Below are positions 1 to 64,000 of a stretch of DNA of 64,000 nucleotides, in pieces. Numbering within the stretch: the stretch's first letter is position 1; every line of letters begins with the position of its first letter. The stretch spans positions 77,748,001 through 77,812,000 of the forward strand of contig NC_086373.1 of assembly GCF_036588685.1 (NCBI RefSeq), read 5' to 3'. The DNA comes from Mytilus trossulus (Eukaryota). The translations under genes and the position numbers were made by a program. The notes under the pieces are model-generated. The model did not search any database. It was given only the letters and a program-made list of their open reading frames with translations, and was not told the DNA's origin.

Positions 1-762
1 TATCAGAAAAAGAAAAAATGGGGTCACTGGACTTGTTTTCATGCTACATTGTACATTGTAACACTTTCTACATGTTCTAGTAAATTAAATACTGTATCAA
101 AGTTATTTCCCCTAAGAATACAACTTTTCAAATTTGAACATTTGTTTCTTCCTGGTTTAAAGTTCTAAGCATAAAATTCATGTACTTGGTATACATGCTC
201 ATGTGGAATTGGTCAGTAAAATCAATGAAAATACAAAGTATTTCAATTGGTACATGTAACTGGAGAGCCTAAAATATAGAATCTACTCAGTCATTTGACA
301 GTTTGTAATTCGGACAAAAACTATTCTTTTTCTATACTATTTTTACATATAGAATGTTAGACTTAAGTTGACCTATATTATATAAAACCAACTGTTAAAA
401 CTTCCTTTCCCTAAGTGCTATTCTCTTCTCAAGTTTTGTAATAATATACATGTACATATATATATATTATATTTATAAATAAATATTTGAACACGTATAT
501 TGCTAAACATGCAAATGTACACTTTCAGAAATAACAGTTGGTATCAATTATACAAGCTTTATAAAAGCATGTAAATCTGGTTTTTACATACAATGTACAT
601 GAACATATACATGTCAGTCAACAAGTCACAAAATACAAACACTTTAAAACATCTTTTTTGTACAGTGCATACAACTTTACCACATTGCTGAAGGATCAGC
701 ATGCATGCATAAATGAAGTAAAAAGCCTTTTCTCAAATTTGAACTTTTATCATACATTATCT

Positions 763-2736
763 AACCAGATGCTCCGCAGGGCGTAGCTTTATACGACCGC
801 AGAGGTTGAACCCTGAACGGTTGGGGCAAGTATGGACACAACATTCAAGCTGGATTCCGCTCTAAATTTGGATTGTGATTAAATAGTTGACACAGCATAG
901 GTTTCTGACACAGAATGAATGTGTTCTAATGAACTTAAAATTTTTGTTTTCTCTTAGAGCAATTCACTATGCTGTTGAATATTAATCCTCTCAAAAAAAT
1001 GTTTGAAGAAATTTTCATTTTATTTATGAAATTTCATTTCAAATGAGAAACTGAACCCAATTTTTTTAATCACATCCCCCTTTCTCTTATTCCAAATTAG
1101 TCTCAATTAAATTTATAATGGAGTTTGCAACAATAACTACTCATTTAAAAACATCATAAGATATTCAGATGTAAAAAAACTGCTTGTTATCACTTAATGG
1201 TAAAGATTATTTTAATTTATCAGTTGGTAGTAAAAAGTGAATATACATTGTATATAACAAAGGTTTGAGTTGATTCTGGACAAAGAAAGATAACTCCAAT
1301 TAAAAAAAAAATATTGCTATTTCACAATATTGTGCAATTAGATATTTCTTGCTTACTATTCTGGACAAAGAAAGATAACTCTAATTAAAAAAAAAATATT
1401 GCTATTTCACAATATTGTGCAATTAGATATTTCTTGCCATTGTGCAATACTGTGCAATTGAAAAGACTTGCTATTGCACAATACTTAATATAATATTTTA
1501 GATCCTGATTTGGACCAACTTGAAAACTGGGCCCATAATCAAAAATCTAAGTACAAGTTTGGATTCAGCATATCAAAGAACCCCAAGATTTCAATTTTTG
1601 TTAAAATCAAACTAAGTTTAATTTTGGACCCTTTGGACTTTAATGTAGACCAATTTGAAAACAGGACCAAAAATGAAGAATCTACATACACAGTTAGATT
1701 TGGCATATCAAAGAACCCCATTTGTTCAATTTTTAATGAAATCAAACAAAGTTTAATTTTGGACCCCGATTTGGACCAACTTGAAAACTGGGCCAATAAT
1801 CAAGAATCTAAATACATTTTTAGATTCAGCATATCAAAGAACCCAACCGATTAATTTTTTGACAAAATCAAACTAAGTTTAAATTTGGACCCTTTGGACC
1901 TTAATGTAGACCAATTTGAAAATGGGACCAAAAATTAAGAATCTACATACATTTGTACACAATTAGATTCCGCATATCAAAGAACCCCAATTATTCAATT
2001 CTTGATGAAATCAAACAAAGTTTAATTTTGGACCCTTTGGGCCCCTTTTTCCTAAACTGTTAGGACCAAAACTCCCAAAATCAATACCAACCTTCCTTTT
2101 AAAGTCATAAACCTTGTGTTTAAATCTCATAGATTTCTATTTACTTATACTAAAGTTATGGTGCGAAAACCAAGAAAAATGCTTATTTGGGTCCCTTTTT
2201 GGCCCCTAATTCCTAAACTGTTGGGACCTAAACTCCCAAAATCAATACCAACCTTCCTTTTGTGGTCATAAACATTGTGTTTAAATTTCATTGATTTCTA
2301 TTAACTTAAACTAAAGTTATTGTGCGAAAACCAAAAATAATGCTTATTTGGGCCCTTTTTTGGCCCCTAATTCCTAAACAGTTGAAACCAAAACTCCCAA
2401 AATCAATCCCAACCTTTCTTTTGTGGTCATAAACCTTGTGTCAAAATTTCATAGATTTCTATTAACTTAAACTAAAGTTATAGCGCGAAAACCAAGAAAA
2501 TGCTTATTTGGGCCCTTTTTGGCCCCTTATTCCTAAAATGTTGGGACCAAAACTCCCAAAATCAATACCAACCTTCCTTTTGTGGTCATAAACCTTGTAT
2601 TAAAATTTCATAGATTTCTATTCACTTTTATTAAAGTTAGAGTGCGAAAACTAAAAGTATTCGGACGACGACGACGACGCCAACGTGATAGCAATATATG
2701 ACGAAAAATTTTTCAAAATTTGCGGTCGTATAAAAA
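763..2736 (-). mobile_element. Non-autonomous Helentron/HINE-type element with internal tandem arrays, in Rab10 intron 2
   Basis: Perfect 14-bp subterminal inverted repeat TTTATACGACCGCA (788-801) / TGCGGTCGTATAAA (2721-2734), (GAC)n microsatellite at 2664-2678, T/A-run ends, and internal tandem repeats. Superfamily assigned by architecture only. Confidence 0.7.
1500..2660. repeat. Tandem arrays inside the HINE: 2 x 261 bp (1510/1771; two related ~130-bp halves) then ~4 x 160 bp (2188/2348/2508)
   Basis: TTGGACCAACTTGAAAACTGGGCC recurs at 1510 and 1771; AACTCCCAAAATCAAT..CAACCTT recurs with a ~160-bp period. An ~85-bp duplication is also present at 1274/1359. Confidence 0.9.
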
Positions 2737-2946
2737 GGGAAAGAGCCAGACCAGCAACTTTAATTGCTGTAAACATGAAACATGCTCATGATGACTTGAT
2801 AAATGTACTTCCTGATTTTGGAGAGGACTTATGACATACTTAAGTTATTTCACCTCAAGATGTGGAGATGAGAGAATATCCAATTACCATTACTGTAGAA
2901 TATCATAATTCTGTATAGAATAATATAAGTATACAATTTAACTTAC

Positions 2947-3007
2947 CATATTTGTAATTTAATTTTCTTTCCTCCTAATTCTACAGTTTTAATTTTAAAA
3001 TCTATAC
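2947..3007 (-). CDS. RAB10: Rab10 coding exon 2 (61 nt); gene continues beyond the left edge of the window
   Basis: Acceptor ttttgcag|, reads (G)[20 protein letters not shown], donor TG|GTAAGT. Phase matches exon 1. The DTAGQ exon was not found in 1-2946. Confidence 0.95.
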
Positions 3008-4800
3008 CTGCAAAACAATAAGAAAGTAATTTAGGTTATAACTATTTTGTTCTGTTTCAAAACGTATTTCAGGCTTTCAGCATGTTCAGAGTTCACAGTA
3101 GTTTGGATTTAGCTTCAAATTCAAACCATTGTATTGTATTTTGTCGGATAGAAGTTATTTAAGCTCATGCATATGCAGCATGGTATACCAAAGATGTATT
3201 CAAATATTGTGAAGGGATTAGAAATTACAAATATAATTCCATCATGTCATAATTATTTTAACATGGGTAGGCATTATACATGTTACATGTATATACATTG
3301 TACTAACTTGTCACTATTTTCCAATTAAGTTTGAATATTATAATTATGTTCTCCAGCACGTTACTTATATACATTGTATCAATGAACTTGCATACATGTA
3401 ACAGACACAAATCAAATTCAAATTTAACTTTAGACAATGTTAATTAGATTATAACTGAACATTAAAACTATTTTTATAATTTTTATAATTGGAAATTTCC
3501 TGTTGTTCTAAAAATAGATCCCTGCATCAAGTCGCTGAAATGGGTCCCTGTTTGAGTTTTCCGTTGCTCAAAAGGTACACGTGTTTTTGTAAATATTTCG
3601 ATCTTCTCGGTGTTTGTCCAATTAGCGTGTGTCATGTAGTCATATTTTTTTCGCATTTCTTAGGATTTTTCATAACATACATCGAATTAAAACGAAAGTA
3701 AATGTCCGGTTAAAATATTGAATAGAAGCATGTTTTCGGCTTATTTTGGAAAACTGAGGGAAAGTTATAATGATAACAAGACTCAGCCAGTGTCTTTAGG
3801 AAGCGTCCATCGAACTCACAGGCGTGTGTGTGTGTACAATAACGAAAACATTGCTAATAAACACAGGGTTTCATCAAAAACGAATTCAGTTGGAAAAAGT
3901 GAAAGGCCCAATCAATTATGAAATGATAAAGCATCAGAAATCAAAAGTTCTAATAAAAGACAACTAAACCCAGATTTATGTAAATTGAATAAAAGAAAAT
4001 CATTCAAGTATAATTAGAGTTTATATACTATTTTTTATTCATTTTACGGTTAACTAATGAATACACACACCATGCACACAGCCACTGATCAGGCACTGGT
4101 CTCAGGATTTATTATATAAAGGTATAAGACGAGTGCCTGTGAATACACATATCCTTTTTTGTGAGAAAATACAAAACTGGCAAAAGGTTTGAAACGGGAC
4201 ACAAATTAAACCTACAGTAACTCCTCAGTGAATAAACCGAATAAAACAGCTAGCAAATAACCCTAACCATAACCCTAAACCAAAAAAAAGAGCTAAAGAA
4301 AGACAGAAACATATTAATTTAAGATGGAAAAAAATTGGGGTTGATATTGCCTAAATATTCAATATTGTGGCGAAGAAAAAACCCAATACATTAAGGAGCT
4401 TGGTGGTGAAAAACCCAATTTGATATTAACCTGAGGGGTGAATTGGAATTGATAATGCAATTAAAAAACTTTATCACCCAATAATATAAGAAAATGGTGG
4501 GTAAAAACCCCAATTTATGAATTCTTATCTGGAGCTCTGTATATATGGTGTCCAGAATCATGCTAAGTGTTTAGGAAATTTTTGTTGTCAAAAATAAACT
4601 TTTTTAATTGTTTTAGGATGTTGTGTTTTGCCTATTGAGTATTGTATCTAGGGTTGACATCAGTGTAGGACAAAGCCTCAGAATTCAAATTATATTATAA
4701 GCAGTAAAAATTAAACAAAGTATGGTTGTGTTTCTGCTTTCTATTTTACAATAGCTGATTTAGCCTTGCGGCTTTTTGTCTGCTATTACAGGTCATCACA

Positions 4801-5087
4801 ATACACCTTATTGCTAATCCCGCTTCAACTTTAAACTCATACAACAATCACTTTTCCATTGTAGCATCAGATATTTTGTTTTATGACATAAAAATACAGG
4901 AACCTGTGTGATATCCAGTAATGGCGGACAAATGGCGATAAGGTGTACAGTTCCCGTAAGATTTTGACATCATTATTTATGATGTCAAAATTATAAATAA
5001 CAAATATCTGTCGCCAAAATGGGAAAGTTATTGTTGTATGACATCAATGGTCCAACCACAGCAGATTTCCAAATAGTAATAAGGTGT
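4801..5087. mobile_element. Small TIR element (MITE-like) in Rab10 intron 1
   Basis: ACACCTTATTGCTA at 4803 is inverted against TAGTAATAAGGTGT at 5074-5087; an internal partial copy lies near 4938. Confidence 0.45.
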
Positions 5088-5336
5088 TGTACCACAAAAA
5101 ATAAAGGGATGTAAAACATTTGAGTTATTACGAGTCATTGTTATCTCCCAATAAACTGTAAAAGACACTCCTGAAACTGAAGTTATCATGACCTTGACAC
5201 TATTCATAAAGTGTGGCTAGTAAAATACCAACTGGTCAATAAAATTCATGTTCACTGTATCAGTGTATGAGTCATCATCACCTCATCAGTTCAATCACTA
5301 TGTATAAAATCAAGTGTTATAAACATCAACACTCAC

Positions 5337-5463
5337 CTATTGTTGATATAAATGTTGTATTAAAAGCATCGTCTGAAAATCTAAATAGTAAACAAGTTTT
5401 CCCAACTCCAGAATCACCAATTAAAAGTAACTTAAACAATAAATCATATGTCTTTTTCGCCAT
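5337..5463 (-). CDS. RAB10: Ras-related protein Rab-10, coding exon 1 (127 nt)
   Basis: Reverse complement from ATG at 5463 reads [43 protein letters not shown]: P-loop GDSGVGKT and the Rab10-type N-terminus [11 protein letters not shown]. Ends at donor G|GTGAGT. Confidence 0.95.
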
Positions 5464-5490
5464 AACTTGAAGAAGTGTTTTTGGTTTGAT

Positions 5491-5716
5491 AAAATGGCGG
5501 TCTGATTTTCCTTTTTTATTTTTTTCTGACGATCAATTCCTGTTTTTAACTGTCAAGAATCTGACTGTGGTTCAACATGTTAAAGTTCTTGTATATAAAC
5601 AAATGAGACTGTCTATTTTAGGACAATGATTAACAATCAACTGATCGACCGATCAAACAGTAAATTTTCCGTCTGGTCACGTCACTTCCTACTGGGTCAT
5701 CAACAAGGGAGATAAC
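5491..5716 (-). promoter_or_regulatory. Putative Rab10 proximal promoter / 5' leader motifs
   Basis: YY1-like AAAATGGCGG (5491-5500), composite ETS/CRE-like GGAAGTGACGTG on the minus strand (5678-5689), and AAGGGAGATAAC (5705-5716), all just upstream of the Rab10 ATG. The TSS is not determined. Confidence 0.45.
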
Positions 5717-6195
5717 CTTGTCAAACTCCTCACAACTTCCGAAACAAATCGTAAGCGCACCGAACCTTTCCGAAGATCTGCGAACGATTGCAGAGTCTAC
5801 TCGAGTCAGTCAGAGACATAATACATATTGTATAATATTATGTGTCTCTTGCATTATACCCCAAATATACATGGAAAAAAGTTCCATAAAATCTATGAAG
5901 ACTAAAACAATCACCATTAAAAATTCATATGGAGATTTGCATTGAAAAGGGTGGATAGCTCTTGCAAAAAAAAGCAGAAATATCAATAAAAATTGATTCA
6001 AAATTAGAACTTTACCCACTGACTTTACCGCTGCTATTCATCAGAATGTATTGATTCTTTATTTTTTTTAGCGGTCTTTAGAGTATAACAAACAACTCTC
6101 ACGGTGTTTTCATATATTTTATCAAGCTATATATATAATCTAGATTTCGTAATTCATATTAGTTGACCATTTATTGAATTTTTCAACATGTCAAG

Positions 6196-6307
6196 CACAG
6201 GCACTTGTTTTCTATCCATGGGAAGATCTACTATCCCTATATATTACGATAGTAGTTAATATATAGGGATAGTAGATCTTCCTATGGATAGAAAACATGT
6301 GCCTGTG
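6196..6307. mobile_element. 112-bp foldback MITE with perfect 8-bp TSD (ATGTCAAG)
   Basis: 51-bp arms CACAGGCAC...CCCTATATATTA / TAATATATAGGG...GTGCCTGTG with 2 mismatches and a 10-nt loop. ATGTCAAG lies at 6188-6195 and 6308-6315. 8-bp TSDs are typical of hAT and P superfamilies. Confidence 0.85.
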
Positions 6308-6839
6308 ATGTCAAGGTAAAGAATCTCAAAAGTTAATAAAAATAATTAAGCATGTATTCTTCTTTTTGTGGTTTAAAGTTTCTTTAGATAAAGTAAGTTG
6401 CTGAAAAAATACAATATACAGCAATAACAAATTTTCACATTATTTTTTTTCAAAATGGTTACAAAGCTTCAAATTTGCAATTTCTTTCATGAAAAATGCA
6501 TGAAAAAAACTACCAATAACTCTTCGGTTGTGTACATTTTATGAGTAGAAGATAATATAATTTAGTCAAATACAAACTTATAACACCATCAATGTATCAT
6601 ACTTTACATAAATTTTAAGAAAAACAACCAAAAAATGACCAAACTTTGAAAGACGCATTTTTGCAAGAGTTACCTCCCCTTCCAATGCTAATTTCCACAG
6701 GAAATTAAAAATGCTGATTTTGTTTTCCTCAAGTTATATTTTATAGGACTTTTTTCTGTGTATATAAAGGGCAATATGCTATAGATTCGAACTAAAACAT
6801 TTTCTGTTGCAATTAGTTTGAGTTCAATTCTTAGTTTAC

Positions 6840-9106
6840 TGAACTATTAATACGAAAACAGCCTTAAAAAAGACACTAAATACATGCAACTCTGACAACG
6901 AATTTAATAAACAAATCCAGCCAGCTGAAATTTTAAATGCAGTTAAAACACTTAAAAATGGTAAATCATCAGCTGAAGACTTAATTTCTAATGAAATGAT
7001 TAAATGTGGTATGCCAGTATTATTAGAACCCCTATTAAAACTTTTCAACCTAGTATTTATGAAAGTCAGCTTCCCAAAATTATGGAACAAAAGTCTGATT
7101 ACTTTAATTCATAAAAAGGGGAACAAATCTGACCCCTCTAATTATAGAGGTATCTCATTGACCTCTAATTTGGGAAAATTATTCAATAAAATTATACACA
7201 CTAGACTAATGAAGTTTATTAACACTAATAATTTGATAAGTGAAAATCAGATTGGCTTCAAAGAAAAAGCTAGAACAGCAGATCATATCTTTTCATTAAA
7301 GTCTATTGTAGACAAATATAAAACTAAAAAAAAGAAAATTTTTGCAGCATTTATAGATCTGCGAAAAGCCTTTGATACTGTCTGGAGGGAGGGTTTATTC
7401 TACATTCTACTCCAAAACAGAATTCCAGGCAAGCTTTTTAACGTCATCCAATCAATGTATAATGACAACAAATGTAGAATTAAATTTCAAAATGGTATGA
7501 GCCATGAATTTATATCAAATTGTGGAGTAAAACAAGGGGATGTACTTAGCCCCACTTTGTTTAATATTTATATAAATGGCCTTGTAAATGACCTTGATCA
7601 TGCAAACACTCAACCAATTATTATAGGAGATGTTAAATTAACATCATTATTATATGCAGATGACATTATTTTATAATCTGAAACCCAAGAAGGGCTACAA
7701 AATGCACTAAATGAGTTAACTAAATTTTGTTCCCTATGGAAACTTGATGTTAACAAACAAAAATCAAAAATTATAATATTCAATTCTAATGGAAAATCTC
7801 ACTGTAATTATTTTAAAGTAGAAAAAGAACATCTTGAGACTGTTAAATCTATTTGTTACCTTGGAATAACTATAAATTGTTCAGGAAGTTTAAGTCATTA
7901 AAAAAAAAATCTTTTGGAAAAAGGAAGAAAGGCTTGGTTTAAAATAAAAAAAAACAGTCTCTTTAGATAATTCCTGCAGTATGCTTGAAAAATTATTTGA
8001 TACTTTAGTTGTTCCAATAACTCTTTATGGAAGTGAAGTTTAGGGTGGAAGCCAAGTGTTCAAAGATTCAGATCCATTTGAACATTTACATATTAAATTT
8101 ATTAAAGAAATTTTAGGTGTACAGTGCAAAACAACAAATGTAGCCTGTTTAACTGAGACAAACAGAATCCCTTTGTACTTTAAAATTCAGCTTTCAGCTA
8201 TAAAATTTCTAAACCATATTGTAAACTCGCCTAACACTTTAGTCCATAAAATATATAATAATGTAGAGAAAACAAGTAAATGGGTTAACATTGTAAAAGA
8301 CTGGTTAAATAAATTAGGTTATGGTCATCTCACTTTTGATACTTTTAATTTAAAATATCACATAAATAGTATCCAACAAAGAATCTATGACCAGGCTTAT
8401 CAAATTATAAATTGTTCTATCAATAAATGTGAAAAATTAAATTTCTTTTGTCATACTAAAAGAATTAGAAAAAGGCCCCCATATATTGATATATGTAAAT
8501 TCAAAACTGACCGATCAGTTTTCAGTAAATTTAAACTAAGTGCACATTCCTTAGCAATTGAAAGAGGGCGTTATACCAACATTGAAAGAAGTAAACGCAT
8601 TTGCTTATCCTGTAACAGACAAGAAATTGAGGATGAATACCATTTCTTCTCAATATGTCCATGCTATACATCATTAAGGGATACCTATATACAAAATATT
8701 AATAAAAATCTTAATTTCAATTTTATTAAATTGCAGTCCACTATAACACTTAAGCATTTGACTGTACTTTTAAATAGCAGTTTACCAGTCATTATAAAAA
8801 TCACCATAAAGTATATTAATGATTGTCTTTTATTAAGAACATCTGTATAACTTGTATTTCTTTTAATATGCATTGCCAACCTAATTTTTGTTTGTGTTCT
8901 TTTTTCAATTATTCATGAATATTAATAATGTGTTAACTGTTGAAATTTATAGCCTTTTTTTTTCTTTGCTGTGAATACCACTGTCACTCTAATATAATTG
9001 TAATCAATTTAACTATTGTAAGTTTATTGTCTTAATTTTGTATGCCATAACCATTTAATGTAAATGTGTTTGTGCGAATAAAATATTGTCTATTGTCTTT
9101 TGTCTA
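6840..9106 (+). mobile_element. 5'-truncated, inactivated non-LTR retrotransposon (CR1/L2 group) ORF2: RT domain, C-terminal Cys/His motif, 3' tail
   Basis: RT motifs NYRGISL, QIGF, FIDLRKAFDTV, GVKQGDVLSPTLF, LLYADD; C-terminal RICLSC..EDEYHFFSICPCY. In-frame stops at 7674, ~7898 and ~8041 plus an A-run frameshift near 7950. 3' end AATAAAA followed by short (TTGTCT)-type repeats at 9077-9106. Confidence 0.9.
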
Positions 9107-9799
9107 CGACGGGCAGCTAGATATCGGGCCGAGATACCAGGCTATATATGATGATCGTCTAAGATTTTTTTTTAATATTCAGTTATGTATATATATAACA
9201 TTGTTTATATTTTCTAAAATGGACTCATTGGTACTAACTGGTTAACCCCAAAAGTTATATTGGTTAAGATTTTAAAGATCATCGAAATATCGTCGACTCT
9301 TTCTATATCTGGTATTGTACGAATCAAGTTGTGGACTACCAAGTTTTGCCACAAGCCGCTTATTGGAATCAATGATCATCAATGTTAATACCTGAAAGTT
9401 TAAATACATATAACATATCAGATGAAAGTAATGAGTCATTGGACTATAGTTATCCAGGTTCGCCACAAATGACATCTTCACCAAATTAGTCATTACTCAG
9501 AAAACAACTAAACACAAAAGAAGACCACTACCATCAGATACAGAAAATATAGAATTGCCAAAAATATAGAATTGCCAAAAATTGAGACGAATGCAAAAAA
9601 TATCCCGTTGACCGACTTCTCAGGCCTGCTACTAATGATCCCGACAACAATGATAGTCGTGTCATATACCATTGTGTAGATAAATCAATTTAGATTTACG
9701 GCATATTAAGTTTAAGTAGGTTTGACAACCGAGAAATAAAAAAAATCACGGGATTTCGGGACTGGGTGTCATTTTTCAAAAAAAATAGTTAAGTACCTT

Positions 9800-9884
9800 G
9801 TGTTATATTAAGGTATACAGGAATTTTTTTTTGGAGACAAGTGTTATATTAAGGTATACAGGAATTTTTGTTTTGAGACAAGTG
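9800..9884. repeat. Direct tandem duplication of ~41 bp
   Basis: GTGTTATATTAAGGTATACAGGAATTTTT...GAGACAA occurs at 9800 and 9841. Confidence 0.85.
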
Positions 9885-9899
9885 CCTGTGAGATATACT

Positions 9900-12125
9900 A
9901 GTAAACAAAATTTGTGAGGAATTTTAAGCATGAGATACATAAACTCACTAACAAGCACATACCACAGAGAACAAGTACACAACAACATGGATACCCTTGG
10001 ATAACCACAGAACTGCGTAAGATGATGAGGAAAAGCTACCGACTATACAACAACAAAAACAACAGCAGATAACGGGAAAAGAAAATGAGAACAGCATATA
10101 CAAACCGGAACCATCTAGTACAAAAAGAAACACGCAATTGCTTCTTGAACTATGTATCAAACATCGTAGCACCGGATGATAAACCAAATCCAAAGATTAT
10201 TTCCTCTTTTTTAAAATGCACGAGGAAAATGACACAGTTGAAAAAACAAACACATTAAACCATCAGTTCCAATCAGTGTTTACTGAAGACAACAAAACTG
10301 AAATGCCAAATATGGGAAACAAAAACTGCAACACAATGAATGACATCAACATCACTATAGATGGAATAGAAAAGCTGCCGAAAGAACTCAATCCTAACAA
10401 AGCAAGTGGACCAGACCAACTCATCAAGAATACTAAAAGAACTCCATCACAAATTAGCTGCAACAGTCACTTTCTTGTTCAATAAATCTATGTTTCTAGG
10501 AAAAACACCAACAGACTGGAAGCACGCATTTGCCCAATCTACAAGAAACAACCACGCCATGAACCAGCAAACTACAGGCCTGTCTCCCTAACCTGAATCA
10601 TTTGCAAGCTAATGGAGCACATCGTAGTATCCAACGTAATGAAACATCTACAATGTAGAAACTAATAGAATAATATCCGAATTTCAACATGGCTTTAGAA
10701 GTAAGAGATCGTGCGAGACACAACTCATAGACTTGATACATGATCTAAAATGTACAATGGACATTATAACACAAACAGATATGATATTCCTAGACTGTAC
10801 AAAGGCATTTGGTAAAATCAGCCATCCACGCCTGCTACACAAGCTCAGATACTATGGTATAAGAGGGGAAATCACAAATGGATCACAGCATTTTTAGTAG
10901 TGTTGTACTGGAAAAACAAGTATTCTGACAAGTGGGAGTAACATCTGGAGTACCCAAAGTCAGTGTACTTGGACCTGTCCTTTTCATAATCTAATGATAT
11001 CACTGATAGCATAGTCAACAATCCGCCTGTTTGCTGATGATTGCACCATCAACCGGTCGATTAGAACTACCAAAGATCAAGCCATCCTACAAAAACATCT
11101 GACAACACTGACGCATGGACTGCATAAACAAACATCTGTCATTGAACCAAAATTATGACAAGCCGTTTTATTATTTATTCTTACTTCAACATATCTCATA
11201 AACTTTATAAGATATCTTATATAGTTTATAAGATATCTTATATAGTTTAAAAGATATCTCAAATAACTTATCAGATATCTTATATAATTGTCTTTATAAG
11301 ATATCTCATAAACTATATAAGATATCTTATGAACTATATGAGATATCTTATAAACTATACAAGATATCTTATAAATTATATAAGATATCTTATATAAAAA
11401 TTGTTTATAAGATATCTCATATACTTTATAAGATATCTTATAAACTTTAGAAAATATCTTATAAAGTCTTATATAATATATAAGATATCTCATAAAAATG
11501 AAATTATATAAGATATCTTATATATTATAGGAGATATCTTATATATCAAAGGATATATCTTATTTAGTTTATAAGATATCTCCTATAATATATAAGATAA
11601 GATATCTTATATCTTATATAGTGTATCAGATATCTTATATAGTTTATCAGATATCTTATATAATTGTCTTTATAAGATATCTCATAAACTATATAAGATA
11701 TTTTATAAACTATATGAGATATCTTATAAAAGTTGTTTATAAGATATCTCATATACTTTATAAGATATCTTATAAACTTTAGAAGATATCTTATAAAGTA
11801 TATAAGATATATTATAAACTATAGAAGATATCTTATAAACTTTAGGAGATATCTTATAAACTTTAGGAGATATCTTATATAATATATGAGATATCTTATA
11901 AAAATGAAATTATATAAGACATCTTATATATTAAAGGAGTATCTTATATATTATATAAGATATCTTATATATAATAGGAGATATCTTGAAATTCGAATAA
12001 ATAGTAAAACGGCTTGCAATACAAAATAAACACCAGAGATTTGTGTTTTGGTTTTATCAAAATTAACATCCACATTCTTTAAATAACGAGTATATACTAA
12101 AGAATATAAGACTTTTGTCAACAAC
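9900..12125 (+). pseudogene. Heavily decayed CR1-group LINE ORF2 (RT), interrupted by a MITE at 11154-12021
   Basis: Frameshifted fragments NKASGPD, PTDWKHA, NYRPVSLT, QHGFRSKRSCETQL, DMIFLD.TKAF, SGVP..SVLGP.LF, RLFADDC. Weak continuation after the MITE (GFIKINI.., YKTFV). Confidence 0.8.
11154..12021. mobile_element. TA-flanked MITE filled with a palindromic ~22-bp minisatellite
   Basis: Left end CAAGCCGTTTTATTATTTATTC..TTCAACATATCTC is inverted against right end GAGATATCTTGAAATTCGAATAAATAGTAAAACGGCTTG. The interior has dozens of ATAAGATATCTTAT-type palindromic units and a higher-order duplication (11269/11645). Confidence 0.8.
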
Positions 12126-12839
12126 AGCCAGACACTGTCACACACATAGAATAATCAACCATGTCCCAATCAAAAGAAAATTGTGCATACCTTTACATGA
12201 TAGAGGACTTGATATTTGCATTATTGTAGCAGCATGACGGTGTGAACCCTTACATCTAATGTGCTTATCATTTGACTTTGAACTAAGTACATCTCGACTT
12301 TGTCCTATTCTTGTTCTGATGAAGTAGCTCATCTACCCTTCTATATATCTTAGGCTTCACATGTGTCTCTGAATTCATAAAAAGTAGTAAGCATTATTAC
12401 ATCAAAGCAACGGTGATTTGATATATTACAGTGGAGTTGGAGCAGTAAAAGATGTGCACCCATTAATTTTATTTTCTGCGAAAAAAAACCCTGATGTGTA
12501 AAGAGAATGTGTGTTATCTAGAAGATAAAGAAATGTGACAAATCTCGACCAGGGAGTCCATACAAGACTTGAAGAAGAACCAGTGTCTTTTAAAAACACA
12601 TGTTAAATTGACTGATTCAGACTCAGTTTCTTTGTTTTAGTTTTTCATCGATTTGTCTGACTTCAATTTTAAGAACGACCATTGAGAACAAAAGTTTTAA
12701 AATGAAAATCTCTGTCTATAGAATTCCTTGTTATCGTCAAGAACATTCATACTTTCTCTAAACTTAGTGCAGTCCTTGAAATTGGAGGATTACGGTAACA
12801 CTGAAACCCTAGACTGAAGAAAAGTAAGCATGAATCGAA

Positions 12840-13150
12840 ATAAAAGAGGGACGAAAGATACCAAAGGAAAATTCAAACTCAGAAGTTGAAAACAAACTGA
12901 CAACACAAGCGGGCGAAAGAAAAAAAATAAAATACAAACAATAGAACACTAAACATAAAACATAACATAGAAAACACAAGACTGAGCAACACAAACCCCA
13001 CAAATACTGGGGGATCTCAGGTGATCCTGAAGGGTTACATGATCCTGCTCAGGATGTGGCACCCGTCATGTTGCTCATTCAGTAGGTCACATTCCAGAAA
13101 AGGGGACAAGATTGAAGTAACGTTATTAGGAACATATCCATGATCATCTG
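12840..13150 (-). repeat. Dispersed SINE-like repeat (same family as 46320-46602)
   Basis: Reverse complement of AGCAACACGACGGGTGCCACATG..AGCAGGATC..ACCCTTC..AGCACCTGAGATC.CCCC...GAGTTTGA..TTTGGTATCTTTC at 46371-46600. Confidence 0.8.
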
Positions 13151-16100
13151 GTATTTCAAATTCACCACTTTGAACTCTTTGTTTAAAATCTTCCTTGTAA
13201 ACAGCAACCCTGTTTCTGTATGAAGTCAACTTCAAATGAATAAAGGTACAAGTCAGCAAGAAGAGGGGCACTGTTGTTTCGCATGGGAATGCAGTTTTTT
13301 TTCTTTTTGAGCCACGGCATTGTCAGTATATTTTTTATCTATGAGTTTGACTGTCCCTCTGGTATCTTCCTATCTTTTAGTAGTTATATAAATATAAAGC
13401 TGCACAAAAGGTTTCCAGTTAACCATGCAGGAACCACAAGTCTAAATTCCTTAGATCTCCTTTATCAGTGAGTGCATATCTAGTGCTTTTAACACCTTTA
13501 CTTGAGTGTACATAAGAAAGAAAACATTGAAATTCAACTTCATTTTATTTGGTGTGATCATATTATAACTATATGCCATATTTCTTGATCATAAATGATA
13601 CTACATCATAATTTATGTTTAAATAAAGTACAAATGTCTGAAAGTTTAAATATAAAACAAAAATTAACAACATTTAAATCACTGCACTCACTTTAACATT
13701 CGTCACTCTACATTCTCCCAAGTTCTCTCCCAAAAAAATCATATAGTATTATTTGATATGGATTTTTTTTTTAAAGTACATGTATAACAAAAGGGTGTTA
13801 ATTTTTTTAATTTGCCATGTGTTTTTCTAGTGCCATTATACATTTTTACCAACAAAAAAATGTCATTATAAATAGAAGCATATAGAATGAGCATTTCTGA
13901 ACCATTTTTTGGCCTTTTTCCTATCAAAACGGTCTTTATTCTAAATAAATTTGAGACTCTATTGTGAAATGTTATTGTATGAAAGAACCATTACCATTAA
14001 CAAATAATGAACCACTTGTACAGAAAATCAACTCATTCTCTCTGTGCCAAACTATCTTATTGTATGGCACAAGCTAAAGCTTTCATGCAACTGATATATT
14101 TCATGAAAACTGATTTAATAATTTACATACTGTATAGGTTTCTTTATCATAAAGGAAAAATGCTTCAGAGTTAAGTCAAAATAATAACACATTAGACTTC
14201 CGTTTTTTTAAATTGAGATTGTTGATGTTGAATGCCACTTTCAGCACAATTGATTATTTGCATGGTGGTCAGTTTTAATTGGAAGAGGGAGCCTGAGCGT
14301 CATTAGAAAATTTATTAGACATTTTGGTTATAACCCTTAATATTAATACAACATCATAACAAAAATGACTGAGGTAGTCTATAGAAAGTTTCCAAATATC
14401 AAAACTCCATATAAAAACATTGATTCATTTCCAAATGCCATGTAAAAAATTAATAGCTTATATTTTGCGTCACTCAAGGAAAACAAAGCCCTATTATACA
14501 TGAAGTATTTCCTGAAAGCATACATTAGAAAACTTCTCTACTGAAAATTAGCATAACAAGCACAAGTTAAGTTCTGTTCAGAAATAATAAAGATGAAGAA
14601 TTATTATTTAACTTTGCTATGAAATATAGTTCTTAAAAAAACATGACATGAAAATAAGTAAATTCATAATCAACAACAAAGGTGCAACAACTATAATGTA
14701 CAAATCTTAACAAGTGAAGACACCTTTTCAAACCAAAAGTTTGAAGGTCACTCCATAAATTAAAGAATATCTTGATACATGATCCATTTTCATTTCATTC
14801 GAAGAAATTGTCAAAACAATGTAAGATGATACACTAAGGTAGCATTTTATGCATGATCTGAAAGTAAATTTGTATTAAGCTTTTATCATTAGTTTGAAAA
14901 TAAGTTCTATTCAAAGCTTCAGAAGGCATAAAAGGGGAAGACAGTAGATACGACTTTGCATGTTATATATCCAGTATTTTAAAGACATACAACTCTAATG
15001 AACTTAATGTTTAGATAAGCCTAATTTCCATACAATATAATTATATTAACTGTAGCCTCAGCTAGAGAATCAGCAATTACTATAAAGTTCTGCATCAAAA
15101 TTACGCATTGGGGAAAGATTAACTGTTTTGATTTTTTTTCAAGTATACATAAAATAGAATGAAAATAGGAATGTAAATTACCCTGAAAATCCATATTTCT
15201 AACAAATAGACACACTTGAAATACACAAATCATGATGAAGTATAGTTGATTCTGTCTACTTTAAATATACAGTAACATCCTCACCATTAACAAGTTTGCT
15301 AAGGAAATTCCACCTTTCATCTACTTTTAAATAAGAACCTTCTGTACATTTATAATACTAACTTTACTCTTCAGAGCGACTAGTAAGAAAATTAAAAAAT
15401 TTGATTCAACTGGATAATTTTAAGGAAGCGTTTTCCACAGAACAGTTTTAGATGATCAAATCTTTTCTTATAGTTTCAAAAGAGGAGATTAAAAGAAAAT
15501 CAAGTCTTATACATCAAGGTAGAGTTTAATTGTAGTCAGACAAAACATGCAACTTCCTTTCCTTTATATTACAATAAACTGAAGTTCAAATCACTCATGT
15601 ACGATCTCTCTCATACATTTTACTTCTTTTTTTTACATATTGATATCTTCAAACGAAAGCACAGTATAAATTAATAGTTCTTATTAAGCACTTCAAAGAC
15701 TTTTTTTAGATTTAGCATTTTCACAACAACATAACAGAAACCCATTTAATCTTGATTTGAAAAACTTTCCATGTTAAAATCTCAATATCATATTAATACC
15801 TAGCCATATATATTTCTCTGAACTTTCAGTAAACTTCTTCAAATCATTCTATTACTATTTTTTTTTACAGATATTAAATGGCACATAAATGCAGTTAAAA
15901 AAAACCACTAGAATTATAACTTAAGTATTGGAAAGGATTTTTTTTAACTACATCATGAAGTTAGTGGCAAGAAATCTTAGTATGATCTGTCCTTAGAGAG
16001 ACTATATCTAATCCCCAAACCACCCTCAATCAGACACATTATATTGTCTGTATCGTTTAATAGAATAATGTTTATTCCCCACATGTAAGACACAAGAATA

Positions 16101-16208
16101 TTTAACAAAAAGTATAAGATAAAATAACAACAAAATAACAATGTATCACAGTGTGTGGACGTTGTGTGGCACTTGATTGTTTCAACAACACCTAATGTCA
16201 AATTCTTC

Positions 16209-16224
16209 TCAGGATTTCAGATAC
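16209..16224 (-). CDS. MAK: MAK/ICK terminal coding exon (K)YLKS-stop
   Basis: attttcag|G TAT CTG AAA TCC TGA completes the conserved C-terminus HGRTDWAAKY. A long AT-rich 3' UTR probably follows, with a candidate AATAAA on the minus strand near 13544-13549. Confidence 0.85.
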
Positions 16225-16527
16225 CTGAAAATATAAACATACAAAATATCAATCAATGTAAGAATAAGGAGATGTGAATGCCAATGAGATATCTATACAC
16301 CAAAGTTTAAATGAAGCTTATTTAAAAATACATTATTTTATAAATATGAGTTGTTTGTAGTAGTTTCATTTACAGCAAACAGTATTCAAATGAAAATGAA
16401 TACTTTCATTAATGATAATTCAAATTAATTTGAGTTTACCAACAATTGGACATTTGTATTTCTTAAAGTCCACAATGATTTTATCAAATAATAAGCTTTT
16501 TGTAATTTGTTCTGCCTTAGATTAATG

Positions 16528-16730
16528 TACTGTGGATTCATTAATATTCGTTAGATACCAATTTTCGTGGGAACAGGGGAACCACGAATTTAAATGTTCA
16601 AAGAAATACAAATTTTCCAAAGGAATGCATGCAAACTTTTCCAAAACAACGAATTTAAATATCCTCGAATATGTGAGTTTTTCGCAATCCACGAAAATTA
16701 GTACCCACGAAAATTAATGAATCCACAGTA
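16528..16730. mobile_element. TA-flanked MITE (Tc1/mariner-like) in the last MAK intron
   Basis: TACTGTGGATTCATTA ... TAATGAATCCACAGTA perfect TIR, with internal CCACGAA repeats. Confidence 0.8.
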
Positions 16731-16790
16731 ATAGGGAATGGTTCAGTACTCACATTACTTGATTTATAAATAACAAACATGAGAACTTAC

Positions 16791-16905
16791 TTAGCAGCCC
16801 AGTCTGTGCGTCCATGTGTACCAGGTTTACCACCCAGTCCTGCTGAGTTCTTGTTCATAGATAAAGGTCCTGGCTGTGCCCTCTTCCAACTTACTGGTGG
16901 GTAAT
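16791..16905 (-). CDS. MAK: MAK/ICK coding exon 13 (115 nt; an alternative acceptor at 16893 is possible)
   Basis: YPPVSWKRAQPGPLSMNKNSAGLGGKPGTHGRTDWAA(K); donor AA|GTAAGT. The acceptor is either ataag| (16905) or ccag| (16893); both are in frame. Confidence 0.85.
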
Positions 16906-17207
16906 CTTATAATATATACATATATAGATATAAGGAGATGTGGTAAGAGTGCCAATGAGACAATTGTCCATCCATGTCACAGATTGTAAAAGTAAACCAT
17001 TATAGGTCAAAGTATGGTCTTTATGTACAATTATCTTTAAATCAGTTGTACACTGAATAAGTTTTAGATTGCTTTCATTCAAAGGATAGCACATCAAGAA
17101 TTTACAGTTAGCCTAAATACCTTTGCAAAAATAATCACATACTCAGTGAAATTACTTTTGAAGATAAAATGAATTGTGGTTGTGTTATTTCCTAAATAGA
17201 GACTTAC

Positions 17208-17282
17208 TTGCATTCTTTGTGGTCGACATAAATGAAGGAACATAACCTGCATCTGCATTGCTTCTATTACTTCCAATTGGAC
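17208..17282 (-). CDS. MAK: MAK/ICK coding exon 12 (75 nt)
   Basis: (G)PIGSNRSNADAGYVPSFMSTTKNA with conserved GY.PSF; tttacag| ... |GTAAGT. Confidence 0.85.
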
Positions 17283-17874
17283 CTGTAAACATAATTTTTT
17301 TATGTGTGAATAGTTTATAATCATTTTGAAAATCATCAGCAAATAAGTGTTTAAATCTTATGTCAGTTTAATCTAAGTGAAACTGAAAGTAATTGAAGAA
17401 ATATAGTAAACACTTGCATGTAACTTGTAGGTATTGTAAATATATGACCTTACTCACAAAATTTTGATTTCCATAATTTAAAGTGTGTTTTCTGCATTGC
17501 TTATATATATATATACTCAGGTTTTCAATGGTTTTTTTAAATATGTAATAAATCTTGCTTGTGTTACAGTAGCTTTATTTTTGTATAAGATGTTGTGTTC
17601 TTTAAAGCAAGGTAGTGTCTAATAGTAAATGAAAACATTTTAGGGTGTTATAGAATTATACAACTTTTACCATACAATATTCAGAACAGTTTTATTACAA
17701 TAATATGGATCTCATTTGACTTAAGTACAAATGTAGTAACTATTTGAAAACTAGATATTGCAAATAAAAGCTGTGTTGTCATTATTTTTGTTTTAGACTA
17801 TAAACATTATGTTAAGGTCAAACTAGAGAAGTGGGTGAAATTTCTTACAAATAATTATTTGGTTGCAATTACAT

Positions 17875-18290
17875 ATAGATTCCTACACTGCAACAAGTGT
17901 ATTACGATATTTCTCCACTAGAGACAGTTAAATTTTATGATTTAAAGCGTGAGGCTTGCCGAGCTTTTTAAATAATTCAATTCAACTGTCGAGAGTGAGG
18001 AAATATCGTACACAAGTTATAGTGTCGGAATCTATTTCTCTGATGACATAAATCATTCTTTTTCAAAGATTTTCAGAAACTTGTGTTCTTTATATGCGAA
18101 GTCATCATGCAAGGTCGCCTTTTTTCGTGACATCACAATAGGGAAATTAAGAAGAAAATAAAACATTTTGACGTCATTATCAAATTTTGACTAATCATTT
18201 GCTGAGAACAGATTTTTCACTGGTGAGGAGAAATATTTTTCTCACACTGGTCAGATAATGTGAAAATAGCATAAAAATTAGAGAAATAGA
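17875..18290. mobile_element. Foldback element with long terminal hairpin plus internal inverted repeat (Crypton-like architecture)
   Basis: ~60-bp imperfect arms 17875-17935 / 17980-18035. TCTATTTCTCT (18031) is inverted against AGAGAAATAGA (18280-18290). The superfamily is an inference. Confidence 0.55.
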
Positions 18291-18524
18291 TTTACCAGTG
18301 AAATAAAACCCAATAATGAATGAATGTGCTATGCATATTCCTGAATTAATGAGTTGTTTGGTGACTAAGTTGAATATTTTTCTCTATTTGAATTCTTTGA
18401 TTAGTTATTCTATAATTATTTTTACACATCTACAGAATAAAAATTGAATACAATTTTAGTTTTTGTTTAGGATTTCACCAGCCAGTTGTCTAGATAAATT
18501 TATCTTAGGTTATTATTTGAATAC

Positions 18525-18632
18525 CTATTGAAGGCCTGCTGACATTTGAGATTCCACCAGGAGATTGCTTGGCACCTAATAATGCACCGTAGCTTGGTGT
18601 TTCTTTTTTGGCACTGCTCTTTGGATTTATAC
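18525..18632 (-). CDS. MAK: MAK/ICK coding exon 11 (108 nt)
   Basis: (G)INPKSSAKKETPSYGALLGAKQSPGGISNVSRPSI(G); ttttag| ... |GTATTC; phase 1-1 fits its neighbours. Confidence 0.8.
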
Positions 18633-19816
18633 CTAAAATATCACAAATAAATTCAAAGTTGTTTACTGAAAAAATAAAATTCATCATATATGCAACATTG
18701 TTCAACATTGGAAAAGCACACTATATATTGTTTTTTAATCATTTTGTAGTTTCATTTGTTTAACATTTTAATCCCATTTTCTAAAATCCAATAATTAAAA
18801 AAATAATAAAAAAATTGTTCTCTTTTCCTCTGTTTGTTGTGAACTTACTTACACTGCATCTATTTAATATTTTAGGGTTCATAAACTGGGTATTTATGTA
18901 ATTTTTCTATGCTTTTTATTTGAAAACTCTGTGTATGTTTTGATATGCATGTCTTACAACTTCAAATTATACTGATAAGGTGCAAAAAACATCAAGAAAA
19001 TCCTGTGCAGTTTTCAGTTTTCATATTATTAATGTTGTCAAATTCTGAAACTAGCATTTTTTATTAATGAAGTACATCCTAACACATGAAGATCTTGTGT
19101 TCTGTATGTATAATTATTAAGTCAGATAAAGCAAAGACAATCCTACAGCAGAAGACATGAAGCCATGCAGGTGATTAATTACCAACTATAACTATAGACG
19201 AGCGTATTACACCTGGAAAATTTATAACAAAATTCATGTCAAATGATAGTTACCAACTTATTATTATAAATAGAAATTAAGATGGATACAAAGTAAATGT
19301 ATAAATATGTTAATTATACAGATACTTAAACTGAAGGTTGTTCTGGTATCAAATACCTAAAGGGTTCAAAATATTAAACATCCTTGATTCTACACTTTCA
19401 TTCATGCAAAGTATTGAATTCAATTTGGTTTATGTGATACCCTTACAGAAATTTTATATTTTCTCATTTTGTTCTTCTTGCTACAAGAATAGTTTATACC
19501 TTTAAGTCTAAAATTGTATTGTTTTTTACTATACTATAGTTGAAAAAAAAGTAATGTTGTTATTTCTTTAAATTTTGACTGTGCGCATATTTTTGAATAA
19601 TGTCCCCTTGTACATTCTCTTCTTGCTATGGACCCTTATCTATTTCCTTGCATTAAGAGATATTTCTCTTTAACTACTAAACTTAGTGTGATATCAATAA
19701 TTGATCCTATAATGTGTTAACACATTGACATACATAATTTGCTTAAAATTAAAATCAAAGAACATAACAATTTCATTGAGCAATTAAGTTGGATAGACCT
19801 TATTTAAGGGATATTT

Positions 19817-20090
19817 ATAGATTATCGTTGATTATCTCAACGAGAATGATTTTCTCGCTTGAGCTGGAACAGGGAAAGTGAGAAAAGCAATCGAGTTGAG
19901 ATGACCAATGATAATCTGTTTATCGCTATTTTACCCATGACGACGTTGTCAATTTCAATGTCAATTTCGTTAACAACGCACGTGGCGTCCTTAGTTTCTA
20001 GCGATAATTTTTCCATCTCAAGCGAGTAGCATGATATGAAAATTATCACAAAAAAAGATCAAAGGAAAAATGCACAAAATAGCGATAAAA
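19817..20090. mobile_element. Second foldback element of the same architecture (Crypton-like)
   Basis: Arms GATTATCGTTGATTATCTCAAC..TTTTCTCGCTT / AAGTGAGAAAA..GTTGAGATGACCAATGATAATC. TTTATCGCTATTTT (19919) is inverted against AAAATAGCGATAAA (20076). Confidence 0.55.
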
Positions 20091-20237
20091 CTTATTAAAT
20101 TGGTAATGTGTTTGTAATAGTCAATTTTATGAAAGCTTTTTAAGCAATCATTTAAAAAAAAAATAGCGATTTATAAGTGTTATCTAGAATCTAAGAGTAT
20201 ATTGAAAAAAAAAATCTTTTGTAAATTATTTTATTAC

Positions 20238-20347
20238 CTGGCAGGTATCGTGATTTACTAAGGTAATGATTTTTTGCAGAAGAAGCAGACGATCTTCCAG
20301 AGGGAACACGAGGAGGCTTATTTACATTCTTCTTGTTTAATATACTC
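20238..20347 (-). CDS. MAK: MAK/ICK coding exon 10 (110 nt)
   Basis: SILNKKNVNKPPRVPSGRSSASSAKNHYLSKSRYLP(G), containing the conserved AK.HYL..SRYLPG motif; tttcag| ... |GTAATA. Confidence 0.92.
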
Positions 20348-20708
20348 CTGAAATAGAGAGACAGACATTGAATAATATTCAGGTGTATTTCCAGTGAAAG
20401 ATTTGCACAATTGAAAACAAAAACATTAGTCCAATTTTTTTTTTAAATATTATCATCAGACAAACATTCTCATTTGAATTGTTTTACATTTGTCATTTTG
20501 GAACCTTTTAAAGCTGACTAAATGGTATGAGCTTTGCTCATTGTTGTAGGCCATTATGAAGTATAGTTGTTGATATCTCTGTCAATTGGTCTCTTGTGGA
20601 GAGTTGTCTCATTGGCAATCATACCACATCTTCTTTTTTATATATATGTAATTCACACATTTCCAATTTGATAGTTATTCATTTTAAATATAAGTCATGA
20701 AAACTTAC

Positions 20709-20926
20709 GTTAAAAAGTCATCTTCATCATCATTTTCTTTCCCAAACACATCCCTCTTAGGACCAATGGACGGTAAAGGTTTGGCTGCTACATGTTTGTG
20801 TGCTGGCTTCTTAGGTGCACCAAAGTCAAAGTCATCCCAATCATCCCACGTCTCTGACAACCCAGCTCCCCAACGTTTTCTCCCACTCTGCTGAGGCTTC
20901 TTCTTTACTGACACAGCAAATGCATT
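20709..20926 (-). CDS. MAK: MAK/ICK coding exon 9 (218 nt)
   Basis: NAFAVSVKKKPQQSGRKRWG...WDDWDDFDFG... (conserved GR.RWG and acidic WDD motifs); ttctag| ... |GTAAGT. Confidence 0.9.
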
Positions 20927-21379
20927 CTAGAATATAAATAACTTAGAAATCAGTTCTTGTTTGTGTGGCAACAATCTTTAATGATTTTGTTGTTCAAGAC
21001 TTTCTACTATGAATCATCTGCCTGCTTTTATTCTAAATGATATCGAAATCAATTTTTAAATCATGTAAGTTTCTTTGTTCTTTAAGAATGTCTTTTAGAT
21101 CTATAAAATATGCTTTATAGAATTAGGGTTTATTACATTAATGACTTTAAAGTTTCCTTTGTTTTATCTTTAATTTGAGTGTCTTTAATGACTAAATCAG
21201 TTCAAATCTGTAACATAAACTAATTAAATCGACTGATGTAAACACTTTTAAGTGTTTAAAAAGGGTCCAAAATCTTTCATTAGATGAACCTGAACTTTAA
21301 GTCAAAAGTGACCCTTACAGGTCCTACTCCTTTTGCAGTCGTCAACAGTAATATTTTTTTCTATAACATAATAACTTAC

Positions 21380-21667
21380 ATTATCTATCTGTTTTCCATA
21401 TGAGGGTGCTACAGTTGGGTTACTTTTCTTTTCAGTAAATGGTTGTGGTGATGCTTGGAACTGTGGTGTTACTTGGTGAGTTGGTGATGGTTGGTGATAT
21501 GGTGAATTCTGGTTGAAAGATGGATTATAGTTGTACGTTTTCTCCTCTTGCTTTGGTTTTGGTGGTGAAATGACAGGTGAAGGATTATTTTGTATAGTGG
21601 GTGACGGTCTGACTGTCTGTTGTAAGCCAAGATTCTGACCAACATTAAAATACTGGTACTTCAGACT
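21380..21667 (-). CDS. MAK: MAK/ICK coding exon 8 (288 nt; kinase end plus Pro/Gln-rich linker)
   Basis: SLKYQYFNVGQNLG...PSYGKQIDN, open for 96 codons; tttgtag| ... |GTAAGT. Confidence 0.9.
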
Positions 21668-22108
21668 CTACAAATATAACAAAATATATTATTTTTTCTG
21701 CTTGATCATTAGAAGACTTTATATCTCCCTATAATCAGAAGTGCCTGAATAACATAACAATTTCTTTTAAGTTGACTTAATTGAAAGTTTTAAAGTTGAA
21801 ATGTAACAATATTAGGTGGATATAATCATAAAGTCAAGTGTTCACATACTGTTACAACGTAGAAAAATCAAAATCTACTTTCAAATTGTTGTATAACATA
21901 TGCATTGATTTTTTTTGACCAACTGAAAATCATAAGCAATCAAACCACATCTTCTTTTTTTTATATGAAGTGACAAAAATGCTTTGTGTGAAGGCCTTTA
22001 GAGTCCAGTGAGCTTACAATTAGGTTTATACAATATTTATGTTGTCATCATTTTCATACTGTTTGCTCATAAGCCAATTGTAAGTACATCTAACTAATTA
22101 TGTTATAC

Positions 22109-22276
22109 CTGACTAGCTGTTGGTCGTTTACTCGGATTCCACAATAACATATCTTTCATAAGATGAAGAGATTCTGGACTGGCATGTGGTATAATGGTCT
22201 TTAGATTGGTAGTAACACATTGTGGCCATCGGAAGTTCATTGCAGCAGCAAGTTTATATCCTTCTTCCCATTCATC
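22109..22276 (-). CDS. MAK: MAK/ICK coding exon 7 (168 nt)
   Basis: [20 protein letters not shown]...[14 protein letters not shown]; ttccag| ... |GTATAA. Confidence 0.95.
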
Positions 22277-22524
22277 CTGGAATACAAACATACTTTAGTT
22301 TGATAAGTACATCATAAAGTTGCAAAGTATTTTTGTAAATAGAACTAATTTATTATTCTTGAAGAAAAGAAATCAATACTTTTCTAGCAATTGCAAAAAA
22401 GACTTCAAAACCCAAACTTATATATGTGATATAGCAGATTTATTTAATTAGATTAATAAGTGAACAGCATATTAAAATCCTTCTTTACATCTTCAATTCT
22501 TAATATATTTATGTACACACTAAC

Positions 22525-22696
22525 CTTTTGGGGGGTTCCCAATATAGAACAAATCTTGAATATTTGATCTATTTCTGAAGTTCCTGGGAACAATGGCCTC
22601 AATGTGTATAGTTCTGCCATTATTGCACCGACAGCAAATAAGTCTATTGGAGAATTATAGTTCACAGACCGTAACAAGATTTCTGGAGCTCTGTAC
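22525..22696 (-). CDS. MAK: MAK/ICK coding exon 6 (172 nt)
   Basis: [57 protein letters not shown]; tttatag| ... |GTTAGT. Confidence 0.97.
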
Positions 22697-23313
22697 CTAT
22701 AAACATATATTTAACCATAATCAGAACTTTCTAGCAATTAAATTAGCATGCGCAGGAGAGTAATAGTTTGCAGACATCAATAAAATATCCAGGCTAACTC
22801 CTTAAAAAATGAAAAATGAATATTGATATACTCTCCTAAAAATCTGAAGCGTGAACTGATAATTCTTACTAAGTTAACTGTTGAATCTTATCAGATGAGT
22901 TTCAACAGGTTGACCTTACATGTATTTAACATCCTTGTTTCAATCACTATAAAAGTGCAGGAAAAAAGTTTTTCATGTACGGCAAATACTTTTATGGTTT
23001 ATCTGGTGTTTATGTAATGTCAGAAAACAGTAAACTACAAAATATACATTGCTGCTAATTCATTGATAAAGACAATCAGTTGCACTAATCTGACACATGA
23101 AATTCAGTAAAGTACATGTATATTTATTTATTTTACATACTGGTGAAGAAATACCTCTTTCAATACTCAAAACCATAAGGTTATACATGCCTTTGGGTAA
23201 CAACATAAACTATTTTGTTGAGTGGACTGATTTTCTTGGCAAGTACATTCTTCAGGAATGTGAGTTAATAGTTATTGAAAGTACTTTTTCTTAGAAAATA
23301 TTCATTTACTAAC

Positions 23314-23446
23314 CATCTTGTTGAGACATAATCTGTGTATGGTGGCCGTGACCTAATTTCTCTGGCTAGACCAAAATCTGCTATTTTACAACAATCAGCG
23401 CCAGTACATAATAAGTTTTCTGGCTTTAAATCTCTGTGAAAGAAAC
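23314..23446 (-). CDS. MAK: MAK/ICK coding exon 5 (133 nt; catalytic loop and TDY motif)
   Basis: [43 protein letters not shown](W); tttacag| ... |GTTAGT. Confidence 0.97.
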
Positions 23447-23784
23447 CTGTAAAAGAGTTTACAATAAAATTAAATGAACATACAGTATAATATTTAAACA
23501 TCAAATAACAGCTCTTTTTCACCTAGTGACCTATAGATGCAATAATACATCTAGAATATATATTTGGCAAATAAATTCTGAAAATTCATAAAACAGGAAT
23601 ACGAATTAATCCTAATTTTCTTTTTACTTGAATGTTTTATACAATGTGCATCTCTTATATATTGGGTTACTTTTAATAACTTTGCACAGTTTTAAGGTAC
23701 TGGACATTGAAAGTTATAAGAAAAGATAGCAGACACACATATGTCTTATATTACCATTTTAAACTATTTTTAATTACTACCTAC

Positions 23785-23864
23785 CATGTTTATGCATAAA
23801 CGCTAAACCTTGTAGAACTTGGTAAATAATATTCCGAACTACTGACTCAGGGAATAACTTATCT
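23785..23864 (-). CDS. MAK: MAK/ICK coding exon 4 (80 nt)
   Basis: [26 protein letters not shown](G); tttcag| ... |GTAGGT. Confidence 0.95.
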
Positions 23865-23975
23865 CTGAAATGTAAAAAAGTCAGATTAATTTCTTGCAAA
23901 ATCAAAATCAAATAGAAAGACAATGGTTGTAGTAAACTATACCTACTGCTTTGATTGTCAACAACGACATGACAA

Positions 23976-24520
23976 AGGACAAGGTACGATAAGGCAAGAT
24001 TCTGACCCCCTTATTTTCTCATTTTTCAAAATTTTGTTTTGGAAAGCTATTTATTACATTATAATTTTCCCTTAGGTTGGTTTGTTTGGATGAATTTTGA
24101 AACCATTAATTTCAGAAAATGGGTGAGATTAGGGGGTTTAAAGGGCATCAAAACGCCAAATGAAGGAAAAATTATGATTTTTTACCATTGTTTCTTAAAA
24201 TTTAATAACGGGTGCCTACGTGACCCAGAGAAAATAAAGGAGATTTAGACAGCAAAAACTGTTTTTATGACATTGGAATAAAAGTATTTGGTGCAGGCAC
24301 TTAAAAACCAAAAATTTGTTGCAAAAATCACCTGCAAAGTGAATAATATTTACAATATTTGGATAACAAAAAGTTAACCCCCCTCACCTCACCCAGTTGA
24401 TAAAATTAAACAAACTTCAAACCCAAGGGAATATTTTAATATAATAAGTAACTTTTCAAAACAGAATTTGAAAAATGAGAAAAAGGTGGGCCAAAAACAG
24501 GCCTTATCATACCTTGTCCT
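23976..24520. mobile_element. MITE with ~70-bp imperfect TIRs in a MAK intron
   Basis: AGGACAAGGTACGATAAGGC..TTTTCTCATTTTTCAAA vs TTTGAAAAATGAGAAAA..GCCTTATCATACCTTGTCCT. Confidence 0.75.
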
Positions 24521-24639
24521 CTGGCATGGCTTTTATAAGAAAAAAAATTATGCACATATTGGCAAATATTATAAACAATAATTGTAGACATCATATTGTT
24601 TTTAAAAAGCTTAGCACTTAGCCCACAAGTCAACAATTT

Positions 24640-24990
24640 TGTACTGTTATACCACTGTCCCAGGTTAGGGGATGGATGGGATCCCACTTACATGTCTATG
24701 TATGTATGTGCCTGTCCCAAGTCAGGAGCCTGTTATTCAGTGGTTGTCGTTTGTTTATGTGTTACATATTTGTTTTTCGTTCATATTTTTGAAAATAAAT
24801 AAGGCAGATAGTTTTCTCATTAGAATTGTTTTACATTGTCATTTCCGGCCTTTTATAGTTGACTATGTGGTATGGGCTTTGCTCATTGTTGAAGGCCATA
24901 CAGTGACCTAAAGTTGTTAATTTCTGTGTCATTTTAGTTTATTGTAGAGAGTTGTCTCATTGGCATTCATACCACATCTTCTTTTTTATA
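24640..24990 (+). repeat. Abundant dispersed repeat ending GAGAGTTGTCTCATTGGCA.TCATACCACATCTTCTTTTT
   Basis: The same 3' segment occurs at 20475-20640, 42600-42755 and 48290, and in reverse at 16930-17020 and 36625-36770. Confidence 0.8.
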
Positions 24991-25331
24991 GTTTGTGTTT
25001 TTCAACAAGGCTAATCTAAAAATATGACTTCATATCAATGTGCAGACAGATGAATTACTGGTATAAGCCATAAACATTTACAGGTAACATTCTATGCTAA
25101 GTGCTCCAAGTTTACTTGATAATATACTTCTTGCCATTGCTTTTAACAGAATTATTGCAATTCAAAACATTGTACTGATAAACATTATTGAAAAGTCTAG
25201 TTCATTTATAACATTGTAACATTCAATTCACAAATAAATGGGTTGTATGATTCTACAATATTAAATAAGATTGGTTACAGATATGTGAAAAAGTATATAC
25301 ATTTACATGTAACAATTGTTTACAAACTCAC

Positions 25332-25453
25332 CTGTCTTTCATTAACTGATATAAGTTTTCTTTCATAAATTCGAACACAAAAAACAGTTGATCATTTTCT
25401 CGTATAACTTCTTTTAGTCGGACTATATTGGGATGGTTTAATTTCCTTAAAGA
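25332..25453 (-). CDS. MAK: MAK/ICK coding exon 3 (122 nt)
   Basis: [40 protein letters not shown](R); tttcag| ... |GTGAGT. Confidence 0.95.
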
Positions 25454-25920
25454 CTGAAATGAAAGAAAAATCAATTTGAAATGTTGTCAAATTTAACAAT
25501 TAAAATTTAAGAAATCTTCTTAAGCTTCAAATCCCTTCATTGCATCCTTTTTTCCAATAAATCTTGGATTTTTTCCTTATAAGTTATGTTTTAAGACATT
25601 TAAACTTCGGGTATTATTTTGAAGAGGCTCTTTAGTACTGAATCAATCTCCAGGACAAAATATATTGATAATTGTTTTCATTTTTTTTTGCAGTTAATTA
25701 TGTTTATGCTTCTAGATCTTAATCAGATAATCAGTTTTTTTTTTTATCTATTATAGTTTTCAGGAAAATATCCAAAAATGCAAAAACATGGGTTTGGCCA
25801 ATTCCTCCCAAATTATAGCACATATATATATAGATAGAAACTTAAAACAGCAAACATGTTCATAAAGATATGATTTAATGTTTTCCACCCAAGCTTTAAA
25901 TTTTCAGAAAAAATGACTCA

Positions 25921-26185
25921 TAGAATGTGTCCATAGTACACGGATGGCCCACTCGCACTATCATTTTCTATGTTCAGTGGACCGTACAATTTGGAAAAAA
26001 ATATTATTTGGCATTAAAATAAGAAAGATCATATCATAGGGAACATGTGTACTAAGTGTCAAGTTGTCTGGACTTCAACTTCATCAAAAACTACCTTGAA
26101 CAAAAACTTTAACCTGAAGCGGGACAGACGAATGCTCAGACCAGAAAACATAATGCCCCTCTTCTATCGTAGGTGGGGCATAAAA
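25921..26185 (-). mobile_element. Short HINE-type element
   Basis: GCCCAC (25947) is inverted against GTGGGG (26173); terminal hairpin ATGCCCC..GGGGCAT followed by AAAA; a GACAGACG microsatellite remnant is present. Confidence 0.5.
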
Positions 26186-27420
26186 TCCATAAACTGTTCA
26201 AGTCGAGATTCTACTGGTACAAATGTATTAGAGAATATGAATGTCTTAACTGGATGATTAACATGGATATATAAATATGTATAAATATACCTGTACATAT
26301 TTGCTCAAAATAATCATTGAGTGCAATAAAACACTATTTCTAAGGTAGATTTAAATACAAATATAGGTACATTTGTATATACTTTATTGAAGGTCATCCT
26401 AAACACAGATCAATAGATTTAAAGTCTAAGATCATGGGAATCAATATGATTATAAATATTAATCAAGAATGTGCTATATCAACAAGGGTAATAAATGAAT
26501 ACACTTTTAAAGACAAGAGGCTATAAGTACTGTATTCCAAAAATTCTTGTTTGTGTTCATAACAAAAATCAACAAAGCTTTTCTTGAAAATACTCAGAAA
26601 TCGAAAACAGAAAGCATACATACTGATATTCTGGATTATAATATGCATTTATGTTATCACATATATTTATTCCATCTCAAACTATGTCAAAATGAACCTA
26701 ATTGTAGTTGTTTGACTCCGGTTTCCTACCCTTTTAATTTTAAATTTGTGTGAACATGGTGAATGCAAACCATTATTGTTTTGTTGTGTCATGTGCAAAG
26801 GGTGCAATATAATATAAATGGACCAAGATGTGTGTAGGATAGATGGTCATCATAATGCATATAATTTTCAAAATCGGACCAAATTGTAAAGATTTTGATA
26901 CTATAAGAAACCATGATGCAACTATAAGCACTATTCATTCACTACTGTTTGGATCTCAAATACTTATTTTTTATGTGCATCTCTAATATTTAGTGCTCAT
27001 GTTGCATATAATTTTCATAAATATATTCACTGTTAAAACCTGTGGGATAAATTTAGTCTCAGTTAATACTTAGAAATCTAAATGAATATTTCCTTGTCTG
27101 TAATAGGTACAATGTATCTATTAATGATTTTTTTTACAGAAATATTATTGTTTATCTTTCTGCTTTCAGACCATTGTATTTCTGACTTCAAAATATATTT
27201 TTTTTAAAATACCTACAAATTGATGTTAATTTTCCTCTTGCTTTTAGACATTTGCTCAGACTACAGCTCTACAGAAATGAGTTGAGCCAGGCTAGTTTTT
27301 ACTTTTTACTTTCTGTTCTGCAAATGAACCCTCTGTTAACCTACTTCTTTACATGTTTACAGACAAGTATCTAAGGGTCAAACTTGTAAAAGGACAGAAG
27401 AAATTTTACAAAATACTAAC

Positions 27421-27475
27421 CTTAACTTCTCGCAGATTTAAACACTCGTCCCATGAGTAATATTTCTTCTTCATT
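27421..27475 (-). CDS. MAK: MAK/ICK coding exon 2 (55 nt)
   Basis: MKKKYYSWDECLNLREVK; tacag| ... |GTTAGT. Confidence 0.95.
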
Positions 27476-30400
27476 CTGTAAAAAGAGAAAGAAAAGTATG
27501 AGAAAAAACAATCAGTATAGTGTATTCAACCTGGATATTTTACTCACCTTCAGGAGGTAATTATGCTGTGTTTACCTATGCATGCTATGGGCCATATATA
27601 TATATATTATAAATTTTATTCAAAACACAAAATAAAAACTTACAAGCAAGCCAAAATCAATTACTAGTATTTAATTGATCTACATTTCAAATTTTTCAGT
27701 GGGTGTTAAACAAGACTATACACAGTAATGCCTACTCTGCTTTACTAAATGATGAATTTATGTTTTAAGTTATATAAAAAGATAAAGGTTTTGATACGTA
27801 CATGTACATATGTATGAATTTCAATAACAGCCGGGAAACAGACTAATGTAATAGAGGTCAATGTCAGATAGACCCTTCAAGACAGACATGTACAACTTAA
27901 AAATATCAAATTCACTTAAGATATATATTGTCTGAGAAAAAGATCTTATTACAAAACTTGAGAATGATCTGGAACTGTGAATGAGACAAATTCAGGCTAG
28001 ATGAACCCTGCTAGAAGAGCAAGTGGTTATCCTATTTCTAATTATCAATGAAAAAGTCATGAAAGTTGCTGAAACAAGAAAACAAGGTCAAGGATATTAG
28101 ATATATGCCAGACTGAAACAACTAAACATAAGGTATCTTTTATGCAAGGCATGAAGAATCCACGACTTTTACCCTCTGAAGTATAAGTCTTTATACAAAT
28201 AGTTTAAAACACAGTGCTTGTCTAGATCTATATTCACATACTGACGAGATTCCCCTCCCCCAAACTTGGTATAATAATTACATCATCAGTATCACATTGG
28301 AACTATAAACAGCTCAAGTTAAATGGCAGATTTATGAAAAGATTTTAAAATGAAGCTGGAAAATAACTCATTAATAGTTTAATCTAACGTTTTTTTGTAT
28401 ACTATATTTGTATGGTTTTAGTGGATCCTCCATGCATTTGTATATATACCATATGTGAACTGATAGGGGATTTCTGTTGTTGATTATATAGGGAATCACT
28501 GAAGCCTGACTATAGAGGCCACAGCCCCTTATAAAAACTTCTTGATCTGCCAATGTATAATGTGTATACATGTATATACAGCTGTGTACAATGTACAATG
28601 TATATACAAAAGATGATGTATTCATTGTATTCATGGATGCACACATTACATATTGAATTTCCTTGTGTTCTGAAATTTCTTCATTCATACATGTACTTAA
28701 TTATTCAGAATTTTTGAGTATCTGCTGACTGCAGCAAAATCGTTTTTCACATCTTATGTTTTTTTTCTGCCCCTCGGTATGTCAATAATAACATATTTGG
28801 CAGTATCTTTCATTTACCTTTTAGTAACCCCTTATCTGAAATACATATATAAAGAAGTCATGAGAACTATAGTCTACAGCTCCCATTTAAATCATGTGGC
28901 GACATTTACATGAAAGGAATTAAAATCAGGTGAAGACAATAAAACTTTTATATCTATCTTCTTGTAATTTACAATATTTTTTTTAAATTGGTTGAATTTG
29001 GAAGATTTCCAACAATTTATAAATGATGTATATACCTGTCAATGAGAATTTTAACAGGTGAATAAATCATACACATACCCTGCTGATTGCTATCAAAACA
29101 AATAACCATACTTGTCTTCAACAAATAATGTACTCACAATTCACAAGGACCCCAATTAAAATTCATAGGTGAATTTTAACATACACCCTAGCTTCATTTA
29201 AGTGATATAAAAACCAGGAAAAATAATCTCAATGCCTTAGTATTACCAATCTTAAGGTCATGCTTCAAACCAGGTGTTTATTCATTGAAACCAATTGAAT
29301 TTGTAGAGAACAGATCTAGAGTACAGATTTAAGAAATAATAAAACAGTTGTCCATTGTAGCTAGGTATAATGAAAAGTTGTGTCCTTGTAATCAACTAGA
29401 TAATTAGCTGATACACACTGATGGAAAGTTGGAAACTAGATGTTTAAAGATTTAAAAAATGCCATAGGAACTAAACGTCTATCCAGTTTGCTTAAACAAA
29501 TTTGTTTTAGTCTCTACTTCAAAAAGTGACTTTTTTATATCCTACAAGGAAGTGATCGAAACAGCTGATGGTACATTGTATAGTCAGCTTACAGGTACAC
29601 AGACAATTAGCACATGTTTTATTACTTATATATATATATATACAGAACATGTACATGTAACTAAACTTAAGTACTTATTTTTACAGCTATTACAAATATT
29701 TAAATAACTACTGAAAGGTTTGTTTTGGTAAGTTTCACCAGTGTGCACAATCCTGTTGTTTTGTAGGACCTAATCTTTTGCGCCCCATATGACTGTACCA
29801 TCTGCATGTTCTACCTTGATGATCTTATAATTTTTACAGCATGTTCACCAATGTTTGCCTTAAATAAGAGGTTACAAGCCTTAACTGCTATATACATTTG
29901 TATATCTATGTCAGGTGAACAGGTAATGCCTTTTAACCATGATGTTATTATCCTTTAAGCAATGGGTATATGATTAAAGGATTTTTTATGAAAGCATGCA
30001 TTCTTCATGGCATTTTATTGACCAGAAAAGTGACCATCTAATTTAACTATTTTAGTGTCGATAATCAGCTGCTAACACCTTGACTTTTATGTTGTCCACT
30101 CGAGAAAATGTGCACTCAATGTAAATGAAAGTTGAAAACTGATTTGACAACTTCATGGTAAACTAAGGTCTACAATGTACCTCCAAGTTCAAACCAAAAC
30201 TGTATCATGATACATTGTACTAGATTGACAAACAGACCATACCACATAATATTTTCTACAGTCTACTAATGAAAGCTGGTCATATTAATATATATTAACA
30301 TCACTTTTGCAGAACGCAATATCAATTGAAAAAAAATAATAATAAACAGTGGCATACAAATTGCAATCTTACAATGTTTAAACGTATTGCAGACTTGAAA

Positions 30401-30495
30401 AAAACTGTGTAAAAATAATGGAAAACATTAAAGTCTTTTTAAATACACAGAAATATAACATGTATAAGGATTGTGAGAAATCATACTCTACTTAC

Positions 30496-30596
30496 TTTTT
30501 AATAGCAACACTTTCTTGGTTTTCTATACTTTTAGCCAACAGAACACTTCCATAAGTCCCATCTCCTAACTGCTTGAATATCTGGTATCGATTCAT
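30496..30596 (-). CDS. MAK: MAK/ICK kinase coding exon 1 (101 coding nt)
   Basis: [33 protein letters not shown](K); donor AA|GTAAGT. A likely upstream acceptor tctatttcag| places the exon start at 30780. Confidence 0.95.
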
Positions 30597-31673
30597 TTTA
30601 TCTGGTTTTTTTTTTTATATTTTCACATGAAACAAGCTAATGATTTATGTACATACACTAAACAACGTTTTTGAGTTCAAAACACAGTGAAATATATACA
30701 AAAAATGTGAGCAAATCAATGGAGAGTGTTGCATGTCAACCAAAACAGGTCTTCGTCAAAGTTAGATGGTCACTAATACACTGAAATAGAGACATTAACT
30801 TTACAATGGTTAATTGACAGATTTCATTATGTTCTCATACATTTAATTTCTGTCTTTCAATATAAATTTGTACTTTGTGCTTCATGATGTCATTGCTGTT
30901 TAAAATAAATTCAGTAAAGCTTTTGCAACTGATGTGTTCAGTTTGTTCTTCAGTTGACATTGTGCTGTTTAAACATTGTGCCAAATTAGGGGAGTTTTAT
31001 CAGAACTGATATATAACCTGTTGTCTCATTAATGGTGCAGTCAGGTGTATCCCCGCACCTAAAACTTATGACTTCACTTTATTCAACAGACAAAACCAAT
31101 AATTGGATAAAGTTGTGTGAACACATGCTTAAAATCTTCTGTTTGTTTGGTTTCACCCTCAAGATTTTTTTGTAAAGTGTGTCCAAAATTAGGAAAACCC
31201 CTGTTCTGGGAGTTCCTCTAATGTTCGGTGATTTCTACATGCCTTCCAAAAATAGCTTATTTTGAATAAAGGAAAGATTTTATATCTGGCACAAAATATA
31301 GTTGAATTTGAACCAAACACACTGCCAAGGATGCAGAGCAAAAAGTATTTAATTTGATATAAATTTGACTTCAGTAAAACAAACTGTGATTTTTTTGTAA
31401 TAAAAATTGGCCAAATATTGTAAATCACAGGATTGCAGTACCAAATTTATTCTTATCTATCCCTTCGGAAGGCTAAAACAATTACAAGAACGATTATATT
31501 TGTGTTACTGTCATGACTTTGTTGATACAACGAAATTGAGCTAATGCGTGGTATTTCCATTCGCTATCCTAATTCAATGAACTTCTTCCTTCTTTTTCTT
31601 CCAGGTAAGGGAACCAAATTCAAATTTGTATGTATTAGGTCCCGCGAAAACTAAAGCAATGTTTGTTTTTATC

Positions 31674-33144
31674 TAATCCGAGATTACTCTGACCGTCTGA
31701 TGTCAAAGCTCGTCCTATATCAAAAAGTGGATATTTGCCTACCCAAAATAGATGCGCTGCTTCGTCTCTTCTGGAGCAGACTGAGGGCCTTGGAATTATA
31801 TAAATCGGGCTTCAATCTCTTCATTTATGTCAGTTTCACCTACCTGCCAACCCTTATTTTTCTATATTTAAACAGTTTTCACAGAGACCCATCAATTTCT
31901 GCATTTTGACTTTAACTTTCAAATGGACCTCAAGTTACGAGAGTTCGTGGCCTCGAGGCTCAAATATTCCTGTATAGGAGATCGATGTTTAACATTTAGA
32001 AGCAACCACGTTTTTTCACCTCCTTTACAGGAGATCTGTACATTTTGTAATTAGCATTTAGTCACTACCATGATAACAATCGGAAGCTCTTGGACATGCA
32101 GGTAACTTGCATCAAAAATGAACGAGGTGTGACATTAAGGTCATTTGCACTGTTCTCTTGGGTCACTACACGTGATCATCTTTGAAAATGAAAGGCAAAA
32201 TTCAGAAGTCGATTGGTCACTGTGAAAACTGTCTAATTATGAGAAAATAAAGGTTGGCAGGTCGGTGAAACTTACATAAATGAAGAGATGAATGAAAAAT
32301 TAAGAGATTGAAGGCCGATTTATGTAATTCCAAGGCCCTCAGTCGGCTCCAAAAGCATCTTCGCTAGCCAAGGGTTACGATCCACTCCCGCTCTCTTCAC
32401 CCTTGGCGGATTGAGCCAACATTTGTGATAACAATGTTGCGCCATCTATCGGAAGATAAAAACCACGCCAATTCCGAATACATTAGTCTTGACCAATAGT
32501 AGCACTTGAACTCTTCAGCTTGGAGGTAAAAACACGGTAGCGTCTAGATGCTACACACTTGGTAAAGCCGGAAATGAAAACATACGTCAACATTCATGCA
32601 TTTGTGCATGAAACATACACAGGAACTTCCATTTGTTGATTAAAAACATTCAAGTTTTCACTAAATATAGTCGTATGTTTAGGGATGTAAAGGCTTGTTG
32701 CACAAAAAACACGTGGCAATTGTTTACAAACACTTTCTACATTTACACGTGATTATGTTACAGGCGCATTTTGATTGGATGCAGCGAGTTTTGACTGCAA
32801 CCAATAAAAATCCTTACCTTGTGTCTCCGAAATTTTATCTCAATCCGCCAAGGGTGAAGAGAGCGGGAGTGGATCGTAACCCTTGGCTAGCGAAGATGCT
32901 CCAAAAGCGACGAAGCAGCGAATCTATTTTTAGTGGGCAAATATCCACTTTTTGATATGGGACGATCTCTGACGTCCCACAGCCCCAGCTTGTCTGGCAA
33001 AACAGCCGTCAGAGTACAAAGTACAAGTATAAGTACAAAGGAGAAACTATATTAGTGATAATAATTTTACAAGAGAGGATAATTCACAAGAGAGATTACT
33101 CTGTCATCACGACAAAGATTGAAGATCAAAGTAATCTCGGCCTA
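31674..33144. mobile_element. Long-TIR non-autonomous DNA transposon (outer), near-perfect 9-bp TSD
   Basis: Ends TAATCCGAGATTACT / AGTAATCTCGGCCTA. Flanks GTTTTTATC (31665-31673) and GTTTTTATT (33145-33153). The ~190-bp left arm (31680-31862) is inverted against 32243-32355 plus 32899-32975. Confidence 0.75.
32356..32898. mobile_element. 543-bp MITE with perfect 60-bp TIRs and 9-bp TSD (Mutator-like), nested in the outer element
   Basis: 32356-32415 is the exact reverse complement of 32839-32898. CTCCAAAAG is duplicated at 32347-32355 and 32899-32907. Confidence 0.9.
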
Positions 33145-33471
33145 GTTTTTATTGTGGTTGTTACATTTCTGTGTAGTCATTTTGATAAATGACTTTACAG
33201 CAAGGTTGTAAGTGGCCTGTACGTATTGTATATTGCGTTTACATCAAATTTATACAGCGAATGTTTATCAATCCTCGATATTTTTGGTTTCGAAGACCAT
33301 GTTTCTGTGTTTGCAAGGCTTGTAAAGATGTATCTATAAATGGTGAAAATAGAACAATCATACGCTCCAATTATTAGTGTATTTGTGTATGCCTTTAAGG
33401 TAGACTAGATTGGCACGATTAATAATAGGAGAAATGAGTGAAATTTGATCTATTTATCGGTCAATCGTGGA

Positions 33472-33568
33472 ACTCACCTCCGCCATGACAGTTGTTGCTA
33501 TTTGTTCAATTATTTGGTCACGTGATAAGTGTAGCAACCATGAAAATTTTGTCGAGAGTTATCTCCCT
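33472..33568 (-). promoter_or_regulatory. Candidate MAK promoter and upstream leader exon with donor GAG|GTGAGT at 33478/33477
   Basis: Strong donor site, E-box GGTCACGTGA (33516-33525), two RFX-like half sites GTTGCTA (33494-33500) and TAGCAAC (33532-33538), and GAGTTATCTCCCT (33556-33568). It would splice to the acceptor at 30780. Inferred without transcript data. Confidence 0.45.
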
Positions 33569-33749
33569 CCAAAGTTATTCAAGTATTAGCTTTATAAATT
33601 AAAAAAAACCTTGTCTGAAAAACCGTTCTCCCTACTGTATACAAATCGTTGGATTATAGTGAAATAAGACAATCAATCATTGTAAAATCGGAACCTATCT
33701 ATAAAGATCTATATAATTAACTTTCAAATTATACATCGAACAAGGGGCT

Positions 33750-34136
33750 CTCACTGTGGGGGATCCAGACTGAATTTGGATAAAAGACTTAGATGATGTC
33801 GATAAGCCTTAAAGGGATGGGACCCATTTACTCTTGTTCTAAGAGGGAACCCGCTCCAGTCATGCTTCAGTAATTCCCTTATATAATCAACAAAACAATT
33901 GCCAGTCATGCCGGTTTTATAGCCATCCAAGGTCGTTAACAACTTTCATCGTGGTCAATCATGCCAGCACGTGGAAGGTGCACTCGACTCGGGCCAATCT
34001 TCATTGACATGGATTGTCAGTTTTCCTACCGAAATCAATGGTCCCTCCCGGGCACTCCAATTTTCTCAAAACCCTACCACCTAGAAATAGCACAATAGTG
34101 CTGTAAGTGGCGTTCAACCCAAAGTAATCCATCAAT
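33750..34136 (+). repeat. Decayed SINE-like element
   Basis: GC-richer block ending AGTGGCGTTCAACCCAAAGTAATCCATCAAT, resembling the (AATC)n-tailed SINE ends seen in molluscs. No intact A/B boxes were recognised. Confidence 0.4.
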
Positions 34137-34190
34137 GATTCGATCGGAATCATATTTTTGAAAGCTGTCATGTTAAATTATTATGTCCTT

Positions 34191-34765
34191 TTAAGGTTTA
34201 TGTACCCTTCTGTGGCAATTTTTGTACGAACTATTCAAATTTCAATTGTATCAAAACTACAGATATAATGAATAATAGAGATAGGCCATTTTGTACATAT
34301 TCCAAGGGGAAACTTGATTCAAAGCATTACTTTTTACTGTTCCATTGCATTTAATAGAAAAAGAGGACTTTGTGGCAAATAAATCAAGATTTTTATAGAA
34401 AATCCACAGCCTTTATCCTTGTACTCTCATATTTGGCAATTTGATGACTAGTAGAAATAGGATTATTGCATGCAGTGCTAGCATTGATTTCCTCAAAACA
34501 ACTTTATAAATGTAGTTGTTGTTTAAAAAATCTCTGTATTAAAGGCTGTGGATTTTCTATAAAAATCTTGATTTATTTGCCACAAAGTTCTCTTTTTCTA
34601 TCAAATACAATGAAAGAGTAAAAAAGTACGCTTTGCATCAAGTTTCCCCTTGGAATATGTACTAAATGGCCTATCTCTATTATTCATTATATCTGTAGTT
34701 TTGATACAATTGAGGTTTGAAAAATTCATACAAAAATGGCTACAGAACCTTAATTTAAACCTTAA
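34191..34765. mobile_element. TTAA-flanked foldback MITE with ~220-bp arms (Kolobok-like)
   Basis: TTAA-GGTTTA...TAAACC-TTAA. Arm 34195-34413 is inverted against 34541-34761 at high identity, with a ~125-bp spacer. TTAA TSD with purine termini fits Kolobok. Confidence 0.8.
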
Positions 34766-34785
34766 CAGTAAGTAACTATATATAC

Positions 34786-35640
34786 TAGTGTTGTCAAATC
34801 GCACAGGTTTGTCAAACCAGTTACTCTGATAATCTTTCGACCAATTAACGGCTCATCAACTGGTTAACCGGTGGTAAATTTGGCATTTACAGGTCTTATT
34901 TTATACAGTACTCTACAAATGAACAGTTTTTCAAACGACGAATTGAAGTTTATCCTTAAGAATTATAAGGTTTTACTTTCAGCATTACTTGTGAGATTTT
35001 ACTTTTGATAACTCAATACTAGCATACCTTCATTCAGAACGAGAAGATGAGAATCTTCTTGATCTCGGCGAATTGACAAAGTGTAAAACCGGAAAAGAGT
35101 TCCTTTTTTTCTCTGGTGTCTGTGCGTAAATTATGTGTAGTATATCAATCTGAGTAGATAAAGCATGCTACTCCGTAATGGATGAGTGTATTTCAGGGTT
35201 GCCCCGAGTTAATAGACAAGTTGTCTTCGTGCAAATTATTTTTTTCAATGTAAGTGAGGTCTTTTCTCTGTGTGTTGCATTTTAGTGTTGTGTTTCTGTT
35301 GTATCGCTGTTCTCCTCTTATACTTGATGCATTGCCCTCAGATTTAGTTTGTAACCAGGATTTTTTGTTACTTCAATCGATTTAGGAATTTCGAACAGCG
35401 GTATACTACCGTTGCCTTTATTAACAAGACAGTAAACCATGGTAATCATTATACTGGACAATTGTTTCATCTAATTTAAGTAGCACTTTTAAAATTCAAC
35501 ACAATGTATTGTTGCGATTTCAATACAAATTTATTAAATCCATTAAAATTGTTAAAAGGTCAGGTTAACCGGTAAGTTTTTTTGGTATTCGATATTCGGT
35601 CATTCAGACGGTTAACCCCGGTTAATCGTTGACAACACTA
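34786..35640. mobile_element. hAT-like non-autonomous element
   Basis: TIR TAGTGTTGTCAA / TTGACAACACTA and subterminal GGTTAACC repeats at both ends. The TSD is degraded. It contains a dispersed repeat at 35265-35422. Confidence 0.65.
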
Positions 35641-35749
35641 ATATAAGTAAATATATATACACAAATATTACAAAAAGTAGCATTATTTGAATGAGCTCTT
35701 TAAAAAACTTACATACAGTACTGTTAGTGGAACTACTGCAAACACCATC

Positions 35750-36390
35750 AGTGACCTCAGCCAAGCCATCCATCATCATGTTTTTCGACCTTTCACTGCT
35801 GCTTATCCCATATTATATAAACTTGTACAACTGTTAACCAGTCACTCCTACTGCAGAAAACAATCCCCACACTGACTGTGCAGTATAGACTCTTTAGCAA
35901 ACATCAAGAGGGAAGTTCCATGTGTGACATCCTCTATATCTCCAATCTACTAACAGCCCAGCATACTGTTCCTGTACCCTTTTTCTTTCATTGGCTTTGC
36001 TACACCTCTCCTCCTAGGGAACTTTAAGCTCTATAATTTCTACTTTTACTGCCATAAAACACATGTCATGTCTTAAGGGCTAGTTGGTACAATGTTGGGA
36101 AATTGCAGTTTCTTTCCTTGATCTACTTCTAACTGCCAATCTCTTGCCTGAGTTATCATTCCTGGCGTGTTTTGTTTACTTTTTCTCTGACATAGTTCTC
36201 CATCATTCTCAAACTGGATCTTGATAGGTTTCTTTATTATGTGGTTTGCTTCTTTTCTTTGTTTTTCTACCACTTAAGTAAGTTCCCAGAGTTCTTGATT
36301 GTGTCGCCATGTATATCTCCTCTGTGTTAGAGCGATATTGCATCATGAAAGAACATGTAGAGTTTCTCTGTTTCCGCACTGGTGTAGTTG
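35750..36390 (-). pseudogene. 3' remnant of an RLE-type non-LTR retrotransposon (HERO/NeSL/R2 group): zinc knuckle and restriction-like endonuclease
   Basis: Minus-strand translation with stops: CGNRETLHVLS*CNIALTQRRYTWRHNQ...DWQLEVD..LQFP.IVPT-LRHD...IELKVP*EE..ANERK...FPLDV, matching the C-x-H-x-C, RH, (R)PD and E-x-K motifs of RLE LINEs. Confidence 0.7.
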
Positions 36391-36854
36391 GAATTGAGTA
36401 CTGTATATTGCCATATTTCTGATAATGTAAGGGATCGATGTTCTAATTCCTAATTTGACCTAGTTGCTCGTCTGTTTTCCACTTTTTTATATTTATATTA
36501 AACTAGACTTTGTCTCTCTGGGGTGTTAGCATTTTTCAGGAGTGTTTTGTTTACAGTCAACTTTAATCAGCAAATAAAAAAAATAATATCACGCGCAATA
36601 TAGAAACACGAACATATTTGAAGTTGTGGTGTTAGTGCCAATGAGACAACTCTCCATCCAATTAACATTTTATAAAAGCAAACCATCATAGGTCAAAGTA
36701 CGGTTTTCAACACGGAGCCTTGGCTCAAACCGAACAGCAAGCTATAAAAGGGATCCAAAAATTACTAGTGTTTAATCCAAAATTTGCTACATACGGAAAT
36801 TCCTCCACCAAGTCAGGAATATAGTTATCAAAAGTACCATGATTATAATTTAGT

Positions 36855-36900
36855 ACGCCATACGCGCGTTTCGTCTTCGTAAGACTCATCAGTGACGCTC
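36855..36900 (-). ncRNA. Minimal type I hammerhead ribozyme (intact core)
   Basis: GAGCGUCA-CUGAUGA-GUCU UACGA AGAC-GAAAC-GCGC-GUA^UGGCGU: conserved CUGANGA and GAAA, 4-bp stem II, palindromic loop III, NUH triplet GUA. Cleavage at 36861/36860. Confidence 0.85.
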
Positions 36901-37213
36901 ATATCAAAATATTTATAAAGCCAAACAAGTACAAAGTTGAAGACCATTATGATCCAAAATTCCAAAAAAAGTTGTGCCAAATACGGCTAAGGTAATCTAT
37001 GCCTGGGATACGAAAATCCTGAGTTTTTCGAAAAGTTAAAAGTTTTGTCAACAGGAAATTTATAAAAAAAATGACCACATTATTGATATTCATGCCAACA
37101 CCGAAGTATTGACTACTGGGCTGGTGAAACCCTCGGGGAAGAAACGTCCACCGGCAGTGGCATCGACCCAGTGATGTAAATAGTTATCAAAGGTACCAGG
37201 ATTGTTATTTAGT

Positions 37214-37259
37214 ACGCCATACGCTCGTTTCGTCTTCGTAAGACTCATCAGTGACGCCC
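37214..37259 (-). ncRNA. Minimal type I hammerhead ribozyme (intact core)
   Basis: GGGCGUCA-CUGAUGA-GUCU UACGA AGAC-GAAAC-GAGC-GUA^UGGCGU. Cleavage at 37220/37219. Confidence 0.8.
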
Positions 37260-38519
37260 ATATAAAAATATTTACAAAGCCAAACAAGTAAAAAGGTGAA
37301 GAGCATTATGATTTGAAATTCCAAAAAAAATGACAGTTGTTATTTATTTGTTTGAACTTTTGATTTTGTCATTTGATTAGGGACTTTTCGTATTGAATTT
37401 TTTTCGGAGTTAATCTTTTTTGTGGTTTTATTTCCCACGCCCAGTAGATTAAGGACAAGGAACCATCCTTTAATGCCAGATCTCTTACCAAGGATACATA
37501 TAGCCAATATGAGTTCATATATCGATGGCAAATACCCTTCTGCAATACAATCCGGTTAAAAGGGGCAATTAATATGGGTCCAAACCAAAAAACCTCATAC
37601 GATTAAAATTTATTATGGGAACGTACTTAGATGTTCGCAAGGAGAATTTCAACAGCTTGAATAATCTCAGATGAGATCCAGTAAGTATATCTAACACATT
37701 TATCTCTTTCATAACACAAGAAGTTAAAATGGGTTACAACCAAAATAAATTGCATGATATAGGTCTTCCGAAAGACAATATGATAGACAGGACAGTTTCT
37801 ACGCTTTGTGAAGATGGATTGTAAAAATTCTAAAAGTGATTACTGTAAACGAAATTGAAAGGTCTTAGGAAAGGTTGTTGTTCATATTCAATTAACCTTA
37901 TGTAAATGGATCATTTTGTATACTATCGGTCAACGATATCAACCCCACAGCCACGAATTTACTAATCCTGTAATTGAACCGAATAGGAGATCGATATATT
38001 TCTTTAATATTTTAATTTTCTATTTTCACAAGAGTTTGTACGTTAATTAAATATTTAGGTACCGCACTAAATCTGCTTTTAAGTATTGTTCTTATTGAAG
38101 TTTATATACATTTGAATAGAAATTCCGTGTCATTTTACAATGTGTACCCGGGTGCGGGATTTTCGCGAAGTGTTAAAGAACTTATGGTGGCCTTCGGCTG
38201 TTTTCTGCTCTTTCATCGGGTTATTGTCTCTTTGACACATTCACCATTTCCATTCTCAACTTTATAAGTATTCAGTAACTGAAAGTTAACGAATTTTCCT
38301 TTCTGAGTTATCTCCCCTACACTAATCATGATACATTTGGATATCAATCTTAATGTTTTACAGCAAATAAATAGACTTGACAATGGTAGAATGTTGCAGT
38401 TGTGAACAAGAAGTAGAACAAGAACACCTGTTGTGCTATTGGTATTATTATTTTAGAGAAAGCATTTATATAAATTTTCTATAAAAACATGAACGATAAA
38501 ATATCCTGTTGGACTATAT

Positions 38520-38700
38520 ATATTCATCAAAGATACAAGGCTTAAATTTTTTAGTAAACCAGACGAGCGTTTCGTCTACAGAAGACTCACCAGTAGGACT
38601 ATAATCAAACTGCAGTTGTAAGATCAAATCAAATATGAAGTTATAAGCATTTAAAGCAGAAAATACGAAAAGCTGTGAGGCATTACATGGCTGGGATAAA
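38520..38700 (-). mobile_element. Decayed retrozyme fragment with mutated hammerhead (38557-38600)
   Basis: CUGGUGA replaces CUGAUGA; stem II and GAAAC..GUC are retained; flanks align to the 36821 element. Confidence 0.65.
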
Positions 38701-39213
38701 CTAACCTATGTGTTTATCATCGGATTTTGTCTTATGCTTAGTTCGTTTCTACTTGTGTGTTACATTTTAGAGTTGTGTCGTTGTTCTACTCTTATATTTA
38801 TTGAGTTTCCCTCAGTTTAAGTTTGTAACCCGGATTTGTTTTTTTTCTATCGATTTATGAGTTTCGAACAGCGCTATACTACTGTTGCCTTTATTTGAAT
38901 AAAACAACATTTTATTTGATTGATATCGTTTGAAATTTTCAAAGTTAATGGGCTTTCCCTTTGTTGATTTTCTCTTGCAGTTCGGTATTTGTACTTTTTG
39001 ATAAACATAGAAAATGAACGATCAACGATTTTCAATGTCAACACATAAGTTCTGACTACTGGAGCATGTGATAACCTCGGGGACTGTAGTCTGTCAGCAT
39101 CTACATGGTGGTTGTAAACATTTCAAAGGATAATAAGCCTATTTGACAAAACGTTTGGGAATTTTGGTCCTCTAACTTCGTATTTTATTGGGCTTTTTAA
39201 CATTTTTGTATTC

Positions 39214-39259
39214 GAGCGTCACTGATGAGTCTTTTGTAGACGAAACGCGCGTCTGACGT
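39214..39259 (+). ncRNA. Minimal type I hammerhead ribozyme (intact core)
   Basis: GAGCGUCA-CUGAUGA-GUCU UUUGU AGAC-GAAAC-GCGC-GUC^UGACGU. Helix I is GCGUCA/UGACGU; cleavage after 39253. Confidence 0.85.
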
Positions 39260-41590
39260 AATTTCAAAGTTGAATCCTGGTATCTATGATGAGTTTATTA
39301 GCACGACATACGCGCGTCTCGAATACATAAGGGTCATCAACGATAGTTGAATCAAAATAATTGGAAGGCCAAATGGAATTTGAAGTTGAAGTGCATTAAA
39401 AGAAAAACAAACAAAAATGTCAGAAAATTAGTGTAATATACTCTTTGGCATGTATATGAACATACAATGCAATACATTTTCTTATGTTTGACACTGAAAT
39501 AACAGGTATGCACAAAATTAGCCCTAGAGCATGCCTAAGAGAAAATAAATATTAATTTTATAAAAGCACATTTATATTTATGATACTTCAATATTACTGT
39601 ATAGTGTACATAAACAGTCCTCTAGCCTAATTGTGCTTGCATAACTTGGTGGATTTCCGTTATATTTGTCAGTTGTCTAATCAATGGTGAATACTGTTTT
39701 ATAATAAACATACAATATGGAAGGTGGTTTGCTGTATGACACCTATAATTGCAGCACATATATGTTTACTTATAATATCAAACGCTGGTAACCATCCATA
39801 TTTTTTTTATTTATAAAAGCTAATTATTAAAAGTTAATGTCAAGCTCATGAACTTTGTCATCAAGTCAGTTAAGGACAAACTTTGTTTAATAAAAAGAAA
39901 ATATTGTAACACACAATGAACCGATATAAAAGTAGTGAAATTTATAATTATTTCAAACTAAAAACTTGATTTTCTACAGAAATGTATCTATCTGTAGATA
40001 TTTTTGATTGAGAAGTTCCATACGTTATATGAGAATCAACACTCATGATCTCAAAAAAGATATAAATAAAGGCAACAGTAGTATAACGCTATTCAAAATT
40101 CATAAATCGATAGAGAAAAAAACAAATCCGAAATACAAACTAAAACTGAGGGAAACGTATCAAATGAAAGAGAACTACGACACAACAGAGACGCATCACC
40201 GAAATGTAACACACACAGAAACGAACTAAAGTATAAAATGCGTATATAGAAATAAATGATCTCTAGGTTTAGTAAGAAATGTACTCGCAATTTAGTTGAT
40301 GAATCGCTGTGGTTTAGCATACAATGCAGATATACTTTTTTTTTAAAAGAGATCAACACTACAATGTTTTTATTGCTGTTGTTTTTTTATTTGGTCTTGT
40401 TGTTGTCTCTTTGACACATTCTCCATTTCCATTCTCAATTTTATTAAAGTTTTTCAAATATCCGGAATGAGGCAAAACTTGTTTGTTTATTAACTAATCG
40501 TCGGTCTAAAGTATTTGGGGAATTATTTTATTAAATGTTTAAACGAAATATCAAGGTTTTTCCTGAAAAAACAATAAACAGGATTTTTATAAGATGATGA
40601 AATATATTTAGGTTTATAATTATATATGATTGATTAATACATTTCAACGTAATGTATTGTTTTGTGTGCGTAAATGTTATTGCTGTTAGCAAGGCACCCT
40701 AATTGGAGAATAAATATGTCTTATTCTTATTCATGCCTTGGGCACGAACAACCCTTTGTGTTTCACATAGAAACTAATGAAACTAGTGGTACCATCATGG
40801 TCAAAATATCTACCACCAGTTTCATCGACCCCGTGGAGGTAAAAACTACAAAATACCTGACTCATAGTTTGGTTCGCCAAAATGCAATTTTGATACAAGG
40901 GAGAAATAAAAACTAAAACATGAAACGTGAGAATACATTTTCGGTAGTTCAAAAGTGGACTAAGAAGTTTGCAATTGAAGATATTCGTAAAATTCTCTGA
41001 CTACAGCTACTAGTATTGGTAGTATCATGCTGGTGAATCTTATCAATAACAAACAAGTTTAAAGGACGCTGATGTTGGCGTAAAGGGATGATGCTCATTA
41101 ACATGCTACATCTGTAAACAAAAGTGTATCATGCTGTATAGAGAAACAATCATTGTTTTTGATTTTTCTTGTTTAACCTTTGACACATTGAGCAATCGAT
41201 TGGATAAAAAAAACTGCATTGCCAACATCGCGTGTTACTCATTGCTTAGTTTTCTATGTTGTGTTTTGCATACTGTTTTGTATCACGACCATTTTTCGTT
41301 ATTTTGCCATGACATTGTCAATTTTTTTTCGACGTCCATATAATTCTTTACTTAAACACACATACATATTCTTATATCTATAAATTTGAAATTGGGATAT
41401 TCTCACAATATTTTCCTATTAAAATTTCCCATGACAATGAACAGTTTTGGAAAGCAATATGTTGATATGATAAGGACTGCGTGCAACACTTTAAAAATTT
41501 ATGTTCGGATAATAAATCTTGCACATGTATATGATTTGGTTTCATTATTTTTTTAAAAATTAATAGTCTGCAAAGATTAATTTACATTGG

Positions 41591-42073
41591 TTGAAGTCAT
41601 ATGAAATCTCAAATTAACAAAAGTATGCATATATGTTTTTTTATAACAAAATAGATAGTTTTCATTATTAAATCTATGTAAATACTTTTTCTGAAGAAAA
41701 TAATTTAATTTGTCCACACTAAGAAGAAGTTTCCTTTTTTATTGCTTGCTTCCGGAAGCAAGCAATTCGCCGACATATTTTCCGTATGCAAAGTGACCCT
41801 AGCGTGAATCTGCTCATAAAAATCTGGTGATCTTAAACTTAAACTTAAACTAAACTCGGTAATCTTTGGAGTCAAAACACGGCATTTAATGAGCTGCCAT
41901 ATTTGTTAAATCATCACAGGATGAAAGAAAAAAAATGAAGAGTATACGATGTATTTGCGTAAAAAATGAAAACATTGTGCACGGAAGACTAAGTCTATGA
42001 TATATACATGCATTGGTTCAAGAATTGAATAAACATGATTTTTTCTCCAGTCACTCGTTTCATATGACTTTAA
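41591..42073. mobile_element. Kolobok-like MITE
   Basis: TTGA-AGTCATATGAAA ... TTTCATATGACT-TTAA (AG termini, TTAA-like TSD). Confidence 0.65.
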
Positions 42074-42183
42074 AATACCAGTTTAACAAGCTTCTTATGC
42101 CAAAAAATAAAATAAAATGAAAACTACACGTTATAAAAGTAAATTTCATGCGTCCGAAGCGCTTTTAAAGATTTACCTTCACC

Positions 42184-42545
42184 AATAGACCACTTTCGAG
42201 TTCATCCGTCACCGAAAACACATCTTCAATTATGCGCGCCATTATGATCGCCTGTATCCGTGCACTATTGACATTTATCAAGCTTCTTATCGTCATTGCG
42301 TAGGATAAACTAGAAATAATGTTTTTTTTTTGTAAGTACTAAATCACAATACCCTAATGACAGCAGTGCTGATTGTCAATTATGAGAATTTGATTTGCCG
42401 AATAATTCGTGCAATATAGTTATATAGTTTTCCAACCACTCGCTTAACATTAGAATCGAAATGACGATACCCCTAAACGCACGAATGATGTTCACTGAAA
42501 CCAGAGTTTTTGACGGAAATGCATCGAACTCGAAAGTTGTCTATT
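42184..42545. mobile_element. MITE with 20-bp TIRs
   Basis: AATAGACCACTTTCGAGTTC / GAACTCGAAAGTTGTCTATT (1 mismatch), plus internal TCCGTCA/TGACGGA. Confidence 0.75.
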
Positions 42546-43429
42546 CTCTCGATTAATAATCAACTCTTTCTTGCTTTTTATATAGATTATACCGTTAGTT
42601 TTCCTGTTTGAATTGTTCAACACAAGTCATTTTGCGACCTCTTTTAGCTTCATACTGTTTTGTGTGAAGCAAGGCTACGTGTGAAAAGCCGTACTTATAA
42701 CGGTTTATTTTCTACAAATTGTGACTTGGATGGAGAGTTGTCTCATTGGCACTCTTACTGGTTATTGATGTATAATACACTATAGATAGTATTTCCTTAA
42801 TCATTAGAAGAGCTTTTTATTGCCCTAGCTTTTACACACAGAAAAATCAAGCAGCGATTTTTTCTGCTATGTTTTACAGTTTAAATAACCGGCAGACCAT
42901 GATTATACAATGCAGTGCACCCAGACTCATTTACTTCGGTACATACAATTATGTGTCAAGGATAAGAAATATAATATTATTCCAATACGCAATTCAATTG
43001 CAACTGCTAACCGGAAGAAAAGGAGATTGTTGTCAATTTTAAAAATGAGGTCAAATATCTAGATTTCAGCATTTTGCAATTGATCATTGTCGTTTCAGTT
43101 TGATGTAAAACAAACACAATCGTACCTTATATGTATTACGAGCCATTATTTGTCTCCTAAAATTCACAAACCGAATTTAGTATAGCAAAGTGATATCGTA
43201 TGAACTCTAGAAAATTAAATGAAACACGATGACCATGAATATCTGGAAATTCTAAACAGACGATATATAATGCTACGTCAGAAAATATATTTTTGATTAA
43301 AAAAAGTGGAATGCCAGCATGAGCTTTGTTTTTTTAACCCCTTTATATTTGAAAATAACGGTAGACTAAATTATATGATAGGACTTGACGATTTCAAATA
43401 TTTTTCATTAAGTATCGGAAATTTTGTAT

Positions 43430-43720
43430 TAAAGAGGCAAAATGGTGATTTGTATCATAATCTAGATTTTTTTTGGCTGAGAAATGTGAAAACAATAGGA
43501 AACTTGAAATTAACCAGTTTGTCAGAGATTCTTGTTTGAAGTCGCCCATGTTTGTCAATATCGAGGATAAGATCAAGATATGAAGAAGACCTGGTCGTTT
43601 CCTTTATATCAAGTACATGGATATATCTGATGTAAGCACTCATTGAAATGTTGGTAATGTAGTGACAGAACATCAGTAATATATCTGAAAATGCTATTAA
43701 AGAACTTTGCATAATTTGTT
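43430..43720 (-). pseudogene. Penelope-like RT fragment
   Basis: LDIKETTRSSSYLDLILDIDKHGRLQTRISDK.VNFKFPIV parallels LEIKDTTDTRRTASYLDL..TKIYDKQDDFNF of the 53925-55680 remnant. Confidence 0.65.
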
Positions 43721-44199
43721 TTCATTTTGTCTGTCAAAATATTCTTATGCTTTATGCTTTCTATGAAATATGAATTATGTTATTCTTTAAAATGTAAATT
43801 TTCTGTGGAAAGGACTTAAAACATTAAATCATCAGAATGGTGTAATGAATATTTGTTCGTACCAATGGAACATGAGGTATATCTAAAGATTCCCTTGAAG
43901 ATATTTGGAAAAAAAAAATTTGAGTTAAATGTTTTGCTGTAATGGTATTTCCAAATCCATTTTTTAGTTAGATTTGGATGTATTTATTGCGGTAAGCTTG
44001 AAAGCAAAAACAGACAAAACATAGTAAGTATCATGAATATTCTTATAGTTCAATTCTGACAAATAAAACTTTTCTAAATATCAGCTAGCTGATTTCAAAG
44101 TGTTATTTTCCCAAAAGATTTCACTTATATCATGAGACACATTTGTTTGATTGTCTACATCATCAGATAGATGGTCCTTTATCTTATCGAATTGTTAAC

Positions 44200-44420
44200 C
44201 AATGTACCAGGTTTACAATCTAATACGCCAGACGCGCGTTTCATATACATGTACATAAAAATCATCAGCTACGCTCAGATCAAAATAATTTAAAAAAAAA
44301 AGAAAAGCCAAACAAGTACAAAGCTAAAGATCATTAATGACCCAATATTCCAAAATATTGAGCCAAATACGGCTTATAAGGTTATCTATGCCTGGGATAA
44401 GAAAATCCTTAGTATTTCAA
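44200..44420 (-). mobile_element. Retrozyme fragment with hammerhead whose stem II is disrupted (44224-44276)
   Basis: GAGCGUAG-CUGAUGA-(AT-rich insert)-GAAAC GCGC GUC UGGCGUA; flanks align with 36840-37030. Confidence 0.7.
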
Positions 44421-45107
44421 TTTATTAATTTAGTTTTTTTTTATTCCGATCTTTTATAGTTTACTATTTACAAGTTTGTAATCGGGCTCTGATGGTATAC
44501 ATAATTTTTAATTTCAATTTGTCTGTTTATTACCTGTTTCTCTATATGCACTATTTTGCTTTTCTTAGGTAATATCTTCTTATGAGTGTATTTGGTTCAG
44601 ATATTCTTCAAATAAACGCTATGATGAGTTTATTTAGCAATCAAAAGGTAGAAACGCTTGAGCTTGGATTTTACATATGGGAACGCCATTTCAGTTTATT
44701 GCTGGTAACAACAGCTTCTTATTATATAAGTTTTCTTATTGTACATCTTTTTGAATATAAACCACCATGCAGACACAGATAAAAAACTAAATCTACAGTT
44801 GAAAATTCGTTCCGGCCTTCCCTTCTCACTCATTATAGAACTCATACCATTCCTAATGTGGGTTGACTAAATTTGTGTCTTTCTGATTGATTTTCTAGTT
44901 ATGAAATCGGTAAACTAACTTAATGTTACTTTAATAAACCCTTGCAACACCACTCATGTTGTGAAACATTATAGCCTGTCCAGAAAAATATTGCATTGTC
45001 TTATAATCTTAAGCACTATAAAAACAAATAACTATTTCAACAAAGAAAAAAACAAAATGCCATATAGACAACTTCGAATTTGTTTGGCTTTCTATTTTGT
45101 TTTATAT

Positions 45108-45155
45108 GAGCGTCACTGATGAGGCTTATATAGACGAAACACGCGTCTGGCGTTC
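45108..45155 (+). ncRNA. Type I hammerhead ribozyme (core intact, stem II mismatch)
   Basis: GAGCGUCA-CUGAUGA-GGCU UAUAU AGAC-GAAAC-ACGC-GUC^UGGCGUUC; 8-bp helix I, G.A mismatch in stem II. Confidence 0.65.
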
Positions 45156-46319
45156 TAAATTATACTACTGGTACCTAGACAAAGTATATATATATATAAA
45201 TAAATAAACGACAGGAATACAAAATATGAACATAGGACAATCACACGATTGTTTGATGTTTTGATACCGAGTCACGTATATTACCGACAATGACTCTACA
45301 CTTTGTGTCAATGTGTTTAACGAGTAAATCTCATTTTAATGGATCATTGGTCAGACTTTGTGGTAAGTAATAGCTTTTTGATATCAAATACTTACTATTC
45401 TGACATCATCAATGTAATAAACGAGATGTTACAACGTACTTACACTTGACTTGTGTACCGCATAATGTTGGTAGAAAACATCATTGTATATATTTCGGTC
45501 AATTGTATAATTAGGCTAAGACTATGTTTATTTAAGGATGAAAAACCCAACGCCAGACTAAAGTATAGATGAATTAAAGACATTAGATTTGCTACAGGTA
45601 TCATCTTATAGTAGTCTAAACATATTAAATGCTATAAATACCGCGAATAACAGGACATCAAAACGGTAGATTTGGTCTCAGTTTTACATTTAATCGAAAT
45701 CGGTTACCTAATTCGTTCAAGCCAATGATAATGTCTTCTATAAATGACATATAAGTTGATATATTTTTTACTTTCAACATAGTGTAACTTTGTGGTATAG
45801 CATTTTATCACAATGATATAAGATAAAGCATTTTCTGGAGGAAAAAAATAAGATGATATATATTTTTGAAAACAGTTTTTCATAATATTGAAATATGTAA
45901 TCGTTATTTAAGCATTATTTCTTGTAACAACATGATTTAAAAGAAACTTGTGTGTGGATTTTCATATCCCAGTATTACACACAGTATTTCGTAATATAGA
46001 AATATGTAATCTTTGATACAAGCATTATTTCTTGTAACAACATGCTTTAAAAGAAACTGTTGTTTTTTTTGTGGTTTTAAATAAAAGAATATTTACCTAA
46101 TGCTATATTCTATGATTTAATATTTTACCCGTTTATAAAAGCTTGATTTGAATGTGAAACTTGAAATTTTTAAAGGATAACCTTTTTTTCTCTATTTCTT
46201 TCAGATCCACATGCATTCCATTGTTTATAATGTTGTCCTAGTTAGCTTAATTATGAAAGGACCAGTGTGTGAGGACTAGTGTAAGCGTTTGACATCATAT
46301 TGTGTTTATTGCAAAGCTT

Positions 46320-46602
46320 TCACGAATGTGACCTACCGAATAAGAATATTTACCGGATTTGTTATCACATAAGCAACACGACGGGTGCCACATGTGGAGC
46401 AGGATCTGCTTACCCTTCCGGAGCACCTGAGATCACCCCTAGTATTTGGTGGGGTTCGTGTTGTTTATTCTTTAGTTTTCTATGTTGTGGCATGTCTTCT
46501 ATTGTTTGTCTGTTTGTCTTTTTCATTTTAAGCTATGGCGTTGTCAGTTGATTTTAGATTGATGAGTTTGACTGTCTCTTTGGTATCTTTCAACCCTCTT
46601 TT
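46320..46602 (+). repeat. Dispersed SINE-like repeat (possibly a retroelement 3' end)
   Basis: GC-richer core ACGGGTGCCACATGTGGAGCAGGATCTGCTTACCCTTCCGGAGCACCTGAGATCACCCC; related copies at 12840-13150 (-) and 13295-13380 (+). Confidence 0.8.
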
Positions 46603-47203
46603 AAGAAATCCTATCTTCCTGAAACGAATGAGCGAATTTGAATCAAACTTTAAACTGCAGTATTTATTGCAGTTATGTCATATGACCATTTCGTTAACGC
46701 CTTTCCTAACATGAAGGATAGAAGTAAATGGCTTTATCTGAAACAACAATAATGGGACAATCATTATCAAACTTTTATGAGATGAAACATGTGATGATAC
46801 TTTTTAATATAACTTTTTGACACTATCAACTTTGAAACAAAATTTTAATTCATGAAATTACATGAAGAATCTATGGCTGCCAAATTGGTTGAAATACCAA
46901 GATTGCTGTGCATCGCAGTGCAAAGGTATAAGTACGATTCATTTTCCAACGTACCCTTATTCTTTAGAGGAAGTCGAAATTCCCCGCCTTATTCTCATCA
47001 GATTTATCTTACAAAATCTACAAAGTGATATTAAAAATGAGACATTTTCCACTTGACAGTTCGAAAATAAACTCATCATAGATACGAGGATTCAGCTCGT
47101 TGATGTTGTGTTTTTAAGTTTCAAATAATTTGGCCCCATCCCTACTGAAGAGAATTCAATTGTCAAAATGCATATCTTTTGCAATAAAAAATAATACCTT
47201 TAG

Positions 47204-47319
47204 TATTGGGCCGGTTAAGGCCATTTCGCGTTTTCGACTTCGCGTTTTCGAGTTTTCGGCCTATATAATATAAAGGGCGAAAACGCGAAAACGCGAAATG
47301 GCCTTAACCGACCACCTTA
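47204..47319. mobile_element. ~115-bp palindromic MITE
   Basis: CGGTTAAGGCCATTTCGCGTTTTCG / CGAAAACGCGAAATGGCCTTAACCG perfect 25-bp inverted repeat; TA at both outer ends. Confidence 0.75.
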
Positions 47320-47374
47320 CCTCAGTGTCATACATGCCACTGCGTTGCAATTAAAATCCCAGTCAAAGATTATA

Positions 47375-47545
47375 TTAGCCGTATTTTGCACAATTTTTTT
47401 GAATTTTGGTCATCAATGCTCTTCAACTTTTTACTTGTTTGGCTTTCTAACTATTTTGATCTGATCGTCTCTGGTGAGTCTTATGTAGACAAAACGCGCG
47501 TCTGGCTTACCAAATGATATATCTCGTATCTTTGATAACTATATT
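47375..47545 (+). mobile_element. Retrozyme fragment with inactivated hammerhead (47461-47506)
   Basis: CTGGTGA...GAC-AAAAC GCGC GTC TGGC (two core substitutions). Ends TTTGATAACTAT, like the 36821 element. Confidence 0.7.
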
Positions 47546-50500
47546 TATTAACCATAGATATTTTTTGATTATAATTGTATTGACATTTTTGAAAGTAATG
47601 GTTGGCATCCCCAACAGGAGAACCACGGAGAATTTAGATGTAGGCCAGAAGTTAGTACTTTTGTTCTAGCATGACAAGACGGGTATTGTTTAATCTGAAT
47701 TTTTTGTTCAATCTTTCAGATACATTTTAAAATAAGGAAAATGTCCCTCGTGCTTAGATCTGATACGTTGTCCGTGTTTGGGTTTAATTTTTATCAATTT
47801 CGGGTTTCTTACCTCTTCAATGCTTTGGGTTTTGCACATTCAAATATTGATCCTCGTATCTTCGAGTATCAACGAAGAGACATTAATTACCAAAATACAC
47901 ATCTTCTGCAATTATAGTTGTACCGTTTATGGTATCAATTATGCATATGATAATGATTTTGCAGGGCTTATATTGGTTAACATTTCGAAATTGTAGATCC
48001 TTAATGCTATTCAACTTTGTTCTGTATTTAGCCTTATAATTTTTTATTCGAAAGTCGCTAATGAATCTTTGTAGATGAAACGCGCTGGTGTATACAATTA
48101 TCAGCATGGCACCTGTAATGGGTTATTTGTTGTACCTTTCCCTTAAATTCAATATTGTAGTTGTGTAAGTAATCAGTACTAATTTTAACTGCAATCTATA
48201 AATGGTATATAATTATGCAATTTGAAAATCAGAATTTAATTGAAAATAGATAACTAAAATTAATGTACACATCTACGTCATTTGAGATCTGGTGGAGCAT
48301 TGCCTTATAGACAATCATAATCATAAATCTGATTTTTATATGAAAGTCATTTATTAAAAAACTTTTCTTTTGAAAAATATATAACCCGAATGAATGTAGT
48401 TGCCTCGTACATAGCTCCGATTTCTTTTTTTGGTTTGACTATTATTTATGTCCTTTTCTGGGTTTGACTATTGTTTATGTCCTTTTTTGTGATGTAAGCT
48501 CTTCAATGTGTTTTAGGTTTCGGATTTCCAATGAGTTTGGCCTCAATTAAACATGAAGATGTATTGATTGTCGGAAAACACTTCTGTGTAGTGTAGTTGC
48601 ATGCCTATTGTCTTTTTTTTTTTTTTTTAAAGTTATGTTGTACCTTGCTTTGGCTAATGGTTTCAGGAGTCAGAAATATGAATCTTTTTTTTTCATTTCT
48701 AATGGTGTTTTTGTGTTTTTCCATTTGGAAGAGTACTTTCCGTTTTCCATATTTCTTCGGAGTTCGGTATTTTAGTTATACATGTATACTGTTTTTCGAT
48801 TGTACGATGTTCTCTGACTTTTTCGCATTATTTTGGTCGGATATTTCTTTTGAAACTACTATAACTACTATACAGATTGACTTCATATTTAATCAACAGA
48901 TTGCAAATGGTGTGTTATAAAGTGTGATCACGGTTAAGATAAGTGAGATACCTGTTTCCTGTTTGTCAGTCCTTAGAATTCTTCTTTTGTTGAATTAACT
49001 TAATGTATTTCGTGACAAGTTTCTCCAATACTACCGCACACAATTATTTCTCATTTGGTCAGCATACATTTGAAATGTAACATGTGTGGGGGTTTCCGGA
49101 CATGTCAGCAGTGAGTTCCTGATTGGAATACGTTAATTTACAAGTAATCCTAGTACGACAATGAATACATTCTTGCTGTTTTCTAATTGTTTTCGTTTGT
49201 CTGAGGTATTGGCTGGTGGTAAAATTTTATGAATAAATGTTCTTTTACTAAAAATTTACCAAACCCGGTTGCTCTTTTCCTGACAATGAGTTTCAGTTTT
49301 CTGAAATTTGAGACTGTAAATATGTTTAAGACGTATCCATATTAATTCGGGACAACACACCTTTTTTTATTAGTGGTGTTAACAATATAATAGTGGAATA
49401 GGAGTGTTAATGTCAATCTTTTTCAAGGAGCTAGAAATTATAACCCTGTTTAGCTCATGTCTACCGTTTATTATGTCGTCACTTTCACCCACACGTCACG
49501 AACTCTAAATGTCATACTTCTACTTATGTCACATAAATGTAAAATTAATTGATGTATTTAGATGAAACACAACTGATAATACATAGAATAAGTAGTTTGT
49601 ATATCGCGAGGGACAATTATAGGAGTAATGTTTATTGCTATCCTGGGATTCATACTGCTCATAGCCATGGTACTTACTTCCACGTAAATCTGTTTATTTA
49701 GAATAAGTTGTTAACATTTTAAATGTATGACTGACATTAAACAATCGGATAATTGCAATTTGTATTAAAAATTTACATCAATTTACCTTTTTATTATTCG
49801 TGTTAATACATAATACAGAGTTTTCATTGTAAACAGATTTTAATCATTACTTATACAGACCATTGTGTTTCTAATATTTTTCATCGATGACAGAAACATA
49901 CACAAGGTCATATGACAATCAATATGATCAATAAGATATATTTTCTGTAACAATCTAGTTACAAAAGCGTCCTGGTCTAAAAGATAAAAGCTGTGTCATC
50001 CCAACAAGAATTGTATATATATAATATCATACAAACAATCGTGTGTATTGAATTATATCTTAAATTTCATATAAAGGTTTATGTCAAATCTTAGTGCGTT
50101 ATCATTTGTTTATTTCGATTCCTTTTGGTATAAATCCTTAACTGCATTTATACTGCAAGGGCAGGTATGTATCAACTTAACAGCTGACACGTTGCCCCAA
50201 CCAAAAATGATCTCGAGGTCGAACAAAAATTGTTCATCTACAGACTCTATGTAATTCAACCTTTCAATGTGATTTGTTGCTAAATTAATTCAGTAGTCGT
50301 TATCTGCAAAACAACAGTCACGTTAAATGAGGTAGAATTGTCATGTTTAATTCGGCTTAAAAAAAAACGAACAAAAAAACAAAATTAGTTTGTCATTTGT
50401 AGCAAAGCACTATTTTATTCATGTAAGATTATTACGGCAACAGCAGATTATCAATGTTTAGCTCTCGTAAGTCGATTTAGACGAGACAACTCAATGTAAC

Positions 50501-50889
50501 TAACTCAAACTGAGGGAATCTAATAAACTCCAATAGCTACCTGACCGAGTGTGTCAAAAGGGTACATATTATAGACAAGTTAAGCGTCTACTTCTATGCG
50601 TGCATCACCCACCAGCCGAATGCATCCACTGAAAAAAAGTCCCAAATCGGAAAGAAATAGGACACAATCGGTAACATCACAGATCAGACAATTGAATGTT
50701 TGAGAACGAGAAAGCATGTCACTAGTGAGTTGAGACCCGGGTACTATATTCCCGTCAACAAATTTGTGATGGTGATCCCAACACATATATTCTATATAAT
50801 ATCGAGTTCATTCGTTTTTCCTAATAACTCGGTTGATTGTGTTTTGAGGACATGCATGTAAACGAAGTAGGCAGAAATTAAACATTTAA

Positions 50890-51070
50890 CCCAGCGGGCA
50901 CATCAACGTTGCTTCAACGTTGAAACAACATCATGCTGAAACGTTGAATCAACGTTGAATAATAGGTTGATAATGAAAGGTCATTTCAACGTTGAAAATA
51001 CAACGTTGCATCAACGTTTAGATATCAACGTTCATTCAACGTTGAAAACTCATAGTTGATACAACGTTGA
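50890..51070 (+). mobile_element. Terminal fragment of a CMC/EnSpm-like element with palindromic subterminal repeats
   Basis: Starts CCCAGCGGGCACA, followed by ~10 copies of (T)CAACGTT(G). No matching opposite end was found. Confidence 0.5.
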
Positions 51071-53924
51071 TAATGTTAATAATTAGTTTCTTTATAATGT
51101 TTTCACATTTCTTGATCAGTGTGAAAAATATATTTAGTTAAATATCTATTCTCTGCAAATAATTGGATGAAACTTATCATTACCTCAAAATTTTAACAGA
51201 TATATGTTAACCCCAAGTGAAGTATGTAAAATAGGACAGATATTTTTTTCCGATTTCAAGGGGCCAAAACATTGTTCTTATCCTTTGTTACAAATTTAAT
51301 TTATTTTTTGGTTTTAAAATTATAACACAATATTGATTGCTGTATTTTTTACTTTGATACCTATTATGTTGGGTTTTATTGTTTGTTTTGTTCACGCATC
51401 GTTGTCAATATAATGGAATTTGATGATCCTTTCTGTACAATACACCTTTTTTACACAAGAAAATGCCTGTATCAAGTTAGGAATATGACAGTTGTTGTCC
51501 ATTCGTTTGATGTGTTTTATCATTTGATTTTGCCATTTGATTACGGACTTTCCGTTTTAAATTTTCGTCGAAGTTCAGTATTTTTGTGATTTTACTTTTT
51601 GTAACAATTAGAACTACAGTTTTTGTCGTCAACTTGGAAGCTTGTCTTAATCGATAAAAAAAAGTAAAAGTAAGCATAAAAATTTACAGTACATGCTTTA
51701 AATGACACGTAAGTATCTTTCTGCTTTCAATCTTCTTATTTCCATTTGTTTTCTTATTCTGTCTCTTGAATAAATGTTCCATCATTAAATGGACAATTAG
51801 ATGAATCTAGCAACTTAAGGGATTTAAGGGTAGAATAAATATTGCATACATGTCTTGCAAACAGTGTATCCCGAATAATTTGAACACTAAACAGAAATTA
51901 CATTTTGATGTTAAAAAGACAATCACGTCTTACGTATAATATAAATATGTTGTAAATAAACCAATCAATCATCTTAATGATGTCAGTTGTATATAAAATT
52001 TTGTTTGAATCAAAGTAGTTTTATGCACATAATGTTTCATTCCTTCCTTTAACAAAATATTTATATGAACGTTGCCCATTCTTTTTTGTTATGACAATTA
52101 GTATCAACTACCTTTTCTTTTTCGGAAAGACTGAGTCTTCTTAATTTTTTCATTTTGACCATTGTATTGCACAATCCTCTAGTTTTCTGTCTAGAAATGG
52201 AAGACATAATGTTAATACACCTCTATAAAGAGAAGAGTTGTTTGACTATGTTCGGGTCACCATTTACAACGTGGCTTATCTAGTTATTATTGTACAAGAA
52301 CGTTGCTATCAGTGATGCAACTGCTTTAATATTATGTTTTTAAGGCCTTACTTGCGAACAATATACGTGATACCACTCAAATTCATTTTAAGTTAATACA
52401 GAATTAAATATCGCCTGTTTTACGTGCAATACCTATTCACATATAATTCGTCTTTACTTAAATCACTCTTTGCATGTACCCCCTTTATCACAGAAATGAG
52501 AATTTAAATGAAATATCTACTGGAGTTCTTCTTCCAAATATATATATTATCATAACCACCAAACTAAAGTTGTTCCATATATATGAATGGAATACAACAT
52601 CTTATTAATATTTTAATTCTTTACAATAGAAATTGCAATATGAAAAGTAGAACTGGTATATATGAATGACATATTTTGATATTAAATATTAAGGTTATGA
52701 ATTATGTAATTGTTCTACAAATTAGATTTCAATTCCCTGCGGTAAAATTCAGCGAAAGCGACTATTATTTTTCTTTATTGTTTGTGTAAATTTTGATACT
52801 GTCGCCTCGATTGAATTGATCTATATGACATTCCAAAAAATCATTTTAAAATAAATGTGTCATGGACATTGAAATCCGTACAAAGTATTATCTCATCATT
52901 ATTTGAAGATATAACGGTAGAGTGTTAGACAGTCACGACGAGTTGATAAATTTCTGTCTGGTTCCCAATGAGTTGAATAGTGAATCTATAGGAAAAATAA
53001 ATTCAATCCACCTTTACCTTTTTATTTGCTTTAGACAAAAACTACACAGCCCCATCATATCTTAAATTCGATAAAAGTATACGCGATTTCTCCATGGAAT
53101 CACATCAAATTGACCGCGATTCGCTTCTGACATTTATAAAAGTACAATTGTGACAGCAAAGGATGTCATTATATAAATGTTGATGGCATGTGGGTGATTA
53201 TGTCGACACGAAAATTTAAATTAGATATGATGTTGTTACAAAATACCAATTTCTGTAACCGATCTTGCATCAATATTGAGGTTATGAAACCCTCCAACCG
53301 TTTCGCACGTGTCTTTCTGATAAAGAATTCAATTTTGAAACATGTGTTCACTATGCTTAACACACATTACCTGTAGTAAAACTTCATATTTATTAAGTTT
53401 ATCTGATTTTAATGCATATTAAAGAAGGATAGCAATTCAATAGACGTAATGAATAATATCTAGATTAGAAATAAGTGATTCGAAAATTTCATAAAGTTCA
53501 ATCTCAATCAGAAGAGAATTAAGTTATAAAATTGTGAAGGACAGCATAGAATCAAAGTAAGTTATTGATCAAGGCAAAACATGAAGTCTTTAAAACAGTT
53601 TGAAGACAAATTCAAATTCAAAAGTTGAAGAGTTTTCAATATTATAAAATTTGTTTTATTTCCCGGTTCTTTAGTTCTTTTTGTACCTTTTTACTTCCTT
53701 GTAGACTTTCCTCATTTGGGCATTCGGTGTTCCTAATGATGGCAAATTCTGGAAAACGGTAATCCGAATTTGTCATTTTCTAGCATGATTGGTTATCGCA
53801 TTCGGTTTGGTTTAATGGACATTTCTTGATTGAAAAAAAATACATTGTTAGCTGTAATAGATTCGTCAATTTATTTGCTTTTTAAATATTAAATTATCAA
53901 ATCAAAATAATTTATTTTGAATTT

Positions 53925-55680
53925 TATATATCAGTTTATCATGCATCCAGAGGCGTATACAAAAACTACGATGTAATATGAGTACAAGAATTACTAACCC
54001 TTTCGAGAATGCGGATGTTGTGCATGCTTTATCCTCTTTATATGACAAGTATGTCGTTGTTCCAGCAGATAAAGCCTCCAATGATACTGTCTTCATATGT
54101 GAAAAATATTATATGCAATGTCTCACAACAGAGCTTGGAATAAATAAAAATACTGGTAACCATACATATTCTTTAACATCATTTACCAAGGACGAAATTT
54201 TACAAAATCATAAATCTGTCCTTCTTTCTTTTGGTATCAACATCAAAGAAAACGAAGAAAACTTTCCTTCATTATACTTGATACCTAAATTATAAAAAAA
54301 CTCCATATAAAGATCGACACATAGCTGGGTCTTCAAAATGTTCGACTAAACATCTTTCTAAAGTACTGACTACTATTCTTTTTACAGTTAAAGATGGGCT
54401 TCAAAAATTACGTAATGAGATATATTCTACCAGTGGTGTTAACCAGATGTGGATTCTCAAAAATTATTTGAAAGATCTACTGCTTAATCTCCGATCACAA
54501 CCTTTGCAATTTTGCAGCAACATAAAAACTTTAGATTTTTCTACGTTATACACTACTTTTCCCCATGCTCAGTTGAAAGATCGACTTCACCATCTCATAA
54601 AACATTTTTTCTATAAAAATGGAATCGTAAATACAAATTTCTTGTTTTGGGTAACAATAATTCATATTTTGCGAGGAATTACACTGAATCCTCCAGAAAA
54701 TATATTGAAGATGATATAATCAAAATGCTGGACTTTTTGATCGGCAATATATTTGTTGAGTTTGGAGGATTTATATCTCAACAGACAGTCGGTATTCCAA
54801 TGGGTACTAATTGTGCACCCCTGCTGGCCGATTTGTTTTTGTACTCGTATGAAGCATAATTCATTCAGAACCTTCTTAAGACAAAAAAAAAGCACCTTGC
54901 GAAATTCTTTAATTTTACTTTCCGATATATTGATGATGTTTTATCATCGAATAACCCATATTTAAGCCAATACTAACATCTCATACTAGTATATCCCAGT
55001 GAACTTGAAATTAAGGATACTACTGATACTAGAAGGACTGCTTCATACCTTGACCTTTTCCTCAAGATGGACAACTTCACACGAAAATCTATGATAAACA
55101 GGACGATTTCAACTTCCAAATTATCAATTTCCGATTTATCAGCAGTAACATACCCTCTGCCCCTTCGTATGGTGTTTACGTATCACAATTGATACGTTAT
55201 TTTCGTGCTTGTTCACCCTATACGGACCTCACTGATGATTCTTTAGCAGACGAAACGCGCGTCTGGCGTGTATACTAAATTTAGTCCTGGTATCTATGAT
55301 GAGTTTATTCATATACAGGAGTGTGCCCCTTACGCAGAAACTGCTCCAACAAAGTTATTGGGAGGACAGAATAACATTGACACTCCGACACCATCGCGAA
55401 TTGGTGGATACATACAATGTGTCTTTGACCAAACTAGCTAAGGACATTTTAACCACATGGAAGATTGTTGTTTGTCATTACGTCGTCTTATCTTTTAATT
55501 ACCAAACGTGAATTATTCCCAATTATGACTGTTTTTGCTGAGTGTGAATTCGCATTACTATGAGACGTGTTATGGTACTTATCTATCCCTAATTCATGTA
55601 TTTAGTTTAAATGTTTAATGTTTTATTTGTAATTTTCATCGGATTTGTCAAATGTGTTGACGTCTTTTTTATTATATTCA
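53925..55680 (+). mobile_element. Decayed Penelope-like retroelement (RT region plus 3' non-coding segment)
   Basis: Frameshifted motifs VVVPADKASN, LYLIPKL.K.PYK.R.IAGSSKCSTK, MWILKN, KTLDFSTLYT, QTVGIPMGTNCAPLLADLFLYSYE, FRYIDDV, SYLDL, YDK.DDFNF, SNIP..PSYGVYVSQLIRY: a PLE-type RT. No GIY-YIG domain was seen. Confidence 0.85.
55231..55310 (+). mobile_element. 80-bp 5'-truncated retrozyme insertion (hammerhead core to 3' end) inside the PLE RT frame
   Basis: ACTGATGATTCTTTAGCAGACGAAACGCGCGTCTGGCG...TATCTATGATGAGTTTATTC. Removing it restores FRACSPYTDL-IYRSVPLTQKLLQQSY. Confidence 0.85.
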
Positions 55681-55866
55681 TGTGTTATGGTAAAAAAATT
55701 AAAGAAAATTAATCACCGCCTTCATTTATTAGATTTCATTTTGTTCAACGATGTTTGCTGTACGATGTTTTACGTTTGAAGTTAGATTCAAAACAAACCG
55801 GACATACCTATATAATATAGTAAGTTGCTACCTTGGTTTGCTATTTTAAAATAAGTATTGAATATA

Positions 55867-56092
55867 AATAAACTCATCGGAGATACCAGGACTAAATTTT
55901 GTATATACGTCAGACGCGCGTTTTGTCTACAAAAGACTCATCAGTGACGCTCGAATCCAAAAAAGTTAAAAAAGCCAAATAAAGTACGAAGTTAAGAGCA
56001 TTGAGGACCAAAATTCCTAAAAGTTTGGCCAAATCCAGCTAAGGTAATCTATGCCTGAGGTAGAAAAGCTTAGTATTCCAAAAATTCGAAAT
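55867..56092 (-). mobile_element. Retrozyme fragment with hammerhead carrying GAAA to AAAA substitution (55906-55952)
   Basis: GAGCGUCA CUGAUGA GUCU UUUGU AGAC AAAAC GCGC GUC UGACGUA; 3' end GATGAGTTTATTT. Confidence 0.8.
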
Positions 56093-56389
56093 GTTCATTG
56101 TTATCAAATGTAATATCAGTAATTAGAAATGTACATTTTTATTAAATGTAATATCAGTATTTAGTTCAAATATAATCTTAAATCAATTCTAATTTTATCT
56201 TATTCATTCAAATGTGACGTCATTTTTTTTTTGTCGATCTGTTTTACAAATTCATAGGTGACGTCATTTTTTGGGCATTTTTTACAATTTCAAATATGAC
56301 GTCACTTGGCGTTGAGGTTTTAACTTATTCAGATGTGTCTATTTTTTGTACATTTTGTCGAGTTATATAATGTTGGTTGTTTCCTGTAA

Positions 56390-57195
56390 TTATTTAATAC
56401 TTCAGTTTTATCATATATCTTTTGTAAAGTAATTTTATAAAATTTACTGTTTACAAAAGTATAAATTATTCTAAATAATAGGGATGTTCTAGTACCTAGT
56501 TTGGCACAGATTTTTTGAACTTTTGGTCCTCGGTGCTCAACTTTGCACTTGTTTTGGCTTTCAAACTTTTGTATCTGGGCGTCACTGGTAAGTCTTGTGT
56601 GGATAAAATGCACTTCTGGCGTATTGAAATTTTAAACTTGTTGCCTTTTGTTAGCTATTATTCGTGTGTTTCTTTGTCAATTGTGTTCTCCTATTATTTT
56701 TATATTGCAGTCCTGTAATGTTGTGTTGTCATTTTAATGTTATATTTCACATGGCCACAAAAGAGGAAGATTTGACCTGCCACAATACCAGGTTCTACCC
56801 ACCATTGTTTCCTTTTAAAAATGTCCTGTACTAAGTCAGGAATATGGCCATTGCTAAATTATAGTTCGTTTCTGTGTGTTACATTTTAACGTTGTGTTTT
56901 CGTTGTGTCGTTTGTTTTCTCTTATTTTTAAGTGTGAATTCACATTACTATAAGACGTGTCACGGTACTTATCAATCCCAAATTCAGGTATTTGGTTTTG
57001 ATGTTATATTTGTTATTCTCATAGGATTTTCGAATGCTTAGTCCGTTTCTGTGTGTGTTACATTCAATGTTGTGTCGTTGTTCTCCTCTTATTTTTTTAT
57101 GCGTATACCTCAGTGTTAGTTAGTTACACCGATTTTATTTTTGGTCCATGGATTTATGAGTTTTGAACAGCGGTATACTACTGTTGCCTTTATTT
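56390..57195 (+). mobile_element. Composite repeat: decayed retrozyme (hammerhead remnant 56577-56623) joined to a PLE-type 3' tail
   Basis: GGGCGTCACTGGTAAGTCTTGTGTGGATAAAATGCACTTCTGGCG. 56931-57035 matches 55541-55655. Ends GAACAGCGGTATACTACTGTTGCCTTTATT, as at 35393, 38866 and 40065 (-). Confidence 0.65.
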
Positions 57196-59533
57196 ATCCT
57201 TCCTGACGTTCGCTGTTTAGACTAAATCCAAGTTGACCTTATTTGACTGCTATACAATAAATATTTAGAATTCAAGTTATTTTTCTTGCGATGCCTTTTA
57301 AGCACTAATAAGTACTCATACTTAGAGAATTTAAAAAATCGTACGATCATAAAATAGCAAGTCTAACAACAGATATCTTAATTGCATGATCGAGGAAAAT
57401 ATCCTTTTTAAAACTTTCCATCAATCTAAGCAATAGCCACCAAAGATACAAGGGTTATCATTTCGTAAGACAGACGAATGAAAGGTTTTTAGTCAAACAA
57501 ACTGTTGAAAAAACCTAGGTATTTTTTTATCGAAAAGCAGTGATATCCATTACCGAACATTTTTTTATATTATACGATAATTGAACACATTTATACGCAT
57601 CTTGTTTTCATGGACAAAACCACAGCATTATAACGTACGTGTTTTTATGTAAAGAACAAGCATTTACGTCTGTTCTAATACATACTAGTACATGAAACAG
57701 ACGTCATTATTGTGCAGGTACTATATCTTAGATGTAAAAGCCCTAATATATAACATTTGTCTATCAAGAGAAAAGCATTGATTCCCCTAGGAAGTAAATG
57801 GGTAAACTAATATACAATTCTTATTACAAGTTAGCAGATGAAAACATTGAGTGGGCATTTCAATTACTGGAAGTATTAATCGCATGTGTTATTATCCGAA
57901 TTGCACTTATATTGGATTCTTTTGAATGGTATCTGTTGACATTTGTCTTCTCTTTGAAAATGCTTATCTAACTTTTAAGGCAATACTTTTTTTCAGAATT
58001 TAAGTGTTTCATTGACCTTTTAAGAACATCGCCTAGATAACAAACCAGAAAATAATTTCTGATAACATATGGAAAAGTATTTATTCATGAGGAACCATAA
58101 TAAAATGTAACGCGATGTGTTAAAATGGACGATTATCAGGATCTCTCATGACAACATTTCATCTCTACAATGTACAATGCAAGATGCTGAGTTATTTCAT
58201 TGAGTTAATGATAAAATGTAACATTCTATGGTATATTCTTGTGTTTATAATACAGTAGTTTGTATTTACTCTGGCTTTATAAATTTTACTCTTGAAACAT
58301 ACAACTGATGAAATAAGTGTACCTAAAATACTGAACACCAATGCCAATTCAAAACTGGGATATTGATAAAAACTGACAAAATCTAACGCTATCAATCAGC
58401 GAACCAAGTGAACAACAAATGCCATATCTTTCGAAGGTTGATTGACAACAATATATTTGGCATTTAGTAATACGTTAGGGTCGTAATAATAAGTAATCTG
58501 AAAGGTTGCTATGTAGCCCACTCCTGATTTTGAGACGCGTAAACAGGAATGGGTAAAAACGATATCGATCAGATTTGATCTCTTTGACTTTGACGGCTCG
58601 AACTGATCCACAAACGTCTTATTTATTTATTGGACATATAATTAAAGTCACACAACTCCTGCTATATACTAATTATTCTTTGGAAAACTAATGATATATC
58701 CTTGATTAGTTTGTGTGTGGGAAGTCATTACCATAAATAATAAACGGGTTTGATAAACTCGTCAGAATATAGAAACGTCACAGCAAAAAGAACAACAACA
58801 TTTAACGAAGAGTGACAAGCAACTATTTAATATTTTCCATTACATTAACCATACTCCGAGGAGTATAAAAAACGCGGTTATGATATCAAACGTGTGTATA
58901 GAATAAGTAATTCTACAGACAAAAGAGCCACACAAATGTATTCATCTCCTTATGATATAGTATCGTTTCTAATCCAGGTTGTGAAACACAACGTTGAATA
59001 CATAAGCTGTTTATGAACACTGGGTTACTATTGTGCTATGGTATTTATTTTTTTTTTTTTCGTTTTTTTAATGTGCTTTCTAAATGCCTTTTTTGTCTTT
59101 TTGTTGACATATTTGATGTTTTTATTTTGATTAAGATTATAACACAATGTTCACTGCTGCATCCCTATCTTTGACAGATTTACCTATTATGTCTGTTTGT
59201 TTTTCTTTACAAATCGTTGTCAATATAATAGAATTTCTAGCAATTGTTACAAGTGAGAAATTAAGCTAGTTAAAAAAAACACCATTTTTTATATAAGAAA
59301 ATAATTGTCATAATACAGGAATATGACAGTAGTTATCTATTTGAACTTTTGATTTTGTCATTTGTTTAGGGACGTTCCATGATTTAGAATTTTTCTCGGA
59401 GTTTGGTATTTTGTTATTTTTCTGTTAACTTCAATCGATCGTTGTTTTATAAAGCGATGGCATTATACAAAGGAGATTTTTAAAATTGAATTAACAGTGT
59501 GAAACATATTTCAACATTTAGATTGTTTCCACA

Positions 59534-60357
59534 TTTTTAGCTCACCTCGTCCGTCGTCGTCGTCGTCGTTAACATTTTACATTTTGAACTTCTTCCAGAG
59601 AACCACTGAATGGAATGAAACCAAACATGGCATGAATGTTCCTTATGATGTGCTGACCAAGTGTTGTTACTTTGTAGCCGATCCATCATCCAAGACGGCC
59701 GCTAGCGGGGGACTTAGTTTAACATAGGACCCTATGAGAAATGCATACAAATTACTTCTTTTAGGGAACCACTGAATGGAACGAAACCAAACATGGCATG
59801 AATGTTCCTTATGAGGTGCTGACCAAGTGTTGTTACTTTGTAGCCAATCCATCACCCATGATGGCCGCCAGCGGGGGACTTAGTTAAACATAGGACCCTA
59901 CGGGAAATGCATACACATGACTTCTTTTAGAGAACCACTGAATGGAATGAAACCAAACATGACATGAATGTTCCTTATGAGGTGCTTACCAAGTGTTGTT
60001 ACTTTGTAGTTGATCCATCATCCAAGATGGCCGCCAGCGGGGGACTTAGTGTAACATAGGACATATGGGAAATGCATACAAATGACTTCTTTTTGAGAAC
60101 CACGGAATGGAATGAAACCAAACATTGCATGAATGTTCCTTATGAGGTGCTGACCAAGTGTTGTTACTTTGTAGCCGATCCATCATACAAGATGTCCGCC
60201 AGTGGGGGCCTTTTGAATAAAACCCAACATAGCCTGAATTTTCCTTTCCGTATGAGGTTGTATTATTACTTTTAGCCAAATTTTATATGTTATCAAATGA
60301 TTTCAAAAACCCAAGTAGAATCAGGTGAGCGATACAGGCTCTTGAGAGCCTCTAGTT
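59534..60357 (+). mobile_element. HINE-type element with ~3.8 x 166-bp tandem units
   Basis: TTTTTAGCTCACCT start, (GTC)n microsatellite, units starting 59601/59767/59933/60098, subterminal AGGTGAGC (60323-60330), 3' hairpin AGGCTCTTGAGAGCCT, then CTAGTT. Confidence 0.8.
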
Positions 60358-63130
60358 CTTTTGTACTAAAAACACGTTTTACATTTAATTTCTTACACAT
60401 AAGATTTGATTTTATTAGATTACGTGAATGCTTTTCTTTATTTGTTTAACATAGATGAGATAGGGTATTGATAGTATTTTGAATTATAATCCAAATTGGA
60501 GTTAACTGTATAAAGTCAAAGATGAGACAATTTGTTTACTGTTTGACAATAATACGCCAGGTCAAAATATATAACGTTATAAACAGATAATTCCGATAGA
60601 GAAGACAGCGTTGACGTTTAAGTTAATCCATAGGAATAACTCCAAAAGATATAAATATCATAAACTTCGGGCTCTAAACGTTCTTAAGATCTGTACTAAG
60701 GAATAAAAAAGAGGAACATACCGAAGGGACTTCAAATACTCGTAAGTGTAAGAAAAGCTGACAAACGTTATTCAAAAAATGATAAGCAATGGGAAGACAA
60801 ACAAGTTCACAAAATACTTGATAAAAAAACATTAATTAGTTTCATTCGAGTGATTTTATCAACGTGTTTGGTTTTGCAGGATATAGGTTAACATTTAATC
60901 GTGTCAACTAAATTTTGTAAACTAGATTGAATTCCTTTCTTACTGATTCCCTGCTAACAATGATTTTTGAGTCACACGAGATGTGGTGTCTGCAATATAT
61001 AAGATTATAATTGGGTTCTGTTGAATGAGATAAAAAAAAAAAACGTTAATAGAAGTAAAATACTTAATTTTCAAGCGCTGACCGAATCGCTTCATCTAAA
61101 ATAATGATTTTTCATTGACGATTTTGTTTTTGTCTCTCTTTTGTGTCATGAGTTTTCTTTACCATTATTTTTTTCTTCTTTATTTTTGGAAAAACGGAAT
61201 ACGGAATGTGCTCTTTAACGTGGTGGTGTAAAGCAAGAAACACAGTGTATGAGCGGCGAACCATTGTAGAAAGTAATATTGATACGTCTACAAATTCATT
61301 ATTGTTGGCTTACGCTTCATTCATAGAGCTTGGAAACTGCATAAATATTTGTGGTTTACTGATATATTTTTTGTATTCATGATCCTATAATTTTAGATTG
61401 AATGTTAAAACCTGATACCCTTTATATCATCATAAAAATAGTCCGATCTAGTGACTTGTTTTTCAACTTAAACTTTTGTCTTGTCTTAGTTCAACAAAAT
61501 TCAAGTATTACTTCAAACCTATCCATACCTATGCTTGTCTTAAGAAGAAAAGTACGGACTGGGTAGCGATAATACACGGAGGTGTTGATGAGTGCTAGTT
61601 TCATAGAAACAATGACAAATGCAAAGTTCTATTTGTAAGAGATTGTAATTCCAGTTTATTGGTTTATCTCTTTCTTGATAAGGATAGTATTAACTTGTAC
61701 AGAAGACATGAGAAAAGTGAACACAGTATAGTAAGCTATTAAAAGGTGAAAAAACGAACTCAAATGAAAATTCTAAGCTGCAGAAAGTCCGTTAACAAAT
61801 GGCGAAATCAAACGTTCGAATACATCAGACGAATGGGAATCAACTACTAGTACCACATGCCTGGCTTAGTTCAGATAATATATCTACCTAACTATTTCTG
61901 TATATACTCTCTTTTTCTTTATATATAAATTCAAATTATAATAGCAAAAGTGAACATTTATATTTATAAGCGTGGCTCAGTCTAACTGATGCAGTAACTA
62001 CTTCAAACTTATATAAGATTATAAATTTTACACTTAATTGCCTGTTACAAAACAACAATTTGTATGAAACTCATTAAGGTATTAAAGTTGCATATACAAA
62101 GAGGCATTTGTATATTTTTATACAGAAAACATATGTTTTCTATGAGGATACCTGCATGGACATTTGATCACTGTATTTCCCTCCCCCTTTATATGTACAT
62201 TTCTTCTGTTCGTGACGTAGGGTAAACGATTCGAATAAGGAAGTCATTTGACAACGCATGTCTTTGGATAGATAAACCAATAAATTGGAAGTACACTCTC
62301 TCGCGAATGAAAGCTTGCATTTTTTTGTTTTAATGAAACTACTTACTCTCTTCGACTTATTTGGGGGTTAATTTATGGCTACCAAGCTCATACTTTCACT
62401 TGTGGTCAACATGTTTATATAGAATGTATCAGTAATTGTCACAGCATAATCAGTGAAAAATGCTAGACTCTAATCTAAAAAAAAACAATGATCGTTCTTT
62501 CATAATATTGCTTGGAACGTATAGTTATGTTATGCTTGAAACGGTTTAGGTTTTTCTGGTCATTCGAAACTCGATAGTGTTCACGCTGAAGAAGTAAAAA
62601 AAGAAAATATTTGATTTCATTATGTGGTTACTAAGTACTCCCTCGTATTTCACGGACTGCTGACTTTACACATTAGAAAATAGGAGTTTTTGGTTACATT
62701 TCGAACTTCTTTAACAATCATATTAGCCGGTTCATCTTGAGGTAAATAGGTCGATCAGAGTTGCACTTCATATATAGATCTAAAGCTTAACGAAATCAGA
62801 CTTTAACTTTTGTCACATGGAATTACTTTCAGGCATGACAATTCTATGTGTAGATCTTAATTTGAGATTATTTTCAAGTTTCAGCTAATAATTGTTGATT
62901 CAATAAGAAAATCTCCGATAATCACTCTTTACAGAAATAATTACAATTCTCTTCATTTAGAAAACACATCCGATTAAACCGCTGAAAATGAGCCTGATAT
63001 TACGGAGGAATTCGTTTTATATGAATATTGAAAGCTTTCTAAATCTAAATTAGATTTAAGAAACCAAGGTGTGTCAAGGAGCAACTAATCCTTATCATTA
63101 ACTTGTCACAGTTACCACCATTCAAATGTT

Positions 63131-63817
63131 GTACGTCAGCCGCGCGTGTCGTCTACATAAGTGGTTGAGGACCACCAAAGACCCCAAATAACAAAGGTTT
63201 TGTCAAATACAGCTCGGTAGTAGGTAATATATTCCTTGGCAAAGAACATTACATTTTGTATCAGCACATTTTCGATTGGGTACTTTCGAATGAGTTTCTA
63301 TTTTTGTTTCAACGACCACTAGGTCGATGACTTCTAATGCGGGTTTTCTCTCCGTTATTTTTTCTTCATTATTTTGTCACTTCATCTTCTAGATTCGAGC
63401 GTTATTCACGAGTATTTTGTAGATAAACTGTAGTCTAGTATCTATGATCAGTTTATTATCTTAGAATTTCGAAAAATTCTATGTTTTTGCAAACAGTTAA
63501 TTCATTATTATTACCATGTCAATGCATGATTATTCGTGTCATAACATATGTGGTGACTACTTTGCTGGTTGTACGATCAGGTAAGAAATCTTAACTAGGA
63601 GTGGCATCGACCCAGAAGTTATAAATAAACTCATAGATACATGGATTAAAATTTGTGCACTAAAAAGACTCAGTCATAACACTCGAATCCAAAAGTTGAC
63701 ACGACAAAATAATGAACGGAAACCTTCATCAGCAGTAGCATCGACCTAGAGTTTGAAAAATCGAAAATAGAAATTCATTCGCAAGTACCCAATCGAAAAT
63801 ATGCTGATACAAAATGT
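63131..63817. mobile_element. Cluster of decayed retrozyme fragments in both orientations with a ~200-bp inverted duplication
   Basis: Minus-strand retrozyme pieces at 63131-63250 and 63458-63750. 63251-63457 is an inverted copy of 63625-63817. Confidence 0.6.
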
Positions 63818-64000
63818 TCTCATATATTGTAGAAACTTGTTCTTGTGCTGTATATAATATGAGAAATATCTTTGTATATAAAGTATACCTTGTTCACATT
63901 GTTCTGGTATTGACTTCCTATTTATTATATATTATAGAATTGAGCACATATCACTTATTCTATTTTGTCCTTGTATTATTCTTGGCTCGCAGATTGTCCT

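Follow-up and report, generated by a model that had tools for sequence, protein, structure and literature searches.

A paired hammerhead locus of Mytilus trossulus as a probable aged, dispersed copy of a non-LTR retrozyme

The two minus-strand hammerhead ribozymes near 37 kb of the analyzed window (a stretch of 64,000 nucleotides of the Mytilus trossulus genome) most likely belong to an aged, dispersed copy of a Mytilus non-LTR retrozyme that is probably near silent, a reading to which we assign a probability of about three in four. The family is expressed and its RNA is cut at the predicted site in one of two RNA runs; the transcribed RNA is that of the family, with GUC and the common loop II, and not specifically that of the locus copy. 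Circles, and for the locus copy its silence, its age, and the route by which it was copied, are inferred, and the course of events may be put as follows. In the family, by the account published for Mytilus galloprovincialis and partly borne out here, tandem units are transcribed, each type I hammerhead cuts after N17, an RtcB-type ligase of the host closes the monomer of ~355 nt into a circle, and reverse transcription by a borrowed enzyme returns the circle, or a multimer, to the genome. At this locus, copying would have started ~40 nt past the cut, crossed the junction, and stopped after 1.42 units, and the copy would have entered an AT step of another repeat. The GUA triplet and loop II UACGA, found in both ends, would have come from the template or from later local conversion, with drift afterwards.

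The first-pass annotation had placed a pair of type I hammerheads, each with a complete core, on the minus strand, and both were found at the stated positions (Table 1). CUGAUGA lies at 37251 in hammerhead A and at 36892 in hammerhead B on the minus strand, and each ribozyme has GAAA, a stem I paired at 6 of 6 positions, a stem II of GUCU/AGAC (4 of 4 pairs) closing the loop UACGA, and a stem III of 2 bp (A-U, C-G) under a tetraloop. The last letter of the GUA triplet is at 37220 in A and at 36861 in B, and the reported spacing of 359 nt between the cuts (37219 to 36861) is exact. GUA is a permitted cleavage triplet under the NUH rule as given in PMC3884650. A check with the Rfam model Hammerhead_1, which had been recommended, matched both B (26.8 bits, E 0.027) and A (22.3 bits, E 0.79), but both scores fell under the gathering score of 34; the best score in the window was 33.3 bits, for the copy at 39216. 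The pair is nevertheless not a product of chance, because the window contains 14 family members (detected with a profile made from the window copies, one of them a short, weak match) and a pattern scan found six further loci (L001 to L006) in metagenome contigs. Pattern scans of viral contigs and prokaryote genome contigs gave no family matches.

Table 1. Coordinates of the hammerhead pair, its unit, and the split host repeat
Feature	Positions	Strand	Remarks
Hammerhead A, type I	37214..37257	-	Cut 37220/37219; loop III GAGC; Rfam and motif inspection
Hammerhead B, type I	36855..36898	-	Cut 36861/36860; loop III GCGC, the family state
Predicted monomer	36861..37219	-	359 nt, 38.7% GC; cut to cut
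Spacer, unit part present once at the locus	36971..37178	-	Aligns to both L003 spacers; decayed copies at 63460-63654 and 39027-39084
Whole insertion	36820..37329	-	510 bp, 1.42 units; from the split host repeat and anchored extension against the natural unit
Host repeat, 5' half	37330..37440	-	Unrelated dispersed repeat; copies near 51494 and 59300 without the insertion
Host repeat, 3' half	36790..36819	-	Same split repeat

Minimal type I hammerheads with a very short stem III, as in Penelope-like elements, had been invoked for comparison; a 2-bp stem with a tetraloop is instead the more stable, invertebrate-type helix III of PMC7229834, which is distinct from the minimal Penelope-like form that has no helix III. 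The differing loops III had also been offered as a natural test of cleavage as dimers. The loops do differ, but the test is weak, because GAGC is private to A (present in none of 7 outgroup copies) and because a published mussel ribozyme cleaved from one cloned repeat, at ~0.1 per min (PMC7229834). Computed energies of the loop III duplexes were -13.3 kcal/mol for GCGC/GCGC, -7.6 kcal/mol for A/B, and -5.4 kcal/mol for A/A. In 101-nt pieces, the active fold cost 7.6 kcal/mol above the minimum in A, 5.4 kcal/mol in B, and 7.4 kcal/mol in an intact copy from L003; nearest-neighbour folding cannot rank the copies, since the active fold was favoured in no copy tested. Over 12 copies, 97.2% of helix cells were paired and there were 0 compensatory changes, the variation being too small for a test of the structure. 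A transcript of the locus would probably cut, if slowly, since the two cores have kept their integrity.

The 359 nt between the cuts form a genuine tandem unit, as they match the 355-nt head-to-tail array of the metagenome contig L003. This contig is a pure array of three units with two scored cuts 355 nt apart, and its alignment to window positions 36821-37327 has 86% identity across 509 bp, spacer included. The tandem structure of L003 was shown by BLAST and alignment; Tandem Repeats Finder missed this contig. A chance join of two short copies round an unrelated repeat, considered as the origin of the 359-nt spacing, was rejected on the strength of the L003 array. The L003 alignment, the sense-biased family RNA, and the decayed window copies show the spacer to be part of the family unit and not a foreign insert. 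Over 360 aligned positions, the monomer and the 355-nt L003 unit show 36 substitutions and 6 gap columns, a divergence that is usual for the family, as adjacent L003 units differ comparably (32 substitutions in 301). Two frames (71-78 aa) spanning the unit had no Pfam match. A head-to-tail unit of low GC, within the 150-450 bp expected of the class, with neither a coding frame nor an LTR and with one type I ribozyme, fits a metazoan non-LTR retrozyme, and the first-pass annotation was right in proposing a tandem unit of this type, of a class already known in mussels. The circular monomer folded with 60% of its bases paired and a z of +0.56 against 60 shuffles (-0.65 for the L003 unit), and this folding, no better than that of shuffles, may count against the aged-retrozyme reading.

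Copies of the host repeat near 51494 and 59300 join both flanks directly and thereby mark the ends of the insertion. The insertion begins, 5'-truncated, 108 nt ahead of the first cut, and its 3' end lies 40 nt beyond the second. No target-site duplication of >4 bp was found against the empty-site copies, with at most AT shared. The ~150-bp direct repeats described earlier are present as the two ends of the insertion, but their actual length is 151 bp and 15 of the 151 sites are unlike, with 1 difference in the 44-nt ribozymes and 14 in the remaining 107 nt. Compared with seven outgroup copies, three letters, one at N17 and two in loop II, occur only in A and B, which implies a common template or later conversion. 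Private changes number 11 in A (loop III included) and 2-3 in B (binomial p 0.02-0.06); this lopsidedness is a second point against the aged-retrozyme reading, and a mixed multimer template fits it better than one circle followed by even drift. We infer that the insertion is an aged copy.

Of the 11 window copies that were motif-scored, 7 had GUC, 3 had GUA, and 1 had GGC, and in 3 of them, namely A, B, and the one with its cut at 39253, the motif was fully intact. The earlier contrast between GUA in both ribozymes and GUC elsewhere is correct for the pair but does not extend to a decayed copy cut at 39309, which is also GUA. All 8 motif-scored copies in the L001-L006 loci had GUC and none had GUA. 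With GUA in 0 of these 8 outside copies and the alleles rare in family RNA, GUA/UACGA looks like a local variant, not a spreading one, and not like the distinct variant that had been suggested. Two subfamilies are visible in the 3' flanks of the family copies. At 39162-39399, two family copies lie tail to tail in opposite orientation, and the plus-strand copy (cut at 39253) is intact with GUC and is the one with the best Rfam score in the window. Decayed spacer-bearing stretches at 63460-63760 (-) and 39027-39084 (-) are older, longer copies. In L005, a marine metagenome contig, a copy 92% identical to window positions 37042-36821 occupies the terminal positions 1-221; the other frames of this contig are bacterial in look, possibly through chimeric assembly. 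Beside the family copy in L001, a 426-aa open frame (598-1875) resembles the COR region of a Roco protein.

Reads from 4 of the 24 listed runs were aligned at 85% likeness, and six RNA runs (0.09-0.11 of locus words) were left out. A total of 7103 of 8,710,588 records matched in the stranded RNA run X21 and 4224 of 12,728,340 in the RNA run X24, which puts family RNA at 0.03-0.08% of reads with the flanking host repeat counted in. By the rule for stranded libraries, under which a first mate on the plus strand represents minus-strand RNA, the ratio of plus to minus first mates over the spacer in X21 was 5.6:1, that is, family RNA in the sense of the ribozyme, and the flanking host repeat had the opposite bias (237:368). 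Furthermore, 120 X21 molecules ended exactly at 37219 (depth 572), the predicted 5' end after cutting. A further 542 X21 reads spanned the junction at 37220, for which circles, multimers, or uncut RNA are all possible sources. In X24, strand bias was absent (0.96) and there was no pile-up at 37219, a third point against the aged-retrozyme reading.

The first-pass annotation had gone further and proposed the locus as a candidate active source. On this reading, a transcript from read-through or from an internal promoter would be cut by both GUA hammerheads and give a 359-nt variant circle, which is unlikely, with a small but real chance of being correct. In its favour, the cores, stem I, and stem II are intact, as in only one other of the scored window copies, the triplet obeys the NUH rule (PMC3884650), the cost of the active fold is no worse than that of the intact L003 copy, and the region is not CpG-depleted. 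In addition, reads without GUC at site 36861 amounted to 47 of 1649 in X21 and 63 of 1187 in X24, or up to 3-5%, the letter not being resolved. The spacer alleles, however, made up at most 0.6-0.8% of family reads (7 of 1169 at 37153 in X21; 3 of 365 at 37128 in X24), only 20 of 7103 reads in X21 and 8 of 4224 in X24 were at least 99% like the locus, and the junction-side flank (37298-37349) had no read pile, with a depth of 2-19. Two intact cores would be expected with a chance of ~14% at such divergence, the pair had been chosen for its intactness, and no sister copies were found, GUA being absent from all 8 outside copies. A search for junction reads with the private SNPs of the copy, as had been recommended, gave family RNA ending at 37219 in X21 but at most a trace of the copy's own SNPs, in animals that are uncertain carriers. 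None of the 14 listed DNA runs, nor any of 20 holders, had half of the 53 words of the locus (best 0.45), and the low allele share is not proof of silence, because the sequenced animals may lack the insertion. The aged, near-silent copy remains our preferred reading; its ageing is supported by the divergence of the two ends and by the low share of locus alleles in RNA and also in the DNA contigs, where non-majority letters at 36861 and 36879 made up 2.3-6.6% of depth.

The dispersed copies of the family have a shared 3' end. When 21 copies were extended against the natural unit, 17 had their 3' end 26-54 nt beyond the cut (at 40-45 nt in 8 cases); of the other four, three continue into the spacer and one is interrupted by an inverted copy. 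Several of the shorter 3' ends come from copies of the second subfamily, from which the reference unit diverges. The 5' starts ranged from -23 to -198, with three at contig edges. In each of the runs X21, X24, and X1, 309-380 reads or contigs left the family at 36821 and continued into dissimilar flanks, with a flank agreement of 0.39-0.47, and among the 15 listed of 520 DNA joints, 6 met positions 37176-37179. A fixed 3' end beyond the cut implies that the junction was joined in the template, be it a circle or a multimer left uncut. Such an end is also reminiscent of a Penelope-like element (PLE) style of insertion. We tentatively suggest, at somewhat less than even odds, that Penelope-like machinery, perhaps that of Naiads without hammerheads, starts reverse transcription at a fixed point ~40 nt past the ligated junction and acts at TA-rich targets without duplicating them; the 1.42-mer would be an over-unit footprint and the short copies aborted products. 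In the portions of the literature that were covered, the copying of animal retrozymes into DNA is left hypothetical, with PLEs only as candidate helpers, and a search of titles and the starts of abstracts found no report of a fixed 3' end of retrozyme copies.

These features also bear on the possibility that an autonomous PLE left the hammerheads behind as pseudo-LTR remnants and that the 359-nt spacing reflects a partial 3'-end tandem, not a circle-forming unit. The palindromic loop III, the fixed 3' ends, the 5' truncation, the inverted pair at 39162-39399, and the TA-rich targets would agree with such remnants, and a decayed PLE reverse transcriptase adjoins one copy. This frame, at 53939-55457 (+), carries stops and frameshifts, and its homologues have ~1000 aa with a C-terminal reverse transcriptase and, in several, GIY-YIG, which is a Naiad-like layout. 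The 5'-truncated retrozyme copy at 55228-55307, however, breaks the PLE frame between homologue residues 949 and 950; because it interrupts the frame, this copy is an insertion and not a PLE terminus, and its candidacy as a pseudo-LTR of the neighbouring PLE was rejected. Moreover, none of 12 PLE query proteins matched the surroundings of 36-38 kb or any of L001-L006, L003 consists purely of 355-nt units in array, and sense RNA covers the whole unit and ends at the cut. We consider a PLE remnant quite improbable and retain the retrozyme reading. Smaller PLE pieces were seen at 43476-43737 (-), 51934-52107 (-), and 13213-13290 (-), and a PDB sequence search with one PLE piece gave 0 matches.

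A neighbouring gene encodes a dyf-5/MAK-like serine/threonine kinase at 16790-30596 (-), which a 590-aa Mytilus protein recovered in 13 tblastn pieces; one of its exons shares 91% identity with a dyf-5-like protein of Mytilus californianus, in keeping with a Mytilus host. Its ATG is at 30596, and the insertion lies 6.2 kb upstream on the same strand. The CpG observed/expected ratio rises from 0.30 within the kinase (16790-30596) to 0.86 at 31500-50000, with a sharp step at ~31.5 kb. Gene-body methylation occurs in bivalves, and from this step the locus therefore seems to lie outside the kinase gene body, the edge of which would be at ~31.5 kb. That the host retained the pair for terminating or processing a transcript upstream of the kinase is the least credible of the explanations and has only a very slight chance of being true. 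The shared strand and the distance of the ATG would suit it, as would the near identity of the two ribozymes against the greater divergence of the remaining insertion ends; against it, 0 of 14 DNA runs had half of the locus words, with no sign of conservation among the sampled animals, the gene-body edge falls near 31.5 kb, and the conservation of the cores is affected by the pair having been picked as intact.

Among 59 frames at 31.6-62.4 kb, Pfam gave 1 match, below the cut-off, at 61.1 kb (24 kb off). A non-LTR retrotransposon remnant was found at 6843-8850 (+), with RVT_1 at E 1e-33 in a 277-aa frame. Closer to the locus, short CpG-poor frames at 36076-36442 (-) had no Pfam match, and an Atlas search of 36076-36273 returned unnamed clusters only, eukaryote-like at 0.95; we take these frames to resemble the C-terminal part of a non-LTR retrotransposon. 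In addition, a near-perfect GC-rich hairpin lies at 47209-47313, where a MIR7504 match is spurious, and the window includes a 21-bp array that is AT-rich and palindromic, an inverted repeat of 208 bp (91%), and ~160-166-bp satellite-like arrays (11170-11970; 34208-34747; 59588-60250; 1495-2654).

As a single locus, the insertion matters little, since it is one of many copies and self-cleavage and circular RNA have already been published for mussels. A by-product of its analysis is read-level support that family RNA ends fall at the predicted cut, and the shared 3' end allows the question of which retrotransposon moves animal retrozymes to be tested with nothing but genome data.

The family fits the published mussel retrozyme (MN642551-MN642576) in genus, size, and motif type, on which its probable identity with it is based. 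Mytilus galloprovincialis is described as having ~5000 type I hammerheads in two similar families with repeats of 350-390 bp (PMC7229834, Cervera and de la Pena 2020), both of which lack most of the loop 1-2 contact bases, and 14 copies in 64 kb, three of them fully intact, would imply far more copies than this, which weighs against the aged-retrozyme reading. The same source reports abundant mussel retrozyme circles and ligation of the monomer Mg353 by RtcB, calls retrozyme monomers "highly self-paired", and treats a target-site duplication as optional. As set out there, Mg353 and the present family share the genus, a type I motif without evident loop 1-2 contacts, two subfamilies, a unit (here 355-359 nt) within 350-390 bp, a GC content of <45%, and abundant sense RNA; the locus differs in being a dispersed 1.42-mer without a target-site duplication and with GUA and UACGA, which are rare in family RNA and DNA. 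Satellite retrozymes of the axolotl and newt (HHR_Amex2 and Rtz_353, as presented in PMC7229834) also have a ~350-nt tandem unit and a 2-bp stem III with a tetraloop, but they keep the loop 1-2 contacts, need dimers for efficient cutting, and differ in phylum and sequence. The PLE pseudo-LTR hammerheads described in PMC4209133 and PMC6765202 are likewise type I, with a palindromic loop III and mostly dispersed single copies; in contrast to them, the locus has the 6-bp stem I and 4-bp stem II of canonical metazoan type I ribozymes, and its stem III is 2 bp long; it lacks an extra base ahead of stem II as well as a reverse transcriptase-endonuclease frame between its ribozymes. Naiad PLEs, abundant in Mytilus according to PMC8557442, differ from the family in being autonomous and, in that account, in having no canonical hammerheads, and are for it only a candidate helper, yet they share with it 5' truncation, partial tandems, an adjacent inverted copy, a preference for TA, and a tail of 30-40 bp.
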